Made by a program: the position numbers and the translations under genes
In this document: positions 1 through 64,000 of the stretch, piece after piece
How the letters are laid out: each line of letters starts with the position of its first letter
Numbering within the stretch: position 1 is the stretch's first letter
Notes under the pieces: model-generated
Databases searched by the model: none
Seen by the model: only the letters and a program-made list of their open reading frames with translations
Told to the model about the DNA's origin: nothing
Origin: a virus
Length of the DNA: 64,000 nucleotides
Reading direction: 5' to 3' (one strand)
Virus record (IMG/VR): IMGVR_UViG_3300037041_000399
Coordinates: 1 to 64,000 of that record

Positions 1-14
1 TTTTTTTTTTTTTT

Positions 15-242
15 ATGGTCTCAGAACACAGTAAAGATGGTGATATTACGTCTCCTTATAAGGGAGTTTTTTGGCACACTAAAAGATGCAAGTGGATAGC
101 AGATACTAGAATAGTACAAAAGTTTAGAATTGAAAAGAAATATATCGGCTCTTTTGATTGCCCACATAAAGCATACAAAGCGCGTAAAGAGTTTGAGGCT
201 AGAACGGATCATAAATGGGAGTTGATTCCGTACGATGACTAG
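15..242 (+). CDS. AP2-domain DNA-binding protein (possibly the 3' part of an HNH-AP2 gene cut by the window edge)
   Basis: YKGVFW...KWIA...KKYIGSFD..HKAYKAR is an AP2-like pattern, similar to the C-terminus of 21561-22025. Confidence 0.6.
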   Translation: MVSEHSKDGDITSPYKGVFWHTKRCKWIADTRIVQKFRIEKKYIGSFDCPHKAYKARKEFEARTDHKWELIPYDD

Positions 243-244
243 AC

Positions 245-260
245 CCCGTTAAATTAACCC
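245..260 (+). promoter_or_regulatory. Class I repeated motif CCCGTTAAATTAACCC, copy 1 (putative phage RNAP promoter)
   Basis: Exact 16-mer found 6 times, always intergenic and in the same orientation; this copy is upstream of the terminase genes. Confidence 0.75.
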
Positions 261-344
261 TTTTCCGTCCCCCCTGAATTATAATTCTTATTATAATATA
301 TATCTTAAAAGGAACTTTAAAAGATCCTAAACCTATATAGCGAA

Positions 345-360
345 CCCGTTAAATTAACCC
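345..360 (+). promoter_or_regulatory. Class I motif, copy 2
   Basis: Exact CCCGTTAAATTAACCC, 100 bp after copy 1 across an AT-rich spacer. Confidence 0.75.
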
Positions 361-424
361 TTATTTTAAAAATAAAGAATAGTACTATGAGAAGTGCTAT
401 CTTACTGAAAAACTAGAGGTTTGT

Positions 425-820
425 ATGAATGCAATGACAAGGATCCATCAAATAAAGAAGGGAGGTCATGCGGCTGTACACAAACTTAATGAGTTGAGAT
501 TCGATCCGATCGTGGAATTAGTTACTAAGTATCGTGAGATAGAGCAACAAATAGAATTCTATAATGATTGGAGAGCCAATATTATTGTACCTTTGACATC
601 TACTGGCAAAGTACGTACATATGACCAGCAGGTTCATATGAATCTCTACGATAAGTTAACTACAATCGGTGAAAAGCTCCTTCGATACGGGTACGGCAGA
701 GTGCCTGAGCTACATGACGACACAACACAAGAACGTGTACCATTAATTATTAATTTAAACAAAGAAGGCGATCAATACGTCATAGGAGAGACACGTGATA
801 TATCTACTGATAGCGATTAG
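425..820 (+). CDS. Putative terminase small subunit
   Basis: 131 aa, upstream of TerL, GAGG RBS; call rests mainly on position. Confidence 0.45.
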   Translation: MNAMTRIHQIKKGGHAAVHKLNELRFDPIVELVTKYREIEQQIEFYNDWRANIIVPLTSTGKVRTYDQQVHMNLYDKLTTIGEKLLRYGYGRVPELHDDTTQERVPLIINLNKEGDQYVIGETRDISTDSD

Positions 821-956
821 TTTGTACTATATATCTTTTATTGCTTATTCTCTTTATGTACCTGAGATAACTGACCGTGCTCTTAAATGGATGCTCTTTA
901 TTTGCGTCTTAAATTCTTTTATTTATATATGGTACCAAGCATGCTCCTCAATATAA
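795..956 (+). CDS. Small two-TM membrane protein (not in ORF track)
   Basis: GTG start after GGAGAG; MIYLLIAISLYYISFIAYSLYVPEITDRALKWMLFICVLNSFIYIWYQACSSI. Confidence 0.45.
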   Translation: MIYLLIAISLYYISFIAYSLYVPEITDRALKWMLFICVLNSFIYIWYQACSSI

Positions 957-1069
957 TTATTGCATTATCAAGTATATGGCTTAGTACATCAAGTTGGATA
1001 GTACTAGTAATGGCCATTACGTTCTTAAGATTATTAGCGGATGCTTTGGAGATTATTCGTGGCTATTGA
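941..1069 (+). CDS. Small hydrophobic protein
   Basis: MLLNIIIALSSIWLSTSSWIVLVMAITFLRLLADALEIIRGY; overlaps both neighbours in operon style. Confidence 0.4.
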   Translation: MLLNIIIALSSIWLSTSSWIVLVMAITFLRLLADALEIIRGY

Positions 1070-2387
1070 ATTACATCCAGCGCAATCAGAAATTTATCGT
1101 GCTTTATTCATTGAGCGTAGTGTTAGATATGCTACTGTGTGTTGTGCTCGTGGCTGGGGCAAGTCCTATAAGGCTGCTGTAGCTGCTATATCCGCTGTGT
1201 TTGAATTACTCGAATTACCAGCTAATGTGCCTAATAAAAAGGTATATATTATTGCTCCTACCTTTGATCAAGTAAAAGATATTTATTATCCGCTAATCCA
1301 CTATGATCTTGGGATGGAGCATTATGCAATTAAAGCATCTCGCGATACAGGGCGGTTCTTATTTCCTAGTAACGTAGAGTTAATATTACTCTCGTACGAA
1401 TCGGTTGAACGTATGCGTGGTAAGGGTGCTTATTTTGTTGTATGGGACGAAGTCTCTTCTTGTACTAAAGGTATTAGTGCTGAGGAGGCATGGCAGTCCG
1501 TAATACAGCCTACTATTGCAACTCGTTGGAGTAATAGAAGGGCATTAGCTGTTGGTGCTAAATCACCTGGAAGAGCTTTACTTATTAGTACACCGAAAGG
1601 ATATAACTTCTTTCATGAGATGTGTATGTACCATGAGACAGACCCCGATTGGGGTTTCTGGCAATATGATTATTTACAGTCACCTTTCTTAGATCCTGTT
1701 GAAATTGAAAAATTGAGGGATAAGTTAGATCCTGTAACATGGGCATCAGAGTATATGGCTTCATTTGCAGAATCTGGTAATAGTGTCTTTTATTGTTTCG
1801 ATAGAAAGAAACATGTAGATGGACATTTAAAATACTTTGAACCAGGAGAAGATGTACATGTCTGTATCGACTTCAACGTCATGCGACAATGTTCTAGTGT
1901 ATTCGCACTCAGAGGTCATCAGATGCAGTTTATCGATGAGATGCAAGGACACCCAGACACTGAAGCCCTCGCTATCGCTCTTAAGACTAAATTCGAAGGG
2001 CACAAAATCTATGCATACCCAGATCCATCAGGAAGATCTAGAAAGACTTCTGCGCCGGTGGGACGAACGGATTTCAGTATATTAGAGTCCAATGGTATTA
2101 TTTGTAAAGCGCATAGAGCAGCTCCTCCTATTGTTGATAGTGTTGCAGCTGTTAATCGTAAGTTACAAACCGCATCAGGTAAAATAGATCTGTATGTGCA
2201 TCCAAAATGTAGCGGTACCATTTTATCATTAGAGAGAACAAAGTGGACTGACCGTAATTTAGATATAGCGACTATCGATAAGTCGGAAGGTATAGAACAT
2301 TTCTCTGATGGTATAAGATATGCCGTAGAATATCTATATCCCATACAAACAGGTGGGAAACGAACTTCCCGTGGTTTCAACTTTTAA
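1059..2387 (+). CDS. terL: Terminase large subunit
   Basis: Walker A-like ARGWGKS, Walker B FVVWDE, ISTPKG coupling motif, nuclease motifs IDFN and HFSDGIRY; likely GTG start at 1059 after GGAG. Confidence 0.93.
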   Translation: MAIELHPAQSEIYRALFIERSVRYATVCCARGWGKSYKAAVAAISAVFELLELPANVPNKKVYIIAPTFDQVKDIYYPLIHYDLGMEHYAIKASRDTGRFLFPSNVELILLSYESVERMRGKGAYFVVWDEVSSCTKGISAEEAWQSVIQPTIATRWSNRRALAVGAKSPGRALLISTPKGYNFFHEMCMYHETDPDWGFWQYDYLQSPFLDPVEIEKLRDKLDPVTWASEYMASFAESGNSVFYCFDRKKHVDGHLKYFEPGEDVHVCIDFNVMRQCSSVFALRGHQMQFIDEMQGHPDTEALAIALKTKFEGHKIYAYPDPSGRSRKTSAPVGRTDFSILESNGIICKAHRAAPPIVDSVAAVNRKLQTASGKIDLYVHPKCSGTILSLERTKWTDRNLDIATIDKSEGIEHFSDGIRYAVEYLYPIQTGGKRTSRGFNF

Positions 2388-2397
2388 GGATATTCGG

Positions 2398-2775
2398 ATG
2401 GAAACACAAGACTGGGTCAATATCTTCATCGGTATTGGAGGAACTATAGCAACGACTTTTATAGGGTTGTTAACAACCAAGTTCAAAAGTCTAGAGGACG
2501 ACCATGATGTGGCTATTCAAGCATTAAACGATTTAAGAATATTAATAGCAACTGACTATGTCAAAAGAACAGATCTTAATGTACATCTCAGCGAAATCTC
2601 GCGCAAACTAGACAAATTAGAAGAGCTTGAAGTGCAAATGTCAACGCATTATGCACGTAAAGAAGATCTTAAGGGTCTAGGCGAAAGCCTGGGAAAGAAA
2701 CTAGATCTAGTTCTTGAACGACTAGAAAGAAAAGTGGATAGAGCCGAATTCAATGATAGGAGGCTAAATGGCTAG
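2398..2775 (+). CDS. Membrane-anchored coiled-coil protein (holin/antiholin-like candidate)
   Basis: N-terminal TM (WVNIFIGIGGTIATTFIGLL) followed by a duplicated Y.++.DL...L.+KLD coiled-coil. Confidence 0.45.
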   Translation: METQDWVNIFIGIGGTIATTFIGLLTTKFKSLEDDHDVAIQALNDLRILIATDYVKRTDLNVHLSEISRKLDKLEELEVQMSTHYARKEDLKGLGESLGKKLDLVLERLERKVDRAEFNDRRLNG

Positions 2776-3349
2776 AAGTAAAATTAATGTGCCTACAACT
2801 GACCTTGTCACAGACACAGGTAGTGTATTGTGGTCATTTATTAAGGGTGAACAATTAGAGTTTCCAATTACGTTAAAGTTTTTAGATGATGCTACTAGCG
2901 GATATACGTATGAAGCTGTAGTTATTGAAGCTGATAATGCCAATGCTAAAGGTATTCCTTCGGGAGCGTTAAATAACGGTGTTCAGTCTGTAATTGTGGT
3001 TAGAGTACCAGTATTCAGAGGTACATGGGATGCTGCACAAGCATATAACAGAGAAGAAGTAGTATTGTATAACGGTGTATATTACCGATTATTTGATGGA
3101 TTAGCAAGAATTAATAGTGGTAAGCCAGATGTGGATGCTACTTGGATAACAACACAATTAAATAAAATTTATGTACGATTCCCAAATACGTTAGGTGCTA
3201 CTTGGGTAACACAGCCGACTGTTGCACAGTCTAGTTACGGCTTCTTTGAGTTAAGAGTTACTGAAAATAGTGCTACATTTCCACGTACATGGAAACCCGT
3301 TAGAGGTTTAGTTGAAATTCAATTTAGTCCAACGGATCTAGTGCCATGA
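2768..3349 (+). CDS. Virion structural protein with a CBM5/12-like aromatic module
   Basis: WDAAQAYNREEVVLYNGVYYR module; lies in the fibre cluster. Confidence 0.5.
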   Translation: MARSKINVPTTDLVTDTGSVLWSFIKGEQLEFPITLKFLDDATSGYTYEAVVIEADNANAKGIPSGALNNGVQSVIVVRVPVFRGTWDAAQAYNREEVVLYNGVYYRLFDGLARINSGKPDVDATWITTQLNKIYVRFPNTLGATWVTQPTVAQSSYGFFELRVTENSATFPRTWKPVRGLVEIQFSPTDLVP

Positions 3350-4248
3350 GTGAACAACTAGATACTAATTTAGTATTCAGTGATATAAGTACTGATGCTG
3401 TAATAAATGAAATAACAGCTAATGATACCAATATAGAGCATACAGCAGATATATCGTCTATAGACTTTGAAGCTCTTTATGCTAACTTAGAGTTATTGTC
3501 TACTGTAGTTTCTACTGAATTAGTATCTAATGTAGTGTCTGTTGATATTACAGCACTTGAGCAGGTTAATGAAACACTAAGTAATTTAACAAATAAGAAT
3601 ATTGTTGGTAACAAAACTGCTATTACTGAAGAAACTGCTATGCTTATTGGTGCATTTCAATATGTACCTGACAAAGTGTCTAACACTGAGCAGTTAGTAA
3701 AGGTTATGCAATATAATCGGGAACTGTTTGAAGAATTTAGTGTGCCTGAAGAAATTTCATTACAGCTTACTAAGGCTACTTTAGATGACTTCTTCAATAA
3801 GGATGTAGTGTCTTTACAACCAGAATCTCATAAAGAAGATATTGTCATGATATCTGAACTTGTCACTGAAGAATTAGTAAAGACTTTAATTAAGTTCTTT
3901 AACGATGAAGCACGTACAATTGAGTTCATAGATTATTATGCAGGTAACCAACGTGGTGGTCATGACGGTAAGCGGAGTATAGATGCCATATCGATGCAAC
4001 CAACTACACAAAAAGAAGATTCCCGTAGCAGTACTGATTCATACCTCTTAACAGTATATAAAAATATTGAAGAGACAATACATACTTTAGACTTTGTGGC
4101 TGTTGCAGGCGGTAGTAACGGTGGCGTTTCAACTGTTGGCGATATAGAACACGTACAAGATACGTTACAAATATTCTTACAAAACTATTTTGCTGAAGAC
4201 TACTGTAGTATAGACTACGTAGCTGCAAGTTATACAATTCAAGGATAA
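3346..4248 (+). CDS. Acidic hypothetical (probable virion) protein
   Basis: 300-aa ORF with ATGA coupling to the upstream gene. Confidence 0.5.
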   Translation: MSEQLDTNLVFSDISTDAVINEITANDTNIEHTADISSIDFEALYANLELLSTVVSTELVSNVVSVDITALEQVNETLSNLTNKNIVGNKTAITEETAMLIGAFQYVPDKVSNTEQLVKVMQYNRELFEEFSVPEEISLQLTKATLDDFFNKDVVSLQPESHKEDIVMISELVTEELVKTLIKFFNDEARTIEFIDYYAGNQRGGHDGKRSIDAISMQPTTQKEDSRSSTDSYLLTVYKNIEETIHTLDFVAVAGGSNGGVSTVGDIEHVQDTLQIFLQNYFAEDYCSIDYVAASYTIQG

Positions 4249-4250
4249 AA

Positions 4251-4706
4251 ATGTTAAACGAAAAACTTTATGCAAAAGGTAACGTAACCTTTGAGCTTAG
4301 AGATGAATTTGGAAATATTAAGGAGACTGGGTCAACTAATTTAATTGTTAATACAGGGCTCTCATATATTACCAGTAGAATTCTCAATAGTAATACTGCC
4401 CCAATTGGCTATATGGCATTAGGCACAGGCACAACAGCTGCAGCAGTAGCTAATACAGCACTAGAAATACCATTAGGCCCTCGTGTAGCTTTATCTGGCA
4501 ATAGCCAAGTAACTACTAATGTTCTTGATGATTCTGTACAGTATACAGCTAATTTTGCCCCTGGCACTGCTACAGGCGGTATTACAGAAGCAGCGCTATG
4601 GAATGCTGAAACAGAAGGTACAATGATTGCACGTACTGTATTCCCTATTATTAATAAAGGGCCTTTAGACGTATTAGCGATTGTTTGGAAAATCACAATT
4701 TATTAA
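4251..4706 (+). CDS. Fibre-attachment/collar-like structural protein, paralog 1
   Basis: NLIVNTG..GTGTTA..ITEAALWN..MIARTVF..WKIT; clearly paralogous to 4716-5174. Confidence 0.6.
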   Translation: MLNEKLYAKGNVTFELRDEFGNIKETGSTNLIVNTGLSYITSRILNSNTAPIGYMALGTGTTAAAVANTALEIPLGPRVALSGNSQVTTNVLDDSVQYTANFAPGTATGGITEAALWNAETEGTMIARTVFPIINKGPLDVLAIVWKITIY

Positions 4707-4715
4707 GGATTTGGA

Positions 4716-5174
4716 ATGATTAATGACAGCTTTAATGCTAGAGGGACTGTTAAAGCAGTCCTCAGAAATTCAACAGGTGAAATTAAAGAAATACAAGTAT
4801 CGAATACAATTGTAAATTTCGGTAAAACTTTTATGACATCCAGACTATTTTCTACTGCTAGTGATGCTTATGCATACCATATTGGAATAGGGGATGACAA
4901 CACTGCTGTAGCAGCTTCTCAAGTACAATTAGTAAATCAATTAGAAAATAGAGTACCTACAGCTGCGCCTACAAGTGTAACTACTGTTATTGCTAATGAT
5001 ACGCTTCAATTAGTAGCAATGTTTGGATTAGGTGAGACAACTTTACAAATCCAAGAAGCAGGATTATTTACTGCACTAACAGGTTCTAATATGATTGCAC
5101 GTACTACATTCGGCTTAATTACAAAAACGCCTGATGATACCTTAACAATTACATGGAAAATCCAACAAGCATAA
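4716..5174 (+). CDS. Fibre-attachment/collar-like structural protein, paralog 2
   Basis: NTIVNFG..GIGDDNTA..IQEAGLF..MIARTTF..WKIQ. Confidence 0.6.
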   Translation: MINDSFNARGTVKAVLRNSTGEIKEIQVSNTIVNFGKTFMTSRLFSTASDAYAYHIGIGDDNTAVAASQVQLVNQLENRVPTAAPTSVTTVIANDTLQLVAMFGLGETTLQIQEAGLFTALTGSNMIARTTFGLITKTPDDTLTITWKIQQA

Positions 5175-5183
5175 GGAATTTCT

Positions 5184-6059
5184 ATGAATATCATCACTAG
5201 GTTAGGCAAGGGAAGCCCTCTTACTAATAGTGAGATGGATTCTAATCTTTTAAGCCTAAGAGACAGCACAGCATCTAAAGTAGGCGTTGTTGATACGATC
5301 TTTTGGACAGATGGAGTCTACCCTCCAAATAGTATAGTCTTATATCAAGGCTCAACATATATTAATGAAAATGAAACTTCAGATATTCCAGGTTTATCCG
5401 ATGAGTGGATTGCACTGTCTAGTACATCTAAATCTAGTCTACTGACGTTTGCCTCTGATACTTTGACAGTAACAAATGGCGTAATTAAACCTAAACATAA
5501 GCCTAGAGATGATATTTCATGGGGTTGGTTGTTATTGACCACGCCTCCACAGCCGTTAGTCCCATCTTTATATACCTCTCCTAATTTTTATATAGGGCCT
5601 GAGTACAATGGACAACAAGTTAAAATTTTCTATGCGCATGTAGATCAGCCAATTATAATGGCAGAACGTTCAGTTAAATTTACTATATTTACATTTGATT
5701 TTGAAAAACATCTACATGAGATGATCACGGCAATTGATACAATTACTTTTGATCTTAATAAATCGTTAATTAATACTGTTGTATCATCTGATCATATATA
5801 TAAAGATATTACTACCAGTCATTTCTCAACTTTTGAGTCTTTAGATGCGTTTTATAAACTTAGAGATAGAAATAAATTTCCGAACGAAATAACACAATTA
5901 GCCGATAGTATTTCTACTTCGGTTGCCAAGGTCGGGGGTATTAGGGATTATGGGAGTATTACAGAGAGTTCTATTATCTTTGTTGATTTCCAATTAATAA
6001 CAGATACCCCTACACAATTTAGAGACTATGGAGCTACTTATGACAGCTATACAAGCTAA
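5184..6059 (+). CDS. Fibre-associated structural protein
   Basis: N-terminal TRLGKGSPLTNSEMDSNL, a motif typical of phage fibre N-termini; aromatic module WTDGVYPPNSIVLYQGSTY. Confidence 0.55.
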   Translation: MNIITRLGKGSPLTNSEMDSNLLSLRDSTASKVGVVDTIFWTDGVYPPNSIVLYQGSTYINENETSDIPGLSDEWIALSSTSKSSLLTFASDTLTVTNGVIKPKHKPRDDISWGWLLLTTPPQPLVPSLYTSPNFYIGPEYNGQQVKIFYAHVDQPIIMAERSVKFTIFTFDFEKHLHEMITAIDTITFDLNKSLINTVVSSDHIYKDITTSHFSTFESLDAFYKLRDRNKFPNEITQLADSISTSVAKVGGIRDYGSITESSIIFVDFQLITDTPTQFRDYGATYDSYTS

Positions 6060-7266
6060 GTTTAGAAGAGGTTCCACCAGTGACCATTCCACGTTTACAG
6101 GCGCAGATGGTGAGGTTACAGTAGATACTACTAAACACACTGTAGTTGTACATAATGGAATAAAAATTGGTGGCTACCCTTTACAAATAGAATTAAATAG
6201 CGGTACTAATATTAAGACGATAAATTCAGTATCTATTTTAGCTTCTGGAAATATTGTATTAGAGGCCCCTACAAATAAAAATATAGCGAATGGTTATGTA
6301 GGCTTGGATTCTAATAATAAAATACCACTTGCGCAAATACCTGATGTCATTATCGGACAATTAGAATATCAAGGCGCTCGTGATATGGCAACAACTTTAC
6401 CTGCTGCTAGTGCTACTAATAAGGGCTGGTATTATATTGCATCTAACGCTACTCTACAAAATGGCTATCTAGTAGGTGATTGGGCAGTATCTAACGGTAC
6501 TACATGGGATAAAATTGACAATACAGATGCCGTACAAACTGTCGCAGGGCGCACAGGAGCAGTGTTACTTACAAGTGCTGATCTTACAGATTTAGCTACT
6601 GTTATAACTGGGCCATTGGCCTTAAAAGCTCCTTTAGCATCACCTAGCTTTACAGGAATTCCTTTAGCACCTACAGCTGTAGCTGGTACAAACACAACAC
6701 AGCTAGCTACAACAGCATTTGTTACAGCTGCAGATAATTTAAAAGCTAACCTTGCAAGTCCTACATTTACTGGAGCTCCTTTAGCCCCTACAGCAGCCGC
6801 TGGAACAAATACAACACAGCTAGCCACTACAGCTTTTGTGGTAACAAGTTTTGCACCTTTAGCGAGTCCTACTTTTACAGGGATTCCAGCAGCCCCTACA
6901 GCTGCAGCAGGGACAAATACAACGCAACTGGCTACAACAGCACATGTATACGCTAATTATTCTGGAAAGACTATAGGAACAAGTGCGCAAGCAGCTTATA
7001 CATTAGCCATTGGAGATAGAGCGACTAAAATTACTGTCACAGGTAATATTATTCTTCCTGCAAATGTATTTTCTAATGGTGACATAATTATATTATATAA
7101 TGATTCTGCTAGTGTTATTACAATAACGCCAGGTGCTGGATTAACTATGTATCAAGATGCTGTAGTTACAGCGAAAACTACATTAAACTTAGCACCAAAA
7201 GGCTTGTGTGGCATTTGTTATAATAGTGCAACAACTGTAAGTCTTAGTGGAAAGGGTATAACATGA
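6040..7266 (+). CDS. Fibre protein with Mtd-N-like N-terminus and phage fibre repeats
   Basis: FRRGST..HSTFTGADGEVTVDT..TVVVHNG; three A(P/N)LASP.FTG.P.APTA.AGTNTTQLATTA repeats. Confidence 0.8.
   Translation: MTAIQAKFRRGSTSDHSTFTGADGEVTVDTTKHTVVVHNGIKIGGYPLQIELNSGTNIKTINSVSILASGNIVLEAPTNKNIANGYVGLDSNNKIPLAQIPDVIIGQLEYQGARDMATTLPAASATNKGWYYIASNATLQNGYLVGDWAVSNGTTWDKIDNTDAVQTVAGRTGAVLLTSADLTDLATVITGPLALKAPLASPSFTGIPLAPTAVAGTNTTQLATTAFVTAADNLKANLASPTFTGAPLAPTAAAGTNTTQLATTAFVVTSFAPLASPTFTGIPAAPTAAAGTNTTQLATTAHVYANYSGKTIGTSAQAAYTLAIGDRATKITVTGNIILPANVFSNGDIIILYNDSASVITITPGAGLTMYQDAVVTAKTTLNLAPKGLCGICYNSATTVSLSGKGIT
6625..6945 (+). repeat. Three tandem ~38-aa phage fibre repeats
   Basis: LASPxFTGxPxAPTAxAGTNTTQLATTA occurs three times in the translation. 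Confidence 0.85.
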
Positions 7267-10200
7267 GTATCCTAGCAATGTTTTTGGCTACACTAGGCGC
7301 TGCTAAGCGTTGGATCGTAATTAATTGCGGAGCTAGTAAAAAGGTTTGTGTTACAAATAAATCAGCAGCCGTTATAACTACTTCCGAGACATTGAGTACT
7401 TCCCTAGACATGGGAATAACTTGGGATTCTCCTATAAAAAGCAATATTAGAGGACTTGCAACAAATACTTCTAATATTATGATTGCACTTGATGCTTCAA
7501 AAACTGTTTATAAGTTCAGCGATAGTGCTGCAAGTTGGGATAGTGGTAAGGTTATTATAGGCGTTAATATCGGCTATGGTAAAGAAAATTTTATAATATT
7601 TGAGAGTGGTGGTATTAGCGCAGCTGCTATATCTACAGATGGCGTGCTTTGGGACCAACCTTATGCAAGCTATAATTATACCCCAAGCACTGTGTTTTAT
7701 GAGGCTAATGGAAATAAATGGCAATGGGTTAGTCAAGGTATCTGTCGTTGTGTTAATGGGGTTATGGTATCAAGGGCCATAACTCTTGGCACTAATGCAA
7801 AGGTTTTTGCTTATGGCGCAGGTAAATTAGTAGGTATTTATTACGCTCGATCTAGCTCACTAGGGCAGAAAGCGTATATTTATACGTCAACCGATATACT
7901 AACATGGGACGCGGGCGTAGATTTTGGAACAAACGATACTGACTTTATTTTGTATTACATTAATAACAAATTTATTGCATTAGGGACTTATACAGGTCTT
8001 GCTTCCTCTACAACAAAATCTACTGTTACGGCAGTTAGTACAGATGGAATAACTTGGGTTAAAAGTAATAGTAGAACGACGCTAGCCTCTGATTTATTAT
8101 GGGACGGGACGTATTATATCACAGGCAGTGATACCAGTAAATCTAGAAGTACTGATGGACTTGCATGGGTATCTTATGGATCTTTTACATTACCAAGCGC
8201 TTCTGCTAATTATCCTTATATAACATTTATTTTTACTGGGCATAATGGCTCCTATTTAGTTGGAACAGGTAATAACAATGCATCTGTTACAACAGATTTT
8301 AATACCTTCACGGCTTGCGTAGGCCTTTCAGGTTTTACAATTACTGGTAGTAACCTCGCGAATGTCATTTTAGGCCCTGATAAGACTTTACTCTTAAATG
8401 GTTCTGCAGGTGTTATTCCTTACGTTAGTACTGATCTTTTAACTTGGAGTCAAGTAAACATATCAAACCCAACAGGTGCAGTAGTCGGTTATACAACCGG
8501 TTCTTATGGCAATGGGCGGTATATGCTAGCAGGCGCTACGACAGCTTCAAATGCATACTTAAGTTCAACTGATGGTATTAATTTTTATGGCCCAGCAGCA
8601 GGCGCAAGTATTTATTCTAAAGAAGGTTTCGCATATAATACGGCAGGCACTCTATATCTTACTGTTAATGGAAATTCTTTTAGTACATCTACTGATGGAT
8701 TAGCGTGGACGGCGTCTACATTCAAAACAGGCTTTGCTGTTTATTATGCTACATTTGGAAACGGTATATTCGTTGTTGGGTCTGGCACATCAAGTGTGGC
8801 AGCATCAACAGATTGTATTACATGGACATATTCTACTTCATTCACAGCTTCAACATTTGGTGGTAATCCTATTTATTACCTATTGTATGGTAATGGTCTT
8901 TTCGTAATAAGCTCATATTATGGCTATCCATACTATACTTCCACAGATGGTATAACATGGAGTGCTCGGGCAAGAAATCCGCCTACCTCTGTTGAGCACC
9001 AATTAATTTTCAGTGGAACAACCTGGAAAGAAGTATATTATTCTTCTGTAAATAGATCTACTGATTTCGTTACATGGACTACTCATACAGGTATTTCCAA
9101 TCGTGTTGCTTACGGAAAGACAGTTAGAAAAGTGGTAGCTATGACTGATAATACCCTTATTATGCACTATTTGTTCGGTAGCATGAATGGTACCGGTGTA
9201 AGCTATAGTAATGATGATGGCATTACATGGAGTGCAACGCCTCCCTCATTCAGTGCACCTTGGGGTAGTAGTGAAGATTGGGTGTTAGTGAGGGATCCTT
9301 TTTCCAATAATGTATTAATGTTTCAAAACAATCCAGCAGTACCTGGCACTAGGGGACAATGGAGTCCAAATGGCTATAGCTGGAACAACATTAGTGGTGG
9401 CAGTCCGACTTGGACGCCCAAAGTTGGTACTCCAACAGGGATTTTAATCTTATCTTCACCAACCCTGAAATTTCCTTATCCATACAATTCAACAGTAGGC
9501 GCAACCTTCCCTGCTTCCACTATTTGGAAAATGTTAGAGTACTTAGGTAATAGTTGGGTCTTACTAAACACTTTAGGAAATGTTTATAGAAGTCCTAACG
9601 GAATAGATTGGACTGCAGCAGGCTCTAGCGGCACATTAACATACGACTATAACTTCAAAGTAAACGGTAGAGTATATGTTAGCAATGGCCTTAAATATAC
9701 TGCTGATGGTTATAATTGGTATGCAGTTACGGGGGTCGGTTCTGCCCCATTCGCTGTTTCGTATGCTAATGGTATCTATCTAATGTCTTATTCTGCAGCT
9801 ACTGGCAAACGTTCCACAGATGGAGTAACATGGACATCCACTAATCTTACAACACAGTACTCTAATGCATATGCTATTGGTAATTTATTTTACAGAATTA
9901 GCCCTGTTTCTTATGGCAGTTCCGACTATTTAGAGAGGTATGTAACATCTACAGACGCCTTAACCTGGAAGACGGTGGATTATCTTTACCCCGTCTGTAA
10001 AAATACGAGCGGTGTTTACTTAGTAAATAGTCCAAGTTCAGTTAATTTTGCTTACAGGTCTACAGATGGGATTACATGGTCTTCTGTAACCTTGCCTGCT
10101 ACCGGTCAGTGGCAAGGGCCTGCTTATGGCAGGGGAAAATTTATTATGGTGCAATATGGCGGGACTAGTGTAATATCTTCAACAGATGGTATTACATGGG

Positions 10201-10832
10201 TTAGTGCAACTTTAAATGTTACGGCTAATTGGAATCTAGTAAATGCAGGTACGTTAGGCTTCACGGTACGTGCTGAAACTAGTGTTGCCGCATCAACATA
10301 CTATAGGTACTCGACAGATGCAATAACATGGGTTGACCCTACACCAACATGGGGCCTTGCAACAGCAGTAGCTGGTGGTCCAAATGAAATGCTAATAATA
10401 CACGGCGATACGACAACTGCAGGTAATGTTGTAAAGCGTACAACAGATTTTGTTACCTGGACAAACTATACGCTACCTGTTTCTGCATTTTGGGGCTGTT
10501 TAGTGTATGGAGCAGGTAAATATATAGCGATATCTAAAGGAACTAATACGCAAGTTTATGCATATTCTACTGATGGGATTACGTGGGTTACTGGTAATCT
10601 TCCAAACAGTCGTAATTGGTCAGATGCTACCTACATAGTCAATAGTGATGTAGGGTTTGTTCTTTGCGGATTTAATGGCAATTCCTCGGAGTCTTATAGC
10701 TCGACTGATGGTATTAATTGGACAACATATTCAGTGCCAAGTAGATCCTTTCCCCCTTATATTAGTGGTAATAAAGATTTTATAGTAGCAGTAAATGCTA
10801 ATAACACAACAGGAGATAGATACGGTGATTAA
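7263..10832 (+). CDS. Large beta-propeller (Asp-box/BNR-like repeat) receptor-binding or adhesin protein
   Basis: About 20 S-T-D-G-I-T-W-type repeats with YG(N/A)GxF/Y motifs across 1189 aa. Confidence 0.75.
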   Translation: MSILAMFLATLGAAKRWIVINCGASKKVCVTNKSAAVITTSETLSTSLDMGITWDSPIKSNIRGLATNTSNIMIALDASKTVYKFSDSAASWDSGKVIIGVNIGYGKENFIIFESGGISAAAISTDGVLWDQPYASYNYTPSTVFYEANGNKWQWVSQGICRCVNGVMVSRAITLGTNAKVFAYGAGKLVGIYYARSSSLGQKAYIYTSTDILTWDAGVDFGTNDTDFILYYINNKFIALGTYTGLASSTTKSTVTAVSTDGITWVKSNSRTTLASDLLWDGTYYITGSDTSKSRSTDGLAWVSYGSFTLPSASANYPYITFIFTGHNGSYLVGTGNNNASVTTDFNTFTACVGLSGFTITGSNLANVILGPDKTLLLNGSAGVIPYVSTDLLTWSQVNISNPTGAVVGYTTGSYGNGRYMLAGATTASNAYLSSTDGINFYGPAAGASIYSKEGFAYNTAGTLYLTVNGNSFSTSTDGLAWTASTFKTGFAVYYATFGNGIFVVGSGTSSVAASTDCITWTYSTSFTASTFGGNPIYYLLYGNGLFVISSYYGYPYYTSTDGITWSARARNPPTSVEHQLIFSGTTWKEVYYSSVNRSTDFVTWTTHTGISNRVAYGKTVRKVVAMTDNTLIMHYLFGSMNGTGVSYSNDDGITWSATPPSFSAPWGSSEDWVLVRDPFSNNVLMFQNNPAVPGTRGQWSPNGYSWNNISGGSPTWTPKVGTPTGILILSSPTLKFPYPYNSTVGATFPASTIWKMLEYLGNSWVLLNTLGNVYRSPNGIDWTAAGSSGTLTYDYNFKVNGRVYVSNGLKYTADGYNWYAVTGVGSAPFAVSYANGIYLMSYSAATGKRSTDGVTWTSTNLTTQYSNAYAIGNLFYRISPVSYGSSDYLERYVTSTDALTWKTVDYLYPVCKNTSGVYLVNSPSSVNFAYRSTDGITWSSVTLPATGQWQGPAYGRGKFIMVQYGGTSVISSTDGITWVSATLNVTANWNLVNAGTLGFTVRAETSVAASTYYRYSTDAITWVDPTPTWGLATAVAGGPNEMLIIHGDTTTAGNVVKRTTDFVTWTNYTLPVSAFWGCLVYGAGKYIAISKGTNTQVYAYSTDGITWVTGNLPNSRNWSDATYIVNSDVGFVLCGFNGNSSESYSSTDGINWTTYSVPSRSFPPYISGNKDFIVAVNANNTTGDRYGD

Positions 10833-11445
10833 GTATAATATATTAATAGTTACGCCTGGTACGATGATGACGGCAGGTTACGTCGAATCTCTCGTTAGCA
10901 CAATAGAAGAGTGTAATAGACAAGGATTAACTTATAGATGGATGAATGGGCAAAGTCCACTAGTCCATAATGCGCGAGAGGCCGCTATAACAGGCGATAA
11001 GAATCTTAATTTAAACGATAAAGGGCCGTTACACGATCAGTATGCATATGATAAGTTATTTATGATAGATTCTGATATAAGTTGGACCGTAGAAGACTTC
11101 TTTAAATTATTCTATTCAGGCAAAGATGTCATATGTGGCACTTATATGCTTAGTGATGGTAATACTACTTCAAATTTCTTAGATAGAAATACTTTGAAAA
11201 AAGCTAGTGTAGATATTGAAGTAGAAGGCACAGGTTTAGGCTTTGTCTGCGTGAGACAGGGCGTGTTTGAAAATATTTCGAGACCTTGGTTTGCCTATTG
11301 TTATCAAAAACATCCCAATAACTGTGAGACACCTGCTGGAGAGGATATTTCTTGGTGCTTTCATGTAACCCAATCAGGCTACAGAATATTTGTAGACCCT
11401 TCTGTAAATGTAGGCCATACGAAGTCAATGCTATTGACAGTATAG
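10825..11445 (+). CDS. Glycosyltransferase-like protein (GT-A fold)
   Basis: FMIDSDISW (DxD), GLGFVCVRQGVFE, GEDISWC, VDPSVNVGH; GTG start after AGGAG. Confidence 0.7.
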   Translation: MIKYNILIVTPGTMMTAGYVESLVSTIEECNRQGLTYRWMNGQSPLVHNAREAAITGDKNLNLNDKGPLHDQYAYDKLFMIDSDISWTVEDFFKLFYSGKDVICGTYMLSDGNTTSNFLDRNTLKKASVDIEVEGTGLGFVCVRQGVFENISRPWFAYCYQKHPNNCETPAGEDISWCFHVTQSGYRIFVDPSVNVGHTKSMLLTV

Positions 11446-11446
11446 T

Positions 11447-11539
11447 GTGAATAAAGATACTCGGTCAGTATATAGACAAGCATTAACAACGCAAGAAGGT
11501 TTTCCATTTAATGTGGTTTGGCCTATTGCACCAAATTGA
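11447..11539 (+). pseudogene. Remnant of a tail-fibre assembly chaperone gene (C-terminal part only)
   Basis: VNKDTRSVYRQALTTQEGFPFNVVWPIAPN* aligns with VYRQALLDVPQQEGFPLTITWPESPV at the end of 51106-51558. Confidence 0.65.
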
Positions 11540-11598
11540 GGGGACCCCCTCATGAACCGAGTTGGGCGGTTTCTACCTAACAAAACCCGGAGTTACAA

Positions 11599-12501
11599 AT
11601 GGCTGACATGACAACACCAAACATCTTTACAATGCCACAAACAAATGGCAATGACATGGGAATGGGCGCGATTACACCTTTAATATTAGGTGCTGCTCTT
11701 TTCGGTGGAAGAGGTGGATTGTTCGGTAATAATAATGGTGAAGCAGCGGTTGCAGCGGCAGCTGTAGAACGTGGTGCTACTGTTAGTGAAGTACAAGGTA
11801 TCATTAATGGTACTAATACTAGCCAAGATCTTGGCTCAGTAAGACGTGAAATTGGTGAAGTTCAAAGAGAGATCTGGAAAGCTGAGGGCGATTTACAAAC
11901 TGCAATCACAGCAAGTAATGGCACTGTTACTAACCAAATCCTACAAGCTCAAATTGCTAGTATGCAAGGACAAGCAGCTATTATGGCTTCTGTCGATATG
12001 CATGCCGCTGATATTGAAGGTAGTATTGCAAATTCATTAGCAGCAACTAATGCAGCTTTTGCAGTAACTAATGCATCTATTGCAGCAGGAGCCGCAGCAA
12101 CAGCTTTAGCAGCTAAAGACGCAGAAATTTCTGGTTTACGTAATACACAACTTATTACAGCGAGTATTGCAGCTGATGGCAGCTTAACACGTGCGGCTAT
12201 TGCAGATCTTAAAGATTCATTACCAAACGCTCGCGAATTACAATTACAACGTGAAGTTGGTGTGTTAGAAGTTCAACTATCACGCCAGTTGGCATCTGAA
12301 GCTGTTCGTTCAGGCAATGTTGACGTTATTACTAACGTTAATCAAACAGCTGTTCAAACACAACAGCAACAACAAATCCAAGGTATTTTAAGTGCCGTTC
12401 AAGCATTAGGTCACAACCAAAGTGCTATGGCGACTAACTTAAATATTGGAGGTAGCCAACGTGGTGTTAATCAAACACCAACTAACGTTGCCGGGTTTTG
12501 A
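11599..12501 (+). CDS. Ala/Gln-rich coiled-coil protein with a Gly-rich hydrophobic N-terminal segment
   Basis: 300-aa ORF, GGAG RBS, codon usage resembling highly expressed genes; function unknown. Confidence 0.6.
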   Translation: MADMTTPNIFTMPQTNGNDMGMGAITPLILGAALFGGRGGLFGNNNGEAAVAAAAVERGATVSEVQGIINGTNTSQDLGSVRREIGEVQREIWKAEGDLQTAITASNGTVTNQILQAQIASMQGQAAIMASVDMHAADIEGSIANSLAATNAAFAVTNASIAAGAAATALAAKDAEISGLRNTQLITASIAADGSLTRAAIADLKDSLPNARELQLQREVGVLEVQLSRQLASEAVRSGNVDVITNVNQTAVQTQQQQQIQGILSAVQALGHNQSAMATNLNIGGSQRGVNQTPTNVAGF

Positions 12502-12515
12502 TGAAAAGGTAAAAT

Positions 12516-12860
12516 ATGGACTCGTCCGCAATCCAGAGACAGATCGAACTGCTCCAAGCCCAGATGATACCAGTGAGAGCACAAGCACTAAAAAGGGTAG
12601 AGTCGGTAGAAGAGACAGTGAAACGAGTTCTTCAGGTGGAGATGGCGAAGTTACAACCTCCTAGCTCACAAGTAGAGTCTGTAGCTAATGAAGGCATTAA
12701 TATGCTTTCGGCTATAGGCTCTGCCTTGACTGAAGAGCAACAACAATGGTTATCAGTGCCAGAGAATCAAACATGTGTTCCTGAATTCTTCTCAACAACA
12801 GAAGGGCAAGCTATCACAAGACGATTCTTTACGGCGTATAAGGAATACAAATGCAAGTAG
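12516..12860 (+). CDS. Hypothetical protein
   Basis: 114-aa ORF with AAGG RBS. Confidence 0.6.
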   Translation: MDSSAIQRQIELLQAQMIPVRAQALKRVESVEETVKRVLQVEMAKLQPPSSQVESVANEGINMLSAIGSALTEEQQQWLSVPENQTCVPEFFSTTEGQAITRRFFTAYKEYKCK

Positions 12861-13102
12861 TACATACAGTAAAGCTGTCTGCTGAAGAAAAAGAAGACCT
12901 ACTTAAACTAGCGACTAAAGTCGGTACAGTTCAAGAAAGTGCAGCTTATACTCCAGAAGAAAAAGCTAAATTAGTTAAAGACAATACAGATTGGTTTCAT
13001 TCATTATTATGTGACTATATTCATGAAGCATTTAGTTATGGGTATAATGAAGGTAAGAATTTAGCCGATCTTAAAGATACAGAAATGTATAAACCAGACT
13101 AG
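12851..13102 (+). CDS. Hypothetical protein
   Basis: 83-aa ORF with AAGGA RBS. Confidence 0.6.
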   Translation: MQVVHTVKLSAEEKEDLLKLATKVGTVQESAAYTPEEKAKLVKDNTDWFHSLLCDYIHEAFSYGYNEGKNLADLKDTEMYKPD

Positions 13103-13112
13103 GGGGTTAAAA

Positions 13113-13220
13113 ATGTACGCAAATATTATTGAAGATATTATCGAAGAAGTAGTTGAGCTTGTAGTGCCTGACGATGTAATTGAAGAAGTTATTGAAACAA
13201 TCGTAGAGGAGGTTTTGTGA
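13113..13220 (+). CDS. 35-aa strongly acidic peptide (not in ORF track)
   Basis: MYANIIEDIIEEVVELVVPDDVIEEVIETIVEEVL; AGGGGG RBS. Confidence 0.55.
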   Translation: MYANIIEDIIEEVVELVVPDDVIEEVIETIVEEVL

Positions 13221-13384
13221 AAAACAGCCTAGATAAAGCATTTAAAGATGCAGGAAAAGCTATTAATCACACTGTTCATGAAGCCACAGATGTTGTAGAA
13301 AAGGTTGTAACTAACCCTGATGTACAAGACGTGGCAAAAGAAGTCGCTATTGGCGTTGCTGTTGCAGCGATTACAGCGGCTTAA
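13217..13384 (+). CDS. 55-aa protein with hydrophobic C-terminus (not in ORF track)
   Basis: GTGA overlap, GAGGAGG RBS; MKNSLDKAFKDAGKAINHTVHEATDVVEKVVTNPDVQDVAKEVAIGVAVAAITAA. Confidence 0.55.
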   Translation: MKNSLDKAFKDAGKAINHTVHEATDVVEKVVTNPDVQDVAKEVAIGVAVAAITAA

Positions 13385-13386
13385 TT

Positions 13387-13842
13387 ATGGAACTAAGCGA
13401 TAAAGGCGCAGAAGACTTAAAAGGTTCTGAAGGGTTTAGATCGCAACCGTATCCAGATGGTGAGGGCGTCCCTACAATTGGCTTTGGTAGTACTGTTTAT
13501 GAGAACGGTAAAAAAGTCACATTAAAGGACGCTCCCATTACTAAGGAACGAGCGTTACAGCTTTTCAAAATTACCCTTAAGCAATATACAAGCGCAGTAG
13601 ATAAAAGTGTTACTGTACCCTTAACCCAAAACGAATTCGATGCTTTAGTCGAATTAACATATAATATTGGTGGCCCTGCTTTTCAAAAGTCTACCCTATT
13701 ACGTCTCTTAAATGCTGGTGCTCCTCGTGATCAAGTAGCAGCACAATTCCTCAGATGGAATAAAGATAACGGTAAGGTAGTTGAAGGCTTAACCAATAGA
13801 CGTAAACGTGAATCAAATAAATTTTTAGGACTTACAAAATGA
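13387..13842 (+). CDS. Endolysin, phage lysozyme (GH24)
   Basis: Catalytic E-x8-D-x5-T (SEGFRSQPYPDGEGVPTIGFG); LTQNEFDALV..YNIG; GLTNRRKRE. Confidence 0.92.
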   Translation: MELSDKGAEDLKGSEGFRSQPYPDGEGVPTIGFGSTVYENGKKVTLKDAPITKERALQLFKITLKQYTSAVDKSVTVPLTQNEFDALVELTYNIGGPAFQKSTLLRLLNAGAPRDQVAAQFLRWNKDNGKVVEGLTNRRKRESNKFLGLTK

Positions 13843-14027
13843 GCGAATTAATTGAACCAAAAGTAGTACCAGTTGCTAAAGTTGAATTTACACCATTCTT
13901 TAACCAAGTACCCTCTAATTGGGAATTAAGTGCTAAAGAAGACGGCGCTATTGTCGGCTACAACCCTGTATCTGGCGAAAGATTTGAAGGTACAATGGAA
14001 AACTTTAATAAAGCTCTAAGAGGCTAA
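13839..14027 (+). CDS. Hypothetical protein
   Basis: 62-aa ORF translationally coupled between lysin and portal. Confidence 0.55.
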   Translation: MSELIEPKVVPVAKVEFTPFFNQVPSNWELSAKEDGAIVGYNPVSGERFEGTMENFNKALRG

Positions 14028-14028
14028 T

Positions 14029-15621
14029 ATGACAGGCGTCGTTAAAACAGTAGCAGATCCTTGCCAGACGTACCTTCATTTTATATCTTCTTGGGCCAAA
14101 AGTCGCGCTGTTTGTAACGGTGAACGTGCAGTTAAAGAGATTGATAGCTCTTTAGATTTAATCAGAATGACAAATCTATTGTTACCATTCTCTCCCTCCA
14201 TGAGCGTTAGACAGTACGAATTCTACAAAGCAGAAGCAGAATTGCCAGGCATTACAGCACAATTTGCTAAGATGCTAGTAGGTGGTATGTTGAGAAAACC
14301 CCCTATTATTGAATTACCTGAGAATGCGCCTGAAGAAGCATTAGACTGGCTTACTAATAACATTGGTAGAGATGATTGTACTCTTGTAGCTTTCTTAGAT
14401 GATATCTTATGGGAAGAAGTACAGACTTCTAGAGCATGGATATTTGTAGATTATCCTAATGTAGAAAATCCAGATGCACTAGATAAAGAAGTTAAAGATC
14501 AAATTAAACCATATCCTATCTTGCAAAAAGCTGAAACAATTATTAACTGGTCTACTACAACAAATATGTTTGGCAAGACAGTATTAAATCGTGTTATTGT
14601 AAAAGGATATATGGATGATTATTCTGTAAACGAATTTCATGCCACTCGTGTGCCTGCTGTTTGGGTACATGAATTAGATGAGAAAAATGAGTACAGAATT
14701 AGAATTTATGCTGGTACTGTTGCAGACAATGGTGACCAAACAATTAAGCCAGGGGATGCTGCTAGTAGAGGCGATCGTTTATTACCTTCAGGCGGCTTTG
14801 AGTTAGTAGCAGTTTTAGACAGCATTATGTCTAATGGTGAAAAATTAACTCACATCCCTGCATGGCCTTTGAACGGCAATATCACTCCTGTAACACCCTT
14901 GTTAGCACCTATTGTTGACAAAGAAATTAGCTTGTACAATAAGATTAGTAGACGTAATCATTTATTATATGGTGCTTCTACGTATACACCTGTTATTGCA
15001 TCTGATATGCCAGACGAAGAATTTGAGGATATTGTGAATTCTGGATTAGGTGCTTGGATACGACTAAGACAGGGCGATACAGCGACTGTACTAGAAACGC
15101 CTACAGCAGCTTTAGCAGATATGCAGGCGGCTATTGCAGCTACTATGGATGAGATGGCTAAGCTTGGTATTAGAATGCTAACAACAGAAAACGAACAATC
15201 TGGTGTTGCGTTAGAGATACGTAATGCCTCTCAGACCGCACAGTTAGCTGTTTTAAGTACTAAAATATCAAATACAATGAAGCAAGTTATTTGCCTAATG
15301 CTTAACTGGCGTTATAACTTAGATTGTGAAGCTTGTGATATTACATTTGAGCTGTCTGCAGATTTTGATCCAGTACCATTAGGCGCTGATTGGCTAAACT
15401 TAATTACACAATGGTATCAAGGCGGATTATTGCCAAGATCTGTTTGGTTACAAATGTTGAAAGCTAATGATATTCTAAATGCTGAATATGATGACGAAGA
15501 GGCATTAGCAGAAGTTAATAACGATCAGCAAATTATCCCTGCTGCAACTAAATACAATGATCAGTATGCCTTGCAAACTGAGGCAGCTGCAACTGGAAAG
15601 GCCTCTGCGCCTAAGGAGTAA
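14029..15621 (+). CDS. Portal protein (DUF4055-like)
   Basis: 530 aa, directly before the MuF and capsid genes; GMLRKPP, RAWIFVDYP and ESGVAL-like (QSGVALEIR) segments. Confidence 0.8.
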   Translation: MTGVVKTVADPCQTYLHFISSWAKSRAVCNGERAVKEIDSSLDLIRMTNLLLPFSPSMSVRQYEFYKAEAELPGITAQFAKMLVGGMLRKPPIIELPENAPEEALDWLTNNIGRDDCTLVAFLDDILWEEVQTSRAWIFVDYPNVENPDALDKEVKDQIKPYPILQKAETIINWSTTTNMFGKTVLNRVIVKGYMDDYSVNEFHATRVPAVWVHELDEKNEYRIRIYAGTVADNGDQTIKPGDAASRGDRLLPSGGFELVAVLDSIMSNGEKLTHIPAWPLNGNITPVTPLLAPIVDKEISLYNKISRRNHLLYGASTYTPVIASDMPDEEFEDIVNSGLGAWIRLRQGDTATVLETPTAALADMQAAIAATMDEMAKLGIRMLTTENEQSGVALEIRNASQTAQLAVLSTKISNTMKQVICLMLNWRYNLDCEACDITFELSADFDPVPLGADWLNLITQWYQGGLLPRSVWLQMLKANDILNAEYDDEEALAEVNNDQQIIPAATKYNDQYALQTEAAATGKASAPKE

Positions 15622-15623
15622 AA

Positions 15624-16187
15624 ATGAAAAGTGTAAGAAGAAGTATGGCTCTTAAGGGCAATACAAATGCTAAAGGAGCTAGAGGTGGCGCTACTGTTGG
15701 TGCTATTGGCGGTTTATTTGGTGTACCAGGCTCTTTAGTGGCTGGTATGGTTGCACAGAATCATGCCAACAAGTCATTAGGCACAGCTAATAAAGCACAA
15801 GGCGAACGTGTTCTTAGTAGACAACGTAAGGCGTCAACTGGAATCGGAGCAGCTTCTGTAGGCGCATCGATTGGTTATAAGTCGGCGATGATGGCTAGTC
15901 CTGCAACAATGCTAGCAGGTTTTAAAGGTGGCTCTATGATATCGAGTGCTGCGTTAGCTTCTGGCGTTGGTATGACAAAAGGAATGGTTGTTGCTGGAGT
16001 AGGCGGTGCTGTTGCAGGTGCTATTATTGGTGGCGGTATGAATTACTTAGCCTCTCGTGCTGGTTCTGCAATTATTGGAAGTCCTGAGAAAAAGAAAAAT
16101 GTAGCGCGTGATGTAAAAGCACTACAAGCACACATGAAGGCAGGTAAACCCTTATCTGCCACTAAGATGACTAAACTCGCTTATTAG
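15624..16187 (+). CDS. Basic Gly/Ala-rich protein (possible internal virion/ejection protein)
   Basis: GxxxG-rich hydrophobic stretches; located between portal and MuF-RNAP. Confidence 0.45.
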   Translation: MKSVRRSMALKGNTNAKGARGGATVGAIGGLFGVPGSLVAGMVAQNHANKSLGTANKAQGERVLSRQRKASTGIGAASVGASIGYKSAMMASPATMLAGFKGGSMISSAALASGVGMTKGMVVAGVGGAVAGAIIGGGMNYLASRAGSAIIGSPEKKKNVARDVKALQAHMKAGKPLSATKMTKLAY

Positions 16188-16195
16188 GTTTAAAA

Positions 16196-19100
16196 ATGGC
16201 CGTTAATGCTAACACACAAATTTATGACAAGACGCTAGATCGTGCTGCAATGACACGCCTTTATGAAAGAAGAGTCTCCGGAAAAGTAGATTTAATCATT
16301 GATGGCCATGTCCTACGTCTTGACAAATTAATAAAAGCTTTTGAAAGTATGAACCCCTTTCGTAAAGAACTGGATAGAGAACTTACAAAGACTTACAAAA
16401 ATGTAAATAATACTGTACATAAAGACTTATTGTCTTTAACAACAGACCAGTTATCTTTTGCCTATCAAAAGGTGGAAGTAGCTATGGGTAATATTTGGCG
16501 TACAGAAAGACCTAAGCAAAGAGTTGCAGAAGAAATAGCACTAGCAAATCCACTTCACAAAAACCAAACAATGGAACAAGGTTGGAGTGGGATTGCTAAT
16601 AATGAAAAGATTAGACTAGAAGCTGTAATACGTAAAGGTATTGCTGACGGAAAGACAATGGACCAGATAGCTCTTGAAGTTCGTACTGGTAATGTACATA
16701 AGATTACAAGAACACAAGCTAAGGGTTTAGTTATTACTGCTGTTACTTCTGTGTGCTCTCAAGCTGATCATGCAATCTATAAAGCAAATGGTAAAGCCTT
16801 ACAAGGGTGGCAATATGTATCTGTTCTTGATGCTCGCACAACCCCTATCTGCGCTGGTCGCGATGGGCATATTTATGACATTTCTGATACTGTACATCTC
16901 CCTCCAGCTCATTGGCATTGTCGTTCAACAACTACTCCTGTGTTTAAATCATGGGAAGATATGTCAAAGCTTGAAGGAGTTGCACAGGTTCGTAAACGAA
17001 ACTTAGCAGGACTTACGGATGATCAGAAAGCCTTTTATGATGGCAATACACCATTAAGAGAAAGTTATAATGACTGGCTGCTAAGACAACCTCAAGACAT
17101 CCAATTAAGACACTTAGGTGATTATAAAAAAGTTAGTATGTTTAATAGTCAGCAGTTAACTTTAGACAAATTTACGAATGATGAAGGCAATACTATTGGT
17201 ATTACTGAACTGAGACGTATGACGGACTCTACGTATACTCTTCCAAATGATACACAAAAGTTTGCTAATGCTAAAGCTAAATTAGATGCGATGCAATTAC
17301 ATGCAACAACGCCTGAAGCCTTTTATCAAGATACAAAATTAGTAAATACATTAAGAGATTATTATTTATTACAAGCTGGCGAATTAGATGGTACTCTATC
17401 CCTCACAAACTATCGCGGTTCCCTCTTACATACCAAGAAGGCTACCAAATCACGAGTACTCAACAGCTTGCCAACAGAAGAGCAAACAATCTTCAATCCA
17501 GTTACAGGTCGTTACGAAGACGTCAGATTGTACCAACCAAACGTTGAGGTATTAAATAATAACCTAAGATTACTACGTGAAAGCCCTGTATTAAAGCAAG
17601 AAGATAAAGACTTCATTGAGAAGTTTATTGGCAGTCTTGATGAAAAGATGGGTGCTAATGAAAGAGCTGCTGTAGCAGATAATCTTCGTATTATATTCAC
17701 TAGGTTCCGTAATAACGGAGAGCAATGGGGTAACTTCAAGGCTGTAGTACAAGGTCAGATTAAGTTTGATGTAATGAATGTATCAGATTCTCTTGAAACA
17801 CAATTAAGAAGAGATACTGATGTACTTAAGAAATTAACGCAAGACAATTACATTGACCCTATACTAGGCCCTACTCAGCTACAAGATCTTCATGATAATT
17901 TTATCAACAATATTCGTGCTAGAAATAACTGGGAAGATAGTGTTGCTCCTAAGATTGCTAGAGAATTACGCAATGTATTTGATTACAAGATACCTATTAA
18001 ATTAAAAAGAATGCCTAATGGCAAAGAACGATTATCAGAAGCTGATTTAGATCAATTTTATTTACGATTTGCGCACAGATTAAGTATGGCAGATATGCCG
18101 GATAGAGATCAATTTGCAGTTGCATTAGGACGTGACTTATATAATATGTCAGGCTTAAATGGTAATCGCAAAGAATGGTATGATTTAGGGATGTCAATGT
18201 TAGAAGCAAAGAATGTTACTAAGTTCTTTGAAGTAGAAACATTTGGCGTTCAAAAGCGAAGAATGAAAAGCAGATTGAGCAACAGTCTGTTTGGCCCTTA
18301 TTATGACACTCTGTCATATAACATACGGGTTACTGATCCTCGTGTACAAGAGTATGCGCAGCTCACAAGGAAAGTGGAAGTCGGCCTACGTGTTGGCGTT
18401 ACATCTGAGAAGAACAAGTTGCTATTCCGCGAGGGTTATAAAACGTACTTTATTGACAGAGGTCTCCTAGGTTTAGAAGATACTCGTATTCCCATTACAT
18501 CTACAAACAGCTTTAGTGATTTTCCTGAACAATTTGTTGATAAGAACCTAGCTAATGCTTTAAATTGGGCATCAAAGTCTAAGTATAAAATTGACGAAGA
18601 TTTTTATGATTTTACAAAGAAATTATTGTACTTCGAAGATGATAGAGGCAACGCTAAGAAGTATAACGAATTGAATGAATATAAACACTATATTTCTTCT
18701 AGGGGAGATGCCTATGAAAGATTCAAATCGATGGACTGGTTACGGACACGAGGATATTCTTTTAGTAATCATGCTTTTGTTGACCATCGTGCTCGTATAT
18801 ATGATCGCGGACTCATTAGTCCTCAGTCAGGAGAGTCCTTCAGACCATTCCTTAATACCGAACAATCAAAAGTGTTGGGTGAGGCTGGATACAGAAACTT
18901 CAGAGACCAAATAGGTGCATTTATGGGCGGTCTTAATGATACTTTTGAAGGGCGATATAATTCATTATCCTTTACTGGTAGACAAAAGATTGCTGATAAG
19001 CTATGGCCAGATATGGTAGATATTGGCAACAAGATGCTACGTGGTAAGCCTGCTGATCTTCGTGCTATATTAGAATCAGAAATGGTACAATTAGTAGATG

Positions 19101-21511
19101 GTGAAGAACTAGGCAAGTTCTTTAGGTTTGCTATGGAATCAGCTAAGATAGATAATCATTTAAAAGCTGGTGGTACTATGGAAGACTATAAGACAGCCTT
19201 AGCTTTAGAACAAGATGCTTCATCTTCTGGTGCTCAAATTATTGCATTAACAACAAAGAACAAACAGTTAGCTGAATTATCTAATGTTGTACCTACAAAT
19301 CAAAAACGTAGATTGTACGATGAGATTGCTGCTGCCACTTATAATGATCCTCGTTTTAAAGTATTAAACGAGAAGTTGGGGTTAAATGAAAAAGATTTAC
19401 GGAAGGCGGCTAAAGCTCAGAACATGGTTACTTTTTATGGTGCAGGTGAACGAACTGGCATCCTTAATGTGGAAGGCAAGCTCGCAAAGATTTTGGAAAA
19501 GGCACCTGCAAAGCCTATAGAGGTTAAGGTAACAGAGGGTTTGTTATCTGAAAGACAAGACTCAGCTGGTTTACTACGTGTATTAGGTGTTGAAAACAAA
19601 ACAGATCCAAATTATGTAGGGACTCCCGAAGAGATTATTAAAGCTCAAGGTGATCTAATTGCTAAAGCTATGAAAGGTAAGTTATCTCCTGCAGAATTAA
19701 AAGATACATTTAAATGGTTACATACTGCTGATATTGAATTGACAGATGCTCGTAGAGAAAGAGCTACATATAAAACATTTGATCATAAGACTGGTGAAAA
19801 ATTCTCTAAAGAAAAGATAGCTGAAAATAAGGCTAAATTTGAACAGCGCTCAAAAGGCGATACTAAGAAATATATTGCTATGCAAGTTGTAGAAGAACTC
19901 GGTGAGTTTTTGGATGAGCATTTAAAATCTTTAAATGTCCCTTCCAATTCAAGAGCTTTTAAATTACTAGAAGCTCAAAAGCGTATCTTAAAGTCAAATA
20001 GATTTGGTGAAGACACTATTATTAAAGATGAAGCTAGTGTTTATAATTTAAAGACAAATAAACAAGCTGCTGAAATGGCTTTAGAAGATGCAGAATTTAC
20101 CGTTGCTACAGCTGATACTGAAAAGACTATAGCAGATCTTAACTTAGCATTACAAGAAGAATTAGTCAATGTAACTAAAAAGCCTGAATCTTTTGCATCT
20201 ACTTTAGTTGTTAAAGCATCTGATCGTGATAAGGTACTTAATGAAATATCTGCAAGAGCAGCGAGATACGAAAGGTTTGACCCTGAAACAGCTAATGAGC
20301 TTAAAGAACTCAGAGCGAATGTACGAGATATCTTTAATAAAGGTCAGGATCCTGGCGACGATATTATGGAAGCGCTCTACTTCCTCGATCCAGAGACTAA
20401 ACAGTTAGTTGAAAAGATGTCTCATCAATATGGCAGAGTCGTAACACCTGCTGACTTCCAAGCTATTGCTAAAATTATGTCTGAACAGTTAAGTGAGCAA
20501 GTACCTATCTTAAAAGACTTTACTAAGTTCTTTGGTAGACTTGCTGAAGACTTTTTAATTAACTCTAAGCCTTCTAAATCTGCATTTGATTGGAAAGATA
20601 TTGGTGCTACTGGTATTCTAGGCACACGTAAGAGAGGTTATGTACTACCTGATCGTGTGAGTGAAATACTAGGGTTAAAAGCTGGTGAGCCTCTGTCTGA
20701 AAAGTTTTTGAGCAGATTTAACGGATGGAAACCAGACGGACCTTTATCGGACTTACTATTTGGTGTTAAAGCACCAGATAATAGACGTACAGGTTTTAAA
20801 GTCTTTAAATTAGAACCTATTGAAAAAGCAACTATATCAAAAGGTTTTGAAATATTCTATGCAAATAAACTTCCTACGTCATGGACTAATGTGCCTTGGG
20901 TTAATTTTGACGGTAAAATTATCGAACAAAATTTCACTCAGACATTTGAGGAGCGTCTAGCTTATAAGGATAAAGACGGGAATTGGGTTAACAATATACT
21001 ACAAATACCTCAAAAGACAGAAGCTACATGGTGGGAACAAGTCGTAAACGCAGATGGGAAAATTAATGATATCGCAGACGCAGGAAAAGCAAGAACAGCT
21101 TTTGCCGTTAACGGGAACCATTCCAACGACGCCACATTGGTCAAGAATTTCCATTTGTGGGGAAAGGAAAATGATATTGCCACAAGTACAATCCACGATG
21201 CCTTCTTTGCAAACGCAGCAGATATGCTCAATGCAAGAGCAGGGATTAGAAAGTTGTATGCACGAACTCTTGATGCGTCACCCGTCTTATCTACTCTGAA
21301 TGAGATGAAAGCTCGCGGGTTGCCTAAAGAACTATATGATCAGTACTTACAAGAAGCTATTGACAAGGGATTAATACCTGTAGAAGGGGTGTCCGTTGTT
21401 GGCGGCAAAGTACTAAAGAAATCCGATATTCTCACCAAAGAGAATATTATGTCAGATATACCTGATCCTACTAAATTTGAGGATGATTGGGGTTTTTATG
21501 GCATAGGCTGA
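16196..21511 (+). CDS. MuF (SPP1 gp7-like) minor head protein fused to a T7-family single-subunit RNA polymerase
   Basis: N-terminal MuF motifs WQYVSVLDARTTPIC and PPAHWHCRS; C-terminal RNAP motifs DHRARIY (18782), QDASSSG (motif A, 19214), RKAAKAQNMVTFYG (motif B, 19400), NHSNDA, IHDAF (motif C, 21191). Confidence 0.88.
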   Translation: MAVNANTQIYDKTLDRAAMTRLYERRVSGKVDLIIDGHVLRLDKLIKAFESMNPFRKELDRELTKTYKNVNNTVHKDLLSLTTDQLSFAYQKVEVAMGNIWRTERPKQRVAEEIALANPLHKNQTMEQGWSGIANNEKIRLEAVIRKGIADGKTMDQIALEVRTGNVHKITRTQAKGLVITAVTSVCSQADHAIYKANGKALQGWQYVSVLDARTTPICAGRDGHIYDISDTVHLPPAHWHCRSTTTPVFKSWEDMSKLEGVAQVRKRNLAGLTDDQKAFYDGNTPLRESYNDWLLRQPQDIQLRHLGDYKKVSMFNSQQLTLDKFTNDEGNTIGITELRRMTDSTYTLPNDTQKFANAKAKLDAMQLHATTPEAFYQDTKLVNTLRDYYLLQAGELDGTLSLTNYRGSLLHTKKATKSRVLNSLPTEEQTIFNPVTGRYEDVRLYQPNVEVLNNNLRLLRESPVLKQEDKDFIEKFIGSLDEKMGANERAAVADNLRIIFTRFRNNGEQWGNFKAVVQGQIKFDVMNVSDSLETQLRRDTDVLKKLTQDNYIDPILGPTQLQDLHDNFINNIRARNNWEDSVAPKIARELRNVFDYKIPIKLKRMPNGKERLSEADLDQFYLRFAHRLSMADMPDRDQFAVALGRDLYNMSGLNGNRKEWYDLGMSMLEAKNVTKFFEVETFGVQKRRMKSRLSNSLFGPYYDTLSYNIRVTDPRVQEYAQLTRKVEVGLRVGVTSEKNKLLFREGYKTYFIDRGLLGLEDTRIPITSTNSFSDFPEQFVDKNLANALNWASKSKYKIDEDFYDFTKKLLYFEDDRGNAKKYNELNEYKHYISSRGDAYERFKSMDWLRTRGYSFSNHAFVDHRARIYDRGLISPQSGESFRPFLNTEQSKVLGEAGYRNFRDQIGAFMGGLNDTFEGRYNSLSFTGRQKIADKLWPDMVDIGNKMLRGKPADLRAILESEMVQLVDGEELGKFFRFAMESAKIDNHLKAGGTMEDYKTALALEQDASSSGAQIIALTTKNKQLAELSNVVPTNQKRRLYDEIAAATYNDPRFKVLNEKLGLNEKDLRKAAKAQNMVTFYGAGERTGILNVEGKLAKILEKAPAKPIEVKVTEGLLSERQDSAGLLRVLGVENKTDPNYVGTPEEIIKAQGDLIAKAMKGKLSPAELKDTFKWLHTADIELTDARRERATYKTFDHKTGEKFSKEKIAENKAKFEQRSKGDTKKYIAMQVVEELGEFLDEHLKSLNVPSNSRAFKLLEAQKRILKSNRFGEDTIIKDEASVYNLKTNKQAAEMALEDAEFTVATADTEKTIADLNLALQEELVNVTKKPESFASTLVVKASDRDKVLNEISARAARYERFDPETANELKELRANVRDIFNKGQDPGDDIMEALYFLDPETKQLVEKMSHQYGRVVTPADFQAIAKIMSEQLSEQVPILKDFTKFFGRLAEDFLINSKPSKSAFDWKDIGATGILGTRKRGYVLPDRVSEILGLKAGEPLSEKFLSRFNGWKPDGPLSDLLFGVKAPDNRRTGFKVFKLEPIEKATISKGFEIFYANKLPTSWTNVPWVNFDGKIIEQNFTQTFEERLAYKDKDGNWVNNILQIPQKTEATWWEQVVNADGKINDIADAGKARTAFAVNGNHSNDATLVKNFHLWGKENDIATSTIHDAFFANAADMLNARAGIRKLYARTLDASPVLSTLNEMKARGLPKELYDQYLQEAIDKGLIPVEGVSVVGGKVLKKSDILTKENIMSDIPDPTKFEDDWGFYGIG

Positions 21512-21560
21512 AAAGCTATAGCTATTAACATTCTTTAAACTATACCGAAAGGACTTAAAA

Positions 21561-22025
21561 ATGGAAATTACACAAGACTTCTTGAAAAAGAATTATCATT
21601 ATGGAGATGGATTTTTATATTCTATTACTACAGGAAATTTAGTGGGTCATTTCAATGGGAGTGGGAGAGTTCAAATTACAATAAGACTAAATGGCAAAAA
21701 GAAACAATTTTATGCTCACCGTCTTATTTTCCTCTATCATAATGGGTATTTACCAGAAATTGTAGATCATATTGATAGAGATCCTGCTAATAATAGAATA
21801 GAAAATTTAAGAGCGGCAACACCAACAGAAAGCTCTTGTAATAGGATTACACCAAATGCTTCAGGCTATCCTGGTGTAGATAAGTATAATAAAAGATGGC
21901 GTGCAAAAATTAGATATCAAAATAAATATATACATATAGGATATTTTGATACACCTGAAGAAGCTTATAAAGCTTATAATACAACACGTCTAGAATTACA
22001 TGGCGAATTTGCGCCACAAGGGTAA
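21561..22025 (+). CDS. HNH homing endonuclease with C-terminal AP2 domain
   Basis: YAHRLIF..VDHIDRDPANNRIENLR (HNH), then GYPGV..RWRAKI..IHIGYFDTPEEA (AP2). Confidence 0.9.
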   Translation: MEITQDFLKKNYHYGDGFLYSITTGNLVGHFNGSGRVQITIRLNGKKKQFYAHRLIFLYHNGYLPEIVDHIDRDPANNRIENLRAATPTESSCNRITPNASGYPGVDKYNKRWRAKIRYQNKYIHIGYFDTPEEAYKAYNTTRLELHGEFAPQG

Positions 22026-22028
22026 ACT

Positions 22029-22163
22029 ATGAATACTGAAATTAAAAGATGTAATTGTAAACACGAAGCGCAAGATAAACTCCACGGCAATGGGATGCGA
22101 GTTATGAATGCAACTCAAAAGAAAGACTTCCGTTGCACTGTATGTGGAGCAACACATAAGTAA
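22029..22163 (+). CDS. 44-aa putative zinc-binding protein (not in ORF track)
   Basis: MNTEIKRCNCKHEAQDKLHGNGMRVMNATQKKDFRCTVCGATHK; CxC..H and CxxC. Confidence 0.55.
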   Translation: MNTEIKRCNCKHEAQDKLHGNGMRVMNATQKKDFRCTVCGATHK

Positions 22164-22180
22164 CTATTTGGTTGGGAGAC

Positions 22181-22196
22181 CCCGTTAAATTAACCC
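22181..22196 (+). promoter_or_regulatory. Class I motif, copy 3
   Basis: Exact CCCGTTAAATTAACCC upstream of scaffold/capsid; flanked by the inverted repeat GGGAGAC/GTCTCCC. Confidence 0.75.
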
Positions 22197-22265
22197 TCAG
22201 CCGTCTCCCCCTATATTATAATTAATTATAATGATATATAATATAATATATATCTCTTATATAAC

Positions 22266-22281
22266 CCCGTTAAATTAACCC
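22266..22281 (+). promoter_or_regulatory. Class I motif, copy 4
   Basis: Exact 16-mer, 85 bp after copy 3 across an AT-rich spacer. Confidence 0.75.
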
Positions 22282-22363
22282 TAAATATAGAAATTTAGAG
22301 ATTCCATCATTATAGATTGTATCTGTAATATATAAACGAGTTGTACTCAAAGGAAATAAACAA

Positions 22364-23011
22364 ATGTCTACCGAAACTGATGAAACAAAAACACAAGAAA
22401 CTAATACTCCTGCTCCGGATAGTACTACTACCACTCCTCCTGTGGATGACGTGGACAGCAAAATCCAAGAAGCACTTAAGCCTATCAAATCGAAACTCGA
22501 TAACGCGTATAAAGAGCGTGACGAAGCTTTAAGAAAAGCAGCAGAGTATGAACAGAAAGAAAAAGAAGCTAATATAGCACGTCTACAAGAAGAAGGAAAA
22601 CACAAAGAAGCTTATGAACTTCAGTTGGCAGAAGCTAATGCAAAATTAGAGGCTGTAACAAAGCGTAACATAGAGCTTGCTCGTGATGCAGAAATTAAAT
22701 CTGTATTAGCAAGTTATACGCTTAGAAATGATAAAGCTCGAGATATGGCCTATATGGATATAGCTAGCCAACTTGTACAAAATGAACAAGGTGTCTGGAT
22801 TCACAAGAGTGGTGCTGATCTTAGAACGTTTGTAAAACAATTTTCTGAAAACGACGATAATTCTTTCTTGTTTAAACAAAAAGCATCATCAGGTGCAGGT
22901 AGCACTTCATCTAGTACTACGCCTTCTACTGACACAAAACCGAAATCAATATTTCACATGTCTCAGGAAGAGGTACTAAAACTTGCGGCGGAAGGAAAAC
23001 TACGCCAATAA
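22364..23011 (+). CDS. Capsid scaffolding protein
   Basis: Acidic, charged coiled-coil with a low-complexity linker; directly upstream of the capsid gene. Confidence 0.75.
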   Translation: MSTETDETKTQETNTPAPDSTTTTPPVDDVDSKIQEALKPIKSKLDNAYKERDEALRKAAEYEQKEKEANIARLQEEGKHKEAYELQLAEANAKLEAVTKRNIELARDAEIKSVLASYTLRNDKARDMAYMDIASQLVQNEQGVWIHKSGADLRTFVKQFSENDDNSFLFKQKASSGAGSTSSSTTPSTDTKPKSIFHMSQEEVLKLAAEGKLRQ

Positions 23012-23030
23012 ACTACTAAGGAATTAAAAA

Positions 23031-24251
23031 ATGGCTGCAACAAGCGTTAACTATACCAGCGGAACATCTGGTAATAATAACAATTATGTATTACAAGAAG
23101 CTATTGGTGCTTATAGCGATGAAGCTTACACCACTGCTCGTAAACTTTCTGGTACTGGAATCACATCTAGCAACCCACAAATTGATACTAACACAGAAAC
23201 CTTTATTGGTCAAATGCGTTGGTTAAAACCTTTAAATCCAACTATCAATATTGCGTCTTTAACAGATGCTACTGATGGTGCTAAAACTAACTATCAATCA
23301 GAATTTAGTACTTACATTAAAACTGTTCGTACTCATGGTGCTGAAAAAGTCAACATGACTGAAGTAGTTACACGTCAAGATGGTTTAGCTAAAATTGGTC
23401 GTGACTTTGGCGAAACTCGTGCGCAAGACGAACACAATGCAATTCTTTCTGTATTGAAAGGTGTTGCTATTTCTGAAGCACTATTAGGCACTGGCACAGG
23501 CGGCTTAGGCGGCCAAACTTTCACTAATGATCCTACAAGCATGAACAACGGTTTCTACGTTGATTTAGGCTCTACAGGTAAAATTGTTAGTGCTAATGGT
23601 GTATCACCTGCTGGTGTTGCTAACTATGCATACCAAGGTGCATCACGTGCAGAAAGCCTTTTAAATGCGTTCGGTCAAGCTTTCAAAGACTACGAACCAG
23701 AATGGGCATACTTAGCTGTGTCTCCTGAAGTATTAGCGTCTTTCCGTTCAGCTAATTTCGTTGATGAAATTACTATTACCGAAGGCAACATGAACTTCCA
23801 AACAATCTTCAATGGTAAATTCCGTTTGATTGTTACACGTGCTAACCAATCTTTAAGCACTGATGAATTGACTGCCCTTAACTTAGGTGCTGGTGTTGAC
23901 ATTACAGGTACTAAAACCTCATTTATTATCTTACCTGGTGCTATTGCAATGGAATCATTAGCAGTGCCTGATTCTACTGAAGTATACCGTGATGCTAACA
24001 AATACAAAGGTGGTGGTGTTACTTCTGTCTGGTCACGTTGGGGCTATGTATTAGCACCTGCTGGTTATGACTGGAATGGTGATGTAACTAAATTCCCAAG
24101 TGATTCTGATTACTCTCAATTCCGTGCTGCTGGCGCAACTGTTGCTGCTACTGGTGTTAATGCAGGTAACCGTGCAAGTGTACAAGGTGCTTGGAAACGT
24201 AAAGCGTCTTCTGCATTGTCTTTAGGTATCTTGCCTGTATTCCATTCTTAA
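23031..24251 (+). CDS. Major capsid protein
   Basis: 406 aa after the scaffold, TAAGGA RBS, strongly biased codon usage, followed by head-tail genes. Confidence 0.8.
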   Translation: MAATSVNYTSGTSGNNNNYVLQEAIGAYSDEAYTTARKLSGTGITSSNPQIDTNTETFIGQMRWLKPLNPTINIASLTDATDGAKTNYQSEFSTYIKTVRTHGAEKVNMTEVVTRQDGLAKIGRDFGETRAQDEHNAILSVLKGVAISEALLGTGTGGLGGQTFTNDPTSMNNGFYVDLGSTGKIVSANGVSPAGVANYAYQGASRAESLLNAFGQAFKDYEPEWAYLAVSPEVLASFRSANFVDEITITEGNMNFQTIFNGKFRLIVTRANQSLSTDELTALNLGAGVDITGTKTSFIILPGAIAMESLAVPDSTEVYRDANKYKGGGVTSVWSRWGYVLAPAGYDWNGDVTKFPSDSDYSQFRAAGATVAATGVNAGNRASVQGAWKRKASSALSLGILPVFHS

Positions 24252-24261
24252 GGAGTAGGTT

Positions 24262-24738
24262 ATGGCACTCGTTAAAGGTGTTAATTCTTATGCTAATTTG
24301 ACAGAGGCCGATACTTATTTTGAAAACAAGTTAGACGTGGCTGCTTGGCTTGATGCTGCTGATACTCAAAAAGAGCAAGCATTATGTACAGCCACAGCTA
24401 TTCTCGATGAATTGGTATGGATCGGAGTCATTTATGACCCTTCTCAAAGTTTGGCATTCCCTCGAAAAGATGCAGAATACTTCGATCCTAAACAAGGTAC
24501 TATGGTAGAGTTATCTGGTATTCCATTGAGAATAACAATCGCTACCTATGAACTTGCATATCATCTTTTAAACAATGATGGTCTATTTGATGACACAGGC
24601 ATGGTAAAGAATCTTAATTTAGGTGATATTAGTTTACAGACAGTGATGCCTGCTAACAAAATACCACGTATTGTAAGAAGCTATATCAACCCATTACTAA
24701 CTAATAGTGGTGCAAGAACATGGTGGAGGGCTAACTAA
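24262..24738 (+). CDS. Head-tail adaptor
   Basis: NSYANLTEADTYF..KEQAL..A...D..W.G...Q.LAFPR pattern; follows the capsid gene. Confidence 0.75.
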   Translation: MALVKGVNSYANLTEADTYFENKLDVAAWLDAADTQKEQALCTATAILDELVWIGVIYDPSQSLAFPRKDAEYFDPKQGTMVELSGIPLRITIATYELAYHLLNNDGLFDDTGMVKNLNLGDISLQTVMPANKIPRIVRSYINPLLTNSGARTWWRAN

Positions 24739-25079
24739 TGGCCTACAAAGGACTTATTGGAAACCAGTTGACATTGGCATTTAACATGGCTAAAGATTTA
24801 GCTGTGTCAATGACGTTCATGAGTGCCACAAAAGAATTTGATTTTAGCACTGGTGCTGTAGACACTACTGCCTCAAGCAGTGTCATTGTAAAAGCTATTC
24901 CCGTGAAAACAAGAAAGACAAAAGACTCTGAATCCTTACAAATCTTAATTAAGAACAAGGATGTCGGTGACGTGTCTCTCTTTTCTACTGTTGTGAATGA
25001 CGGCGTGGAATGGACTATTAGTGCTACGATCATCTCAAATACATACACGAGTATATTAGAACTTACGAGGTCATTATAA
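24738..25079 (+). CDS. Head closure/head-tail joining protein
   Basis: Position and size (113 aa, beta-rich). Confidence 0.55.
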   Translation: MAYKGLIGNQLTLAFNMAKDLAVSMTFMSATKEFDFSTGAVDTTASSSVIVKAIPVKTRKTKDSESLQILIKNKDVGDVSLFSTVVNDGVEWTISATIISNTYTSILELTRSL

Positions 25080-25483
25080 TGGGAAAATTCGTAGGTGTTG
25101 AGAAAGATATATTTAGTGTATTTGCTACCCCTGCGTGGGTGGCAGAGAGTATAAAGACATTCCCATCGAACTATATAACTGTGAATAGTGGCAAGGAATT
25201 TATCCGAGTCTCTGTGATACCTAGTGGTTACGGCATAAACCGTACTTCTACTAGCGGTATCCTCATGATTGATATTTTTATACCTGCCGGAGGAGGCACA
25301 AGACGTGCTTTCGAGATTGCAGACACATTAGATTCCTATTTAGTGAATAAGGCTATCAGTCATTTAACCGATAATGCTCAAACCCAATTTGGGTTCAGTT
25401 CGATTAGTCCTAATGGGATCGACAAGGACAATCCCTCACTATATAGAGTCACTTACTCTATCACGTTTAACTACTTTTGTTAA
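25079..25483 (+). CDS. Tail terminator-like protein
   Basis: GILMIDIFIPAGGGT..A..IAD.L pattern; directly before the tail tube genes. Confidence 0.65.
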   Translation: MGKFVGVEKDIFSVFATPAWVAESIKTFPSNYITVNSGKEFIRVSVIPSGYGINRTSTSGILMIDIFIPAGGGTRRAFEIADTLDSYLVNKAISHLTDNAQTQFGFSSISPNGIDKDNPSLYRVTYSITFNYFC

Positions 25484-25492
25484 GGAATAAAA

Positions 25493-26050
25493 ATGGCGGC
25501 TAATCATATTAGTTCTATTAGTAGTGCAATGTATACAAACCTTTGCATTACAACAGCTACAAAATCAGCTTCAGCATTACCTACTGGTGACGGTGTAGCA
25601 ACACCTTTTGCCGTATATACTGCAGGCTCACCTGAGTTTACAGAAATTCGTAATATTAAAGAATTTCCTGCTATTGGTACACCAGCTAATATTGTCAAAG
25701 TGCCTGAATACGGTTCAGAAACTTCTTTCCAAATTCAAGGTCAAGCTGATGCTCCGCAAATGGAGATTACACTTAACTATGTACCTTCAGAATGGGCAGA
25801 AAATAAATTGCTTAATGGTGGCGGTATTAAAGTTGGCGATAAGAAAATCTATATGTTTAGGTTTGCTTTATTGTCTAAAGCAGCTAACAACACTCTTATC
25901 GATGGTTTTGGCGGTACTGCAAACTCTTGCTATTATTTCTTAGGCAAATTGGAAGCCTTAGAAGTAACTCCAAGCTTAACAGACGCAATGACTGCTAAAT
26001 TGACTATTTCTGTACAATCGTCAATCGTTGGCGCGTACTCAGTTGCTTAA
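25493..26050 (+). CDS. Tail tube protein, paralog 1
   Basis: IKEFPAIGTPANIVKVP.YG...QIQGQADAP.MEITLNYVP; YYFLGKLEALEVTPSLTDA. Confidence 0.75.
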   Translation: MAANHISSISSAMYTNLCITTATKSASALPTGDGVATPFAVYTAGSPEFTEIRNIKEFPAIGTPANIVKVPEYGSETSFQIQGQADAPQMEITLNYVPSEWAENKLLNGGGIKVGDKKIYMFRFALLSKAANNTLIDGFGGTANSCYYFLGKLEALEVTPSLTDAMTAKLTISVQSSIVGAYSVA

Positions 26051-26062
26051 GGAGATCAACTA

Positions 26063-26854
26063 ATGGCACATATTAAATCTTTGGGTGCTGCACGTTATGC
26101 AGACCTTTCTGTATCTTTGTTAGCAACCGGTACTGCAGCTGAATATACCAATGCCAATGGTATTACATTTGCGCACATGGAAACTATCTTAGCTACGATT
26201 AAATCAATTTCTGGTAAAAGTGGATTATCTTCTGCAGCTGGCGACAATACAGCATTAGCTGCTGCAATGTCAGCAGTACCTGTTACTGGTAATGCGGTTG
26301 GCTTGTTTGCAAAAGAAGCAGTAGCTTCTGGAGACACCACTTTAAGTTTAGCTAATACTAAAAACTATATTAGAATTAAACATGTAAAAGAATTCCCTGC
26401 TATTGGTACACCTGCGAATATCGTTAAGGTGCCTAATTATGGTAGAAAAAGTTCTTTGCAAATTCAAGGTCAAGCCGATTCTCCTACAATGGAGTTAACA
26501 CTTAACTATGTACCTTCATTATGGGAAAGTAATACACTCAGCACTGAAGACGCTAGCGGATTACCTGTTACTTCTTTTGCCAAAATTGGTGATGGTCGTG
26601 TTTATCTATTCAGATTTACCTTATTAGATACTAAACCAGATGGCTATAATGCTATTAAAGGTACTATTACTAATGAAGATTCTATTGCTGATGATGGTAA
26701 CTTGACAACTTTAACTGCTGCAGAAAACACAAGCTATTATTTCTTGGGTAAACTTGAAGCTTTAGAAGTAACACCAAGCTTGACTGATGCAATTACAGCT
26801 AAACTAACAATTGCTGTACAATCAGATGTTTACGGTGCTTTCACTGTAGATTAA
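26063..26854 (+). CDS. Tail tube protein, paralog 2 (with insertions)
   Basis: Near-identical blocks to 25493-26050 (KEFPAIGTPANIVKVP; YYFLGKLEALEVTPSLTDA.TAKLTI). Confidence 0.75.
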   Translation: MAHIKSLGAARYADLSVSLLATGTAAEYTNANGITFAHMETILATIKSISGKSGLSSAAGDNTALAAAMSAVPVTGNAVGLFAKEAVASGDTTLSLANTKNYIRIKHVKEFPAIGTPANIVKVPNYGRKSSLQIQGQADSPTMELTLNYVPSLWESNTLSTEDASGLPVTSFAKIGDGRVYLFRFTLLDTKPDGYNAIKGTITNEDSIADDGNLTTLTAAENTSYYFLGKLEALEVTPSLTDAITAKLTIAVQSDVYGAFTVD

Positions 26855-26924
26855 TCTATATTTCCTATATGGAATGCTCAACGGCTGGAGCAATTAAAAC
26901 AAGAAGGCCGTCTTTATATTAAGG

Positions 26925-27146
26925 ATGACTATGGAATTCGATAAACCATTTAGCTTGGAATATGTAATTGGGATTACAGTCAAGCATATGCTGAAAAGCA
27001 TAGATATAAGTATTAATAAAACATTCGAAAGAACTAAAGATGAGTCTCTGTCTCCTGCAAAGAAAACAGAAGCTTTCGAAACTCTCTCAATTTTACATCA
27101 AATGCGAGCACAACTAGATGAGCGCAAAATCAATAAAGGTAAGTAA
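26925..27146 (+). CDS. Hypothetical protein
   Basis: 73-aa ORF in the tail operon. Confidence 0.55.
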   Translation: MTMEFDKPFSLEYVIGITVKHMLKSIDISINKTFERTKDESLSPAKKTEAFETLSILHQMRAQLDERKINKGK

Positions 27147-27147
27147 C

Positions 27148-27465
27148 ATGTCAGAAGCAAAAGGTATTAAAGCACTTGTTGGTCAACGTATGACTAAAAC
27201 AGTTAAGTTCTTAGGTGGAGATGTTAAGATCTCTAAGTTAACTGTTGCTGAAGTTTTAGAAATTCAAGCAAAAGCTAAAGACGCAGAAAAAGATGAAAAC
27301 GCAGGTTTAGAATTATTGAAAACTGTTATTCGTTCTGCTGTTGAAGGCGGTTCTGACTTAGATGATAGTGATTTTGATAATTTCCCAATGGATGAATTAT
27401 CACGTCTTTCTAATGAGATTATGAAGTATTCTGGATTAGGCCAAGAAGCGGGAAAGTCTGCTTAA
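27148..27465 (+). CDS. Tail assembly chaperone (lambda gpG-like)
   Basis: Between tail tube and tape measure; ends in G GGA AAG slippery site. Confidence 0.8.
   Translation: MSEAKGIKALVGQRMTKTVKFLGGDVKISKLTVAEVLEIQAKAKDAEKDENAGLELLKTVIRSAVEGGSDLDDSDFDNFPMDELSRLSNEIMKYSGLGQEAGKSA
27450..27456 (+). other. Programmed -1 ribosomal frameshift site GGGAAAG
   Basis: X XXY YYZ in the correct phase; the -1 frame is open from 27450 and in frame with ORF 27510-27800. Confidence 0.85.
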
Positions 27466-27509
27466 ATCCTGAAGAGCTTTCAATCTTTGAATTAGCTTTT
27501 CATCTTAAA

Positions 27510-27800
27510 ATGCCTATCTATAAAATGTATGAAGAGATGACTTATGAAGAACTACTAGGGTGGTTTAGTTATCTTGAACAAAGACCTATAGAATGGCGTG
27601 CGGATGACAGGGCAGCTAAGCTTATACAAGTACAGGGTGTCAAGGAAAAACCTTGGCAACTGTTTACTTCATTAGATGCTATTTACAATCCAAAATCTAA
27701 TAGCAATAAAGAGGAAGGCGAATTTGATGCGAATAACTTTAAACGCTCTGGATTCTTCCAACAGCTAATGAAAGCTTCAGGGGGAGAGGTATTAAAATGA
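27510..27800 (+). CDS. C-terminal part of the frameshifted tail chaperone (gpGT-like)
   Basis: -1 frame reads GKVCLNPEELSIFELAFHLKMPIYKM..MTYEELLGW. Confidence 0.75.
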   Translation: MPIYKMYEEMTYEELLGWFSYLEQRPIEWRADDRAAKLIQVQGVKEKPWQLFTSLDAIYNPKSNSNKEEGEFDANNFKRSGFFQQLMKASGGEVLK

Positions 27801-28093
27801 GTATTAAAGTTACTTTAAATCTAAATGAAATTTTACAGGCAAAAACACAAGCTGCTATAAATGATACTGTAGATACTTTAGTAGAAGCATTAAAAGCTGC
27901 CACTCCTGTAGACACTGGTCGCGCTAGAGATGGTTGGCAAAACGTAGATGGAAAAATAATTAATGATGTTGAATATATCAGTGAATTGAATGCAGGCAGC
28001 AGTAAACAAGCTCCTGCATACTTCATTGAACGGACATTATTAGAACATAGTCAAGTAGACTCTAATGGTGTTATTGTTACACCTACAAACTAA
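27797..28093 (+). CDS. HK97 gp10-like tail completion protein
   Basis: TPVDTGRARDGW..N.VEYI..LN.G.S.QAP..F. Confidence 0.75.
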   Translation: MSIKVTLNLNEILQAKTQAAINDTVDTLVEALKAATPVDTGRARDGWQNVDGKIINDVEYISELNAGSSKQAPAYFIERTLLEHSQVDSNGVIVTPTN

Positions 28094-28097
28094 TAAC

Positions 28098-28140
28098 ACC
28101 CCTTTATTATTACCTTATGGTATTAGTGGAGGGGTTTTTA
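28098..28140 (+). terminator. Putative intrinsic terminator
   Basis: ACCCCTTTATTA..TACC-TTAT-GGTA..TAGTGGAGGGGT hairpin followed by a T tract. Confidence 0.6.
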
Positions 28141-28153
28141 ATGGAGAAACAGG

Positions 28154-31100
28154 ATGTCAGGTATAGTCATCGAAGTCGAAGCAAAGGTATCCCAAGCAGA
28201 GACTTCATTAGAACGATTAAACGATGTAGTACGAAATATCACAGCAAGCCTTAAAGCTGTTGATAAAGGATTGGAAAATCTATCACTTAAGAAAGAAGTT
28301 CCATTAGACAAAACAGAGAAAGCTTTAAATAATTTATCACCTAAAATCGATAAGTTGCAAAGCAGCACTGATAAGTTATTTAAAGGTTCTTCTAATGTAG
28401 ATAATCGATATTCAAAGGAATTTGTTAATATTGGTGTATCTGCAGAAATGGCAGGTAAGCGAGTAGAAAAGGCTTTTAATGATATTACATTAAAACCTAA
28501 CGATGCTGCATTAAAAAGTTTTTCATTTGAAATTGATAGAACATCTAGAAAGATATCTAAACAAATGTCAGAAGGTATTTCTAAAAAAGATCTTAGAGAT
28601 ACTGAAAGTAGTCTATTAAACATAAATAAAAGTATTACAGGTATTTCAGGTAATATTACAAGTGCCGTTGGTTCTATTGGTACTGCAATTGCCGCTTTTG
28701 GCTCTATTGCTACCATTGGAATGTTTGTAAAATCACTATCAGATATTACGTCATCTTTTACTGAAATAGAATCTAAGATTGCAATGGTAACAGGGCGTAC
28801 TGTTGCATTCTCAGAAGCACAACAAGCACTGTTAAAAGTTGCTGCAGAGACACGTACTACCTATGGAGCTACTGCAGATGCCTTCTCAGGTGTTGGGCGT
28901 GCTATGAAAGACGTTGGGGCAACTAGTGAGCAACTGTTCAGAGTTACTAAGGTATTGCAGCAATCGCAGGCGTTGTCTGGCGGCTCGTCAGAGGGCTTTA
29001 AAGCGGCAATGATGCAGTTGAATCAAGGCCTTTCTTCTGGCGCACTACGGGGCGAAGAACTCAATTCTGTGCTAGAACAGGCACCTGCTATTGCAGACGC
29101 ACTTGCGCGGTCTTTACACGTTTCTGTAGGCGCATTAAAAGGAATTGCTGAACAAGGTAAACTAACAACTTCAGTAGTTTTCAGTTCATTGCTAAAGCAA
29201 GCCGATTATATTAATGATAAATTCAAAGCTATTAACCCAACGCTAGGCAATGCAATGGAAGCTGGCTTTGAAGGTGCTAAACGATTTGCCTTTGAATTAG
29301 ACAAAGGATTAGGTCTCTCTCAAGATCTTGCAAAAGCTGTTTCTAAACTAACATCCGGGTTAGGCACAAAAACCAGTGGCATTAGAGTCTTTGCAGCTGA
29401 CTTTGATGTACAATTAAAAGAAGCAATTATACGTGTTAAATCGTATATGCAGCCTTTGACACAAGTCGTTACAGCACTGGGGCAAGAATTTTATAGAGTA
29501 TTTTCTTCTTGGAAAATTCCAGAAGGTTCCCAAAAGCCTCTAGATGATCTGATACGTAAGTTTACAATATTTAAATTTGTACTTACGCATACAGACCCTG
29601 GAACAGATACTAAGATTTTATTTAGAAAAGTAGAAACTGCAATTGTAGACAGTGTAAAAACTATCAGTGATTTATTAGATAAGGGGATAAAACTTAGCGA
29701 TAAGTTTATTATGCCTATTATTGATAAGATTAAAGATTTGTATCCTAAAGCCAGAAAAGCGTTATTAACAACCCTAGATGGTCTCAGAAGTGTCATAAAA
29801 GAATCAATGTCAGTACTTGCTGACGGCTTTGAAATTGGTGCTGAATTTGTTAAACCTATTATTAGAGAGTTGACTAAGCTGCCAGATCAGCTAATACTAA
29901 TTTTTAATAAAGTAGCCAAGGCTTTAGGTAGTGCTGCTTCTGCTACCAGTTCGCTTGCTGATGGCGTTGCAGATTTATTAGATTCTGTTACCCTTAAAGT
30001 AGGTGATTTAGACGGTATTTACGAGTACTTAAATAGCTTTAAAGATAAAGTAATTACTATCTTCTTTAAAATATGGGATGCAGTTATTGGCCACTCATGG
30101 TGGACTGATACAATTGATAGTATTATAGATACTTCCAAGTCTCTTTGGGAAAAAGCTTCTCCTGGCCTTATACGCTTTAGAGATAGTATAATTGCGTTAT
30201 TTAAAACTATTGCTAGTACGGTTACTACAGCATTTAATGATGCTATGGTTAAGCTTAATATAGAACCTAAATCAGTCTCATTTAAAATACCAATAAGTAT
30301 AGATGATGCTAAGGTACAATTTGAAGGCGTGTATGACAGCTTTGTAAAAACGTTTGATAAATTTAAAGATGATTTCCCTTTACTATTCAAAGCAATAGCA
30401 GCAGGCGTTGGTGCGATTCTTGTAGGAATGTTCTTACCTTCTGGCAATTTTGTATTATTGCTTGAAGCAGCTTTAATTTCAGCTTCGATTCAAAGTGCTA
30501 CAATGTTTGCAGAAACAATTGGCAGAGACTTAGGGGACGCAAGCCTTTTAGCTGGTTTAGGTAATAACTTAGGTGCTGCAGCTGGAAAGCTCTTTGCATC
30601 ATTCCTTGCTAATATGCCACTACTTGTTAGCGCATTCCTTGGCTTTATTAGTGAATTTACAAAAGAATTCTTAAAGCAATTACCTATCATTGGAGTGGCA
30701 TTTAAAGCTCTCTTCGGAATAGCTGGTGCCTTTGGCATGGCAGGGCCTTTAGGTCTTGTAGGTGCTATATTCTTCGGCAGAGGTATATTAGGCATAATGG
30801 CAACATTTGGCTTTTATACTGAAGCGATAACGGGCTTCATGGCAAAAATGGCAATTCTTGGTAACTTCTTTGGAGGCGGTGGCGGGTTAATCTCTAGGTT
30901 ATTATTTGGAGCAGGTAGAGCTTGGCATTTTCTTCCTATATTAGGATTAATAGCATCTCTATCAGGTGCTTTTGATGCATTGTATAATGATTCTAGTCTG
31001 AGTGCTTTAATCATTAATGGCGGTTTAATCTATTTTGCAATCTTTGGTAAAGGCGGTTTAGCTGGATTTGCTAAAATAGGTATGTTAGTTCGTGCTAATA

Positions 31101-34100
31101 TTGTAGGCATACTATCAGAGTTTACTGCAACAGCAGGATTAGCATCTAGTATTGCAGCTGGCGGTGCCTTTGGTCCAATGTTAATGGCTGGTATTCGTAA
31201 TTTCAGAAACTTCTTTAGAGGTGTTTCTGCGATGTCTGCAATGTTTTTCTCTTCTTCATTGAGCAGTTGGGCACAATACTTTACCAGATGGATAGCAGTT
31301 ACAGGCTTTTCTGGCAATATACTTAGATTCTTTAGAACCTTTTATTTAAATATCTTTGGTCCAATTACTGCAGCCTCATATTCCTTTGCACCGTTAGCAC
31401 AATCTTTTGTAGCTGCAATTAGTGCTATGAAAGCAGCTGCTGTAAGCTTTATAATGACTGCAAGAACTGCAGGTATTGCGATGGGCGGCTGGCTTGCTGC
31501 ACTGACAAGAATGTTATTAGGTGGACCAGGGATTTTAATACTTGTTGGATTAATTGCTTCTTTATTTAGCAAATCAGCTGATGCTGCTGAATCCTTTAGA
31601 GAAGAAAGTAACAAAGGTTTCTTTGAAAACTTAACTGATAATATTGCTAATCTTGATATTATAGGCTATTTTAGAGGACTGAAAGATAAGCTTGATGCAA
31701 TTGATTTTGGAGGGATGCTTGGTGTAAACTTTAAAGTCTCTATATATGCTGCTCTAACAGCAGTCACTGCGGCTTTAATGCTGTTTAGTACAAATGTACG
31801 TAAAACACTTATGCTCTTGGCTGGCGACTTGTTAGTATTTTCAGGTAAAGCTTTATTCAGCATTGCAGCATTATTTAGTCCTGTAGAAGTTTTAGCAGCT
31901 GGCGCACTATTGCTCAAAGCAGGCTGGTGGGCTGGTGTAAACCTCAATAGAGGTTTAACAATGGGCTTTGCGCTTAAAGATACTATTATCTCAATTATTA
32001 TGAGACTTCAGGCAACAGCAGCTTTAGCTGGTGCAATGAGAACCTTGGGCATAACAATGGCTGTCGGATTGTTAGGAGCGTTTTCTGCAGAGGCTATTGG
32101 ATTTGCAGACTTCTCAGCAATGTCTGTGTTAGGCTTTACTGCAATTGCCGCATTTATTTATCCTATTTTAAACGGTTTAACGGTGATTCCTGCTGCTATT
32201 ACTGCAGCATTTACTGGCGGTACGATTATGCAAGCTATTGGTGTATTATCGGCTAGAATATTATTGATGTTTGCACCATTAGGCTTAGCTGCTGCAGGTG
32301 CCTTTGCAGGCGCATGGGCAGGTGGCCAGTTTGGTGATGACATGGCTATGATAGGTGGACTTGCTGGCGCTTTGTTAGCCTTTAAGTTTACTGAATCAAT
32401 TATGACAGGTATCACTGAGTTCTTGGCTGTTGGTGCAAGACTCATGACATTAGGTTGGGTAGGTTTAGCCTTAACAGCTGCTGGACTTATTTATGCATGG
32501 TTATTTGGTAGTGACAGTACTTCATTATCACAAGATTTAGATAGTATAATTGAAAAGACTCGTACGCTGTTTGGTATGAAACCTAATCCTGTTGATTTTA
32601 GAACTGGATTGCGTTTAGATGATTTACAAGCAGCTGCAACAATGGGTATTAAGATTGATTATAAAATTGATCCTATTAGTGCTGCATTAGCTTCTGACTC
32701 CTCCAAAGAAGCTGTAACAAAAGCCACAGAAGATTTAGCACAGGCTATTAGAGATGCAAAAGCAGATTGGGATATTTCAGGTTTAACTCAGGATCAAAGA
32801 GATCTATTACAGAAGAAAGTAAAAGCTACTGCAGCTCGTGTTGATGCCGCTTCTGCTTCTACGCCTTTTGTATTTAAAGACTTTGGAAAGAACTTGACCC
32901 AAGCTCAAAGATATCGTCCAGATACTCTTTGGGGGCAATTGCAAAGACAAGGTGCACAAGCAGCTTTAGATGCTGAGTTTGAAGTTAAATTAAAGCAATT
33001 GTCTATAGCAAGTAGAATGCCATGGAACCAGACATCAGCTGCTAGATTAGATCTTAAAAGCCAAAGAGATGCAGTTTCTCTTTCTAAAGATACTACTTAC
33101 AATGCTAACTATTCTCCATTAGATGCTGAAACAGCTAAGTTAGCGCAACTTACAAAAGGCTTTGATAATCTTGGCCCTGTTGGTCCTAAGATGATGGCGC
33201 ATCTCAAAGATACTGGTAGAGAGATTATAGCTCTAACTAAGCAAATAAATGAGAATAAGTATTGGTTCTGGGAGCACCCTAACGGTAAGATATGGGAAAA
33301 TGCTGCTCCAGATCCTAAGCTAATTGCACAAATGAAAATGCTTCGTGCAGAGTATAAATCAACTGCAGAAGATATTGTGCGTTATAGTACTCTCATGAAA
33401 GCTGCTCAATCTTTTGCAGGCAGAATAAGTTCTATTGCTAGCAAGTTTGATATGAAAGGTGTTGAAAGTAAATTAGACACTAATAAAATATTTGCTAATA
33501 GTGACACTGCTGTTAATCGAATGGAAAAGCTTGGTGAAGCTGCTGAAAGACTTTCTAAAAGCCTTGAGGGTGTATTTGATGTAAAAGCTAAGAATGATAT
33601 TATTCTTAATATTGAAGAAGTTGTTAAGCAGAAAGAAAGACTTAAAGAAGATTCTGTACAGTCTTACAAGTATGCATCTCCTGTAATACCTAAGATGGCA
33701 GAAGAATTAGGATTAGGTGCAGGCAAAGCAGCTGCAGGATTACCTGAAAATATATCAGGCCCTGTATTAGCACGTATGACTGAATTAAAAAGACAACGTG
33801 AAGACTTTTTAAATAAGCCAGTTAGACCTGTAAATCCTGATTTAGTGCCTCAAGACTTTGTAAAAGAAACTGCGCAAAATAAGCATGAAACAATGGTATA
33901 CCAAGGTGATATGCGCCTTTGGCAGACCCGTAAAAAGAACCAAGAAACTGTTATTAAAACACTTGAAGAAGAGTTTGCAAATAATAAACTAGGTTCTACG
34001 CAAGCTGCATTAATTCAGGCTAAAAGAGAAGCCACTAAGATCCAGATGGAGGAGCCTGTTAAGCCAGCATTAGCAATGCTAGATGCTAAAGCACAACAAG

Positions 34101-37100
34101 CTAAAATGGAAAAGCTTCGTATTGAATACAAACAGAAATTAGAAATCTATAAGAATGATAATTTTGAGTATTTTGATAAGTACATGAAGAATCTTGTTGA
34201 GTCTTTTGATCTTGGTGACGAGTTACGTAAAGAGCTTTGGAGCAATGTCAAAACAAAACCAGGACAAATGGCGGATGTTGCTAATAAGCTTAATATTGAT
34301 ATTGGCGATTTGTATAGTACATTTGGTGCTGATGTAGCTGCAGGCTTACTACAACAAGCTGATGATGTTGCTGCTGCTATTGATCGTGCTATGGCTACTC
34401 AACAGTACGATAAACTACCAGCCTTAAAGCAACGTAAGGCCGCATTGACAACTAGAATGGCAACCCCTGAGTTTAAATCTCGTGGTGCTATGGCAGAATC
34501 AATGGGACTTGATCAGAGTTTAATCCCTGGTATTAGCACAGACGTTTTAGATTCGTTAGAAGCTGGTTACAAAAAGATTAAAGAAATTGATACGTATCTT
34601 GAGATGAACAAGAATACTATTAGCGATGCCACTTATCAAGCTAAGATACAAGAGAAGTTAAATGAACAACTCTCAGGAAAGAAAGCTGCGTTAGATGCTA
34701 GCTTTGGAAGACCTTCTTTTGAACTTCAAGCACGTATAGGAACTAATCTTACGGGTGCTCAGTTATCATTAATCTCACAAACAGATGTAGATAACTTAAA
34801 AGCTGCTGAATTAAACTTAGCTAAAATTAAATTAGACTTAGATGGTTCAAATGCTAATGCAGATACTTTGACAGACTATTTCAAAGCACTAGCAGATGAA
34901 GCTGAAGCTCGTTATCAAGCATCTCGTAATGCTGCATCCAAAACAGGTGCAGGAATGATGCAATCACTAGCTGATGTTAATTTTAGTGGTGCTAGTAAAC
35001 TTAACTTGTTACCTCCTGCAATTGTACAAAATGTAATTAAGCTTAGTAACTATATTAAAGATCTTAGACATAATCTAGAACAACCAACCTCTCCTGAAGC
35101 TTTTATTGCAATTAATAAAGAAATTGCTAAAACAGAAGAGGCGTTAAGTTCTATCAGAGATCAGTATACTAGTCTCCAAGACAAAATTAGTTCTGTCAAT
35201 GAAGTGTTTGGCGTTAGCTTTAGTAATATTGATTTTGTATCGTTAGGCTCTTCTTTGACTAGCACTTTGATAACTGTTGCTCAAAGTCTTAAAACAGAAC
35301 TTGCAAAAGAAATGGAGAAAGGTTTCTTAAGCGTAAGAGCTGAGAGTATTATTAAGGTATTAGATAGCTTAACTACAACTGGTACTTACTTAAAATTCTT
35401 TGCTGACTTTAAGAAAAATGCTAGAGAAAGTTTAACAGATGGAATGAAATCTGCTTTTGATAAGATTAAATCAATTGCACCTAACTTTGGCTTTAGTCAA
35501 AATCAATTCCAAATGATGGATAAAGGTTCTCGTGACCAATATTCCAAACAAGCTTCTGACATAACTGCATTAACAGCTATTCAAGGGCTAAATGGTTTAA
35601 CACAGAATCAAACAGATATCATCAATCAAAAACAACCTGTTGATGAAATGATGAAGCAACTGATTGATTCGTTTGATACTAATCAGTTAAAACAGTATGA
35701 AAAGCTAACTTCATCTCCTGTAGATCTTCAATTAAAAGCTGCTGATATACAATTAGAAGCTGCTAAAATGAACCTGGAGGCGGTTAAAGGCAAGGCACCT
35801 GAAGTAACAACACCTTTCAAAGAAGCTTCTAAGCAAACTACAGAAAGAGCTTTAGCCACAGGCCCACGAAGTGGTGTAACTTCATTAGCTGAAATGGCTA
35901 AGGATATTCCTTGGTCAGCTAATGCGCCTAAGCCTAAATTTAGACCTGATGTAGAACGGTGGGATTCATTAATACAAGACGCAGTGAAAGAATTTCCACG
36001 TGTAACAGTAGAAATGGTTAAGGCCGTTGTTGAACATGAATCTCGTGGATTAAATATTAAGTCAGGCATTACTCCAAAACCAGGTTATAAAGAAACCTCA
36101 TTTGGATTAGGTCAGTTTAATGATGCTACTGCTAAAACATTTGGAGTTGATAAGACAGATCCTGCGTCTACAATAAGAGGTATTGCACAATATTTATCTC
36201 TAAATATGAAAACGTTTGGAAATACTCGTGATGCCTTTAGAGCATATGCCGTTGGGCCGACAGGTGCCAAACAAGGTTTAGGTCAAGATAAAGCTGATGA
36301 GTTTATGACTACATTAGCAACTGGACGTGCGCCTAAATCTGCACCTGTAACTACTTCTCCTGAGCTTATAAAGCCTACTGCTGAATCTGTTGCTAAATCT
36401 ATTGAAGTCGCTGTTTCAAAACAAGGGGAGCTTAGCAGAGCTTTCAATGTAGACCTCATGGCTAGGATTAAAGAAATAGGTAAACAGAAACCGTTTGAAG
36501 CATATCAATTGGATAAACTTCAAAATCAGATTAACCCAAATGTTAGTACTCCAGCAGAATTATTATCTACTCATGGAGCTAAACTTGGCACTGATATTGT
36601 CGGTCAGATGAATGAAACTCAGATATCTTTGGCTACATCTCTTAACGAAAAATTGATGCAAGTTCAGCAACAATTTAATGCAAATCCAAGTACAGCTTTG
36701 CAACAAAGTATTACTACATACTCAGAAATGTTAAAAGCATTTACTGAAGGTGTTACAGCGGATGCTGAAGAGCTTGGTATAGCTAAGATGGTTGCATTCT
36801 CTTCTGCCAATTCTACCAACATCAGTAAATTCTTAAGTAGATTTAGCGGTATCAGTGAAGAACTTGTCATGACAATGAATGAAGCTGATAAAGCTTTAGC
36901 AAAGAATATGACAATTATTCGTGAGGATCTAAAAGATAAGCTAGCAGCTGACGCTAAAGCTGGTAAATCAACTACTGCTACTGCACTTAAAATATTAGAT
37001 TTAAGCGATAATATTTCAGACCTAGGTAATAAGGCAATGGATGCAGCTAAAGAAATTAAAACAGCTGGTGAGTCTTTTGCTTCTGGATTTACATCTTCCT

Positions 37101-39634
37101 TTAAAGACGCTTTCAAAGGTTTAATGAATCAAGATAAAGCGGATGGTAAGTCTGTAATAGGTACATTTGGCAACAAACTCAAAACATCAATTAAAGACCA
37201 AGTACTAAACACTGTTGCTGATTCATTTACTAATGTACTTGAATTAGGTAAAGGCGGTAAACTTACAAAAGTATTACAAAATGTAGGTAAGAATTTATTT
37301 AGTACTATTGGTTCAGCTGGTAGCGGCATTAAGAAGATTCTTTCAGGCAATATGACTATGGAAGGATTTACGAGTGGTATTAGCGACTGGTGGAGTGGAA
37401 TTACTGGCGGTGATACCACAGATACCTCTAATATGTCACCTGAAGAAATCCAGTTAACAGCTGCTGAGAAGTTTTCTAAAGCTGTCGATAAGTTTGCAAA
37501 TGGTGGTGTAGGCGGTGGCTTAGGTGGTATTGCCAAAGCTGCAGCTGGTGGTGGATTCCTTAGTGGTTTAGGTGATACACTTATGAGTGCCTTGCCGTGG
37601 GTTGCAGGTGGCGCTGGTGTGCTAGGTTTAGGTGCTTTACTGTCAGGCAGTGGAAAAGGGAGTTGGAACGAAGGCACTAAAGGTCTTGGTGGTGATTTCT
37701 TCTCTTCATTTAATGGTGGTAAATCATCTAGTGGAAATCCTACAAGTTTCTTAAATCCTGTTACAGGTATATTTGAAACAATAAGAGAAGGCGGTTCATC
37801 TCTTCTTAGCGGAGTAGGTAAAGCTGCATCTGGTAATTGGAATGCAGATACCTTTGCAGGCATTCGAAGTGGAAACATGGATAAAGGCACTGGAGTGTTT
37901 GATAGTGTTACCAATGGGTTATCTAGCTTATTACCTGGCTCGCAAACAGGAGATATCTCTACGAAGTCTATAACAGCTCTCGGTCAATCTATGCAAAATA
38001 GTTTGCCTGATGCTAAAGTAGAGGGACTATGGGATATTTTATTATCACCGCTTATGTTCTTATTTAAATTACTAAAAGATGGCTTTTTAGGGATAGTAGG
38101 GATGTTTACAGGCGTAGGTCAAGGAGTAGGTACAAGCTCTGGTACTGGTGAAAGCTCTACAAGTCCTTCTGCAGGCAATACATCTAAATCACCATTTAGT
38201 GGTATGTTTGGATTAGCTGCTGGTGGTCAAGTTAAAGGACCAGGGACTCCTACTTCAGATTCTATACCTGCACTACTATCTAACGGAGAGTTTGTAGTAA
38301 ATGCTAAAGCTACTAAAGATCATAGGGATCTTCTAGAAAAGATTAATAGTGGCAAGGTAATTAAACGTTCACTAGGTGGCATGATTGGTATGGGCGCTAG
38401 TTTAGCCGGTACATTTATGAAAGGCAAAACTGGTAGTCTTATTGGCACATTAGGCTCTGGTATTAGTGGCATAATGGGTATGATCGATAAACAGCAAGCC
38501 GCAGCTGCTAGTGAAAAGTTACTTGCAGCAGCTACACACCTAGAATCAGCTGCTACAGCATTAGAAAGTTTTGCAGCTAAGGGTGGTGTAGGTGGTGGTC
38601 TCCAATCAGCTGTCCAAGGTGAAGGTCAAGGCGGAGGTGGCGGTGGTCTGCTGCGAGGCGGTATTAAATCATTAATGAGCCAAGGGTCTAGTGGTGGTAT
38701 CATGGATTCTATTCAAGGCTTCTTTAGTAATGGATTAAATGCTGAGCACGGTACAGATGCACTAGGTGGACAATCATTTGGTGTATTACAATCAGATGCC
38801 AACGCAAGTGTTGGAAGTTATGGTGTTCTTGCTGCTGATGCTAACTCTTCTATCAATGGTGCTGCAGCTGGTAACAGCTTTGGCGTAATGGCTTCTGACG
38901 CTAATGGCGGAGGAATGTTTGATGGCTTAACTAGTATGTTCAGTGAAGGCGGTTCGCTTAGCAATATGTTTGGTGGATTAACCGATGGCATTTCAGGTAT
39001 GTTCCAAGGCTTAGTAGGTGGCGAAGGCGGTGGTGGCATTATGAGCATGTTCCAAGGCTTAGTCGGCGGTGAAGGTGGTGGCGGTATTATGAGCATGTTC
39101 AGCGGCCTCATAGGTGGCGAAGGCGGTGGTGGTATCATGGGTATGTTTAGCGGCCTCTTTGGTGGTGGTGGTGCAGGTGGCGCTCTTGGCGGCATTGGAG
39201 ATATATTTGGCAGTCTTATGAGTATGTTACCATTTGGCTTTGCTGATGGTGGCAGTGTAAGAGGCCCAGGCTCTAGCACCTCTGATTCAATACCAGCTAT
39301 GTTATCTAATGGCGAATTTGTTGTTAACGCAGCATCTACTCGAGAACATAGAGGATTATTAGAACATCTAAATAGCGGTAAGCCTCTGGCTAAACACTAC
39401 CTAGGCGGTTTACACTTAGCTGATGGCGGAATAGCTACTGCAGCTGCGCCTATAATGACCACACCTACTGCTAGTTCTGCCAAGCCGTTACGTAGCAATA
39501 AAGACTCTACAGTAGTAAATTTAAACATAACAGGCGATATATCTCGTCAAACTCGCGCGGAAGTTTACAAGCTAATCCCTAATATAACACAGGGCGTAAA
39601 CACGCATAATAAAGACAGCAACTATAAAGGATAA
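28154..39634 (+). CDS. Tape measure protein (3826 aa) with a lytic transglycosylase-like domain
   Basis: Tape-measure motif QLNQGLSSGALRGEELNSVLEQAP; long hydrophobic middle; SLT-like AVVEHES..FGLGQF..AY (about 35950-36310); twice GPGT/S.TSDSIPA.LSNGEFVVNA. Confidence 0.9.
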   Translation: MSGIVIEVEAKVSQAETSLERLNDVVRNITASLKAVDKGLENLSLKKEVPLDKTEKALNNLSPKIDKLQSSTDKLFKGSSNVDNRYSKEFVNIGVSAEMAGKRVEKAFNDITLKPNDAALKSFSFEIDRTSRKISKQMSEGISKKDLRDTESSLLNINKSITGISGNITSAVGSIGTAIAAFGSIATIGMFVKSLSDITSSFTEIESKIAMVTGRTVAFSEAQQALLKVAAETRTTYGATADAFSGVGRAMKDVGATSEQLFRVTKVLQQSQALSGGSSEGFKAAMMQLNQGLSSGALRGEELNSVLEQAPAIADALARSLHVSVGALKGIAEQGKLTTSVVFSSLLKQADYINDKFKAINPTLGNAMEAGFEGAKRFAFELDKGLGLSQDLAKAVSKLTSGLGTKTSGIRVFAADFDVQLKEAIIRVKSYMQPLTQVVTALGQEFYRVFSSWKIPEGSQKPLDDLIRKFTIFKFVLTHTDPGTDTKILFRKVETAIVDSVKTISDLLDKGIKLSDKFIMPIIDKIKDLYPKARKALLTTLDGLRSVIKESMSVLADGFEIGAEFVKPIIRELTKLPDQLILIFNKVAKALGSAASATSSLADGVADLLDSVTLKVGDLDGIYEYLNSFKDKVITIFFKIWDAVIGHSWWTDTIDSIIDTSKSLWEKASPGLIRFRDSIIALFKTIASTVTTAFNDAMVKLNIEPKSVSFKIPISIDDAKVQFEGVYDSFVKTFDKFKDDFPLLFKAIAAGVGAILVGMFLPSGNFVLLLEAALISASIQSATMFAETIGRDLGDASLLAGLGNNLGAAAGKLFASFLANMPLLVSAFLGFISEFTKEFLKQLPIIGVAFKALFGIAGAFGMAGPLGLVGAIFFGRGILGIMATFGFYTEAITGFMAKMAILGNFFGGGGGLISRLLFGAGRAWHFLPILGLIASLSGAFDALYNDSSLSALIINGGLIYFAIFGKGGLAGFAKIGMLVRANIVGILSEFTATAGLASSIAAGGAFGPMLMAGIRNFRNFFRGVSAMSAMFFSSSLSSWAQYFTRWIAVTGFSGNILRFFRTFYLNIFGPITAASYSFAPLAQSFVAAISAMKAAAVSFIMTARTAGIAMGGWLAALTRMLLGGPGILILVGLIASLFSKSADAAESFREESNKGFFENLTDNIANLDIIGYFRGLKDKLDAIDFGGMLGVNFKVSIYAALTAVTAALMLFSTNVRKTLMLLAGDLLVFSGKALFSIAALFSPVEVLAAGALLLKAGWWAGVNLNRGLTMGFALKDTIISIIMRLQATAALAGAMRTLGITMAVGLLGAFSAEAIGFADFSAMSVLGFTAIAAFIYPILNGLTVIPAAITAAFTGGTIMQAIGVLSARILLMFAPLGLAAAGAFAGAWAGGQFGDDMAMIGGLAGALLAFKFTESIMTGITEFLAVGARLMTLGWVGLALTAAGLIYAWLFGSDSTSLSQDLDSIIEKTRTLFGMKPNPVDFRTGLRLDDLQAAATMGIKIDYKIDPISAALASDSSKEAVTKATEDLAQAIRDAKADWDISGLTQDQRDLLQKKVKATAARVDAASASTPFVFKDFGKNLTQAQRYRPDTLWGQLQRQGAQAALDAEFEVKLKQLSIASRMPWNQTSAARLDLKSQRDAVSLSKDTTYNANYSPLDAETAKLAQLTKGFDNLGPVGPKMMAHLKDTGREIIALTKQINENKYWFWEHPNGKIWENAAPDPKLIAQMKMLRAEYKSTAEDIVRYSTLMKAAQSFAGRISSIASKFDMKGVESKLDTNKIFANSDTAVNRMEKLGEAAERLSKSLEGVFDVKAKNDIILNIEEVVKQKERLKEDSVQSYKYASPVIPKMAEELGLGAGKAAAGLPENISGPVLARMTELKRQREDFLNKPVRPVNPDLVPQDFVKETAQNKHETMVYQGDMRLWQTRKKNQETVIKTLEEEFANNKLGSTQAALIQAKREATKIQMEEPVKPALAMLDAKAQQAKMEKLRIEYKQKLEIYKNDNFEYFDKYMKNLVESFDLGDELRKELWSNVKTKPGQMADVANKLNIDIGDLYSTFGADVAAGLLQQADDVAAAIDRAMATQQYDKLPALKQRKAALTTRMATPEFKSRGAMAESMGLDQSLIPGISTDVLDSLEAGYKKIKEIDTYLEMNKNTISDATYQAKIQEKLNEQLSGKKAALDASFGRPSFELQARIGTNLTGAQLSLISQTDVDNLKAAELNLAKIKLDLDGSNANADTLTDYFKALADEAEARYQASRNAASKTGAGMMQSLADVNFSGASKLNLLPPAIVQNVIKLSNYIKDLRHNLEQPTSPEAFIAINKEIAKTEEALSSIRDQYTSLQDKISSVNEVFGVSFSNIDFVSLGSSLTSTLITVAQSLKTELAKEMEKGFLSVRAESIIKVLDSLTTTGTYLKFFADFKKNARESLTDGMKSAFDKIKSIAPNFGFSQNQFQMMDKGSRDQYSKQASDITALTAIQGLNGLTQNQTDIINQKQPVDEMMKQLIDSFDTNQLKQYEKLTSSPVDLQLKAADIQLEAAKMNLEAVKGKAPEVTTPFKEASKQTTERALATGPRSGVTSLAEMAKDIPWSANAPKPKFRPDVERWDSLIQDAVKEFPRVTVEMVKAVVEHESRGLNIKSGITPKPGYKETSFGLGQFNDATAKTFGVDKTDPASTIRGIAQYLSLNMKTFGNTRDAFRAYAVGPTGAKQGLGQDKADEFMTTLATGRAPKSAPVTTSPELIKPTAESVAKSIEVAVSKQGELSRAFNVDLMARIKEIGKQKPFEAYQLDKLQNQINPNVSTPAELLSTHGAKLGTDIVGQMNETQISLATSLNEKLMQVQQQFNANPSTALQQSITTYSEMLKAFTEGVTADAEELGIAKMVAFSSANSTNISKFLSRFSGISEELVMTMNEADKALAKNMTIIREDLKDKLAADAKAGKSTTATALKILDLSDNISDLGNKAMDAAKEIKTAGESFASGFTSSFKDAFKGLMNQDKADGKSVIGTFGNKLKTSIKDQVLNTVADSFTNVLELGKGGKLTKVLQNVGKNLFSTIGSAGSGIKKILSGNMTMEGFTSGISDWWSGITGGDTTDTSNMSPEEIQLTAAEKFSKAVDKFANGGVGGGLGGIAKAAAGGGFLSGLGDTLMSALPWVAGGAGVLGLGALLSGSGKGSWNEGTKGLGGDFFSSFNGGKSSSGNPTSFLNPVTGIFETIREGGSSLLSGVGKAASGNWNADTFAGIRSGNMDKGTGVFDSVTNGLSSLLPGSQTGDISTKSITALGQSMQNSLPDAKVEGLWDILLSPLMFLFKLLKDGFLGIVGMFTGVGQGVGTSSGTGESSTSPSAGNTSKSPFSGMFGLAAGGQVKGPGTPTSDSIPALLSNGEFVVNAKATKDHRDLLEKINSGKVIKRSLGGMIGMGASLAGTFMKGKTGSLIGTLGSGISGIMGMIDKQQAAAASEKLLAAATHLESAATALESFAAKGGVGGGLQSAVQGEGQGGGGGGLLRGGIKSLMSQGSSGGIMDSIQGFFSNGLNAEHGTDALGGQSFGVLQSDANASVGSYGVLAADANSSINGAAAGNSFGVMASDANGGGMFDGLTSMFSEGGSLSNMFGGLTDGISGMFQGLVGGEGGGGIMSMFQGLVGGEGGGGIMSMFSGLIGGEGGGGIMGMFSGLFGGGGAGGALGGIGDIFGSLMSMLPFGFADGGSVRGPGSSTSDSIPAMLSNGEFVVNAASTREHRGLLEHLNSGKPLAKHYLGGLHLADGGIATAAAPIMTTPTASSAKPLRSNKDSTVVNLNITGDISRQTRAEVYKLIPNITQGVNTHNKDSNYKG
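38999..39190 (+). repeat. 48-bp coding tandem repeat (about 4 copies) in the tape measure C-terminus
   Basis: MFQGLVGGEGGGGIMS / MFQGLVGGEGGGGIMS / MFSGLIGGEGGGGIMG / MFSGLFGGGG. Confidence 0.85.
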
Positions 39635-39636
39635 TT

Positions 39637-40266
39637 ATGAGTTACGGTATCTGTAATGAAAATGGAGACGTTATTGCTAGATTTGTTGTACCAACAACAC
39701 TTGTAAGCAATCAACCTGTCTTCGCTACAGATACCCTTTCCTTACATAGAAAGACAACGGCAAGAGGTGCTCAGCGTTGGGAATTAACGTCTAACGTTGA
39801 GCCTTTGTATAATAATGCCGAGGCACTCTTTGTCAATCTAGTAAGAAGAGGGCATCATTCAGAAGTATGGATTAAGGCACCTCAAAATACAGGTGTAATT
39901 GCAAAACTGAGAAGTGTTACTGGAGATAATAATGTACTTACATTAGATATTGGTGCACGCTCAAATGTGAATGGCAATGGAAATTTAGTAATTACATCAA
40001 CGCCTGCATATACAATCCCTATGGGAACTTTGATAACTCTATCAGGAGACAATAAGGTGTATATGTTATTACAAGATTTAGTACCAGACAGCTTATCTAT
40101 TAGTGTATATCCTGAAATTCGTATTACTGCACCTAGCTCTGGCACTATGACTTATTCAGGTGTCAAGATGAGATGTTTATATGATATGGATACAATACAA
40201 GGTATGATGTATCAAGATGGGATTTTAATGGACATGGGCGCTATTAAATTTGTGGAGTACTTGTGA
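39637..40266 (+). CDS. Distal tail protein-like
   Basis: First gene after the tape measure; AQRWEL motif. Confidence 0.55.
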   Translation: MSYGICNENGDVIARFVVPTTLVSNQPVFATDTLSLHRKTTARGAQRWELTSNVEPLYNNAEALFVNLVRRGHHSEVWIKAPQNTGVIAKLRSVTGDNNVLTLDIGARSNVNGNGNLVITSTPAYTIPMGTLITLSGDNKVYMLLQDLVPDSLSISVYPEIRITAPSSGTMTYSGVKMRCLYDMDTIQGMMYQDGILMDMGAIKFVEYL

Positions 40267-40895
40267 TGATCATTTTATCAGATCATAATATACAAATGTT
40301 AGAGACTCCCGGTGCATACGCAATATTTGTGGTATCAATTTTAAATAAGGATAATGAAGTTATTTATGCTTCTACTACTCACTTTTCAGATATTATTATA
40401 CCATGTGCATCTTTATTTAGTACGCCAGTCAAGGATTTAGGCGGTTATGTAATTTCCAATATGACGTATATTGCAGATGGTTCTCTAATGGCTTTACAAG
40501 CCCCTAAATTATCAACTTCAGTGGATAGAGAGCAATATAGTTTAAACATTGTGGATCCAGACTTACTTATTATTGCTGCAAAATATAATGGTCTTATTGG
40601 CTGTAAACTGAAGGTTGCATGCTTGTTTGCCTCTAATAGCAATATTAATATAGCTAAAGAAAATTTATTAATAGTGTATGCGGGTAGAATTACAGGCACA
40701 ACACATACAAGAAAAACTCAACACCAAGGAGAGTCATTTTTGACTATTATAGGCGGTTCTCCAATGTATAATTTAGATCAAAAGAATGGTATTTATTTTT
40801 CTGATCCTAAAGTTAAAGAAAGAGACCCTCAAGATACTTGCGCAGAAAGAGTTTATATATCATCTAGAAACTATGCTTTACATTGGGGAAGATAA
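40263..40895 (+). CDS. Tail tip/hub protein
   Basis: Between the Dit-like and J-like genes; ends in DTCAE..LHWGR. Confidence 0.5.
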   Translation: MMIILSDHNIQMLETPGAYAIFVVSILNKDNEVIYASTTHFSDIIIPCASLFSTPVKDLGGYVISNMTYIADGSLMALQAPKLSTSVDREQYSLNIVDPDLLIIAAKYNGLIGCKLKVACLFASNSNINIAKENLLIVYAGRITGTTHTRKTQHQGESFLTIIGGSPMYNLDQKNGIYFSDPKVKERDPQDTCAERVYISSRNYALHWGR

Positions 40896-43800
40896 TGACA
40901 GATCCGTTTTCGATAATCATGGCGATTGTTTCAATTGCAATGACAATCTATCAAATCATTGCAGCACCTAAGCCAAAACCGCCTCCACAAAATATGCCAC
41001 AAACAACTGGCATTGATGTTACAGCAGATGGTGTTCCTGCTTATTTACCTGTTGTATATGGTAGAGCACGTGTTAATGGCATACGCGCTTGTACTGACTT
41101 AAGCGCGGGATATGTGTATAACAATACACCTGAAGGGTTTAAGCGCTTTAATCCGACAGCGACTTCTGCACTTACAGCTAGGCTGACAGAGAGTAACACA
41201 GGATTAAAACAAGCTGTCATGGAGACTCAGATTGCACTAGCACATGGGCCTATTCATGATGTTGTTGATATTCTTATTGAAGATTTTGGGCCTGACAATC
41301 CTAATTTTGCTTATAGAAATGACAATACTGCACATAAGAATATTACATTACGTAATAAATTACCTACAGCTACCTGGCAAATTGATGTCTGTAAGGCAGG
41401 TGGTGTTGCGCACCCTAATGGAGCTTCTACCAATACTTTTAAAGATATTGCTTATGCGCATTGCACATTAGTATTAGATCCGGTAGAACCTCAATTTAAT
41501 GGAATGCCAGATATTTCCTTTCTGGTAGAAGGCATAAAAGTGCAGAAATGGAAGTTAGTTGACAATATTCCTGTTGTTGATGGTGCTAAGCAATATTCTA
41601 ACAATCCTGCTTGGTGCTTAATAGACTACCTTACTAACGAAATATATGGAAAAGGTGTTACTATCGATGAAATTGATTTGCACTCTTTTATTAAAGTAGC
41701 TAACCTTTGTGAAACTGTATTTCCAACCCAATATAAAATTGGTGGACAGATCAACGCTGGTGTTCCTGCGCTTCAAACGAGAAAAATGTTTGAATGTAAT
41801 ATCGCACTAGATACTGGTAGACCAATGCGTGAAAACATTGATAGCTTACTGTCTACAATGAATGGCGGGATGCTAACATGGTCTGCTGGTAAATATAAGC
41901 TAAGTGCAATCCACCCTACAACAAAAGATGACTTAATTGAACTAACAAAAGTAAATGGCCAAGTAAACTCTATTAATCAGTTAACAGATGATGATTTAAT
42001 CTTAGATCAAGATCTAGAAATTGCATGGCCAGATGCAGGCACAAGGCTTAATCAAGTTACTATTCATTTTAAGAATGAAGCTAGAAACTTTAAAGATGAT
42101 GCAATTACGTGGCCTGTGTTATATAAGGACGCTGAATCTAACGTATCATCTACTTCGCAAAAAGTTCCTGGACATAAGTCTACGTATCAATGGTTAAAGG
42201 TTAGTAATGATGGCAAATTAAATTGGAGTAAGTGGGCCTTCCCTACTTATTTTGAGCAATTTGGGGTTAACAACAGAGGGCCTGTAGATCACGGTACTGA
42301 TGTGTATCACGTGCTAGTACAAAAGAATTCAGGTGGTAATTATTTCTTAGATGCTGTTTGTACGGCTCGCATCAATCGTATTAAGATTGTAAGAATGTAT
42401 CCAGAAAACCCTGGAACAGCCGAAACGGTAATGATAAATTCTACTCAGGCAGCTGCTCCTAAATTCTCTGGAAACTATGCTACGAGGTTTAACACAAACG
42501 GTGACAAATTCTATTATAATACACTACACAGTGGTGTTGTTACAATAGGTTATTATGGTGGCGACTGGTGGTGTGGTATAACGCGTGTAATGACAGACAC
42601 TACAACACAAGCTGTTTTGACTATAGATCCTGGAGAAAAATATTATTTAAGAATTGAAATAGAGTATACTAATACGCCTTGTTATGCAGAAAGTCATAAA
42701 GGGACTGGACCTGAAAATCGTGATGCAGTGTATCTAGACTATAACCCTGCAGATGGTGTTGTTTATGGATTACAACTAATTGATTATGCAGCTGGAGAAA
42801 AAGTATTATGGCAAACAGGTCAAGATTATTATGAATCATTTGATATTGCCACAACAAATCAGACTAATACTCTTATAAAAGCTAATCAGTTACACGAAGA
42901 ATTAAAAGCAATTGATGGTGACTTATTATTAGAAAAGGATTTCACAATCCCCGGAATTAGTACTATTTACCATGCTTGGTTTAGAGGTGAAGAAGTAGTT
43001 AGAGCTAGTCGTTTTGGATTTAAGCTTTCACTAAAGTATTTAGTTAGAAATATGTATTTAGAGCCTGGGGATGTATTTACGCTAAATTCAGATACATTAG
43101 AGTTATTGCCGTACAAAGGTAATTGGACAGCTGGTAGTAGTTATTCTAAAGGAAATATTGTGTATTATAATAATAATTATTATATACGTATTTCAGGTTT
43201 TGATGTAGTAAGTGCAACGGTACCTAGTGCAGATATTTCATGGGATACTACAGTATATCCGCTACCTTTTAGGGTAACAGCTAGTTCTTTGAATGAAGAG
43301 AATATATGTTCTATTTCTGCTGACTTTATTACAAAAGATTTCTTTGTAAGTGATGTAGATTTACCAGACTTTAAACATGACTTAGAAAGCCCTATCTATA
43401 GATTAACGGATACAACAATTAAGTATTTTGTATTTGAATCCGCTCGTAACAGTACAATAGGTAGCCCCGGAACACTAAGGGTATCTTCCAATAGCAGACT
43501 AGTAACAACATATACTTATCAAGCTTGTTACGATTATGAGTTAGATTCTGGCAAAGAACCTACATTCATAACGTTAGCTGAAACAGGTGCAGTGTATTAT
43601 GAAGTACCTCCAACAACAGCTACAACTGCAATCTTTAGAGTAATTCCTAAAGACTTTGAGAATAATACATTAGTGCCTGCTTATAGTATATTAGAGGGTG
43701 TACATACTTTATCTCATTTTGGAAATGCTTTAGTACTAGCTGCTGATGACAACACAATTATGTATACGGATGACAAGCCTGCAAAAGCTACTACAATGTT

Positions 43801-46800
43801 ACATGCTATTCTAGATGAACCAGCTCCTACTAGAGTCTATACATGGACAGTAGATAATATTGTACAAAATTGGACAGGTGCAGAACATGCTTTGACTTTA
43901 CCTAATCCTAAAGCTGATAAGAAAGAGATTGTAATTTCAGTCAAGGTTACTGATTCAGTCGATACGTTCTATAAGTATGCAGATACTATTACAATTAGCT
44001 TTGTCAGTAACGCTGACTCATTGCCTTTGTTTAGATTAAAAGATACGTTGTTATTGCTGAAGAAAGAATCATTTGCTGATAACTTACCGATCAATATTCC
44101 GATTGAGTATAAGGTAAAGGGTATTGATACAGCACTACCTACATATACAATTGCAGCAACAGGTTGTACTGTCTCAGCTACATCAACAGGTGTTAGTATT
44201 ACAGCAATTGATGCAACAGCTTCTGTAAATGAGTTTTCAGTGACATCTCCGCTTACTGTATCTAGTTGTAAAATTATATTGTATAGTGCAACAGCTACTG
44301 TTGTTACGACTGCTTTAGACAGTGCCAGACAGTACGTAAATTATAAGCTAGACAATACCTTGTCAACAGCCAATGACACAATTACATTTACTGCAAAAGT
44401 AATTGGAGGGAATGTATTAGACTACACGTATGCTTTCTATATTGACGCTGAAACGACAGCTAGGCAAAATAGTATTTCTAATGTATACACTTATACACCG
44501 CCTGCTAGTTTCACTGCAATGCCCCAATTACTCAAGGTATTTGTACGTCAAAATGGCGTTGATGTAGCTGCTGATTATGTATCTATAAGTGGTCATCAAG
44601 CTTCTAGTACGGTTGCTGATATTCATCTTTACAATCCATTACATATCTTACCGATAAATAATGATGGTACTGTATCAATGACAGGCAGTGGTACTAAATT
44701 AGATGTATACCTAGGCACCAATACACTCAATTTTGTATCAACGTTAACTGGTGCTAGTAACGGCTCTTACACAGTAACAGCCAGCCAAGAAGGTTTATCA
44801 GGTAGTTCTTCTATAGTGGTAGTAGCAGACGGTCTCCAAAGTTGTAAGACAAGTGATTATGCAACAATCTTAACTACCTCACTATCAGCTAATATTTCAT
44901 TTACTGTAACTGTTAAAGATTTTAACGGTGTTGTATTCACATATCCTGTGATCTCTCAAAAATTGTTAAAACAAACTTCAGTAGAATTGAGTACTGAAGC
45001 ACAAGATTTGTTAGATACATTAGCTTTTTCACATAGTACTGTTGCAACAGATATTCCAATACCAACATTTTCTTCTGACTCCTTCACATATAATGCAGAT
45101 ACAAATGCAGATGGAAAAGTAGATGGCTCAATTAATTGGGTGTTTAATAGTGTAGCTTATCCTGCAATAGATGGCTTTGTTGTATGTTACGTAAGTAATT
45201 CAACAGCAGCACAAGCTAACTTAACTGTAGAAGATATCTTAAAATCAACTACAAGGCAGATTGTAAAAAGCAATGTAAGAAGTATTTCATATCAAAACTT
45301 AGGTACAACTAAATATCAATGTGCTTTTGTATTTGCATATAGAAAAGTTGTAAAGTCAGTTTATGACGCTTATGCAAAGACTAAAGTTATTACATCCGCA
45401 GGAGATTTATGGATTGTATCATCAATCGCTAGAAGTCATGCAGATGGTCTCTTAGATAAGTATATCGATAGACTAGTTATCAATGCTGACTTCAAAGATA
45501 GCCAAGGCAACTTAATTGTAATGTCAGATGTAGCTGCAAATATTGCTGACTTTAATGTTAACAACAATACTTCTGTTGCATACTTTAATCCAATTACTTT
45601 TAATAGTATTACATATGATAATACTAAAGTTAATTCAGGTAATATTGATTTCCTTGTTTCTTTTGAGGTACTAGGGAATGATGCTTTAAAACCTTTATCT
45701 GATATTGATGCTTTTGCAGTATTAGAGAAAACTACTCTTAATAATACTGTTGCATGGCCTGCTGTTACTGCTGCTGCTTTACTGAAAGATTTAAATACAG
45801 TGCATGTACCAGGAGACTCTCCTGCTATTCAAGTTGGAGATTATTTTAGATATAATGTACCATTTGATGAGGCAAAAGCTAATGTATTCAGAAATGTATA
45901 TGTATGTGCTTATCGAGAAATATCTAAGAAGACTTACGATTCGGTTTCATTCAATCAAGGTGGACATTCTAAAGTTAAAATAGGAACTCGATACTATTTT
46001 GCAGGGCCTGTTGTAGCTGCAATGACACCTACTACATATTCTCAATATACAGACATTTTAACTATCAAAGCAAATCTTAAGTTGCCTGACGGTACTGTTG
46101 TTAGTACAGCTGATGTCTATGAGAATTTACAAGATTTTAATGATTCTAATAATACATCTATTGCAGCAATTGTAGAACCTTTGTTTTCTACAGATAAGAT
46201 AACATATGATAATACACAATGCAATTCTGGAAATATTAATTATGTGCTTAAATTTACACACGTAAACGCCATTAATACGGCTACTGATTCGATAGATGGT
46301 TTTGCTATTCTGGAAAAAACTGTAGCAACAGTTGCTAATATTAATAATGTAAGTGCTGGTGTTATTTTTAAAGATCCTGCTACAAAGTTTATAAGTGCTA
46401 CTTCAACTGCAGACTTAACGCCTGAAACATCATTAACAAGAACATATTATGTTGAAATGACTAATTCACCAGGACTAGCTTATCGTACAGTATTCGTTGT
46501 TGCGTATCGGGTAGTTAGTGCAACAAAAGCTAAACTATCAACTGGCACTGTTATTAGGTATAATGGTAAAAATCATATTTGTTCTGATGTAGCTAGAAGT
46601 AATCCAAGTGTTAATTTAGACTACTATAATGGACCTTTATATTCTAAGATCACGCTATTAACATCTACAGGCGTTTCTATAAGTACTAATAGTATTTACG
46701 AAAATGTATATGACTTTAATAAGTCAAGTACAGGTACCGATAATATTGAAGTAAACCCTAGTAATGTGCTTTTGGATTATGATATCAATATGGTATATCC

Positions 46801-48397
46801 TTCTGGTAATATTGACTTGATTTGTACTTTTACCTTTACAGGTATTACGGACCCTGTAAATAACAATGTTATTGAGGGTTTTTGTGTAGGTATTCTTGAA
46901 AGGAAAGATCAAGGCGCTCTCACAACACCAACACCAAGTGCTTTGTTAAAGGATCCTTTATCTGTATTTGTAGCTACTAGTAAAGATGTTACAACATATA
47001 ATGCTATTTTTAAGAATGTTAATCCAACCTTATTTAGAACAGCGGTAGTATTACCATATCGTACAGTAATAAGAAGTGCTTATGATGTATATCCTCAAAA
47101 CTTTACATCTGTTGCGGTCAAGGGCACTAAAACTTTGTATAATAAACTATACTTTGTAATGCCTGTTGCTGTAACAAGAAGTCATGTGAATAGTAGTTTG
47201 TATCAAGCTAAGACAGTTGCTTTAATGACAGGTAGTGTAGCTACCGCAAATGGTACATTTAATATTGTAAATGCTATTGGTGATTTCAGTTTGCTTAATA
47301 CTGAAAATATGGCTAAGACAGCAGCTTTGACAGGGGTTACGTTTGGTGCTACTCCAATTACATTTGAAGGTAATTTAGAAAATGTAGATGTAATTGTTAC
47401 ATGGGCGTATGCAGGTCTTGAAGCTGATATTGACGGCTTTGTAATAGACTATCAATCTTCTGCAAAAAGTAATATTAGTAAACCAGCTATTGGCAAGGTA
47501 GCTAATAATGGTTATTATAGTGTTGCGCCTTCTTTGCGTAGCTTTAGATTACCAAATCAAAATCTTAAGAACTATTTTAACTTTTGTGTAATACCTTACC
47601 ATGTAATTTCAGAACCTACTTATCAAAGTAATTATAAAGTGGTTGGTACGAAAGATCGTATTTGTACTATTAATAATACACGTATGGTATTTGATAACAG
47701 TTACGGATTAGCTTCAGCCACTGCACAACAGTATAGTAGAAGAGATACACAAAATGCATCTGCACCTGGTACTCCTGTGATAGGTGATTATTGGTTAAAT
47801 ACAAATAGTGTAACTGTTTCTGGTATTGATTCTTTTGTAACTGCTAAATTTAATGGTACCAATTGGGAGCCTTTAACAACAGCTGAATTGGCTGCTAAAA
47901 AGATTACTCAGACCTATAGCGGCATAACAGAGCCCGCTAATCATGCAGGTTTCTATTGGAAAAATGCATCATTACTTGATGTATCTGGTGTTAAAGCTGG
48001 TGATACTGTCAGCTTTGATGAGACATTAGGTATTTGGGTTTCGGCTACAGTTAAGGAAACTCTAACAATTGGCCTTGATTCTGCTAAGACTCAATATGTA
48101 TTGGAAGGTAATTTGTATCTAACATCTGATCTAGTCAATGGCGGCTATAAGCTGTACTTGGCTAAGAATGGAAATTGGGTACCTTTCAAAATATTTGACA
48201 CTGCTGGTGTGAGTACTAGTGCTCCTAGTAAAAATGCGGCAACAATATATCATTTGAAACTAGCAAAAGCTATGACAACTAAATCTCAAAATCTTCCTAC
48301 ATACTACTATCGAGCGGCTACAACAGATCCTTGGTTAACTGCTAATATATATGATAAGAAATTAATTAAATCAACGACAATTCCAACTAGAGTATAA
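40895..48397 (+). CDS. Central tail tip/host-specificity protein (J-like), about 2500 aa
   Basis: LPVVYGRARV, YSNNPAWCLIDYLTNEIYGKG, FECN..LDT, GKYKL, LEPGDV; repeated C-terminal modules. Confidence 0.85.
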   Translation: MTDPFSIIMAIVSIAMTIYQIIAAPKPKPPPQNMPQTTGIDVTADGVPAYLPVVYGRARVNGIRACTDLSAGYVYNNTPEGFKRFNPTATSALTARLTESNTGLKQAVMETQIALAHGPIHDVVDILIEDFGPDNPNFAYRNDNTAHKNITLRNKLPTATWQIDVCKAGGVAHPNGASTNTFKDIAYAHCTLVLDPVEPQFNGMPDISFLVEGIKVQKWKLVDNIPVVDGAKQYSNNPAWCLIDYLTNEIYGKGVTIDEIDLHSFIKVANLCETVFPTQYKIGGQINAGVPALQTRKMFECNIALDTGRPMRENIDSLLSTMNGGMLTWSAGKYKLSAIHPTTKDDLIELTKVNGQVNSINQLTDDDLILDQDLEIAWPDAGTRLNQVTIHFKNEARNFKDDAITWPVLYKDAESNVSSTSQKVPGHKSTYQWLKVSNDGKLNWSKWAFPTYFEQFGVNNRGPVDHGTDVYHVLVQKNSGGNYFLDAVCTARINRIKIVRMYPENPGTAETVMINSTQAAAPKFSGNYATRFNTNGDKFYYNTLHSGVVTIGYYGGDWWCGITRVMTDTTTQAVLTIDPGEKYYLRIEIEYTNTPCYAESHKGTGPENRDAVYLDYNPADGVVYGLQLIDYAAGEKVLWQTGQDYYESFDIATTNQTNTLIKANQLHEELKAIDGDLLLEKDFTIPGISTIYHAWFRGEEVVRASRFGFKLSLKYLVRNMYLEPGDVFTLNSDTLELLPYKGNWTAGSSYSKGNIVYYNNNYYIRISGFDVVSATVPSADISWDTTVYPLPFRVTASSLNEENICSISADFITKDFFVSDVDLPDFKHDLESPIYRLTDTTIKYFVFESARNSTIGSPGTLRVSSNSRLVTTYTYQACYDYELDSGKEPTFITLAETGAVYYEVPPTTATTAIFRVIPKDFENNTLVPAYSILEGVHTLSHFGNALVLAADDNTIMYTDDKPAKATTMLHAILDEPAPTRVYTWTVDNIVQNWTGAEHALTLPNPKADKKEIVISVKVTDSVDTFYKYADTITISFVSNADSLPLFRLKDTLLLLKKESFADNLPINIPIEYKVKGIDTALPTYTIAATGCTVSATSTGVSITAIDATASVNEFSVTSPLTVSSCKIILYSATATVVTTALDSARQYVNYKLDNTLSTANDTITFTAKVIGGNVLDYTYAFYIDAETTARQNSISNVYTYTPPASFTAMPQLLKVFVRQNGVDVAADYVSISGHQASSTVADIHLYNPLHILPINNDGTVSMTGSGTKLDVYLGTNTLNFVSTLTGASNGSYTVTASQEGLSGSSSIVVVADGLQSCKTSDYATILTTSLSANISFTVTVKDFNGVVFTYPVISQKLLKQTSVELSTEAQDLLDTLAFSHSTVATDIPIPTFSSDSFTYNADTNADGKVDGSINWVFNSVAYPAIDGFVVCYVSNSTAAQANLTVEDILKSTTRQIVKSNVRSISYQNLGTTKYQCAFVFAYRKVVKSVYDAYAKTKVITSAGDLWIVSSIARSHADGLLDKYIDRLVINADFKDSQGNLIVMSDVAANIADFNVNNNTSVAYFNPITFNSITYDNTKVNSGNIDFLVSFEVLGNDALKPLSDIDAFAVLEKTTLNNTVAWPAVTAAALLKDLNTVHVPGDSPAIQVGDYFRYNVPFDEAKANVFRNVYVCAYREISKKTYDSVSFNQGGHSKVKIGTRYYFAGPVVAAMTPTTYSQYTDILTIKANLKLPDGTVVSTADVYENLQDFNDSNNTSIAAIVEPLFSTDKITYDNTQCNSGNINYVLKFTHVNAINTATDSIDGFAILEKTVATVANINNVSAGVIFKDPATKFISATSTADLTPETSLTRTYYVEMTNSPGLAYRTVFVVAYRVVSATKAKLSTGTVIRYNGKNHICSDVARSNPSVNLDYYNGPLYSKITLLTSTGVSISTNSIYENVYDFNKSSTGTDNIEVNPSNVLLDYDINMVYPSGNIDLICTFTFTGITDPVNNNVIEGFCVGILERKDQGALTTPTPSALLKDPLSVFVATSKDVTTYNAIFKNVNPTLFRTAVVLPYRTVIRSAYDVYPQNFTSVAVKGTKTLYNKLYFVMPVAVTRSHVNSSLYQAKTVALMTGSVATANGTFNIVNAIGDFSLLNTENMAKTAALTGVTFGATPITFEGNLENVDVIVTWAYAGLEADIDGFVIDYQSSAKSNISKPAIGKVANNGYYSVAPSLRSFRLPNQNLKNYFNFCVIPYHVISEPTYQSNYKVVGTKDRICTINNTRMVFDNSYGLASATAQQYSRRDTQNASAPGTPVIGDYWLNTNSVTVSGIDSFVTAKFNGTNWEPLTTAELAAKKITQTYSGITEPANHAGFYWKNASLLDVSGVKAGDTVSFDETLGIWVSATVKETLTIGLDSAKTQYVLEGNLYLTSDLVNGGYKLYLAKNGNWVPFKIFDTAGVSTSAPSKNAATIYHLKLAKAMTTKSQNLPTYYYRAATTDPWLTANIYDKKLIKSTTIPTRV

Positions 48398-48399
48398 TT

Positions 48400-51102
48400 A
48401 TGTCAACTGACTATATAATGGTCGGAGATTCGTGGGTAAATACAAGTTCCAGTTCAATTACGGATGCTGTAACCTCGCAGGTAATTCCTGCGGGGGCTAC
48501 GGCTACGTGGACTGGTGATACTTGGATTATATCTGACAAACCTACGGCTTCAGGCTCAACAGCTCCTGCTAATCCCACAGAGGGGCAACAATGGATAGAT
48601 ACCTCAACTACGCCAGCAGTATTAAAGGTCTATCATCAATATTTGAATCCACAGTGGGTTTCAATATCCACATTTGTAACACAAGGTACTGATATTGGGG
48701 TAGCAAATGGTGCTACAAGGAACATGAATCAAGGGACATATGATTCAACAAAAACGTATATATTAGGTGATATTGTAACACTTGTTGGGAATAGTTGGAC
48801 ATGTTCTGTAGCAACTAGTGGTAATGCACCTCCTACAGATAGTACAACAGTATCAAATACTTGGTGGAAATTATTAGCAGCAAAGGGTACTGATGGTGCT
48901 TCAGTTACGATAGCTGATTTGTTATCAGAATCAGATGTAGTACCTGCAGATGCTGAGGGTAAAAATTATACACTTCCAACCGGTAATAAGTTACGGCTAT
49001 ATATTGGAGCTACCATTCAAACAGCTAATGTTACATACTCTGTTAGTAGTGCTCAATCAGGGTTAATAGCTGTCATCGATCCGACAGGTTCAATCAGCTT
49101 TAGTGGAACTTGGACAAGTGATTTAGCACAATTTACGTTTACTGCTACTTACTTCTCAGTGCAATATACGGCAGGTTATACAATAGCTAAAGCAAAGAAA
49201 GGCACTAATACTGTACTAGTGGATATCAAATCAGATGCTGACGTTATACCTGCAAAAACTGACGGTACTGGATTTACGCTACCAACTGGTAATGCCATTG
49301 TGGTTTATGATGGTGGAACATTAGTTACTAATCCTGTTAGCGGAACTGCTGTTATTTCATATAGTGTTGCAGCAACCCCATTAAACAGGCTTGGTCTAGC
49401 TATTGATAACTTTGGTAATATAACTTTAAATCAAAGTACAGGCGCATGGAACAGTGACGGCGAGTCTTTTACAATCAATACTACTTATAAGGGGATTACA
49501 TATACTAATATTTACACAATTGCTAAGGCTAAAGCGGGGGCTCAGGGCATTTCTACTTATCTAGCTTCTGTGTATTATAACGGTACGCCCTCAGGCGCTC
49601 CTACAGGTGGTTCATATAATTTTAGTAGTAATGTATTTACTGGTCCAACAACTGCTGGCTGGCAGAAAACTCCATTTGCTGCTACCACAACAGGGCAATA
49701 TGTATCAACACAGATATTCACATCTAATAATGGTGGGGTGTCTATATCATGGTCAACTCCTGTATTGTACAATAAGAATGGTATTGATGGTAATCCAGGT
49801 GGTCCAGGGACTCCGGGTACTTCATTTTATAGCGCTACTGTGTATTTGCAGTCACTAAGCACGCCTAGTGCGCCTACTGGTGGTTCTTATACATTTGGTG
49901 GTACATTGACAGCGCCAAGCGGTTGGTCTAAGACACAGCCTGCTACTACTACAACACCTACATGGAGTTGCGAGTATACGTTTAGTACGACAACAGCTGG
50001 TGCTACTGTAAACGGTGGTACATGGCAAAATGTTAAAATATGTGCTCAAAATGGTACTAATGGTGTTAGTATTAAAGGTGATCAAGGCAAATCAGCTACA
50101 CGCGCGTTCACTTTAAGTACAGTTGGTACTCCAGCTACTATTACAAATTACACAACAGATGGCGTAACAAGTCTACCTGCATCTACAGCTAATAGTTGGT
50201 CTAGTATAACTCTGTCTCCTAGTAATAACCAAGCGCAGTGGCAATCAGATGGCATAATAGACTATGTGACACAAAAAATTACATGGGGCGCACCTTACCT
50301 TACCGTATTTAAAGTTGATACATTATCTGCGTTTACGACTAATACCGGTGAATTAAATGTTACCGGAAATATTAATATGACATCTAATAGTATGGCTATT
50401 AGATCAGGTACTGCAGTCACATTTGGCAGTGCTGGCTATTATATGGGGTTAAATGCTAGTGGTAAAGCTTTGTTATCTATAATGGCTGATGCTAGTAATG
50501 GTATTAAATACGATGGGTCAACTAACACTATTTCATTACTAGGTAAAATAATTACTAGTGGAAATCTTGCTACTAACTCTGTATTAAATGACGCAATAAA
50601 AGCAGGAGAAGTAAGCACAGCTTCTGTAGCTACTAACGCTATTACAAACTATTGGTATAAGCTTCGACAAACAACAGATAATACTGGCTATCCTTATGCT
50701 GTACCAACAGCTGGTGCAATTACTTCAGATTCTTTTGACGAATTCACAGTAACCGCTGCAGGCGTATTAGAGATAACTATAATTAGTGTTGTGCAAAATA
50801 AATCAACATCTACTGCATATCGAATAGAAGGATGGACGTCTATCTCAAAGAATGGAACTTTTAAAGATACGCTTAGAGATACTAGATTTGAGGCATTGGA
50901 TGCTGGGGTTGCTAGTAATAACTTCCAAGCGGGTAACTCAGGCGGCACTTCAGGTTCAATGCGTAGTTTTGTAATAATGCAACAAATTGAAGTAGCAGCT
51001 AATGATAAGATTATTGTAAAAGTTTCGCACAGACCACATGCAAGTCAAAGTGTGTTGTTTGTAAAATCAAACAGTTATTCAGCTGTATTATATAAGAGAT
51101 AA
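48400..51102 (+). CDS. Tail fibre protein
   Basis: Thr/Ser/Gly-rich, internal duplications, short collagen-like G-x-x runs; followed by a fibre chaperone. Confidence 0.75.
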   Translation: MSTDYIMVGDSWVNTSSSSITDAVTSQVIPAGATATWTGDTWIISDKPTASGSTAPANPTEGQQWIDTSTTPAVLKVYHQYLNPQWVSISTFVTQGTDIGVANGATRNMNQGTYDSTKTYILGDIVTLVGNSWTCSVATSGNAPPTDSTTVSNTWWKLLAAKGTDGASVTIADLLSESDVVPADAEGKNYTLPTGNKLRLYIGATIQTANVTYSVSSAQSGLIAVIDPTGSISFSGTWTSDLAQFTFTATYFSVQYTAGYTIAKAKKGTNTVLVDIKSDADVIPAKTDGTGFTLPTGNAIVVYDGGTLVTNPVSGTAVISYSVAATPLNRLGLAIDNFGNITLNQSTGAWNSDGESFTINTTYKGITYTNIYTIAKAKAGAQGISTYLASVYYNGTPSGAPTGGSYNFSSNVFTGPTTAGWQKTPFAATTTGQYVSTQIFTSNNGGVSISWSTPVLYNKNGIDGNPGGPGTPGTSFYSATVYLQSLSTPSAPTGGSYTFGGTLTAPSGWSKTQPATTTTPTWSCEYTFSTTTAGATVNGGTWQNVKICAQNGTNGVSIKGDQGKSATRAFTLSTVGTPATITNYTTDGVTSLPASTANSWSSITLSPSNNQAQWQSDGIIDYVTQKITWGAPYLTVFKVDTLSAFTTNTGELNVTGNINMTSNSMAIRSGTAVTFGSAGYYMGLNASGKALLSIMADASNGIKYDGSTNTISLLGKIITSGNLATNSVLNDAIKAGEVSTASVATNAITNYWYKLRQTTDNTGYPYAVPTAGAITSDSFDEFTVTAAGVLEITIISVVQNKSTSTAYRIEGWTSISKNGTFKDTLRDTRFEALDAGVASNNFQAGNSGGTSGSMRSFVIMQQIEVAANDKIIVKVSHRPHASQSVLFVKSNSYSAVLYKR

Positions 51103-51105
51103 AAT

Positions 51106-51558
51106 ATGTACTATTTATTAATATTTGACAAGAATACAAAACTTTCAACAGGATCTGCCATTGTATCCGAATTGGAGAAAACTCCTGACTATATTCAAGT
51201 AGAACTTTCTGAGGATGAATTTTATAACCTTAAGAATAACTCTAATACGTTAAAGTATGAAAATGGGGAGATTAAAAAATATCTGCCAAGACCTTCGTTT
51301 GCGCACTACTGGGATAATAATCTCAATGAATGGTTATTAGACACTGCTCTCGAATTTAGTTTAAAATCTGATGAAGTAAGAGATTTACGTCTAGCTAAGT
51401 TAAACGAGTTAGATAAATTTACACAGAACCCCCTTCGTTGGATGAGCTTGTCAGATGAGCTTAAGAATCAGTTAGCGGTTTATAGGCAAGCTTTATTAGA
51501 CGTACCTCAACAAGAAGGTTTCCCATTAACTATAACTTGGCCGGAGAGTCCAGTATGA
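51106..51558 (+). CDS. Tail fibre assembly chaperone
   Basis: PRPSFAHYWD..W..VR..R...L..; YRQALLDVPQQEGFP..I.WP. Confidence 0.8.
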   Translation: MYYLLIFDKNTKLSTGSAIVSELEKTPDYIQVELSEDEFYNLKNNSNTLKYENGEIKKYLPRPSFAHYWDNNLNEWLLDTALEFSLKSDEVRDLRLAKLNELDKFTQNPLRWMSLSDELKNQLAVYRQALLDVPQQEGFPLTITWPESPV

Positions 51559-51737
51559 GTTATTTATTTGCACGATTAAAAGAGCCATCTACATGGTTTG
51601 GTATTATCTCATCTACTCTAGCATCATTAAGTGCTTTTAAAGTGGTAGAATTGTCACCAGAACAAATGGACGGTATATTAGCATTGTCTGTTGCCATCTT
51701 AGGTGGCGGACATGTAACTTCAAAGGATCCTGAATAA
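51555..51737 (+). CDS. Putative holin
   Basis: 60 aa, RLKEPSTW.G start, two hydrophobic segments, charged C-terminus. Confidence 0.6.
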   Translation: MSYLFARLKEPSTWFGIISSTLASLSAFKVVELSPEQMDGILALSVAILGGGHVTSKDPE

Positions 51738-51745
51738 AGGAGATT

Positions 51746-51770
51746 GCCCTGACTTCGGTTGGGGCTTTTT
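51746..51770 (+). terminator. Intrinsic terminator
   Basis: GCCCTGAC-TTCG-GTTGGGGC followed by TTTTT. Confidence 0.75.
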
Positions 51771-51773
51771 AAT

Positions 51774-52292
51774 ATGAAATTTAGAAAATCAAACATAAAA
51801 GAATTAAATAAATATTATGATGTAGCAATTGAGTGCTCATTATCAAGTAGAGTACCTGAATTTACATTAGACAAAGATTATGTACTTAAGGTGATATCAG
51901 ATCTAATGCATGGAGAATACTTTAGAGTAATAGAATACAAAGATGAAGTTGTTGGCTGGATGGCGGCTAATAAGAATAATGTACAGTTATATAATACCAG
52001 AGATGTATTATCAGTCACTAGTTATCAATGTATACTCAAAGGTCGTAAGGCAATTGAGGCACTAATAGATATTCATGAGGATCTATATGATTTTGCTATA
52101 TCTAGAAAGTATGAGCTAGTTGTAACCAATTCAGTACTTAATTCAAGGAATACATTTAATCGAATACTTACGCAAGAAGGCTGGCTGGATCGCAACAGCG
52201 TGTTACTGCGAAAAACCCCCCATTATTTGGCCAGTAGCGGGGGCAGACGTGCCGTTCGGCCTCAGACCATTACGGAAGCCATGGGGCGGTGA
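51774..52292 (+). CDS. GNAT-fold-like protein
   Basis: MKFRKS..(FRVIEYKDEVVGWM)..FNRIL..EGW pattern; weak. Confidence 0.45.
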   Translation: MKFRKSNIKELNKYYDVAIECSLSSRVPEFTLDKDYVLKVISDLMHGEYFRVIEYKDEVVGWMAANKNNVQLYNTRDVLSVTSYQCILKGRKAIEALIDIHEDLYDFAISRKYELVVTNSVLNSRNTFNRILTQEGWLDRNSVLLRKTPHYLASSGGRRAVRPQTITEAMGR

Positions 52293-52455
52293 AAACGGGG
52301 TAGAGAGGGGCAGATTTGCAAACTGGTCGCCTGTGGCACGCGGGGCGTGGGGCATGGCTGAGGGATCGGGGCGGCAGTTGCGGGGCAAGACGGGTGGTTT
52401 CTGGTTGCAGAATGGGTAGTTCTGTGGCTGGTTATCGCCCGTTTTTTACGCACCA
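52210..52455. other. GC/G-rich island at the late-to-early junction
   Basis: Abrupt GC rise in an AT-rich genome; seven GGGGC elements on the + strand. Confidence 0.7.
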
Positions 52456-52459
52456 CAAA

Positions 52460-52475
52460 CCCGTTAAATTAACCC
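52460..52475 (+). promoter_or_regulatory. Class I motif, copy 5
   Basis: Exact 16-mer at the start of the early-gene block. Confidence 0.75.
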
Positions 52476-52510
52476 TTCTCCGTTCCCCCTATATTATTAA
52501 TTCTAATAAT

Positions 52511-52545
52511 GCGGAAATAATAGTATCTTATATGAAGTACTATAA
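52511..52545 (+). promoter_or_regulatory. Class II motif, copy 1 (putative early promoter)
   Basis: GCGGAAA-TAATA-GTATCTTATATGAAGTAC-TATAA, 20 nt before an ATG. Confidence 0.65.
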
Positions 52546-52564
52546 TAACCTTTGGAGATACATT

Positions 52565-52960
52565 ATGTTAAGATTAATTGCTACAAAAGATCGTAAAACA
52601 ATTGCTGTTGTTTATGGTAACATCGTTGCAGATATGGCTGAGTTTTTACCTGTGTGGCGGTCACACAAGTGGTTTAACATTTATACAAACTTGGAATACA
52701 AGTCTTTAGAGGAATTCCTTTGGAAATCTCTAGAGGAGAATGATTCGTTGTTTCAATATAGACCTTGGGATGATCATTACTATGTGCCAACTACAATGAC
52801 TATTAGACACAACGGGCATGAGGCTTATAGCAGATTTATGCAGAATATTGATTGTACTTATACTTTGTATACTGTGTATGAAGACTTGACGGGCGTCGTT
52901 GCTAACTTTAAAGATAAGAAAGCTATTAAGAAATGGCTTAAAGAACAGGGGATTAAATAA
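52565..52960 (+). CDS. Early hypothetical protein
   Basis: ATG at 52565 after TTTGGAG; the upstream extension in the ORF track is unlikely. Confidence 0.6.
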   Translation: MLRLIATKDRKTIAVVYGNIVADMAEFLPVWRSHKWFNIYTNLEYKSLEEFLWKSLEENDSLFQYRPWDDHYYVPTTMTIRHNGHEAYSRFMQNIDCTYTLYTVYEDLTGVVANFKDKKAIKKWLKEQGIK

Positions 52961-53166
52961 TGAAATATGAAGTAGTTATACTCAATCAGAATGCTGATCT
53001 TTATACCAAGACAAGCTTATTAGACGCTTACTTAAACTTTGAAAAGTACACAAGTAAGATTGTAATTGCGGTAGACAAAGAAACAGGTGCTTTTAAACAT
53101 GTTGCTAATGTACAGCAATTAAGAGAAGTATCTGCAAGATTATTTTATATGGGAGAGTTCAAATGA
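52960..53166 (+). CDS. Early hypothetical protein
   Basis: 68 aa, TAATG coupling. Confidence 0.6.
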   Translation: MKYEVVILNQNADLYTKTSLLDAYLNFEKYTSKIVIAVDKETGAFKHVANVQQLREVSARLFYMGEFK

Positions 53167-53462
53167 GTACTGTAATGTTTATGATCGATGCAGTTTTAGA
53201 TATACGCGTTAGAACACACAGTGTGTTTGATTATGTTCTTTTTGAAGCTGAGTGCTACGATGAATGTATTACACTCCTGGACAGTGCTGATGCACGTCTT
53301 AGGGTTGGTGACAACTATTCATACAGCTGGAATCACGTTCACTGGGACGGACAAAGGCTGGAATCTTTTATAACTTTGTTAGATCTTATTGAGCATGACA
53401 AGTACAAACTTAACGTCCTAACAGAAGGACATCTATTTCAGCAAGGGGTATTAGTATTATGA
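53163..53462 (+). CDS. Early hypothetical protein
   Basis: 99 aa, ATGA coupling, GGAG RBS. Confidence 0.6.
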   Translation: MSTVMFMIDAVLDIRVRTHSVFDYVLFEAECYDECITLLDSADARLRVGDNYSYSWNHVHWDGQRLESFITLLDLIEHDKYKLNVLTEGHLFQQGVLVL

Positions 53463-53617
53463 GTGAATGGTATAGCTTTATTGAAGCAATGTTAACAATT
53501 GGTTTTTATTGTGTTTATGTGTTTTACAATGTGTTTGCAGAGCATTGCGAAGGACAGCGTAAGTATCGTAAAGTGCGTAGCTGGAATCGTTCAGCTATGC
53601 AAAAAGATTATAAATAA
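53459..53617 (+). CDS. Small early protein (not in ORF track)
   Basis: ATGA coupling; MSEWYSFIEAMLTIGFYCVYVFYNVFAEHCEGQRKYRKVRSWNRSAMQKDYK. Confidence 0.5.
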   Translation: MSEWYSFIEAMLTIGFYCVYVFYNVFAEHCEGQRKYRKVRSWNRSAMQKDYK

Positions 53618-53621
53618 AAAC

Positions 53622-53656
53622 GCGGAAAATGGGGTATCTTATATGAAGTACAATAA
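53622..53656 (+). promoter_or_regulatory. Class II motif, copy 2
   Basis: GCGGAAA-ATGGG-GTATCTTATATGAAGTAC-AATAA, intergenic. Confidence 0.65.
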
Positions 53657-53691
53657 GGTACCTCAATCAATTAATTATTTGGAGTATTATC

Positions 53692-54126
53692 ATGAACCTA
53701 TTGAACACAACAACAGCAACTACAGTAAACAACGTTAGTATCCGTTTCGCAGACAATGGCACACGTATTGAAATGCGTGGTGAGTTTGCAGCCATCCGCG
53801 AAGTAATCGCAAGCAACCCAGGAGTATGCATCGACATGGACATGTATCAAGAAGGCCTCGACGAAGTAGTCGGAGGTATCTTCAATCGTGATGCACAACG
53901 CATCATCCTTGAGTTGACCTCAATGGGTGTTGAGCTTGAGAGAGACGGCTACAACACTTTCCGTGAAACAGGCCTAATGAATAACGGCTTTGTTCGCATT
54001 CGTGTATCAGAAGTAAATCTTCAGTTGCTAGCTGGAGAATCAATAGCTCGCCAAACAGCTGTAGCGGATGCAATCGGCGCATCAGTTACAGGCTCAATGC
54101 GTGGCTATGTAGTCTCAATGTGGTAA
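53692..54126 (+). CDS. Early hypothetical protein
   Basis: 144 aa, TTTGGAG RBS. Confidence 0.65.
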   Translation: MNLLNTTTATTVNNVSIRFADNGTRIEMRGEFAAIREVIASNPGVCIDMDMYQEGLDEVVGGIFNRDAQRIILELTSMGVELERDGYNTFRETGLMNNGFVRIRVSEVNLQLLAGESIARQTAVADAIGASVTGSMRGYVVSMW

Positions 54127-54169
54127 ATGTATAAGATAGTGCCAACAACTAACTTTAAAGGTGAACAAC

Positions 54170-54316
54170 ATGAATCCAGTACAAGCAGCACAAGCAGCAG
54201 TAGACGCGAAATTATTAGCAATGAAGATCGAACATGATGCAAGAATTAAAGCATTAGATGAAGATAAAGAATTCGCTAAAATGCTAGCAGAAATGCAAGC
54301 TAAGCTTAAATGCTAA
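54170..54316 (+). CDS. 48-aa coiled-coil early protein (not in ORF track)
   Basis: AAAGGTG RBS; MNPVQAAQAAVDAKLLAMKIEHDARIKALDEDKEFAKMLAEMQAKLKC. Confidence 0.55.
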   Translation: MNPVQAAQAAVDAKLLAMKIEHDARIKALDEDKEFAKMLAEMQAKLKC

Positions 54317-54320
54317 TAAA

Positions 54321-54348
54321 AGACCTGAGTAGGTCTCTAAACTGCTTA
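54321..54348 (+). ncRNA. Small H-type pseudoknot motif, copy 1
   Basis: AGAC-CTGAGTAG-GTCT-CTAAAC-TGCTTA; loop TGAGTA pairs with TGCTTA; same geometry at 59406. Confidence 0.55.
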
Positions 54349-54403
54349 GTGTCTAAGGGATGTGTATCCCATACTGATGATGGTTCAAAAGAACCGAAAC
54401 ACT
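54348..54403 (+). ncRNA. Type III hammerhead ribozyme
   Basis: Stem III AGTGT/ACACT; GUC cleavage triplet (after C54353); stem I TA(A)GGGAT-GTGT-ATCCC(A)TA; core CTGATGA; stem II GGTTC-AAAA-GAACC; GAAA. Confidence 0.85.
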
Positions 54404-54423
54404 TAATTATTTGGAGTATTACT

Positions 54424-54600
54424 ATGTTTAACAAAATCAAAAATTATTTAAATGGCAACAGAAAAGAAATCGATGAAGCCAGAGAATTCCTTATCACATG
54501 GCAAGAAGGCCAAAAAGCTGCTGATGAACTAGTAGCTAAGTTTGAAGCAAAAGCCTTAGTAATGAAACTTGAAAGATTAGCGAGAGAACGTCATGCTTAA
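54424..54600 (+). CDS. Early hypothetical protein
   Basis: ATG at 54424 after TTTGGAG (MFNKIKNYL...). Confidence 0.6.
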   Translation: MFNKIKNYLNGNRKEIDEAREFLITWQEGQKAADELVAKFEAKALVMKLERLARERHA

Positions 54601-54784
54601 TGCTAAAGTGTTGGACTACACTAAAAAGTTCGGGAAAGAAGTTCTTAATGTTCTTCAAACACCTGTCTTTGAGATTAAAATTGGGGAACCCAAACCTCAA
54701 GAACCAACACAAGAAGTTAATGATAAAGCAGATGAATTAGCTGCTATGGTCGAACTCTTACAACGAAAATTTAATGGCTTATAA
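54593..54784 (+). CDS. Early hypothetical protein
   Basis: 63-aa overlapping ORF. Confidence 0.55.
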   Translation: MLNAKVLDYTKKFGKEVLNVLQTPVFEIKIGEPKPQEPTQEVNDKADELAAMVELLQRKFNGL

Positions 54785-54795
54785 AGGATATTATT

Positions 54796-55053
54796 ATGTT
54801 TACTTTTATTTCACACTTGTTCATGTCTCCATTTGAAATTTTTATGGAAACACTATTAAGCCCAATGGGTTTAATTATGATTGTAACGTTTGCATTAGCC
54901 ATTGTTGGTTACTTCAAAGTACGTCAAGCCAGAAAGAATCATGCGCACATTGTTGTTATCAACTTGTGGGAATTGATCTTCTGGGTATCAGTTGTTATAA
55001 CTTCAGGTTGTAACTTAGTATATGCAATCATGCATCCTTCAGTCTTTTGGTGA
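54796..55053 (+). CDS. Early membrane protein (2 TM)
   Basis: AAGGA RBS; two hydrophobic segments. Confidence 0.6.
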   Translation: MFTFISHLFMSPFEIFMETLLSPMGLIMIVTFALAIVGYFKVRQARKNHAHIVVINLWELIFWVSVVITSGCNLVYAIMHPSVFW

Positions 55054-55056
55054 TTT

Positions 55057-55227
55057 ATGAAATTAAAATTTGCTTTCTATACATTGCTAACTATTCTAGT
55101 AGCAATTACAATGCTGTATGTAGGTGCGCTTCTTTACAAAGTAGCGTTGTTGTTAATCGCGGTATTATTACTAATCATCGGATACCAAGTATCTGAATTA
55201 ACACGGAGATTTACAAATGGCAGCTAA
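55057..55227 (+). CDS. Small hydrophobic membrane protein (not in ORF track)
   Basis: MKLKFAFYTLLTILVAITMLYVGALLYKVALLLIAVLLLIIGYQVSELTRRFTNGS. Confidence 0.5.
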   Translation: MKLKFAFYTLLTILVAITMLYVGALLYKVALLLIAVLLLIIGYQVSELTRRFTNGS

Positions 55228-55534
55228 CATAAGGCTTCAAGGTTTCTATCCAGTAGCAACTGAAAAGGTTTTAAATGAAGAAGCTCCTGGGGATCTATTC
55301 TTATCTCCTTTAGTGTATAGGCATACCGTGCGTGAAGTTGATGCAAGTCAGTTAGTTGTAATGGAAGATGTAGAAAAATTCATGTGTGGTTCCGGATGGG
55401 ACTTCGCAGATGTAGTAGCTGTAGCAGATTTAACAGGAACAATTCCAATACCATTTTATGTGTTGAAGGAAAAGATTCCAAGGCTTTTAACCTTGGTTAA
55501 TAGGTACAAACCAAGATTTATAGAAACTGTGTAA
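55217..55534 (+). CDS. Early hypothetical protein
   Basis: 105 aa, GGAG RBS. Confidence 0.6.
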   Translation: MAANIRLQGFYPVATEKVLNEEAPGDLFLSPLVYRHTVREVDASQLVVMEDVEKFMCGSGWDFADVVAVADLTGTIPIPFYVLKEKIPRLLTLVNRYKPRFIETV

Positions 55535-55540
55535 AACAAA

Positions 55541-55595
55541 CCCTCTCTGGCTCCTTCGGGAGCTGGGGAGGGCTTTCTCTCTTATTTTTTTTTTT
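55541..55595 (+). terminator. Strong hairpin/terminator ending the first early block
   Basis: CCCTCTCTGGCTCC-TTCG-GGAGCTGGGGAGGG followed by a pyrimidine/T11 tract. Confidence 0.75.
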
Positions 55596-55792
55596 CTCAA
55601 ACTGCAAACTTTGTAACCTTAGCTCATAACTGATGCCTTCGGGCATCGAATCTTTGTAGTCTACCAGGACAGCTATGAAGAATATTCTACAGGATTCGAT
55701 TCTGTTATGTGCTTTAATTTTGTTTAATGGCATTCGTATTGAAACATTTACGATGTTTATCTTTTTAACCTTAATACTACCTAGGAATCATA

Positions 55793-58012
55793 ATGCGGAA
55801 TAAGTTATTAAAGTCTTTACGTACAAGAATTGCTGTAGAAATTGCACCACAATCTCCAATTAAGTTTTTAAAGAAGCTTGACATAGAAGAGCATCTAGAT
55901 GAGATTATTGCAAACACTTACTTGTACACAAGACCTAAAAAGGGTTCTGACAAGGAAATTATAATGTCAGAAGTAATTTGTATTATTGGGCACAATATGC
56001 GAAAGGGCGAAAAGAAAGATTCAGCTACAGCAGCCAGATGTGGTGCTTTTATTTTATACTCATTTGCAGAGCTAGGCCTCACAGAAATAGTAATGACTAG
56101 TGCAGCTAATGGCCACGGCACATACGTAGTTAAAGTCGTAGATGAAAAGAGTATGCAGGAATTATGGGAAACAGTATCTAGACAGGGTGGTAAGGGTAAA
56201 TTACCATCAGCAACACCATATGCAGATTGGACAAGTTTTAGGCATGATACAGGTGCCGTTTTAGTTAAGACACAATCAAAAGCTGTAGCAGAAATCTTAA
56301 CACCTGAAACACATCCAATTGTATTTGAGTCTATTAATAAAAGTCAAAGAGTAGGTTGGCTGATTAACAAAGAAGTCTATAATATTGCTAAGTGGGCTTT
56401 AAGTAACAAAACAGAAGCATTCAGTGATATTTGGGAACAGCATAATCCACAAGCACGTACAACTAAATTAAGAGAGACTAAAGCTATTCTTAGTATTGCA
56501 GACAAGTTTACTGATATTCCTTTTTACCATTTGTACTATCTAGACTTTAGAGGTCGTAAATATCCAACTACAGCGTATCTACATGAGCAGTCTTCTGACA
56601 TTGCTAAGGGCTTATTAATGCGTCAAGACAAGAAGGTTATTGGACAAGATGGTTTCTTTTGGCTATGCGTATCAATTGCAAGTAACTGGGCAGGTAACTC
56701 AGGTAGAGAAGATGGTGCTAAGACAGATAAAATACCTCTAAAAGACAGATATCAGTGGGTACTAGACAATGAAGAAATTCTGACAGCGTATGCACTTTCG
56801 CCTAAGCTAAATCAAGGCTGGATGGAAGCTGATAAGCCTTGGCAATTCTTAGCTGCTTGTATTGAGCTTAAGAACGCGTTAAGTATGGGTTCTAGTTATC
56901 TTCAGTATGAGTCTCATGTAGAGTGTTTCATTGACGGTTCTACTAATGGCTCACAGCATTTAAGTGCTCTCACTAGAGATGAAATTACAGCACCATATGT
57001 TAATTTAGTACCATTAGAAATGCCTGGAGATTTATATGCATACGTGGCTAACCATGTGTGGAGTAAAATCTCGACTATTGTAAATGCAATGTCGCCAAGC
57101 TTAGTATTAGAGTGTGAAGAATTTATTGATGGATTAATAGCGTTAAAAAGAAAGATTGTTGCGGCTGAACCCAAATCAGAGTTACGTAGTCAATTAGTGT
57201 CACAAATAAGAGCATACAAAACAAAATGGACAGATGTCGGTGAAAAGGCTTCTCCAGTATTTTGGCATAGAATTAAAGATAGTAAGCAACGTAGAAAGAT
57301 TGTTAAAAGGAATGTAATGACATTACCGTATGGCGGTTCAGGGTATGGCTTGTCAGAACAACAAATTGATGATTCTAAAAAGCATGGTATAGAATTGTTA
57401 ATGAATATGGAACACAAATGGGCATCATGGATGGGACGATTAGTATTTGAAGATGCTAAAGAATCTTTACAAAGACCTATGATGCTATTAGAAGTATTTG
57501 AGAAAGCTGGAGCAGCTGCTGAGAAGAAAGGTAAATTCTTAGAGTGGACAGTGCCTGTTACAAATTTCCCTGTAGTGCAAAATTATACAGAAGGTCGTAC
57601 TAAAAAGATACATATTCAATGGGGTCCGAGAATTGGCATTAGGAGTGAAACCACCGGATACTTTGGAAATGATATACAATTACATATATGTTTTATTGAG
57701 GATCAAGTACCCTCAAAAGGAAAGCAGTCCCAAGGAGCAGCACCAAATGTAATCCATTCATTGGATGCAGCGCACTTAGCGATGACAACAGCTAAATGCG
57801 ATTTTCCTATTACGACTATACATGATTCCTATGGCTGCCTGCTTGCAGATATGCCTAAGCTATATCAATGTGTGCGTGATACTTTTGTCGAGCTTTACCA
57901 AGAGAATCCTTTGTTTCCCCTGATCGATAAGATAAATGGCGATTTAAGCTATTTAGATATGGGTGAGCTGGATGTTAATTTAATTCTAGAAAGTGAATAT
58001 GCTTTCGCATAG
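55793..58012 (+). CDS. T7-family single-subunit DNA-directed RNA polymerase (739 aa)
   Basis: DFRGRKY, DKPWQFLA, DGSTNGSQHL (A), RKIVKRNVMTLPYG (B), PNVIHSLDAAHL, IHDSYG (C). Confidence 0.95.
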   Translation: MRNKLLKSLRTRIAVEIAPQSPIKFLKKLDIEEHLDEIIANTYLYTRPKKGSDKEIIMSEVICIIGHNMRKGEKKDSATAARCGAFILYSFAELGLTEIVMTSAANGHGTYVVKVVDEKSMQELWETVSRQGGKGKLPSATPYADWTSFRHDTGAVLVKTQSKAVAEILTPETHPIVFESINKSQRVGWLINKEVYNIAKWALSNKTEAFSDIWEQHNPQARTTKLRETKAILSIADKFTDIPFYHLYYLDFRGRKYPTTAYLHEQSSDIAKGLLMRQDKKVIGQDGFFWLCVSIASNWAGNSGREDGAKTDKIPLKDRYQWVLDNEEILTAYALSPKLNQGWMEADKPWQFLAACIELKNALSMGSSYLQYESHVECFIDGSTNGSQHLSALTRDEITAPYVNLVPLEMPGDLYAYVANHVWSKISTIVNAMSPSLVLECEEFIDGLIALKRKIVAAEPKSELRSQLVSQIRAYKTKWTDVGEKASPVFWHRIKDSKQRRKIVKRNVMTLPYGGSGYGLSEQQIDDSKKHGIELLMNMEHKWASWMGRLVFEDAKESLQRPMMLLEVFEKAGAAAEKKGKFLEWTVPVTNFPVVQNYTEGRTKKIHIQWGPRIGIRSETTGYFGNDIQLHICFIEDQVPSKGKQSQGAAPNVIHSLDAAHLAMTTAKCDFPITTIHDSYGCLLADMPKLYQCVRDTFVELYQENPLFPLIDKINGDLSYLDMGELDVNLILESEYAFA

Positions 58013-58021
58013 GAGTTTATA

Positions 58022-58324
58022 ATGCAGTTAATGACAATTCGTGAGTACTTAGAAATGATTGAGTTTGAAGTGTGCTATCAGACATTGAGCCACAGGCTAA
58101 CCTTGCTAGGGGTCAAACCTCTTCATTTCAAACGAGTTGGTAAGAATTTAGCAGGGTTATTTAAATTGTCTGATTTACAAGCTGCTGGTAATTACAAGAA
58201 AAGGCTACCACGTAAGCCACAACCTATAGTCTTGCAAACAGAAATACTTACTTTTCTTAGTAACCCTTTAACACCTGTACATCGCTGGTACGGCTACAGA
58301 AATGAGGAATTAAAATGGCTTTAA
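58022..58324 (+). CDS. Hypothetical, possibly DNA-binding protein
   Basis: 100 aa, basic, AGGAG RBS. Confidence 0.5.
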   Translation: MQLMTIREYLEMIEFEVCYQTLSHRLTLLGVKPLHFKRVGKNLAGLFKLSDLQAAGNYKKRLPRKPQPIVLQTEILTFLSNPLTPVHRWYGYRNEELKWL

Positions 58325-58518
58325 CAATGTTTCCAGGCGGTATTAAAGAGCCTCAAGATAGAATACTTCTTGTGGTACAAGGCAAGCCAGAGCATATAGA
58401 GCAACTCAATGAGATGCTTAAAGCTGGATGGAGAGTAGCTGAAATTATTTCTCTTAGTGGATTTGCAAATCTACCGGGAGAAGCACATTATTTACTTAAT
58501 AGAGGAGATACGTTATGA
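58315..58518 (+). CDS. Hypothetical protein
   Basis: 67 aa, GAGG RBS. Confidence 0.55.
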   Translation: MALTMFPGGIKEPQDRILLVVQGKPEHIEQLNEMLKAGWRVAEIISLSGFANLPGEAHYLLNRGDTL

Positions 58519-58985
58519 AGATCTTAAGAACACCTTTACACAAGATTGTATCAGGTTCAACTGGAGTAGCTAATCCAGCTTTCTTAAATGCAGCAGCTTT
58601 AGGGCCAGAAGAAACTATAACTGAGATTATTAACAAGGCTATGACATACACAAGAGAACCTGCAACAGAAAAGTTCTCTACAGAAGTTTTGGCATACGTT
58701 AATAATGTAATTAATATGTACCTAAGAGAAATCTTAGTTAACGGTACTTGCTATAAGCATCACTTAGCTACAAATGATGTAGGGTTTGTATTTGATGTAT
58801 CCTACTCTACAACAGTAGGTAAAGGTACAGGAATTAGCGCTGAAGTGCAAGTACTACAAGATGATGATACAATTAGAGATTTCTATTTGCATTATCGTGT
58901 TGTGCTACCAAACGGTACTACAACAACATGGCGCATTGACAGCGTTGAAGATAGCAACTGGTTGAGCTATATGGCTCAAGAATAA
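58515..58985 (+). CDS. Hypothetical protein
   Basis: 156 aa, GAGGAG RBS. Confidence 0.6.
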   Translation: MKILRTPLHKIVSGSTGVANPAFLNAAALGPEETITEIINKAMTYTREPATEKFSTEVLAYVNNVINMYLREILVNGTCYKHHLATNDVGFVFDVSYSTTVGKGTGISAEVQVLQDDDTIRDFYLHYRVVLPNGTTTTWRIDSVEDSNWLSYMAQE

Positions 58986-58997
58986 TAGGAGAATAAA

Positions 58998-59399
58998 ATG
59001 AAAGATAAATTAGATACACTATTAGCATTAGCTTTAGTCCACAATTGGACTGTTGATAGAGAAATGGGCTATGAAATTGCAGAAGTAAAAGAATTTCATG
59101 GCACCGATCTTATAGAGTGGGACGAAGACTTTGCTGAAGAGATTGAAGAAGAATATGATGAAATGATGTATGTCTTTAGAAAAGACGGCACTGTCTTAAC
59201 GTATAATGAAGAATCAGGCAGCTACTTTAACTTCTATGATGCATTACAAGTAGAGCCTGATCCTCTTGAAACCTATTGGAGAGAAGCAATAGCTGATAGT
59301 ACATATGATACATTCTTAACAGAAAATATCAAACGCGGTAGCATACGAGAACCGAATCCAAACTATCCGTCTGAAGAAGACTTAAGAGTGACTTACTAA
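58998..59399 (+). CDS. Acidic hypothetical protein
   Basis: 133 aa, AGGAG RBS, Glu/Asp-rich. Confidence 0.6.
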   Translation: MKDKLDTLLALALVHNWTVDREMGYEIAEVKEFHGTDLIEWDEDFAEEIEEEYDEMMYVFRKDGTVLTYNEESGSYFNFYDALQVEPDPLETYWREAIADSTYDTFLTENIKRGSIREPNPNYPSEEDLRVTY

Positions 59400-59405
59400 G
59401 TAATA

Positions 59406-59433
59406 AAGCCTGGGTATGCTTCTTAACTGCCCA
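59406..59433 (+). ncRNA. Small H-type pseudoknot motif, copy 2
   Basis: AAGC-CTGGGTAT-GCTT-CTTAAC-TGCCCA; loop TGGGTA pairs with TGCCCA. Confidence 0.55.
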
Positions 59434-59455
59434 CAACTGACAGAAGGAGGTAGTC

Positions 59456-59833
59456 ATGTTAGGAATGACTCCAACACTATGTCTCGTTGCTGCAATGTAC
59501 TTCGAGGCTAGAAACCAAACGTCCGATGCCATGTTAGGTGTCGGTCAAGTATTAATGGAGAATACAGAGAATGGCAAAACTATGTATGACACATTGAAAA
59601 AGAAGGGGCTGTTCTCTTGGGCTAGGAAAGGAGTTAAAATACCTAAACCTAAGAGTCCGGCGGACGTTGAAGTTTTTGAGCATCAGCAGAAGCTGGCGCG
59701 AAAAATGCTTTTCAAACAACTTAGAACACCTTTATTACGAGGTAAGTATAGGTATTTTAATAATTGGCAACTAGGCAGGCGATTTAAGACTAATGTACCG
59801 TTAGTTAGAATTGATGACTTAGTTTTCTATTGA
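59456..59833 (+). CDS. Cell-wall hydrolase, SleB/Hydrolase_2-like
   Basis: CLVAAMYFEARNQ..GVGQV..FSW..IDDLVFY. Confidence 0.7.
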   Translation: MLGMTPTLCLVAAMYFEARNQTSDAMLGVGQVLMENTENGKTMYDTLKKKGLFSWARKGVKIPKPKSPADVEVFEHQQKLARKMLFKQLRTPLLRGKYRYFNNWQLGRRFKTNVPLVRIDDLVFY

Positions 59834-59840
59834 GGATTTT

Positions 59841-60101
59841 ATGGACAATATTAGAGCAGTAATTGATTATGTAATTGGGTCTGAGGCGTATGACTATGAA
59901 AACTACGTAACTGAAGTTTGGTGGGATCGAGACTTTTCACTAGAGAATAAAGAGCAACTAGAGATATCTTTGATAGATCCAGAAGTTGATCATCCCTATA
60001 AGACTGCAGTACTAGCACAGAGAGAGCTAGGAACCTTAGGAAAACCTGAACCTGTTTTTCTAGACCTAACAATGGATCAGTTTGCGGCATTAGTATCATG
60101 A
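59841..60101 (+). CDS. Hypothetical protein
   Basis: 86 aa, GAGG RBS. Confidence 0.55.
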   Translation: MDNIRAVIDYVIGSEAYDYENYVTEVWWDRDFSLENKEQLEISLIDPEVDHPYKTAVLAQRELGTLGKPEPVFLDLTMDQFAALVS

Positions 60102-60262
60102 GTGTCTGGGAATATCTACTAATTGCCTACGCTATATTAGCTACGTATCGATTAGGCAAAGTTCTACAAGAGCTTATGCGATACAAAGAACATTGTGCTG
60201 ATTTAGAAGCACGATTAATTTTAACAACACTAGGTAAAAGACCTGATGACAGCCTTCACTAA
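60098..60262 (+). CDS. Small protein with N-terminal TM (not in ORF track)
   Basis: ATGA coupling; MSVWEYLLIAYAILATYRLGKVLQELMRYKEHC... Confidence 0.45.
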   Translation: MSVWEYLLIAYAILATYRLGKVLQELMRYKEHCADLEARLILTTLGKRPDDSLH

Positions 60263-60390
60263 CGATGAAAGCCTTGAGCTATTACATTTATTAACTTTAC
60301 TTGGCGCTATAATAGGAATGCCTGAAGATCACGAAGCAGACAACTATAAGTTAACTGCAATTAAAATTATTGAATTTAAGGAGAACCTAC

Positions 60391-60762
60391 ATGCTAGTCT
60401 TGAAAACCGTTTATGATGTACGTGTATTGCCTGAAAGCTATAAAGATGTATTAGTTGATTTGGAGCCTGTCATTGGTGACCTTTCAAATCACCATGAGCT
60501 AATGGATAAGCTAGGCGGTAACGTATATATCCTTGAAGAAGAAGCAGAGTTAGAGAATATCGAAGTATATGACTTAGATCATGGAAATGGTACCTTACTT
60601 ACTATGCCAGGCTCATTTGACATGGCTGAGAGATTTGCAGGTGACTGGGTAAAAGTCATGAATGTTACTTCTAATTCAGGAGGTGCTGTTTATTATATAC
60701 CGCCTGCAGTTGCAGACCTTAACGATCATGTGTCCGAAAGTATTGATCTTTCGAATTACTAG
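60391..60762 (+). CDS. Hypothetical protein
   Basis: ATG at 60391 after AAGGAG. Confidence 0.6.
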   Translation: MLVLKTVYDVRVLPESYKDVLVDLEPVIGDLSNHHELMDKLGGNVYILEEEAELENIEVYDLDHGNGTLLTMPGSFDMAERFAGDWVKVMNVTSNSGGAVYYIPPAVADLNDHVSESIDLSNY

Positions 60763-60764
60763 AC

Positions 60765-60780
60765 CCCGTTAAATTAACCC
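60765..60780 (+). promoter_or_regulatory. Class I motif, copy 6
   Basis: Exact 16-mer upstream of SSB/DNA polymerase; 23-nt identity with 238-260. Confidence 0.75.
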
Positions 60781-60810
60781 CTTCTAAACATTTATACATG
60801 AGATTTAAAA

Positions 60811-61281
60811 ATGGCAAATTTATATAATTTGGAAATACACCACCCAAACCTTGTAAAAGGTAAGAATAACTATGATCCAAGTAAACCTAAATGGTCTGCT
60901 ATGTTAGTAACTAAAAAAGAAGCACAAGCAAAAGAAGTTGCAAGTATGGGAATTAAAGTTACTGAGTTTAAAACTAACGAGGGTAAGATAGCTTGGAAAT
61001 TTAACGTAAGCAAGAATGTAACAAAGTTTACAGGAGAGCCAAGTACCCCTATTAGTGTTGTAGATATGGACGATAATCCATTGCCGAAAGATAATATTGG
61101 TAATGGTAGTATTGTAAATGTCAGATTATTTGAACGAGAATACGTAAACAAAGCCGGTAAGCCTGCAATAAGTTATATACTAATGGCAATACAAATTGTT
61201 AAATTGATTGAGTATAAGCCTACAAAACCTGGTGATTTTCCTCCTGCTGCTATTGAGTACGAAGATGGAGATGTATTCTAA
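60811..61281 (+). CDS. Single-stranded DNA-binding protein (T7 gp2.5-like)
   Basis: IGNGSIVNV..L.AIQIVKLIEY; acidic tail ending in an aromatic residue (EYEDGDVF). Confidence 0.75.
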   Translation: MANLYNLEIHHPNLVKGKNNYDPSKPKWSAMLVTKKEAQAKEVASMGIKVTEFKTNEGKIAWKFNVSKNVTKFTGEPSTPISVVDMDDNPLPKDNIGNGSIVNVRLFEREYVNKAGKPAISYILMAIQIVKLIEYKPTKPGDFPPAAIEYEDGDVF

Positions 61282-61781
61282 TGGCACGCTACAAGTATAC
61301 TGTAGTAGATGGACTTGGCATTGAAGGCGCAGAATATTTCGACTTTAAAGAGATCCCTATTAATGCTATTATGGGAGACTATGGGCACGTTATATCTACA
61401 CGTATCGAAGACGGCACAAAAGCAGGTGCCTTAGTGACCAGAGATGATTATGAAGCTTGGCGTGAAATGCTTGATCGCTGTCATTGGCTCCCAAAGTCTG
61501 AAATTGTACAAGCTGTAGATCCAAAGCATTATAAAGGCTACGTAGAAGAGTTCCAGTGGATCGATACTATGAGCCGTATCCCTACGTTAAAAGATCCTAA
61601 GATATTTTCTGGTGCTGTAGAAATGCAAATTAGAAAATACCTTGACCGCAATGGTCAGAAAGATGATGTTGTACAAGAGCTACTTAAAGCGCGATGGTAT
61701 TTAAACTACTTGATTGCTTATAAGATTGCAGACAGACCAATCATGGTAGATGAGGTCGAAGATATTATATCTTCAATTTAA
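61281..61781 (+). CDS. DUF3310-like protein
   Basis: VDPKHYK..KYL.R.G.K...QELLKARWYLNYLI. Confidence 0.65.
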   Translation: MARYKYTVVDGLGIEGAEYFDFKEIPINAIMGDYGHVISTRIEDGTKAGALVTRDDYEAWREMLDRCHWLPKSEIVQAVDPKHYKGYVEEFQWIDTMSRIPTLKDPKIFSGAVEMQIRKYLDRNGQKDDVVQELLKARWYLNYLIAYKIADRPIMVDEVEDIISSI

Positions 61782-61785
61782 CAAC

Positions 61786-61820
61786 AAAAGGGCGTTTCGT
61801 TTAATACGGAGCGCCTTTTA
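61786..61820 (+). terminator. Hairpin/putative terminator
   Basis: AAAAGGGCGTTTCGT-TTAAT-ACGGAGCGCCTTTT. Confidence 0.55.
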
Positions 61821-61829
61821 TTCGAGGCT

Positions 61830-63779
61830 ATGATGAATTATATATTCGATGTAGAGACAGATGGTCTCTTACCTAATGTAACACGCATGTGGATTATGGT
61901 CGTTAAAGATCTAAGTACAGGAAAGAAAACACGCTACTTAGAAGGAGACTTTGGTTGGAAAACTCTATTTAACAATGCTAACCAGCTAATTGGGCACAAT
62001 ATAATTGGGTATGATATTTGTGTGCTAGAGAAATTGTTTGGATACAAAGTACCTGAGAAGACTAAAATAGTTGACACATTAATTCTTTCTCAAGTATTAG
62101 ACTACAAACGTTTCGGAGATAAAGGACACTCACTAAAAGTATGGGGTGAACATCTAGGGTATCCTAAGCAAGAATTTGAAGACTGGACACAGTATTCAGA
62201 AACTATGGCTGAGTATTGCGAAAACGACGTAGAGGTTAACTTCAGAATCCTAAAAGACTTACGGGATGAACTTAAGAAAGGTGAAGAGAAGTATCCAGAG
62301 CAGTTTAAAGTCTTGACACAATATATCAAGGTAGAACATGCTGTAGCTAAATGGTGCGCTGAAGCTAGTCTTCATGGGTGGCCTTTCGATACTAATAAGG
62401 CTTATGAACTTTACGATGAACTCGAAGCAAAGATGAATAGTACTTATGAGATTCTGAATAAAAAGCTAGGTCTTAAGGTAGTTGCAGTTGACAAGAAGCT
62501 TGGTGTAGTAGAAGCTAAAAAGCCTAAGTACAAGAAAGATGGTAGTTATGATGCGCATACAGCTAGGTGGTTTGATGTCAATCCTTGGAGTGGCTTTGAG
62601 CCTGAAGATAGAATTGTTGATGGCGAGTATTGTCGTATTACGATTGAACCTCTTAGTCTTAATTCTGTAACTGATGTAAAGGTATTCTTGTATAGGCACG
62701 GCTGGAAACCAACAGATTGGAACTACAAGCTAACTGAAGACTTAAAGCGTGAAAGAACAACACCTAAGATTACTGAAGATAGTTTAGAATTCTTAGGTGG
62801 TGATGGCAAGTTGTATAGTAACTATTTAACTGAAAAAGCAAGGCATTCGATTGTAAAAACATGGTTGGAGAATGTAGATGGCAATAGTAGACTTCATGGA
62901 GACTGTATGGTTATCGGGACCCCTAGTATGCGTTCACGTCATAGTATTATTGTTAATATCCCTAGTCCTGATGCTCCATACGGGAAACAAATGAGAGCAT
63001 TGTTTAAATGTATCCCTGGTTGGAAAGTAGTAGGCTGTGATAGTGCTGGTAATCAAGCTAGAGGTCTAGCACATTTCTTAGAAGATGAAGGCTTTACAGA
63101 TATCTTACTTAATGGTGATATTCATACCTTTAATGCAGATACTCTCAATCGTATCTTGAAAGAAACACTTAATATAGATTGGAATGACTACTGGATTAAG
63201 CAAGGTGTAACGGCAGATGAGAAGCATACTCTAGAAGAGAATCTAGCATTAAGAAGAAGAAATTGTGCTAAGCGTGTATTATACGCTTTCTTATTTGGTG
63301 CCTCAGGTGGTAAGCTTTGGAGCTATATGTTCAATGGTGAAATGAATGATACAAAGGGTGCTAAAGTTAAGAAAGAGTTTATTAAAGCCGTGCCAGGATT
63401 CAAGGCACTCTTAGATAAGCTTGAAGCTATCTTTGGTAAAACGAAACAGAGAGGACTTGGGTATATCCCTAGTCTAGCGCACAATAGGGTATACGTAGAC
63501 TCCTTTCATAAACTATTGGTGTATCTCTTACAATCCGCAGAAAAGATTACTTGTGGTGCAGCTTGTATGCTAGTACAACAGTATCTTAAAGAAGAGAAAA
63601 TTCCGTATCAACCTTTGATTATGTACCATGATGAATTCCAATTAATGGTACCAGAGGAATATGCAGAACGTGCAGTAGAGCTTGGCATTAAGGCTTTCCA
63701 AGAAGGCCCTAAACTATTTGGAGTCACTATCATGGATGGCTCTGGTTCCTTTGGCGATAATTGGTTGGAGACACACTAG
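61830..63779 (+). CDS. DNA polymerase, family A (T7 gp5-like)
   Basis: Exonuclease motifs DVETDG, GHNIIGYD, YCENDV; polymerase motifs CDSAGNQAR, AKRVLYAFLFG, YHDEFQ. Confidence 0.93.
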   Translation: MMNYIFDVETDGLLPNVTRMWIMVVKDLSTGKKTRYLEGDFGWKTLFNNANQLIGHNIIGYDICVLEKLFGYKVPEKTKIVDTLILSQVLDYKRFGDKGHSLKVWGEHLGYPKQEFEDWTQYSETMAEYCENDVEVNFRILKDLRDELKKGEEKYPEQFKVLTQYIKVEHAVAKWCAEASLHGWPFDTNKAYELYDELEAKMNSTYEILNKKLGLKVVAVDKKLGVVEAKKPKYKKDGSYDAHTARWFDVNPWSGFEPEDRIVDGEYCRITIEPLSLNSVTDVKVFLYRHGWKPTDWNYKLTEDLKRERTTPKITEDSLEFLGGDGKLYSNYLTEKARHSIVKTWLENVDGNSRLHGDCMVIGTPSMRSRHSIIVNIPSPDAPYGKQMRALFKCIPGWKVVGCDSAGNQARGLAHFLEDEGFTDILLNGDIHTFNADTLNRILKETLNIDWNDYWIKQGVTADEKHTLEENLALRRRNCAKRVLYAFLFGASGGKLWSYMFNGEMNDTKGAKVKKEFIKAVPGFKALLDKLEAIFGKTKQRGLGYIPSLAHNRVYVDSFHKLLVYLLQSAEKITCGAACMLVQQYLKEEKIPYQPLIMYHDEFQLMVPEEYAERAVELGIKAFQEGPKLFGVTIMDGSGSFGDNWLETH

Positions 63780-64000
63780 TGTTTGAATGTGATTGTTGCG
63801 GTAAGATATTTCACAATGCACCATCAATTATTGATGGCATTGACAAGATGTTTTGTTCTGGGCGTTGTTCTAAGCTTGAACAAGGCATGGTAACTGAGTA
63901 CACTCATGCACAAAGAGAAGCTGTTAATAAGCATCTCGATAAAAAGAGTCTACACCCTAGAAAGAAACCTACAATAACTAATACACTAGCCTTATCACCT
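63779..64000 (+). CDS. Cys-rich (TRASH/zinc-finger-like) protein, partial, runs off the window
   Basis: GTG overlapping the polymerase stop; MFECDCCGKIF..MFCSGRCSK, open to the window end. Confidence 0.5.
   Translation, partial: MFECDCCGKIFHNAPSIIDGIDKMFCSGRCSKLEQGMVTEYTHAQREAVNKHLDKKSLHPRKKPTITNTLALSP

Follow-up and report, generated by a model that had tools for sequence, protein, structure and literature searches.

What an RNA polymerase (RNAP) is doing on the end of a phage head protein is the question raised by one ORF in the window, a 64,000-nt stretch comprising positions 1 to 64,000 of IMG/VR record IMGVR_UViG_3300037041_000399. The source is a long-tailed freshwater phage of the siphovirus type, whose genome encodes major tail, tape-measure and distal tail proteins. 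The ORF at 16196-21511 is a genuine three-part protein, consisting of a MuF/SPP1-gp7-type minor head protein, a conserved middle region and a complete single-subunit RNAP (Table 1). The order of the head module is portal, a 187-aa ORF, MuF-RNAP, HNH endonuclease, scaffold and major head protein. A sequence-only reading had placed a single 1771-aa ORF in the usual MuF slot between portal and scaffold genes. Both the single ORF and its slot are correct, except that the 187-aa ORF precedes it and the HNH gene follows. Of 30 related loci that were checked, 29 have a portal gene 5′ of the fusion gene, and in many relatives the two are directly adjacent.

Table 1. Coordinates in the window of the fusion protein, its motifs and the other phage features discussed.
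Feature	Position	Strand	Basis or remark
Portal protein gene	14029..15621	+	PHROG 145, E 2.6e-57
MuF-RNAP fusion ORF (P0001), 1771 aa	16196..21511	+	One uninterrupted ORF
MuF / SPP1 gp7-type head-morphogenesis region, aa 53-380	16352..17335	+	PHROG 241, Pfam PF04233
Middle region, aa ~381-614, linking MuF to polymerase	17336..18037	+	No family match; kept down to Naomviridae (alignment A1)
T7/mitochondrial-type single-subunit RNAP, aa ~615-1771	18038..21508	+	AF2, Foldseek, VIA, family profile
T/DxxGR-type motif VDHRARIYDRG, aa 862-872	18779..18811	+	Aligned with T7 MDWRGRVYA
Motif A LEQDASSSGAQII, aa 1004-1016	19205..19243	+	D1007 at T7 catalytic Asp position (..FDGSCSGIQH..)
Motif B RKAAKAQNMVTFYGAG, aa 1069-1084	19400..19447	+	K1073, Y1081, G1082
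Helical module of ~230 aa inserted after motif B, lineage-specific, aa ~1103-1335	19502..20200	+	Alignment A1
NGNHSNDA motif, aa 1639-1646	21110..21133	+	Aligned with T7 NFVHSQDG
Motif C TIHDAFF, aa 1665-1671	21188..21208	+	D1668 at second catalytic Asp of T7 (LIHDSFG)
Free-standing HNH endonuclease gene, directly 3′ of fusion gene	21561..22025	+	PHROG 99, E 2e-54
Scaffold gene	22364-23011		
Major head protein gene	23031-24251		
Class 1 promoter-like motif CCCGTTAAATTAACCC	52460..52475	+	Exact-copy count
Class 2 promoter-like motif GTATCTTATATGAAGTAC, copy 1	52523..52540	+	Small-gene cluster upstream of RNAP2
Class 2 promoter-like motif, copy 2	53634..53651	+	
Terminator-like hairpin, 14-bp stem and T11 run, between class 2 cluster and RNAP2	55541..55600	+	
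Stand-alone T7-like RNAP (RNAP2), 739 aa	55793..58012	+	PHROG 414 E 5e-121; PF00940 E 1.8e-69

The MuF signature previously read in the N-terminus is borne out. The strings WQYVSVLDARTTPIC (aa 205-219) and PPAHWHCRS (aa 236-244) were both located, and residues C219, H239 and C242 show no variation in alignments A1 and A6. Pfam places Phage_Mu_F (PF04233) on aa 142-246 (nt 16619-16933) with an E of 1.3e-13 and a score of 52 bits (cut-off 29.6), and the PHROG 241 “head morphogenesis” match has an E of 4e-58. The fusion protein is the sole MuF match across the 78-kb phage genome, which is rated 100% complete. It resembles SPP1 gp7 and Mu gpF (PF04233) in its HMM match, its portal-side gene and its single genomic copy, but is about five times longer. 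The middle region is helical with small beta elements. An AF2 model of aa 1-700 has a pLDDT of 85; Foldseek found nothing in the PDB below E 0.19, and a wide VIA comparison gave Z values of at most 8.4, which are helical-bundle noise. Since this fold has no clear PDB match, the MuF identity comes from the HMMs only. When the portal (530 aa, alignment A4) and aa 1-400 of the fusion protein, its MuF part (alignment A5), were modeled as a complex, the scores were 0.00, 0.49 and 0.00, which weigh neither way on binding.

All of the T7-RNAP motifs reported earlier for the C-terminal part are present, but its length had been put at ~1000 aa; because of insertions the polymerase part is about 1150 aa. 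Its Pfam RNA_pol (PF00940) match has an E of 1.8e-11 and a score of 44 bits (cut-off 22), so that both HMM families, this one and Phage_Mu_F, score above their curated cut-offs. R865, R867 and Y869 of the T/DxxGR-type motif are invariant in alignment A1, as are D1007, K1073, Y1081, G1082 and H1642, with D1668 nearly so, in relatives down to 31% identity. The AF2 model of the polymerase part (pLDDT 80.9, pTM 0.77) retrieves T7 RNAP in Foldseek with an E of 7e-13. In VIA it aligns with T7 RNAP at Z 31 (rmsd 3.5-6.3 Å over 520-560 residues, model residues 79-1172 on T7 227-883) and with mitochondrial RNAPs at Z 29-30.7. As regards the promoter-recognition elements (specificity loop, AT-rich recognition loop and intercalating hairpin), some of the alignments extend to T7 residues 82-107, and the stretch between motifs B and C is interrupted by large insertions. 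A profile of the family finds T7 RNAP in the PDB with an E of 1.5e-22 and N4 RNAPII (6dt7) with an E of 1.5e-6. Single-subunit RNAPs of the T7/mitochondrial type need a free C-terminus, and the C-terminus of the fused polymerase coincides with the last residue of T7 RNAP. The likeness to these enzymes extends over the right-hand polymerase fold, the T/DxxGR motif, motifs A, B and C, HSxD and the position of the free C-terminus. The differences are an identity of 16-18% in structural alignment, ~400 more residues separating motif B from motif C, the N-terminal MuF with a middle region of ~230 aa, and a gene located among structural genes. The earlier claim of a complete T7-family RNAP is upheld by this predicted fold and by the intact catalytic residues, and the fused enzyme is complete and apparently active.

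A degenerate polymerase should also be considered, one that has lost catalysis and only extends MuF as a structural or DNA-binding part. The protein is very divergent (a phmmer search against the T7 RNAP sequence gives an E of only 0.096), and the large insertions between motifs B and C would be in keeping with such a loss. However, all of the catalytic residues are retained in relatives at 20-37% identity, including the equivalent of the Tyr by which T7 RNAP discriminates ribo- from deoxyribonucleotides, and the T7 fold is followed up to the last residue. Introns in the relatives also argue against degeneration. Group I introns typically home into conserved sites. In relatives of the fusion gene a group I intron cuts motif B between NMV and TFYGAG, and in relative L103 one is found at the NGNHSNDA motif. 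These introns are self-splicing and preserve the reading frame at the catalytic motifs. A catalytically dead extension is therefore highly improbable. An Rfam search over the window showed no RNA family above threshold; thus the fusion gene of the window itself is without an intron.

The fusion is real and old. Relatives of the protein are encoded on 390 IMG/VR stretches; protein-level searches gave 372 clusters, and 158 clusters at 50% identity. The ORF is single and uninterrupted in 51 of 58 full-length loci, and in 0 of the 58 does a break fall between MuF and RNAP. Phage_Mu_F is kept in 27 of 29 distant relatives of 20-37% identity. Some short matches have no MuF (P0148 and P0160 among them) and may be either fragments or genuinely separate genes. 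The cultured roseophages DSS3_VP1/PM1 (Naomviridae, host Ruegeria pomeroyi) also have the fusion; their gene order is common to that of the window's phage, and their fusion protein is 31% identical. An artefact of assembly or gene calling that joined two genes can be dismissed as having practically no chance of being true, as several databases, two sequenced isolates and 51 of 58 independent contigs all show the same single ORF. Viromes from lakes, sediments and the sea commonly contain the lineage. A megablast of the fusion gene against a phage collection gave no match. Literature searches found no paper describing a MuF-RNAP fusion, which agrees with the sequence-only reading that none has been characterized, and the Naomviridae papers nowhere mention the polymerase.

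Proteins with related architecture have been described. MuF-cargo or polyvalent proteins join MuF to a C-terminal enzyme domain, are encoded next to the portal gene and are predicted to be packaged and delivered (PMC5512222, PMC7302621). The listed cargo comprises toxins, RNases, ADP-ribosyltransferases, nucleotide enzymes and peptidoglycan enzymes, with no RNA polymerase (PMC5512222). The fusion protein resembles MuF-toxin, MuF-ART and MuF-RelA/SpoT proteins in its N-terminal MuF, its effector domain, its virion-gene context and its variable extra domains. It differs in that the cargo is a template-dependent polymerase of 1150 aa and a core gene of the lineage rather than a variable tip.

The nearest functional parallel is phage N4, whose gp50 is a single-subunit-type RNAP encoded by a late gene, carried in the capsid and expelled to start early transcription (PMC13434306, PMC11445570). 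Common to N4 and the window's phage are an RNAP encoded among late genes and the presence of a second phage RNAP, which in N4 is the next to act. The fused enzyme has the same fold as the N4 mini-vRNAP (VIA Z 21.8 for 3c46 and 14.2 for 9pnq), but it is structurally nearer to the T7/mitochondrial RNAPs (Z 31 vs 21.8 and 14), and there is no N4-like PHROG among the PHROG matches of P0001. N4 is short-tailed, and its gp50 is a stand-alone protein of ~3500 aa that lacks MuF and has flanking ejection/encapsidation domains of its own; the fused RNAP is a MuF-fused protein of 1771 aa from a long-tailed phage. Iyer et al. (2017) state that N4-like virion RNAPs are restricted to N4-like phages (PMC5512222).

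The second RNAP of the window's phage, RNAP2, is 22-24% identical to the fused polymerase, in two short stretches around motifs A and C, and a recent duplication of RNAP2 as the source of the fused polymerase is thus rejected. DSS3_VP1 has an RNAP2 homologue at the equivalent position. Host-independent transcription by one enzyme had been proposed from the letters of the window; a complete RNAP is indeed there, but “one enzyme” does not hold, the second T7-like RNAP having been overlooked. With RNAP2 found, the model becomes a relay of two polymerases.

Two classes of motif, both far above chance and kept among relatives over a GC range of 33-65%, are candidate promoters. Further copies of class 1 are located at 245, 345, 22181, 22266 and 60765, and at 74859 outside the window. 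The six exact copies in the window compare with 0.00 expected, all are on the + strand, and the motif is exactly conserved in relatives whose RNAP2 is just 52-61% identical. Class 1 sites stand ahead of structural genes, and the stretch from the class 2 cluster to RNAP2 has none. Class 2 has two exact copies vs 0.02 expected. Together with an upstream CGCGGAAAA element it is kept in relatives of 33-65% GC, and DSS3_VP1 has a variant form. Both classes co-vary with both polymerases. N4 early promoters are DNA hairpins; in contrast, the candidates in the window's phage are linear motifs of 16-30 nt.

We consider a polymerase relay of the N4 kind in this siphovirus, with packaging through the MuF fusion, to be somewhat better than an even bet. 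The phage probably carries the fused RNAP in its capsid to begin infection before the ordinary RNAP2 takes over. The fusion protein would be made alongside the head proteins, a timing suggested by the observed position of its gene in the late structural operon. The MuF part, as the phage's only MuF protein, could serve as the tag for entry into the procapsid at the portal, comparable to SPP1 gp7 and the MuF-cargo fusions. At the next infection the fusion protein would exit the capsid with the DNA, and the fused RNAP would then transcribe the small early-gene cluster from the class 2 sites at 52523 and 53634. Read-through of the hairpin and T-run would extend this transcription to the RNAP2 gene, after which RNAP2 may transcribe the replication and structural genes from class 1 sites. 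Packaging, portal tethering, ejection and early transcription are here modeled by analogy with SPP1 gp7, MuF-cargo fusions and the N4 vRNAP. One difficulty of the relay is that a 200-kDa protein must traverse a siphovirus tail.

The expression of RNAP2 by read-through is an assumption, because a terminator-like hairpin separates the class 2 sites from the RNAP2 gene. Most relatives have such an element ahead of RNAP2, in some of them abutting its ATG. Much of 54.5-63.8 kb is covered by lake-water metatranscriptome contigs of relatives with 90-99% identity, and one contig, 54504-56009, spans the hairpin and T-run. As such contigs show neither starts nor levels, and DNA carry-over is possible, this bridging contig is no evidence of read-through.

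The same features can be read in another way, with the fusion protein acting inside the cell where it is made, e.g., in late transcription from class 1 sites or in coupling transcription to head assembly. RNAP2 would then be the early/middle enzyme, its gene would first be read by host RNAP at class 2, and packaging would be incidental. The place of the fusion gene within the late operon and of class 1 sites ahead of structural genes is in keeping with this, as is the class 2 motif of DSS3_VP1, which includes a perfect TATAAT and so could be recognized by host RNAP. The class 2 start region, TATATGAAG, resembles SP6/T7 promoters and could equally fit RNAP2, by sequence the more T7-like of the two enzymes. 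However, the class 2 consensus is bipartite and ~30 nt long across 33-65% GC, its conserved positions differ from sigma-70 determinants, and sigma-70-like sites are not enriched around the class 2/RNAP2 region (36 vs 33.9 ± 6.8 expected). A late-only second enzyme would also bring little gain where an ordinary T7-like RNAP is present, and fusion to the sole MuF, unsplit in 58 loci, is hard to explain unless the protein has a role in the virion. A purely intracellular late polymerase is thus unlikely, though it is the most serious competitor of the relay.

A packaged RNAP might also have a mainly mechanical task: held at the portal or at the end of the DNA, it would pull the genome in by transcribing it, with gene expression secondary. 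Transcription-driven genome entry is established for T7 RNAP and the N4 polymerases, and the evidence for packaging applies equally to such a role. The N4 vRNAP is described as part of the ejection machinery (PMC13434306). A mechanical role is compatible with the relay and does not exclude it. The terminal repeat of 127 bp probably stems from assembler overlap, so the genome ends give no sign that the early cluster enters first. As the main function it is a less probable reading than an intracellular late polymerase, and we regard it as a long shot.

N4-like podoviruses, crAss-like phages and certain jumbo phages also deliver RNAPs from the capsid, with a different packaging solution in each. 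In crAss-like phi14:2 and the uracil-DNA jumbo phages AR9/PBS2 they free early transcription from the host enzyme, but these virion RNAPs are two-barrel or multisubunit enzymes that have no MuF part and no relation to the T7 family. If the relay is correct, a MuF-tagged T7-type RNAP would be a further and simpler packaging solution, in long-tailed phages, and the MuF “cargo slot” would accept, beyond toxins, a template-dependent enzyme of 130 kDa. As the lineage has cultured members (DSS3_VP1/PM1), packaging can be put to a direct test. For biochemistry, both conserved promoter-like motifs are concrete templates, from which a new orthogonal polymerase/promoter pair may result.

The uracil-DNA of AR9/PBS2 has a counterpart in the Naomviridae roseophages, which have the fusion and also have uracil-DNA (PMC8323127). 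In the 78-kb genome of the window's phage no match was found to the corresponding enzymes, the Dcd-type deaminase (PF00383) and the YfbR-type HD dTMP phosphatase (PF12917). A virion polymerase owed to uracil-DNA is thus ruled out for this phage, and the relay is not a consequence of uracil-DNA.

Added by this analysis are RNAP2, the two motif classes, the introns at catalytic motifs, the missing uracil-DNA enzymes and a ~230-aa insert that shifts its site. A wider proposal, to which we would give even chances, is that a large global lineage of siphoviruses with genomes of ~65-80 kb, to which the cultured Naomviridae belong, delivers a MuF-fused T7-type RNAP that fires lineage-specific early promoters and thereby turns on the second RNAP. 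This would be independent of host RNAP and would have arisen independently of N4, with the RNAP serving also as a scaffold for cargo domains such as GNAT and the mobile helical module. The latter suggestion stems from the variable insertions in the polymerase, by which the protein may be a bearer of cargo domains too: a GNAT acetyltransferase domain is inserted in the fusion protein of relatives, and the ~230-aa module is missing from most relatives in alignment A1. The module has low AF2 model confidence, and for aa 1100-1340 an ESM Atlas search returned no usable match and Pfam nothing. It is present in 15 of 80 loci, and follows motif B in all 14 in which both landmarks were found. In P0014, P0015 and P0020 it is found ahead of motif A, and its site thus differs between lineages. 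A copy with 45% identity is also found in a 3748-aa protein that has no Pfam match.

The fusion gene (16196-21511) is a single open reading frame without interruption, and the MuF and polymerase motifs quoted for its 1771-aa product in the sequence-only reading were all found where that reading had put them. Phage_Mu_F (PF04233) is matched at aa 142-246 (Pfam, E 1.3e-13) and RNA_pol PF00940 with E 1.8e-11. PHROGs agree, with aa 53-380 matching 'head morphogenesis' (E 4e-58) and aa 861-1092 'RNA polymerase' (E 7.5e-22). By profile and motif criteria, the fusion protein is a member of both Pfam families. The full virus record is 78,236 bp and rated 100% complete, with the window as its first 64 kb; long open reading frames are all on the plus strand, and the fusion gene is the sole MuF gene of the genome. 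The surrounding genes are a siphovirus-type structural module and the fusion gene occupies the MuF slot, as had been proposed: portal and a 187-aa ORF are 5′, followed on the other side by an HNH endonuclease, scaffold, major head protein, adaptor, tail terminator and major tail proteins, with a distal tail protein gene further downstream. In many relatives the portal gene directly adjoins the fusion gene, and thus the 187-aa ORF resembles an insertion.

Positions of features in the 78-kb genome and of introns in related IMG/VR stretches
Feature	Position	Strand	Remarks
Portal	14029-15621	+	before fusion gene
187-aa ORF	15624-16187		between portal and fusion gene; no PHROG or Pfam match
Helical module, ~230 aa	19502-20200	+	aa ~1103-1335, after motif B; modelled with low confidence
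HNH endonuclease, free-standing	21561-22025	+	just 3′ of fusion gene
3826-aa ORF	28154-39634	+	further downstream; tape-measure position by location only
2504-aa ORF	40883-48397	+	tail-fibre region; very long
RNAP2, T7-like, 739 aa	55793-58012	+	stand-alone; PHROG 414 E 5e-121; PF00940 E 1.8e-69
Class 1 motif	245-260, 345-360	+	before packaging/structural genes
Class 1 motif	22181-22196, 22266-22281	+	before scaffold and capsid
Class 1 motif	52460-52475	+	start of small-gene cluster
Class 1 motif	60765-60780	+	before replication genes
Class 1 motif	74859	coding strand	outside window
Class 2 motif	52523-52540, 53634-53651	+	upstream of RNAP2 gene; 2 copies vs 0.02 expected
Long GC-rich hairpin	51746-51770		5 T
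Strong hairpin and T-run	55541-55600	+	11 T; between class 2 cluster and RNAP2
Long GC-rich hairpin	78040-78125		16 T
SegE-type GIY-YIG homing endonuclease	65182-65682		L157 1182-1682; between 5′-3′ exonuclease and primase-helicase
Intron in L084	7224-8102		
Intron in L128	7188-8108		
Intron in L103	8219-8974		
Intron in L001	9179-10126		

Relatives are encoded on 390 IMG/VR stretches. A word-indexed search gave 372 clusters, and among the matches listed nearly all have PF04233 and PF00940 and a length of ~1540 aa; an exhaustive search gave 158 clusters at 50% identity. Among distant members, which are 16-37% identical to the first one (P0135), 27 of 29 have Phage_Mu_F. One unbroken ORF of 1536-1878 aa is found in 51 of the 58 loci covered at full length, and the same fusion is in the sequenced isolates DSS3_VP1 and DSS3_PM1 (cultured roseophages, Naomviridae), annotated there only as 'minor head protein-like protein'. 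An assembly artefact, considered as the source of the fusion, is excluded by these many independent loci and the two isolates; the fusion is real.

In the other seven loci the interruption falls at codon ~1083-1088 (n=6) or ~1419 (n=1), in none at the MuF/polymerase junction. By sequence, the interruptions are group I introns: the stretches L128, L084 and L103 reach 89, 74 and 56 bits with Rfam Intron_gpI, for which the gathering score is 50. EBPR siphovirus 1 reaches 40.5 bits with the same model and has an HNH ORF within the insert. The introns are positioned exactly inside motif B, usually between NMV and TFYGAG, or at the HSNDA motif, and at least one has an HNH ORF. Since L084, with 98% identity to the window's gene, has the intron, the window's copy represents an intron-less allele. 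A free-standing HNH gene is found just downstream of it.

The claim that the polymerase part is a complete T7-family enzyme holds up in structure prediction. The AlphaFold2 model of aa 600-1771, made from an alignment of 55 rows, has a mean pLDDT of 80.9 and a pTM of 0.77. Foldseek matches it to T7 RNAP elongation complexes (E 7e-13), and VIA-align gives Z 30-31 against T7 RNAP (rmsd 3.5-6.3 A, 520-560 residues), 29-30.7 against yeast and human mitochondrial RNAPs, 21.8 against N4 mini-vRNAP and 14 against the N4 gp50 RNAP domain; the fused enzyme is outside the N4 vRNAP family. The VIA alignment covers T7 RNAP from residue ~227 to 883, the last, and the family profile matches the T7 RNAP sequence with E 1.5e-22. 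In HMMER alignments D1007 falls on the motif A Asp, and VDHRARIYD, NGNHSNDA and IHDAFF pair with T7 MDWRGRVYA, NFVHSQDG and IHDSFG. The residues so aligned, with K1073, Y1081 and G1082 of motif B, show little or no variation in an alignment that extends to the DSS3_VP1 protein (31% identity). The C-terminus (...FYGIG) coincides exactly with the end of T7 RNAP, whose C-terminal carboxylate sits at the active site, and this placement fits MuF being joined at the N-terminus. Motifs and model make it very likely that the fused enzyme is active as an RNA polymerase.

The window's protein is ~230 aa longer than the common form; the extra piece is a helical module that is present in 15 loci among the best 80. 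Both motif A and motif B were found in 14 of these, and there the module comes after motif B; in the remaining one, L104, motif B was not found. In three relatives (P0014, P0015 and P0020) the same module is placed before motif A, a site that in others holds a GNAT acetyltransferase or unrelated inserts. The polymerase thus has two or more permissive sites where additional domains accumulate, a behaviour also known from giant 'polyvalent' virion proteins (PMC5512222). The module is also found in a 3748-aa protein without Pfam domains (45% identity) and in two more proteins, one of 1660 aa that contains GGDEF and one of 1183 aa.

The genome encodes a second polymerase, RNAP2, which was absent from the sequence-only reading and is very unlike the fused enzyme, with only 22-24% identity around motifs A and C. 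Both polymerases are encoded by DSS3_VP1 too, and the gene order is the same.

Two classes of promoter-like motifs are found. Class 1 is the exact 16-mer CCCGTTAAATTAACCC, with seven copies in the genome, all on the coding strand, six of them within the window (0.00 expected). Its core GTTAAATTAAC is a palindrome, and AATTAACCCT is identical to the beginning of the T3 promoter. An extra downstream element, ..CCGTyyCCCC..TATwATTAT.., is common to three copies (245, 22181 and 52460). Class 1 is unchanged in distant relatives, among them phages with an RNAP2 of only 52-61% identity, and DSS3_VP1 has ~13 copies of a related sequence, ATAGGGTGCGTTAAAGAGGGGG, in equivalent places. Class 2 has the layout CGCGGAAAA-N4-5-GGTATCTTATATGAAGTAC. 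Relatives have 2-4 copies in the coding direction, nearly all within a few kb upstream of RNAP2, and the ~30-nt consensus persists across phages of 33-65% GC; DSS3_VP1 and two low-GC relatives display the variant AAGTGAGAAAA...GG(C/T)ATCTATAATGA. The first class 2 copy follows a class 1 site by 63 bp; relatives likewise have a class 1 site shortly before a class 2 site.

The stretch from the class 2 cluster to RNAP2 has no class 1 site. A hairpin with a T-run parts the cluster from RNAP2, here and in most relatives, and in some cases it directly adjoins the start codon of RNAP2. Long GC-rich hairpins with T-runs bound the transcription units, the two largest having CCCTCTCT...GGGAGGG arms in common. 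In the 51-61 kb region terminator-like sites are enriched (15 vs 5.5 +/- 2.3 expected). Sigma-70-like sites in this region are not enriched (36 vs 33.9 +/- 6.8 expected). The host enzyme could read the class 2 sites, or the assignment of the two motif classes to the two polymerases could be reversed.

That the phage has two polymerases, and two motif classes that are conserved and phage-specific, fits a relay. MuF function is needed for head assembly in SPP1; if this holds for the only MuF of this phage, the polymerase necessarily enters the procapsid too. The fusion gene is sited among late structural genes, and for a polymerase made only late the most economical explanation would be that it serves the next infection, as PMC13434306 and PMC11445570 describe for N4 gp50. 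In the relay, the MuF part would bring the protein into the capsid, from which it would be ejected along with the DNA. From class 2 sites it would then transcribe the cluster of small early genes. Transcription reading through the hairpin/T-run element would permit RNAP2 expression, and RNAP2 would transcribe genes 3′ of class 1 sites. We regard this whole sequence as moderately probable. Of the original interpretation, the real, conserved fusion with a complete polymerase stands; its steps from packaging onward are kept as a proposal.

The proposed relay would work like that of N4, but the fused enzyme differs in size and architecture, in the tail type of its phage and in its nearest relatives by structure. 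Its architecture follows that of MuF-cargo proteins, with a type of cargo, RNA polymerase, that two surveys do not list (PMC5512222, PMC7302621). A literature search found no description of a MuF-RNAP fusion, and in the papers on Naomviridae the polymerase of the fusion protein goes unmentioned. The window's phage has its gene order in common with Naomviridae. Their Dcd deaminase and YfbR-type dTMP phosphatase were not found in the 78-kb genome, and thus the relay would not be tied to uracil-DNA.

The 'direct terminal repeat' of the record is exactly 127 bp (1-127 = 78110-78236) and seems to be a k-mer overlap left by the assembler from a circular or permuted map, not true ends. The replication module, in which the SegE-type endonuclease is found, also has a ribonucleotide reductase, an ATP-dependent DNA ligase and an AAA_33 kinase.

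Follow-up and report, generated by a model that had tools for sequence, protein, structure and literature searches.

A strongly conserved two-part early element in uncultured long-tailed phages, and a candidate promoter for a MuF-fused, putative virion RNA polymerase

Twice at the head of its early gene block this phage genome carries the same short motif, and the question is whether that motif is a promoter and, if so, whether it is read by the host RNA polymerase or by one of two polymerases encoded by the phage itself. The window, by which we mean the whole stretch of 64,000 nt that was analysed, comprises bases 1–64000 of a 78,236-bp IMG/VR virus record; a 127-bp terminal repeat in the record resembles an assembler overlap, and the start of the record is therefore arbitrary. 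All genes lie on the + strand, and the window contains no tRNAs. The first polymerase (16196–21511, + strand, 1771 aa), in which a single-subunit RNA polymerase of very divergent sequence (PF00940) is fused to a MuF head domain (PF04233), is here called MuF-RNAP. The second, RNAP2 (55793–58012, + strand, 739 aa), is a T7-like single-subunit enzyme (PF00940, E 1.9e-68) that matches T7 RNA polymerase in phmmer searches (E 2e-44). Other landmarks are a tape measure protein (a 3826-aa ORF, 28154–39634), a family A DNA polymerase (61830–63779), and an early block of small + strand ORFs (52565–55534, consisting of 52565–52960, 52960–53166, 53163–53462, 53459–53617, 53692–54126, and 54310–55534), none of which, among those tested, matched Pfam. 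The nearest deposited phage records are EBPR siphovirus 1, an uncultured phage from sludge whose partial record is without the early region, and the cultured roseophages DSS3_VP1 and DSS3_PM1 (Naomviridae).

Within the window there are exactly two sites for the 18-mer GTATCTTATATGAAGTAC, 52523–52540 and 53634–53651, both on the + strand. This count does not change when up to three mismatches are allowed, and the whole 78,236-bp genome holds the same two sites only. The heptamer GCGGAAA is likewise confined, on either strand of the genome, to 52511 and 53622, and in both cases 5 nt separate it from the 18-mer downstream. Copy 1 of the complete motif, which we call class II, occupies 52508..52537 on the + strand (box AATGCGGAAAT at 52508–52518, a 3-nt spacer, core AGTATCTTATATGA at 52522–52535, then AG), and copy 2 occupies 53619..53648 on the same strand (box AACGCGGAAAA at 53619–53629, spacer, core GGTATCTTATATGA at 53633–53646, then AG). 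Both are intergenic, and downstream of each comes GGAG and then an ATG, at 52565 for copy 1 and at 53692 for copy 2, which begins 4 nt past a stop codon. In agreement with the initial annotation, there are thus two equally spaced copies, at 52511 and 53622, each before the ribosome binding site (RBS) of an early gene. Heading the early block, they precede the RNAP2 gene by 3.3 and 2.2 kb, a layout that is the same in relatives, and the structural/late region of this genome contains no class II copies.

Since there are just two copies here, 1.1 kb apart, a chance repeat or a recent local duplication without function would be the simplest account. However, the 5-nt spacer differs between the copies at all five positions (TAATA versus ATGGG) and the outer flanks are unrelated, so that fully diverged sequence separates and surrounds perfectly conserved blocks; this argues for conservation of the blocks and not for recent duplication. 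Related phages carry many further instances, described below, and a look-alike exists in the Naomviridae. The local duplication that had been named as a possible refutation is ruled out by these data, and the probability that the motif is a functionless repeat of any sort is practically negligible.

Conservation in related phages had been proposed as a check, and it was readily found. The exact 18-mer is present at 33 IMG/VR loci, and a profile search upstream of RNAP2 homologues recovered diverged class II copies where RNAP2 is only 47–61% identical. Altogether we obtained 77 distinct instances in promoter-like context from related IMG/VR contigs; these are all the core matches collected, copy 1 being aligned with 76 others. 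The consensus is bipartite, with the box wwYGCGGaAAA, 3–4 variable bases, the core RGTATCTTATATGA, and then (A/T)R. Eleven alignment columns are invariant (G.A.CTTATATGA within the core) and seven more are at least 90% conserved. The box lies at a fixed distance and is conserved although it was outside the selection pattern. Past the core comes A or T, then always a purine, and then an A-rich, purine-rich stretch. The core is unchanged even where RNAP2 is 47–61% and MuF-RNAP 59–72% identical; promoters of the T7 group are usually less stable across such polymerase divergence. The class II motif is a strongly conserved two-part early element in a large family of uncultured long-tailed phages.

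Genomes of this family carry one to five class II copies, all on one strand, which is that of the polymerase genes. The next ORF begins a median of 47 nt after the core end or predicted start, the distance to the RBS varies, and many copies directly follow a hairpin plus T-run. Most are found in the 4 kb that precede the RNAP2 gene. Restriction to the early region, as initially described, holds in this genome and does not hold in some relatives, where extra copies precede accessory or replication-region genes; in two relatives these head replication-region accessory genes, for example a homologue of ORF 74937–75512 of this genome. Class II was never seen in the structural modules of the relatives.

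Conservation, orientation on one strand, position before ORFs, and the hairpin/T-run context together form the signature of a promoter, and on this basis we infer that class II is one. A contiguous conserved block ending at a purine and followed by purine-rich sequence is the pattern of T7/SP6-type promoters, and class II resembles promoters of the T7/T3/SP6 group (Autographiviridae) in its contiguous block ending at a purine start, its purine-rich initial sequence, its strict orientation before genes, and the hairpin terminator that often lies upstream. Two further properties expected of a T7-family promoter were also found, namely a conserved co-oriented block in all the aligned instances and phage-encoded single-subunit RNA polymerases, here two. 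Class II differs from that group in being about 30 bp long instead of 23, in being bipartite with a variable spacer, in serving early and not middle or late genes, and in its presumed reader, a 1,400-aa polymerase for which phmmer finds no similarity to T7 RNA polymerase. We would accordingly picture class II as a duplex-DNA promoter of ~30 bp, with the box at about −26 to −16, a short variable spacer, and the core RGTATCTTATATGA, at whose final G or A transcription would start before running into the purine-rich leader. The start is probably at or adjoining G 52534 in copy 1 (G or A, 52534/52535) and G 53645 in copy 2 (G or A, 53645/53646). Taken as a promoter alone, class II would be an ordinary kind of element.

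The type of promoter is a separate matter. Phage N4 uses a virion RNA polymerase, gp50, and then RNAPII, and the capsid-delivered enzyme acts at early hairpin promoters near the genome end that enters first. The initial annotation had noted an imperfect inverted repeat in the class II core, GTA[T]CTT-ATATG-AAGTAC, and had likened the sites to N4 promoters. The repeat is indeed present in both copies here, but it is not conserved. Counted over all 77 rows of the alignment, 65% of cells are paired, compared with 64.7% after shuffling; at two of the six pairs most sequences do not match, and there is no meaningful covariation. The left arm, GTA.CTT, never varies, whereas the right arm varies freely (AAAGAC, AAGAGA, ATAAGC, and others). 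Because the stem is not conserved and complementarity between core and downstream sequence is at shuffle level, an N4-type hairpin promoter is not supported, and class II looks like a duplex-DNA promoter. The likeness to N4 lies elsewhere, in a capsid-delivered single-subunit polymerase presumed to act at early promoters that are few, clustered at the head of the early region, and upstream of a block with the gene for a second phage polymerase, the enzyme presumed to act next. N4 promoters, unlike class II, are DNA hairpins with a 5–7-bp stem and a 3-nt loop that need supercoiling and SSB. Moreover, the polymerase here is fused to MuF, whereas enzymes of the N4 gp50 type are 3,500-aa proteins, and late genes here appear to use the second phage polymerase, whereas those of N4 use the host enzyme.

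A longer palindrome exists at copy 2. Here the motif is followed by a clade-specific conserved leader, AGTACAATAAGGTACCTCAA (53647..53668, + strand), which close relatives keep before many different genes. Core and leader together (53631–53665) form an imperfect 12-bp palindrome with G-U pairs, the RNA of which folds at −15.2 kcal/mol (z −4.4) and could form only in read-through RNA from copy 1. As a general feature of class II this palindrome was rejected, because in the other 53 instances complementarity equals that of shuffles and the structure belongs to the close clade only. The same palindrome and stable fold are what would recommend a non-promoter function, as an early-repressor operator bound by a dimeric protein, as an RNA processing or stability element (for instance an RNase III-type site on read-through RNA), or as a replication or packaging signal. 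Its restriction to one clade speaks against this, as do the strict orientation, the variable distance to the RBS, and the frequent position after terminators, and several dispersed copies per genome are unsuited to a packaging site or an origin. We consider a non-promoter role very unlikely. A search of positions 50000–56000 against Rfam (E ≤ 1) gave no match.

A second motif, class I, bears on which polymerase would read class II. Class I (CCCGTTAAATTAACCC) has seven copies in the genome (245, 345, 22181, 22266, 52460, 60765, and 74859), all intergenic and on the + strand, which head the terminase, capsid, early, replication, and accessory blocks. More than 119 IMG/VR loci contain it, and the relatives that carry class II have it in unchanged form. 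Contained within it is AATTAACCCT, the upstream half of the T3 promoter. Class II copy 1 is preceded at 51 nt by a long form (52460..52508, + strand), in which CCCGTTAAATTAACCC is followed by a tail that is C-rich and carries TATATTAT, so that RNAP2 or the host polymerase could also enter the early block. The succession of class I and class II within about 35–60 nt recurs in relatives, and copy 1 belongs to a subtype that is always preceded by the class I long form. No class I short form lies between class II and the RNAP2 gene. The long forms at 245–293, 22181–22229, and 52460–52508 share a conserved tail, (T)CCGTYCCCCCT-TATATTAT-AATT, which might act as a terminator or pause element or might mark a third class of promoter, of host type. 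A sigma70-like TTAACC-17-TATTAT is found inside the long form at 52469–52497.

Host RNA polymerase is one possible reader of class II, either through a weak −10-like TATCTT/TATATG or together with a phage activator at the TGCGGAAAA box. TATCTT satisfies TAnnnT, the DSS3_VP1 version contains a perfect TATAAT, and if the core held a universal −10, its constancy among divergent phages would be accounted for. The T4 MotA box, wwwTGCTT, serves an activator of T4 middle promoters; the class II box, wwwTGCGG, lies about where that box would be, and in the alignment of the 77 its position is compatible with a MotA-type layout. Against this, a sigma70 scan found no −35/−10 pair at either copy, bearing out the initial remark that no such pair is shared, and TATCTT is the only −10-like element, scan and direct reading agreeing that neither copy has a −35 hexamer at 16–18 bp. 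The contiguous 14-bp core is conserved at positions that sigma70 does not read, and conservation extends past the presumed start. An activator would be needed before any early gene is expressed, and the sigma70-like site in the class I long form is the sole evident earlier promoter class. The phage, moreover, already has a candidate virion polymerase. Recognition by the host enzyme is, in our judgement, fairly unlikely.

The phage polymerases offer another solution. The gene for the MuF fusion belongs to the head module, as one would expect for a packaged protein, and MuF-RNAP is a candidate virion polymerase. Its residues 351–1771 gave no PDB match with phmmer and no detectable similarity to T7 RNA polymerase; MuF-RNAP and RNAP2 can be aligned only around motifs A and C, and by this comparison they are too divergent to share a promoter specificity. 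The initial annotation had postulated two promoter classes for two polymerases. Two motif classes are confirmed, their distributions fit a relay of two polymerases, and the phage encodes two very divergent single-subunit enzymes. In the relay that we propose, capsid-delivered MuF-RNAP would read the two class II copies heading the early operon, giving transcripts of the early genes and of the RNAP2 gene; RNAP2 would continue from the T3-like class I promoters in front of the replication, terminase, and capsid modules. The proposed assignment of class II to MuF-RNAP rests on this wiring, with class II in front of the RNAP2 gene block and the T3-like class I in front of the middle and late modules; that of class I to RNAP2 rests on the pairing of a T3-like motif with a T7-like enzyme. 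Counting against the relay are the class I long form close to copy 1, a strong terminator-like hairpin that separates the early ORFs from RNAP2, and a core more stable than is usual for promoters of the T7 group. On balance we lean, by a modest degree, towards this relay with virion MuF-RNAP as the reader of class II.

The same two motifs and two enzymes could be paired the other way round, with RNAP2 reading class II to amplify its own operon and MuF-RNAP reading class I. The long form of class I does precede the early block, and co-occurrence cannot separate the pairings: in ten of the ten relatives checked, class I, class II, MuF-RNAP, and the second polymerase are all present together, and the reader of class II is not assignable by this route. 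Such a reversal would, however, have the injected enzyme fire at the terminase and capsid promoters from the outset and would leave a dedicated second polymerase with just a few early genes. It would also pair the T3-like class I with an enzyme that has no similarity to T7 RNA polymerase detectable by phmmer, when RNAP2 is T7-like, and the class-I-like motif of the DSS3 phages ends in TTAAAG-AGGGG, which is typical of T7-group promoters. We regard the reversed pairing as decidedly unlikely.

Among the ten family members there was no genome with one polymerase or one motif only, and a wider search with the C-terminus of MuF-RNAP returned only relatives with at least 61% identity. T7-like contigs without MuF-RNAP and class II, considered as a natural knock-out, proved to be unrelated phages (RNAP2 26–32% identical). 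Covariation between promoter and polymerase was not usable, both motifs being invariant across the family, and base-specific residues of the RNAP2 specificity loop taken from an alignment with T7 were unreliable owing to a 10–12-aa insertion in the loop. Relatives were also found as assembled contigs in three lake-water metatranscriptome runs from one study, in which coverage is not evidence of transcription. One such contig extends 47 nt upstream of a class II motif; as assembled contigs are without usable ends, these data give no start sites.

The proposed relay has a parallel in Thermus phage P23-45. According to the published account (PMC10770324), a virion RNA polymerase fused to the tape measure protein of P23-45 transcribes the pre-early genes, including the gene for a non-virion RNA polymerase. 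Both phages are long-tailed, with a virion polymerase (here a candidate one) fused to a structural protein, but the P23-45 enzymes are related to cellular multisubunit RNA polymerases and the partner is the tape measure, whereas both enzymes here are of the T7 family and the partner is MuF.

A closer counterpart is found in DSS3_VP1 and DSS3_PM1, which share MuF-RNAP (31% identity; gp108 in DSS3_VP1), the second polymerase (33%), the gene order, and two motif classes in matching positions. Their class-II-like motif, GnGrAAA-N5-GCATCTATAATGA, has the same spacing and two or three copies, the first two of which head the block with the RNA polymerase gene; the GCATCTATAATGA sites are at 35809, 36256, and 67793 in NC_055826.1 and at 54342 and 54789 in MN602267.1. 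A T7-like GGGTGCGTTAAAG-AGGGG motif is present in about 11 copies, in the middle and late regions only. The DSS3 core differs from that of class II at three positions, and hosts and habitats differ too. The published description of the two phages does not mention polymerases or promoters, and our literature search found no paper with these motifs, the MuF-RNAP fusion, or the Naomviridae polymerases.

If the assignment is true, class II would be a defined template on which the MuF-fused polymerase could be tested as a working virion enzyme, and a type of promoter unlike those of T7 and unlike the hairpins of N4. Both the cultured Naomviridae and a large group of uncultured long-tailed phages with a global distribution would then start infection without the host RNA polymerase, and the orthogonal polymerases and promoters, as a pair, might find use as expression tools. 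A broader proposal is that class II is the site of a virion RNA polymerase of a kind not described before, in which a T7-family enzyme is tethered to a MuF head protein and acts on an unusually long bipartite duplex promoter that has hardly changed between freshwater phages and the Naomviridae, which are marine and have uracil-DNA; this would make these long-tailed phages fully host-independent two-polymerase systems. This proposal we hold with evenly divided confidence.

Several other features of the locus and of the genes discussed here deserve mention. Past the last early ORF and ahead of the start codon of RNAP2 there is a 14-bp GC-rich hairpin with a long T-run (55541..55572 within 55541–55600, + strand), terminator- or attenuator-like. 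Relatives with an 85% identical RNAP2 also have a hairpin and T-run at that site and share GATTCGATTC there, which suggests attenuated read-through into the polymerase gene. Within the early block, 54348–54403 contains by eye the elements CUGAUGA, GAAAC, and GUC of a type III hammerhead-like RNA, for which the Rfam search of 50000–56000 (E ≤ 1) gave nothing. The ~300 nt at 52190–52460, which immediately precede the class I long form and the early block, have roughly 60% G+C against 38% in the genome. This GC-rich segment has no Rfam match, is 92% conserved in the closest relatives, and is 76% identical over 104 nt in the clade with the 85% identical RNAP2; the physical end of the genome, an origin, or an RNA may lie there. 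The polymerase part of MuF-RNAP carries an in-frame insertion of ~230 aa (aa 1103–1333, 19502–20194) that is missing from most relatives, whose proteins are about 1540–1550 aa long, and shared by one; an intein and an inserted domain are both conceivable. In EBPR siphovirus 1 an HNH endonuclease gene lies between two halves of the MuF-RNAP homologue. Finally, four tandem 48-nt repeats at 38951–39180, near the C-terminus of the 3826-aa tape measure protein, code for a glycine-rich unit of the MFxGLxGGEGGGG type.

Follow-up and report, generated by a model that had tools for sequence, protein, structure and literature searches.

Does the message of a block of small phage genes carry an RNA element that cuts it, and what would become of the two ends that such a cut creates? 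The locus lies in a 64,000-nt stretch of DNA (the window) that belongs to an uncultured virus record of 78,236 bp, which looks complete, has direct terminal repeats, and carries all of its genes on one strand. The genome encodes a terminase, a portal, a major head protein, and a J-like tail protein, and it is siphovirus-like. An initial annotation had described a type III hammerhead ribozyme inside an operon of this genome. That hammerheads flank small genes in phages has been known since 2011; the window ribozyme is an already known kind of element, and another phage hammerhead would not by itself be surprising. The arrangement here is a clean one, with a single ribozyme in a defined operon of a phage that has its own RNA polymerases and with a pseudoknot placed exactly at what would become the new 3' end.

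Architecture and position of the hammerhead

Reading of the sequence showed that each element listed in the initial annotation is present at positions 54348-54403 of the plus strand. The 5' strand of stem III, AGUGU (54348-54352), is followed by C17 (54353), after which the cut is predicted (54353|54354), and by stem I with its GUGU loop (UAAGGGAU / AUCCCAUA; 54354-54373). The core CUGAUGA (54374-54380), an extra U between A9 and G10.1 (54381), stem II with its AAAA loop (GGUUC-AAAA-GAACC; 54382-54395), and GAA (54396-54398) come next, and the 3' strand of stem III, ACACU (54399-54403), pairs back to AGUGU. Stem I comprises eight positions, including one A.A mismatch or bulge pair, and the closing pair of stem II, G10.1-C11.1, is formed by G54382 and C54395. 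The required core, C3-U4-G5-A6-N7-G8-A9 ... G12-A13-A14, is interrupted solely by the inserted U54381. The A15.1-U16.1 pair is formed by A54399 and U54352, and position 17 (54353) is a C, that is, a base other than G. Stems I and II are closed by loops and stem III is open, as in the type III topology.

The MFE structure of the isolated 56-mer was exactly the expected three-way junction, with a modest fold z-score of -1.8. In a context of 121 nt, the nested MFE fold instead paired the 5' strand of stem III with the loop of an upstream hairpin; since this alternative pairing is an extension of the second stem of the upstream pseudoknot described below, the order of folding may matter.

The hammerhead lies within a 107-nt non-coding spacer, on the gene strand, between ORFs of 48 aa (54170..54316, plus strand), whose stop codon is 4 nt before the pseudoknot, and 58 aa (54424..54600, plus strand; MFNKIKNY...). 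These are small unannotated genes upstream of an RNA polymerase gene, in agreement with the proposed location between two small genes of an operon, and a PHROG search of the small proteins flanking the ribozyme returned no family. A homologue of the 58-aa protein in contig L076 likewise comes after a pseudoknot-hammerhead cassette. The ribosome-binding site was said to follow the ribozyme directly, and it does: the Shine-Dalgarno sequence GGAG of the 58-aa ORF (54413..54416, plus strand) begins within 9 nt of the hammerhead. The spacer sequence contains no U-run after either hammerhead hairpin. An ORF at 54310-54600 that reads through the ribozyme was considered and rejected, as homologues contain in-frame stops and a strong Shine-Dalgarno sequence precedes the ATG at 54424. 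In 6 of the 12 homologous elements, that of L076 among them, an in-frame stop sits between the ribozyme and the downstream start, and the hammerhead element is therefore not coding.

Detection by covariance models

The Rfam model RF00008 (Hammerhead_3) aligned to the window copy over all 54 model positions with a score of 27.7 bits. The E-value was 5.8e-4 in a scan of 351 nt against all 4227 Rfam families and 3.1e-5 in a single-family search of the whole 78,236-bp genome, in which it was the only match. The score falls below the curated gathering threshold of RF00008 (48.5 bits), which explains why a default Rfam scan of the whole window at the gathering threshold gave no matches. A scan of 5 kb at E <= 1 was likewise empty, its speed filters having discarded the hammerhead; the hammerhead surfaced only in the short-window scan and in the single-family genome search. 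The comparison with Rfam hammerhead models that the initial annotation had suggested was thus divided in its outcome, since alignment over the full model and the genome-wide E-value favour the assignment whereas the score does not reach the curated cut-off. The copies in related phages scored 25-36 bits, all below 48.5 bits, so Rfam under-scores the whole subfamily and not the window copy alone, although the score of the window copy is among the lowest of its hammerhead family here.

A covariance model (R1) was built from four relatives' copies only, with the window sequence excluded. It recovered the window copy with 38.1 bits and an E-value of 1.7e-6 in 678 kb searched. A strict structural descriptor gave one real match in the 64-kb window and none in 60 dinucleotide shuffles, and a loose version of it gave 0.17 matches per shuffle.

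Homologues in related phages and covariation of the stems

Relatives were fetched by means of the neighbouring 739-aa RNA polymerase, and hammerheads were then sought in them with the structural descriptor. The hammerheads found were on the gene strand, 1.0-1.8 kb upstream of the RNA polymerase gene. Contigs whose polymerase is 98% identical to that of the window carry an identical ribozyme; at 85% polymerase identity, stem II differs, the core is CUGACGA, and the extra U is missing; and a contig at 54% polymerase identity carries two hammerheads with entirely different stems I and II. Model R1 found further copies in contigs gathered through the neighbouring pseudoknot motif.

Twelve distinct hammerhead sequences from related phage contigs were aligned (alignment A4). 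In this alignment, 97.1% of the cells were paired, and 10 of the 15 pairs showed changes on both sides. The observed covariation score was reached by none of 500 column shuffles, and pairing fell to 29-47% when the partners were slid by 1-3 columns. Double changes were found at six of seven pairs in stem I and three of four in stem II; in stem III, all cells pair, and only one of the four pairs has changed on both sides. Because the homologues were partly collected with a descriptor or a model that rewards pairing, these pair counts lean towards structure. The invariant core beside the variable stems is independent of that bias: CUGAYGA, GAAAC, and the cleavage site UGU(A/C) are the same in all 12 homologues. 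Taken with the architecture and the Rfam alignment, the covariation among the 12 homologues bears out the assignment to type III. Judged from sequence, MFE fold, RF00008, model R1, and covariation (alignments A3 and A4), the window element is a genuine type III hammerhead.

The setting of the element is conserved as well: each of the 12 homologues follows a stop codon, has the orientation of the genes, and is separated by 2-13 nt from the Shine-Dalgarno sequence downstream. A search of the relatives L008-L018 and L020-L064 with model R1 gave no hammerhead, indicating that the hammerhead is sporadic in the clade. Three contigs (L007, L019, and L086) carry two hammerheads about 450-540 nt apart, which flank a single small gene. 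In hammerheads, a tertiary contact between loops or bulges of stems I and II gives fast cleavage at physiological Mg2+. As regards these loops, loop I is GUGU in 8 of the 12 sequences, loop II is A-rich (AAAA, GAAA, AUAA, or UAAA), and the loops of one L019 hammerhead (L019b) contain the complementary triplets CUG and CAG. Among cultured phage genomes, a megablast search with 3 kb gave no match, and blastn with the spacer gave only matches of 24-28 nt that were too weak to use (E 0.3-4); for all but one record, the match fell on the pseudoknot motif and came from an unrelated phage.

The extra U after A9

The initial annotation had stated that an extra nucleotide after A9 is tolerated in natural variants. 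Contigs L080, L083, and L087 carry a second hammerhead, whose stems I, II, and III are all unrelated to those of the window copy and which has the same extra U. Moreover, the ribozyme is identical between the window and contig L002 at 56 of 56 positions, against 82-88% identity in the flanking ORFs and 58-59% in ORFs farther away; at 85% identity, a match at all 56 positions would arise by chance about once in 10,000 cases. This recurrence with other stems and the complete conservation argue that the extra base is tolerated in nature, a view that the sequence comparisons support. De la Pena and Flores are reported to have described, in 2001, an active viroid hammerhead, that of CChMVd (+), in which one more nucleotide stands between A9 and G10.1 (cited in PMC6155905).

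The extra U is absent from the closest homologue that shares stems I and II (L086:11675-11731), and position 54381 is deleted in a low-depth contig of DNA run X3; natural variants with and without the extra core U therefore exist, and these two cases indicate that the insertion is recent in the window lineage. As the insertion lies in the catalytic core and a homologue with the same stems lacks it, the window copy could be slower than a canonical hammerhead. A stronger form of this idea is that the extra U has made the hammerhead slow or dead, and that the element persists as a folded spacer of two hairpins in a 5' UTR or cuts only conditionally or under regulation. The position of the insertion within a conserved core, the L086 homologue and the X3 contig, and a score among the lowest of the family with Rfam all point that way, and slow natural core variants in phages, for which conditional activity has been suggested, are known (Perreault et al., PMC3088659). 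We nevertheless regard this as unlikely, because the form with the extra U recurs with unrelated stems in three further contigs, because the 56 nt are 100% conserved beside genes that are 82-88% conserved, and because all other core positions are intact. The viroid hammerhead, reportedly active with an extra base at the same position, also speaks against it.

The transcription unit that contains the hammerhead

A class-2 promoter-like element, CGCGGAAAA-n3-GGTATCTTATATGA, is located at 53621..53646 on the plus strand, about 700 nt upstream of the hammerhead, and a variant second copy is at about 52510-52536 (plus strand). The element is conserved in relatives, and its promoter function is a prediction; within the window it occurs only in the small-gene block, and nearly all of the relatives L002-L020 have one or two copies upstream of the RNA polymerase gene. 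In the sequencing runs, numerous short contigs whose flanks differ stack up at the 53621 motif, among them an RNA-run bin at depth 149. The transcript with the hammerhead may start at the 53621 element. A 19-nt leader, TTAATTATTTGGAGTATTA, occurs on the plus strand at 53671-53689 and 54403-54421, before two different start codons; its repetition after the promoter-like element and after the hammerhead suggests a reused translation-initiation module.

At the other end of the block, the transcription unit of the small genes likely ends at a strong intrinsic-terminator-like hairpin of 14 bp with a T-run (55541..55590, plus strand), which precedes the RNA polymerase gene at 55793. Since promoter-like motifs and the terminator-like hairpin bound the small-gene block, the transcription unit likely starts at about 53645 (or 52535), ends at about 55590, and includes the hammerhead. 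As for the "early" timing of this unit, we infer it only from gene order and from the distribution of the promoter-like motifs. For a relative, contigs assembled from RNA runs span 54126-54297 and begin again at about 54414, with none crossing the pseudoknot and hammerhead; since RNA ends are not visible in contigs, the gap carries no information on cleavage or transcription.

A second kind of motif, the 16-nt repeat CCCGTTAAATTAACCC, occurs in intergenic positions at 245, 345, 22181, 22266, 52460, and 60765 (plus strand). It sits before structural and replication genes, is kept in relatives with RNA polymerases down to about 52% identity, and may serve one of the two RNA polymerases of the phage as a promoter.

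A conserved pseudoknot upstream of the ribozyme

Sequence and covariation revealed a 28-nt pseudoknot-type motif 5' of the hammerhead, at 54321..54348 on the plus strand. Its parts are, in order, AGACC, UGAGUA, GGUCU, CUAAAC, and UGCUUA: P1 is formed by AGACC and GGUCU, P2 by the loop UGAGUA with UGCUUA, and CUAAAC is the linker. The last base of the pseudoknot is also the first base of stem III, so that the motif ends 5 nt before the cut. The window copy thus conforms to the pattern of the cassette, in which the 28-nt motif has a NUAAAN linker, begins right behind a stop codon, and ends 5-7 nt ahead of the cut. Of the 12 hammerheads, 10 are preceded by the pseudoknot, which ends 5-7 nt before the cut, and two are without it.

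The exact stem pattern of the pseudoknot was found in 25 IMG/VR contigs of very different sizes, always just after a stop codon; what follows it in those contigs is a hammerhead, a terminator-like hairpin or U-run, or directly a ribosome-binding site. Loop position 8 and downstream position 26, both left free in the search pattern, pair in every case, with A and U in about 14 distinct sequences and G and C in about 7. A second copy in the window, without a hammerhead (59406-59433, plus strand), has two compensatory changes in P1 (AAGC/GCUU), and its P2 is UGGGUA/UGCCCA. This copy comes after TAAGTAATAA and lies 23 nt before the start of the ORF 59456-59833. A scan of 351 nt against all Rfam families gave no match for the pseudoknot motif, and a literature search with the string of its stem-loop retrieved no paper containing it. 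The pseudoknot is apparently undescribed and is the more novel part of the arrangement; it is probably one half of a functional unit with the hammerhead.

Conservation of the hairpin stem could also be read in another way, namely that the upstream hairpin is a promoter at the DNA level, like those of the N4 virion RNA polymerase, from which RNA synthesis would begin a few bases ahead of the ribozyme, and that the hammerhead, instead of cutting within a polycistronic message, trims a short 5' leader and turns a 5'-triphosphate into a 5'-OH. The strong conservation of the stem sequence fits this, as does the fusion of a head protein with an RNA polymerase in this genome (see below), which may be a virion polymerase. 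However, the loop covaries with a downstream segment, as would be expected of an RNA pseudoknot, and the stem changes in the second copy compensate each other. A stop codon always precedes the motif, which in other phages stands directly before terminator-like U-runs or ribosome-binding sites; two of the 12 hammerheads lack the hairpin; and a much better promoter candidate, which recurs in relatives, is located 700 nt upstream. A DNA-level promoter at this hairpin is therefore very improbable.

Proposed processing of the operon RNA

We consider it likely that the hammerhead self-cleaves and processes the operon RNA. The hammerhead would be transcribed within a multi-gene message over the small genes upstream of the T7-like RNA polymerase gene. 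Stems I, II, and III would fold on the nascent RNA, and the cut after C54353 would take place by internal transesterification, as expected from the class of ribozyme. The upstream product would then carry a 2',3'-cyclic phosphate end only 5 nt (GUGUC) beyond the pseudoknot, an end on which neither 3' exonucleases nor polyadenylation would act well. The first nucleotide of the downstream product would bear a 5'-OH, right where the stem I hairpin begins; this product would have its own Shine-Dalgarno sequence 9 nt after the ribozyme and would be a poor target of 5'-end-dependent decay. As a presumed consequence, the polycistronic RNA would be split into units with structurally capped ends, and, for the 58-aa gene and later genes, stability and translation would no longer be coupled to the preceding genes. 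That the pseudoknot and the 5' hairpin are protective is inferred, and so is the extent of the transcript. RNAfold predictions of Shine-Dalgarno accessibility before and after the cut (two folds) showed no clear difference. If the pair of pseudoknot and ribozyme does protect both new ends, this would account for the placement of hammerheads between small genes in phages, and the pair would be a natural two-sided insulator for synthetic biology.

On a broader and more tentative reading, which we hold to be possible rather than probable, the two parts would form a portable cassette for mRNA "punctuation", in which a 28-nt pseudoknot after the stop codon, a general 3'-end module of phages, caps the 3' end against exonucleases while the stem I hairpin and the 5'-OH cap the downstream message. 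The pseudoknot might also stack on the short stem III and so aid folding of the ribozyme. It could be paired with any end-generating device, given that it stands directly before terminator U-runs in other phages, and the cassette would serve transcripts of phage-encoded single-subunit RNA polymerases. The combination of P2 with a U-run resembles an intrinsic terminator in other phages, suggesting that the pseudoknot may mark RNA 3' ends generally. In L071, L075, L081 (three copies), and L089, a run of 7-8 T was observed within 2-3 nt of the pseudoknot.

Two further accounts of the locus are both highly improbable. Excision is one: the ribozyme would mark one end of a unit that is cut out, and a ligase such as RtcB would join this unit into a gene-length RNA, either circular or spliced. 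The ends of hammerhead products, 5'-OH and 2',3'-cyclic phosphate, are ligatable, and L007, L019, and L086 do have two hammerheads about 450-540 nt apart around one gene; the window genome, however, has only one hammerhead, and circular or spliced products of clustered phage hammerheads were sought but not found (Perreault et al., PMC3088659). The other account, a chance match or a pair of hairpins acting as a terminator or attenuator without catalytic meaning, would suit the score under the Rfam threshold and the modest z-score of the 56-mer (-1.8) but is contradicted by the E-values of the Rfam genome search and of model R1, by the invariant 7+4-nt core with covarying stems in 12 homologues, by the lack of any match in 60 shuffles, and by the lack of a U-run after either hairpin.

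Comparison with known systems

In T7, early mRNA is cut between cistrons by host RNase III, leaving hairpin-bearing ends, as reported by Dunn and Studier. The proposed processing in the window is alike in its intercistronic cuts in a polycistronic message, although the analogy is one of function only. A host protein acts on long duplexes in T7 and leaves 5'-phosphate and 3'-OH ends, whereas an autocatalytic RNA would act in the window, with the 5'-OH and 2',3'-cyclic-phosphate ends expected from its class. The CChMVd (+) hammerhead and the window copy are both natural type III ribozymes in which one base is inserted at the same place in the core; the extra base is reportedly A in the viroid and is U in the window, and the viroid ribozyme serves replication and is not an mRNA element. 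Synthetic ribozyme insulators of the RiboJ type were, as reported by Lou et al. in 2012, engineered from the sTRSV hammerhead. They too place a hammerhead just upstream of a ribosome-binding site, so that the cut would leave a defined, structured 5' end independent of the upstream sequence; the window arrangement differs in being natural and in its pairing with an upstream pseudoknot.

The nearest parallels are other phage and prophage hammerheads. In prophage operons, hammerheads flank single genes, and in vitro cleavage was seen for those that were assayed (Perreault et al. 2011, PMC3088659). Clusters of them have been proposed to cut long transcripts into gene-length mRNAs (Perreault et al., PMC3088659), and the haloviruses HF1/HF2 have a hammerhead 13 nt before the start of an early gene, with a mapped 5' end within 3 nt of the cut (PMC3088659). 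The processing proposed for the window agrees with this halovirus case. The biological role of many phage hammerheads is listed as an open question (PMC6155905, PMC6765202). The window element agrees with this group (Perreault; Rfam clan CL00010) in its core and three-way junction, in its intergenic position beside small non-conserved ORFs, and in its proposed role of dividing a long transcript into gene-length mRNAs; as in HF1/HF2, a start codon is within about 20 nt. It differs in its sub-threshold Rfam score, its extra U, the conserved pseudoknot on its 5' side, and its host, an uncultured siphovirus-like genome with two T7-family RNA polymerases.

RNA polymerases of the host phage

The first of these RNA polymerases, a 739-aa protein of the T7 family encoded at 55793-58012, has the hammerhead in the small-gene block just upstream of its gene; its closest relative from a cultured phage is that of roseophage DSS3_VP1 (33% identity). 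The second is a domain of a 1771-aa head-morphogenesis (MuF/gp7-like) protein (16196-21511, plus strand), in which residues 861-1092 match PHROG 414. This fusion is a candidate for a virion-packaged RNA polymerase beside the separate 739-aa enzyme. We considered and rejected an N4-like phage with an N4-type hairpin promoter, since the 3826-aa ORF at 28154-39634 (plus strand) encodes a tape measure protein, unusually long for a 78-kb genome, and the hairpin behaves as an RNA pseudoknot. Among the relatives, L019 has a group I intron within its RNA polymerase gene (7500-7734; 63.7 bits with Rfam RF00028, which exceeds the cut-off), and the RNA polymerase match of L020 is likewise split at about 7638-8017.

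Follow-up and report, generated by a model that had tools for sequence, protein, structure and literature searches.

A compact T7-type RNA polymerase of a long-tailed lake phage as candidate second enzyme of a two-polymerase transcription relay

Does the gene at positions 55793..58012 (plus strand) of the 64,000-nucleotide stretch of viral DNA analyzed here (the window) encode an active T7-type RNA polymerase, and could this enzyme be the second member of a transcription relay that is started by another phage-encoded polymerase? The source genome is that of a complete, 78-kb, long-tailed lake phage. Taken alone, the gene would represent one more T7-type polymerase; the pair that it forms with a MuF-fused polymerase of the same phage is more interesting. 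We lean towards the view that its 739-amino-acid product is an active, compact T7-type RNA polymerase and takes the second, non-virion place in a two-polymerase relay.

The free RNA polymerase

The open reading frame is uninterrupted, and its 739-amino-acid product (P0001; hereafter the free polymerase) matches the Pfam family PF00940 with an E value of 1.9e-68 and 231.7 bits (curated cut-off 22 bits) and the PHROG family 414 ('RNA polymerase') with an E value of 5e-121. Its identity to the T7 RNA polymerase is about 28% (BLAST, 193 bits). In an alignment to the T7 enzyme, the catalytic motifs are complete (DFRGRKY, the motif A aspartate, motif B RKIVKRNVMTLPYGG, and the HD of motif C); the segments DFRGRKY, IDGSTNGSQH, RKIVKRNVMTLPYGG and IHDSYG correspond to the T7 residues R425, D537, K631/Y639 and H811/D812, and the catalytic residues are invariant across 38 homologues. 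The C-terminus reads YAFA in the free polymerase and FAFA in T7 RNA polymerase. Purifying selection on the gene is strong, with dN/dS values of 0.07 and 0.03 versus relatives.

The AF2 model of the free polymerase (pLDDT 88) contains the T7 RNA polymerase fold, including the C-terminal foot; it matches T7 RNA polymerase with VIA Z scores of 35-43 (658 residues aligned to PDB 1cez) and, in Foldseek, 1cez with an E value of 1e-29 and a TMq of 0.76. Model residues 1-739 align to T7 residues 77-883 with further deletions in the N-terminal domain, which is about 140 amino acids shorter than that of T7. A β-hairpin formed by residues 97-115 of the model may be the intercalating hairpin; no place for an AT-rich recognition loop was found in the model or in the alignment to T7. 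The preliminary description of this locus, which had read the gene as a 739-residue polymerase with canonical motifs (DGSTNGSQHL and IHDSYG among them) that is shorter than the 883-residue T7 enzyme, is hence borne out on both counts. With 739 amino acids, and 688 in relatives, the protein is among the shortest T7-type enzymes met in the present comparisons. Database searches with the free polymerase yielded 1165 proteins at E ≤ 1e-20, in hundreds of clusters; in some relatives the gene is split by inserts at motif B, unlike the arrangement in N4.

The MuF-fused polymerase and the co-occurrence of both enzymes

The presumed partner (P0002; 16196..21511, plus strand) is a MuF minor head protein of 1771 amino acids fused to a divergent T7-superfamily RNA polymerase, and its gene sits between the portal and scaffold genes. 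The protein matches the PF04233 (E 1.3e-13) and PF00940 (E 1.8e-11) profiles, its structure model matches T7 and mitochondrial RNA polymerases (E 1e-11), and its motifs TxxGR, A, B and C are kept as far as gp108 of the cultured roseophage DSS3_VP1, across about 30% identity. Judged from their motifs and models, both enzymes look catalytically competent. Database searches with the fusion yielded 410 proteins at E ≤ 1e-5, again in hundreds of clusters; a literature search, conducted mostly outside subscription journals, yielded no description of a MuF-RNA polymerase fusion or of the polymerase pair.

The free and the MuF-fused polymerase are alignable over motifs A and C only, with 22-24% identity. 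The strong divergence noted at the outset, with DASSSGAQII and IHDAFF in the 1771-residue MuF protein, is thus real, and the suggested phylogeny of both enzymes against T7 and N4 resolves them into two separate deep clades, each of which includes its DSS3_VP1 copy; the clade of the free polymerase is sister to the T7 clade. The N4 mini-vRNAP grouped with the MuF-fused enzymes in this tree, a placement to which we give no weight, as a meeting of long branches. Both polymerases are present in all 12 near-complete relatives (3/3 and 9/9 records, each at least 90% complete) and likewise in DSS3_VP1.

Sequence motifs and the terminator-like gate

The tail-gene (late) region of the genome is closed by a hairpin with a T-run (51746..51765, plus strand) that has a tail fiber assembly gene just upstream. 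Further along, a G-rich stretch (52185-52460) folds no better than shuffled sequence (z -0.88), and an early block of about 11 small ORFs follows (52565..55534, plus strand; PHROG scan), for which a scan of 10 ORFs against PHROG gave no informative match. Two of the early-block ORFs have membrane-protein-like sequences.

A first motif, class II, occurs in two copies (each with 0 expected by chance) in this region: copy 1, CGGAAA-N6-GTATCTTATATGAAG, lies 17 nt 5' of the first early gene (52511..52548, plus strand), and copy 2 is found at 53622..53659 (plus strand). The promoter-like motif is conserved in 14 genomes of the window's clade, and DSS3_VP1 has a variant of it. In 14 of 15 genomes, it is confined to the small-gene block just 5' of the free polymerase gene, 0.8-6.2 kb upstream of this gene and on the same strand, with neither a class I motif (see below) nor any other conserved motif in between. 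Its start layout, ..GTATCTTATAT|GAAG, is T7/SP6-like. N4-type DNA hairpins in class II would be weak folds (-1.6 to -3.5 kcal/mol) that differ between the two copies.

These properties bear on the question of which enzyme transcribes the early block. Under a T7/Xp10-type logic, the host RNA polymerase, by itself or aided by a phage factor, would transcribe the early block and the free polymerase gene, after which the free polymerase would carry out all phage-specific transcription; the MuF-fused enzyme would then serve in DNA pulling, replication priming or late transcription before packaging. The long-tailed Pelagibacter phage Kolga, a relative, lends this scheme some weight: it has a homologous free RNA polymerase (762 amino acids) and an unfused MuF protein (633 amino acids), and the free enzyme can therefore function in the absence of a fused partner (repeated motifs sought in Kolga turned out to be AT-rich noise only). 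A perfect TATAAT inside the DSS3_VP1 variant of class II points in the same direction. Nevertheless, we consider host-driven early transcription unlikely: class II is without a -35-like element, its -10-like part is poor in the window's clade (TTATAT or TATATG), and sigma-70-like matches in the region are about as many as chance would give (42 versus 39.1 expected). Moreover, the conservation of class II reaches right up to the purine start, as in promoters of phage polymerases, the motif is unchanged across phages from lake and marine samples, and every catalytic motif of the fused enzyme is kept across the distance to DSS3_VP1 given above.

The second motif, class I (CCGTTAAATTAACCC), heads the packaging, capsid, replication and accessory modules; the genome has seven copies of it, with 0 expected by chance. 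The motif search placed a pair (246 and 346; 246..360, plus strand) ahead of the terminase/portal/MuF-RNA polymerase module, a second pair (22182 and 22267; 22182..22281, plus strand) ahead of the scaffold and major capsid genes, and a single copy ahead of the SSB/nucleotide kinase/DNA polymerase module (60766..60780, plus strand). A further copy, absent from the preliminary description, heads the early block (52461..52475, plus strand), 36 nt before class II copy 1; such a copy is found at this position in most genomes, and the split between the two classes is therefore not clean. Behind three of the class I copies stands a conserved ..CCCCCT-N2-ATTAT(A/T)AAT tail, which reaches 9/12 as a sigma-70 site, a point in favor of a contribution of the host enzyme. 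An N4-type DNA hairpin in class I would have a 4-bp stem only (-0.5 kcal/mol). The class I sequence does not differ even between phages whose polymerases share only 52-57% identity, an unusual situation for T7-type promoters, and conservation is lacking in its downstream start region.

The motifs might not be promoters at all: class I could be an operator to which a dimeric regulator binds, class II could belong to an RNA leader or serve in RNA processing, and the polymerases could be redundant or one of them mainly a primase. The 11-nt palindrome within class I (GTTAA-A-TTAAC) would suit a dimeric regulator as well, and class II lies 17-45 nt ahead of start codons. We judge this reading to be quite improbable, given that both motif classes are intergenic and strictly co-oriented with the genes, that the palindrome in class I has asymmetric, conserved flanks (CCC..CCC), and that the DSS3_VP1 analogue of class I is a plain 23-nt T3-like promoter without a palindrome; the retention of two highly divergent polymerases in 12/12 genomes argues against redundancy.

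The pairing of motifs and enzymes can be approached through the specificity loop, whose hairpin in the free polymerase (about residues 601-635, model strands E602-609 and E627-634) is encoded by 57593..57697 (plus strand). According to the alignments, this loop exceeds that of T7 and of the free polymerases of DSS3_VP1 and the genomes G026 and G029 by 13 residues; the long version is found in five class I genomes and 38 homologues, and G611, P612, N626 and Q629 are invariant across the latter. G026 and G029 are without class I, their free polymerase has a short and different loop, and they have kept class II; the loop-equivalent region of their MuF-fused enzyme has no indels and is 79% identical. 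At the level of the compared sequences, the presence of class I tracks the 13-residue loop variant of the free polymerase, and class II is constant where the equivalent region of the MuF-fused enzyme is constant. No replacement class I motif was detected in G026 and G029 by exact 12-mers or intergenic 9-mers, and the covariation therefore rests on few independent events. The reverse assignment, in which the MuF-fused enzyme would read class I at all modules and the 739-residue enzyme class II, is highly improbable, for although the class II start region (TATAT|GAAG) is more T7/SP6-like and, of the two enzymes, the 739-residue one is closer to T7, the first polymerase mRNA would have no source in G006 and DSS3_VP1 (free polymerase gene behind class II only), class I follows the loop variant of the 739-residue enzyme and not that of the MuF-fused one, and all late transcription by a few injected molecules is unlikely.

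The preliminary description had placed the free polymerase gene at the end of the early block. The gene does come after the small orphan genes; however, a terminator-like gate (T1; 55541..55595, plus strand) lies between them, composed of a 14-bp hairpin (55541-55572; 14 pairs, 9 of them G-C) with a UUCG loop, a pyrimidine spacer and an 11-T run. G004, G006, G010, G005 and DSS3_VP1 have an equivalent immediately 5' of the polymerase gene, and in G026 one lies 5' of the gene at a distance of about 150 bp; in G004, G010 and DSS3_VP1, the hairpin and T-run abut the polymerase start codon. In the window, the gate is separated from the gene by a 197-nt leader (55596..55792, plus strand) with a second UUCG hairpin (55631-55648); this leader is kept in the 98% relatives and absent in G004, G010 and DSS3_VP1. 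Neither a class I nor a class II motif is present in this leader; since the polymerase gene lacks a site of either class and starts shortly after a conserved hairpin and T-run, its mRNA must read through the gate. Rfam gave no match at gathering thresholds in the window or elsewhere in the genome, nor any at E ≤ 1 in 51500-56000; a tRNA scan found none. Downstream of the polymerase gene, 7 of 10 ORFs scanned against PHROG were without an informative match. Contigs of 90-99% similarity, some of which span the hairpin and the polymerase gene, occur in four lake-water RNA libraries of one study; they lack ends and strand and may stem from DNA carry-over, and are not counted here as evidence for transcription.

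The proposed relay and known phage systems

With class II ahead of the early block alone, and class I ahead of the modules for replication and morphogenesis, the two motifs are placed in a way that suggests a relay. By analogy with MuF/SPP1 gp7, we infer that the MuF-fused polymerase would be packaged at the portal and exit the capsid together with the DNA. To go by motif position and conservation, it would then start at the class II sites of the small-gene block, and read-through of the gate would yield the mRNA of the free polymerase, an arrangement that would keep the level of this enzyme low or delay it. The free polymerase would in turn read the class I sites (CCGTTAAATTAACCC) that head the replication, accessory, packaging and capsid-tail modules, as the covariation with its loop indicates, and one of these modules encodes the MuF-fused polymerase of the next generation. 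Of the relay envisioned in the preliminary description, the co-occurrence of both enzymes in 12/12 genomes and two motif classes placed as predicted could be substantiated; packaging and ejection, the enzyme-motif pairing and the timing are inferred.

Should the relay exist, an N4-like program assembled from non-N4 parts would be at work in a large group of aquatic long-tailed phages, with the delivery of the protein solved by fusing the enzyme to the portal-bound MuF. The relay would offer two compact, orthogonal polymerase-promoter pairs, and the terminator-like gate before the polymerase gene would be a simple, conserved control point. DSS3_VP1 and DSS3_PM1 grow on Ruegeria pomeroyi, which makes the relay directly testable. 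More speculatively, these 60-110-kb long-tailed phages, which abound in lakes and the sea and include the cultured dU-DNA Naomviridae, might transcribe their whole genome without the host RNA polymerase by means of two single-subunit enzymes. The first of these, fused to MuF, would reach the cell through a long non-contractile tail, and the switch would be timed by a conserved hairpin/U-run gate that the two enzymes, or an early anti-terminator, treat differently. No fully self-contained transcription system known in tailed phages would be smaller than this tentative scheme, if true, which would also be a single-subunit parallel to the two-polymerase systems of the dU-DNA phages AR9 and PBS2.

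The gene 1 RNA polymerase of T7 (PDB 1cez, 1h38) shares with the free polymerase the PF00940 family, the fold, the catalytic motifs, the aromatic-A-F-A foot and the specificity-loop hairpin, and its gene likewise lies between a block of small early genes and the replication genes. In contrast to T7, the free polymerase has 739 instead of 883 amino acids, is without T7 residues 1-76 and more N-terminal segments, carries the 13 additional loop residues, and is encoded by a long-tailed phage, behind a terminator-like gate and paired with a second phage polymerase; the motifs ahead of it are phage-type and not sigma-70-type. The genome encodes a major tail protein, a 3826-residue tape measure protein and a J-like tail protein in addition to MuF. 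Membership in the Autographiviridae (short-tailed, with a T7-type gene set) was ruled out by the tail genes, and the nearest cultured relatives are siphoviruses (PMC8323127).

In the N4 relay, the virion RNA polymerase gp50 is followed by RNAPII, gp15/gp16 (PMC4496689). The present phage resembles N4 in having two T7-superfamily polymerases, the second encoded in or next to the early region and the first presumably virion-delivered and acting on few early sites. The contention that this logic is built from different parts than in N4, a podovirus, holds: the free polymerase is one polypeptide from a single ORF instead of a heterodimer, gave no BLAST match to N4 gp15/gp16, and its model is far closer to T7 RNA polymerase than to N4 RNAPII (Z 19.6 only); the MuF-fused enzyme, with its 1771 residues and its model match to T7 and mitochondrial enzymes, differs from the 3500-residue free protein of N4; and the N4 early promoters are DNA hairpins (5-7 bp stem, 3-nt loop), for which neither motif class has a stable counterpart.

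The Xanthomonas phage Xp10 is a siphovirus that uses a T7-type polymerase for part of its program; its infection starts with the host RNA polymerase, and it is not known to have a virion polymerase. Xp10 (named in PMC4331800) resembles the present phage in being long-tailed with a T7-like RNA polymerase.

The nearest cultured relatives, the roseophages DSS3_VP1 and DSS3_PM1, are dU-DNA siphoviruses of the Naomviridae, and the main text of the paper describing them makes no mention of an RNA polymerase (PMC8323127). The RNA polymerase gp080 is 33% identical to the free polymerase, and gp108 (1463 amino acids) is about 30% identical to the MuF-fused enzyme, with all polymerase motifs. DSS3_VP1 has the same gene order, two motif classes and a hairpin before the polymerase gene, and differs in its short specificity loop and its class I sequence; its 23-nt class I analogue, with a T3-like start region, occurs in about 14 copies and is absent from 29.4 to 45.9 kb, the early block and RNA polymerase region. 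The gp108 fusion is annotated only as 'head morphogenesis', not as a polymerase.

A free polymerase and its MuF-fused counterpart

The reading frame at positions 55793-58012 (plus strand) is open and encodes a protein of 739 amino acids (the free enzyme) that matches Pfam family PF00940 (E 1.9e-68) and PHROG 414 (E 5e-121). Its sequence alignment with the T7 RNA polymerase begins at T7 residue 294 and extends to the C-terminus; the T/DxxGR motif is present as DFRGRKY, motif A as IDGSTNGSQH, motif B as RKIVKRNVMTLPYGG and motif C as IHDSYG, together with the HS-D--HL block and a YAFA C-terminus. The AlphaFold2 model, derived from 38 homologues, has a mean pLDDT of 88, and its top Foldseek matches are T7 RNA polymerase chains (E 1e-29; TMq 0.76 to the promoter complex 1cez). 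VIA-align places residues 1-739 onto T7 residues 77-883 with Z-scores of 35-43, compared with 20.6 for the N4 mini-vRNAP and 19.6 for N4 RNAPII. Compared with an 85% relative, the dN/dS ratio of the gene is 0.07; with a 98% relative, it is 0.03. Together, these database matches, motifs, the model and the dN/dS values bear out the preliminary description of a T7-type polymerase with canonical motifs at this position; the gene is an additional member of the T7 RNA polymerase family, and its product is very probably active.

Several relatives (G010, G023, G024, G029, G030; L083 29081-29761) have a free polymerase gene broken at amino acids 512-514, within motif B. Some of the inserts are in frame (reading frames of 987-994 aa, intein-like) and others are out of frame; in G010, a repeat of ~50 nt is common to this insert and to those in its MuF-polymerase gene.

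The presumed partner polymerase, the 1771-aa product of the reading frame 16196-21511, carries a MuF domain (PF04233) at aa 142-246 and two PF00940 stretches. Its gene sits between those for the portal and an HNH endonuclease, with the scaffold and capsid genes further on, and by analogy with known MuF/SPP1 gp7 proteins we infer that the fusion is packaged and ejected. The model of its polymerase part is of moderate confidence (pLDDT 67.7) and matches T7 and mitochondrial RNA polymerases across its whole length (E about 1e-11). From the window phage to gp108 of the cultured roseophage DSS3_VP1, the fused enzyme retains motifs TxxGR, A, B and C as well as a C-terminal YG(I/V)G. Between motifs B and C, the copy of the window phage possesses ~230 extra residues (aa ~1103-1333; 19502-20194), modelled as helical with low confidence, which most of its relatives (about 1540 aa) lack. 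The free and fused enzymes can be aligned only around motifs A and C, with 22-24% identity.

Of the named phages, the roseophages DSS3_VP1 and DSS3_PM1 (Naomviridae) come closest, with an RNA polymerase, gp080, that is 33% identical to the free enzyme, and gp108 (1463 aa), about 30% identical to the MuF fusion. DSS3_VP1 gp108 (L004, 21242-25633) contains all four polymerase motifs and is publicly annotated solely as 'head morphogenesis'. The partial record of EBPR siphovirus 1 encodes a MuF-polymerase of 57% identity, divided by an HNH gene. More than 120 metagenomic clusters show at least 56% identity to the free enzyme. The fused enzyme has 410 protein matches, nearly all with both PF04233 and PF00940, whose near-universal label is only 'SPP1 gp7 family head morphogenesis protein'. 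In records with a completeness of at least 90%, the fusion is present in 3/3 found via the free enzyme, and the free enzyme in all nine found via the fusion. A quick maximum-likelihood tree of both polymerases groups the free enzymes of the window clade with DSS3_VP1 gp080 and gp44 of the Pelagibacter phage Kolga (support 95) as the sister of a T7 clade, and places the fused enzymes, gp108 included, in a clade of their own (support 100). On this tree, the pair is old and did not arise by recent duplication. Kolga has the free enzyme and an unfused MuF protein of 633 aa.

Two classes of promoter-like motifs

By exact k-mer counting, a single intergenic motif stood out as strongly repeated: class I (CCGTTAAATTAACCC), located on the plus strand at every copy, with 0 copies expected by chance. 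It precedes the terminase/portal/MuF-polymerase module (246 and 346), the scaffold and capsid genes (22182 and 22267), the early block of small genes (52461), the SSB/kinase/DNA polymerase module (60766) and a further small-gene block (74860). Class II (CGGAAA-N6-GTATCTTATATGAAG) occurs solely at 52511 and 53622, each time shortly 5' of an early gene; its conserved part has TATAT at its end, next to a purine-rich start, an arrangement similar to the T7/SP6 one (SP6: ..CACTATA|GAAG). Neither class forms a stable DNA hairpin; hence, the N4 promoter mechanism is not applicable.

Both classes are kept in relatives whose free polymerases are just 52-85% identical. On the strand of the free polymerase gene, 14 of 15 genomes have their nearest class II motif 0.8-6.2 kb upstream of this gene and no class I copy in that interval; the fifteenth shows this layout only if the ends of its linear record are joined. 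DSS3_VP1 has a two-class layout like that of the window phage: copies of a class II variant (..GCATCTATAATGAAG) occur at 35809 and 36256, heading the block that ends in gp080, and also at 67793, and a 23-nt class I analogue (ATAGGGTGCGTTAAAGAGGGGGA) stands at module heads in about 14 copies, with none in the stretch from 29.4 to 45.9 kb.

Three lines of evidence point the same way, namely that class II would be read before the free enzyme exists and class I by the free enzyme. In G006 and DSS3_VP1, the gene stands behind class II only, so that the reader of class II must precede synthesis of the free polymerase. The late modules, among them that of the MuF fusion gene, have class I copies at their heads.

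Furthermore, the specificity loop of the free enzyme is 13 residues longer than that of T7 in all five class I genomes examined, with four residues invariant in the alignment of 38 homologues. G026 and G029, which are without class I and keep class II, have a short loop with different residues, and DSS3_VP1, with its different class I sequence, has yet another short one; compared with that of the window phage, the equivalent region of the G026 and G029 MuF-enzymes shows 79% identity and no indels. This covariation ties class I to the free enzyme, as support and not as proof, because it reflects few independent events.

The two-class split has its weak points: the early block is headed by a class I copy too in most genomes, class I is invariant despite the large divergence of the polymerases, and it contains an 11-nt palindrome without a conserved start region. 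A conserved tail, CCGT-N1-2-CCCCCT-N2-ATTAT(A/T)AAT, follows three of the seven class I copies (246-290, 22182-22226, 52461-52505) and also occurs in G004 and G005; at two tailed sites, a plain copy lies about 90-100 nt further on. The tailed copies may represent a third kind of promoter.

The hairpin and T-run before the polymerase gene

Directly 3' of the last early reading frame lies a 14-bp hairpin (55541-55572), followed by a pyrimidine spacer, 11 T and a 197-nt leader without a class I or class II motif. An equivalent hairpin and long T-run precede the polymerase gene in G004, G005, G006, G010 and DSS3_VP1, and in G026 about 150 bp upstream. In G004, G010 and DSS3_VP1 this gate adjoins the ribosome-binding site and leaves no room for a promoter, so that, on this arrangement, the polymerase mRNA must arise from transcripts crossing it. 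Around the gene, sigma-70-like sites are about as frequent as chance predicts (42 against 39.1 expected) and terminator-like sites are enriched (16 versus 5.9). Contigs from lake-water RNA libraries cover the gene and span the hairpin, which is no proof of its transcription.

At about 78040-78120 (L005 ~16040-16120), just before the terminal repeat, the replication/accessory region closes with a gate-like element, which combines a long G-U-rich hairpin, looped by UUCG, with 16 T, and a smaller hairpin/T-run element marks the end of the tail genes (51746-51765). A G-rich non-coding stretch (52190-52460; GC 0.59-0.67 versus 0.37 for the genome) with repeated GGGGCA-N-TT..GC units separates this terminator of the late region from the early-block head; G004 and G026 partly keep it in the equivalent position. 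Its folding is no better than that of shuffled sequence. The stretch could serve as a start site for packaging or replication, in which case the early block would adjoin a genome end. Rfam searches (E <= 1) gave no match anywhere in 51500-56000, including a hammerhead ribozyme candidate at 54348-54403. Several elements made up of a hairpin and ..C(C/T)TATTTTTTTTTT lie directly 5' of ribosome-binding sites in G026 and G029 (L174-L183), and the G029 early block contains a repeated ..GAGAGACAATTCCGTCTCTC.. element.

Relation to known systems and genome context

Xp10 is a siphovirus with a T7-type polymerase. N4 is known to carry two T7-superfamily polymerases (PMC4496689). The two-polymerase system described here is a new variant of the N4/T7 kind; we found no paper on a MuF-fused polymerase or on a free/fused pair, and the term 'RNA polymerase' does not occur in the main text of the Naomiviridae paper (PMC8323127). 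The present analysis adds the survey of class II positions in 15 genomes, the covariation of loop and motif, and the conserved gate that precedes the polymerase gene.

The window covers bases 1-64000 of an IMG/VR phage record that comprises 78,236 bp, is complete by CheckV and has a 127-bp terminal repeat; all the sizeable reading frames of the record are on the plus strand. Its replication module (60811-64000 and L005 1761-10576) has the gene order of the dU-DNA Naomviridae: gp2.5-like SSB, nucleotide kinase, family A DNA polymerase, NTP pyrophosphohydrolase, exonuclease, primase-helicase, ribonucleotide reductase, ligase and polynucleotide kinase; no dCMP deaminase turned up in the reading frames scanned. 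The tape measure protein (3826 aa; 28154-39634) predicts a very long tail, and its gene is followed by that for a J-like tail protein of 2504 aa.
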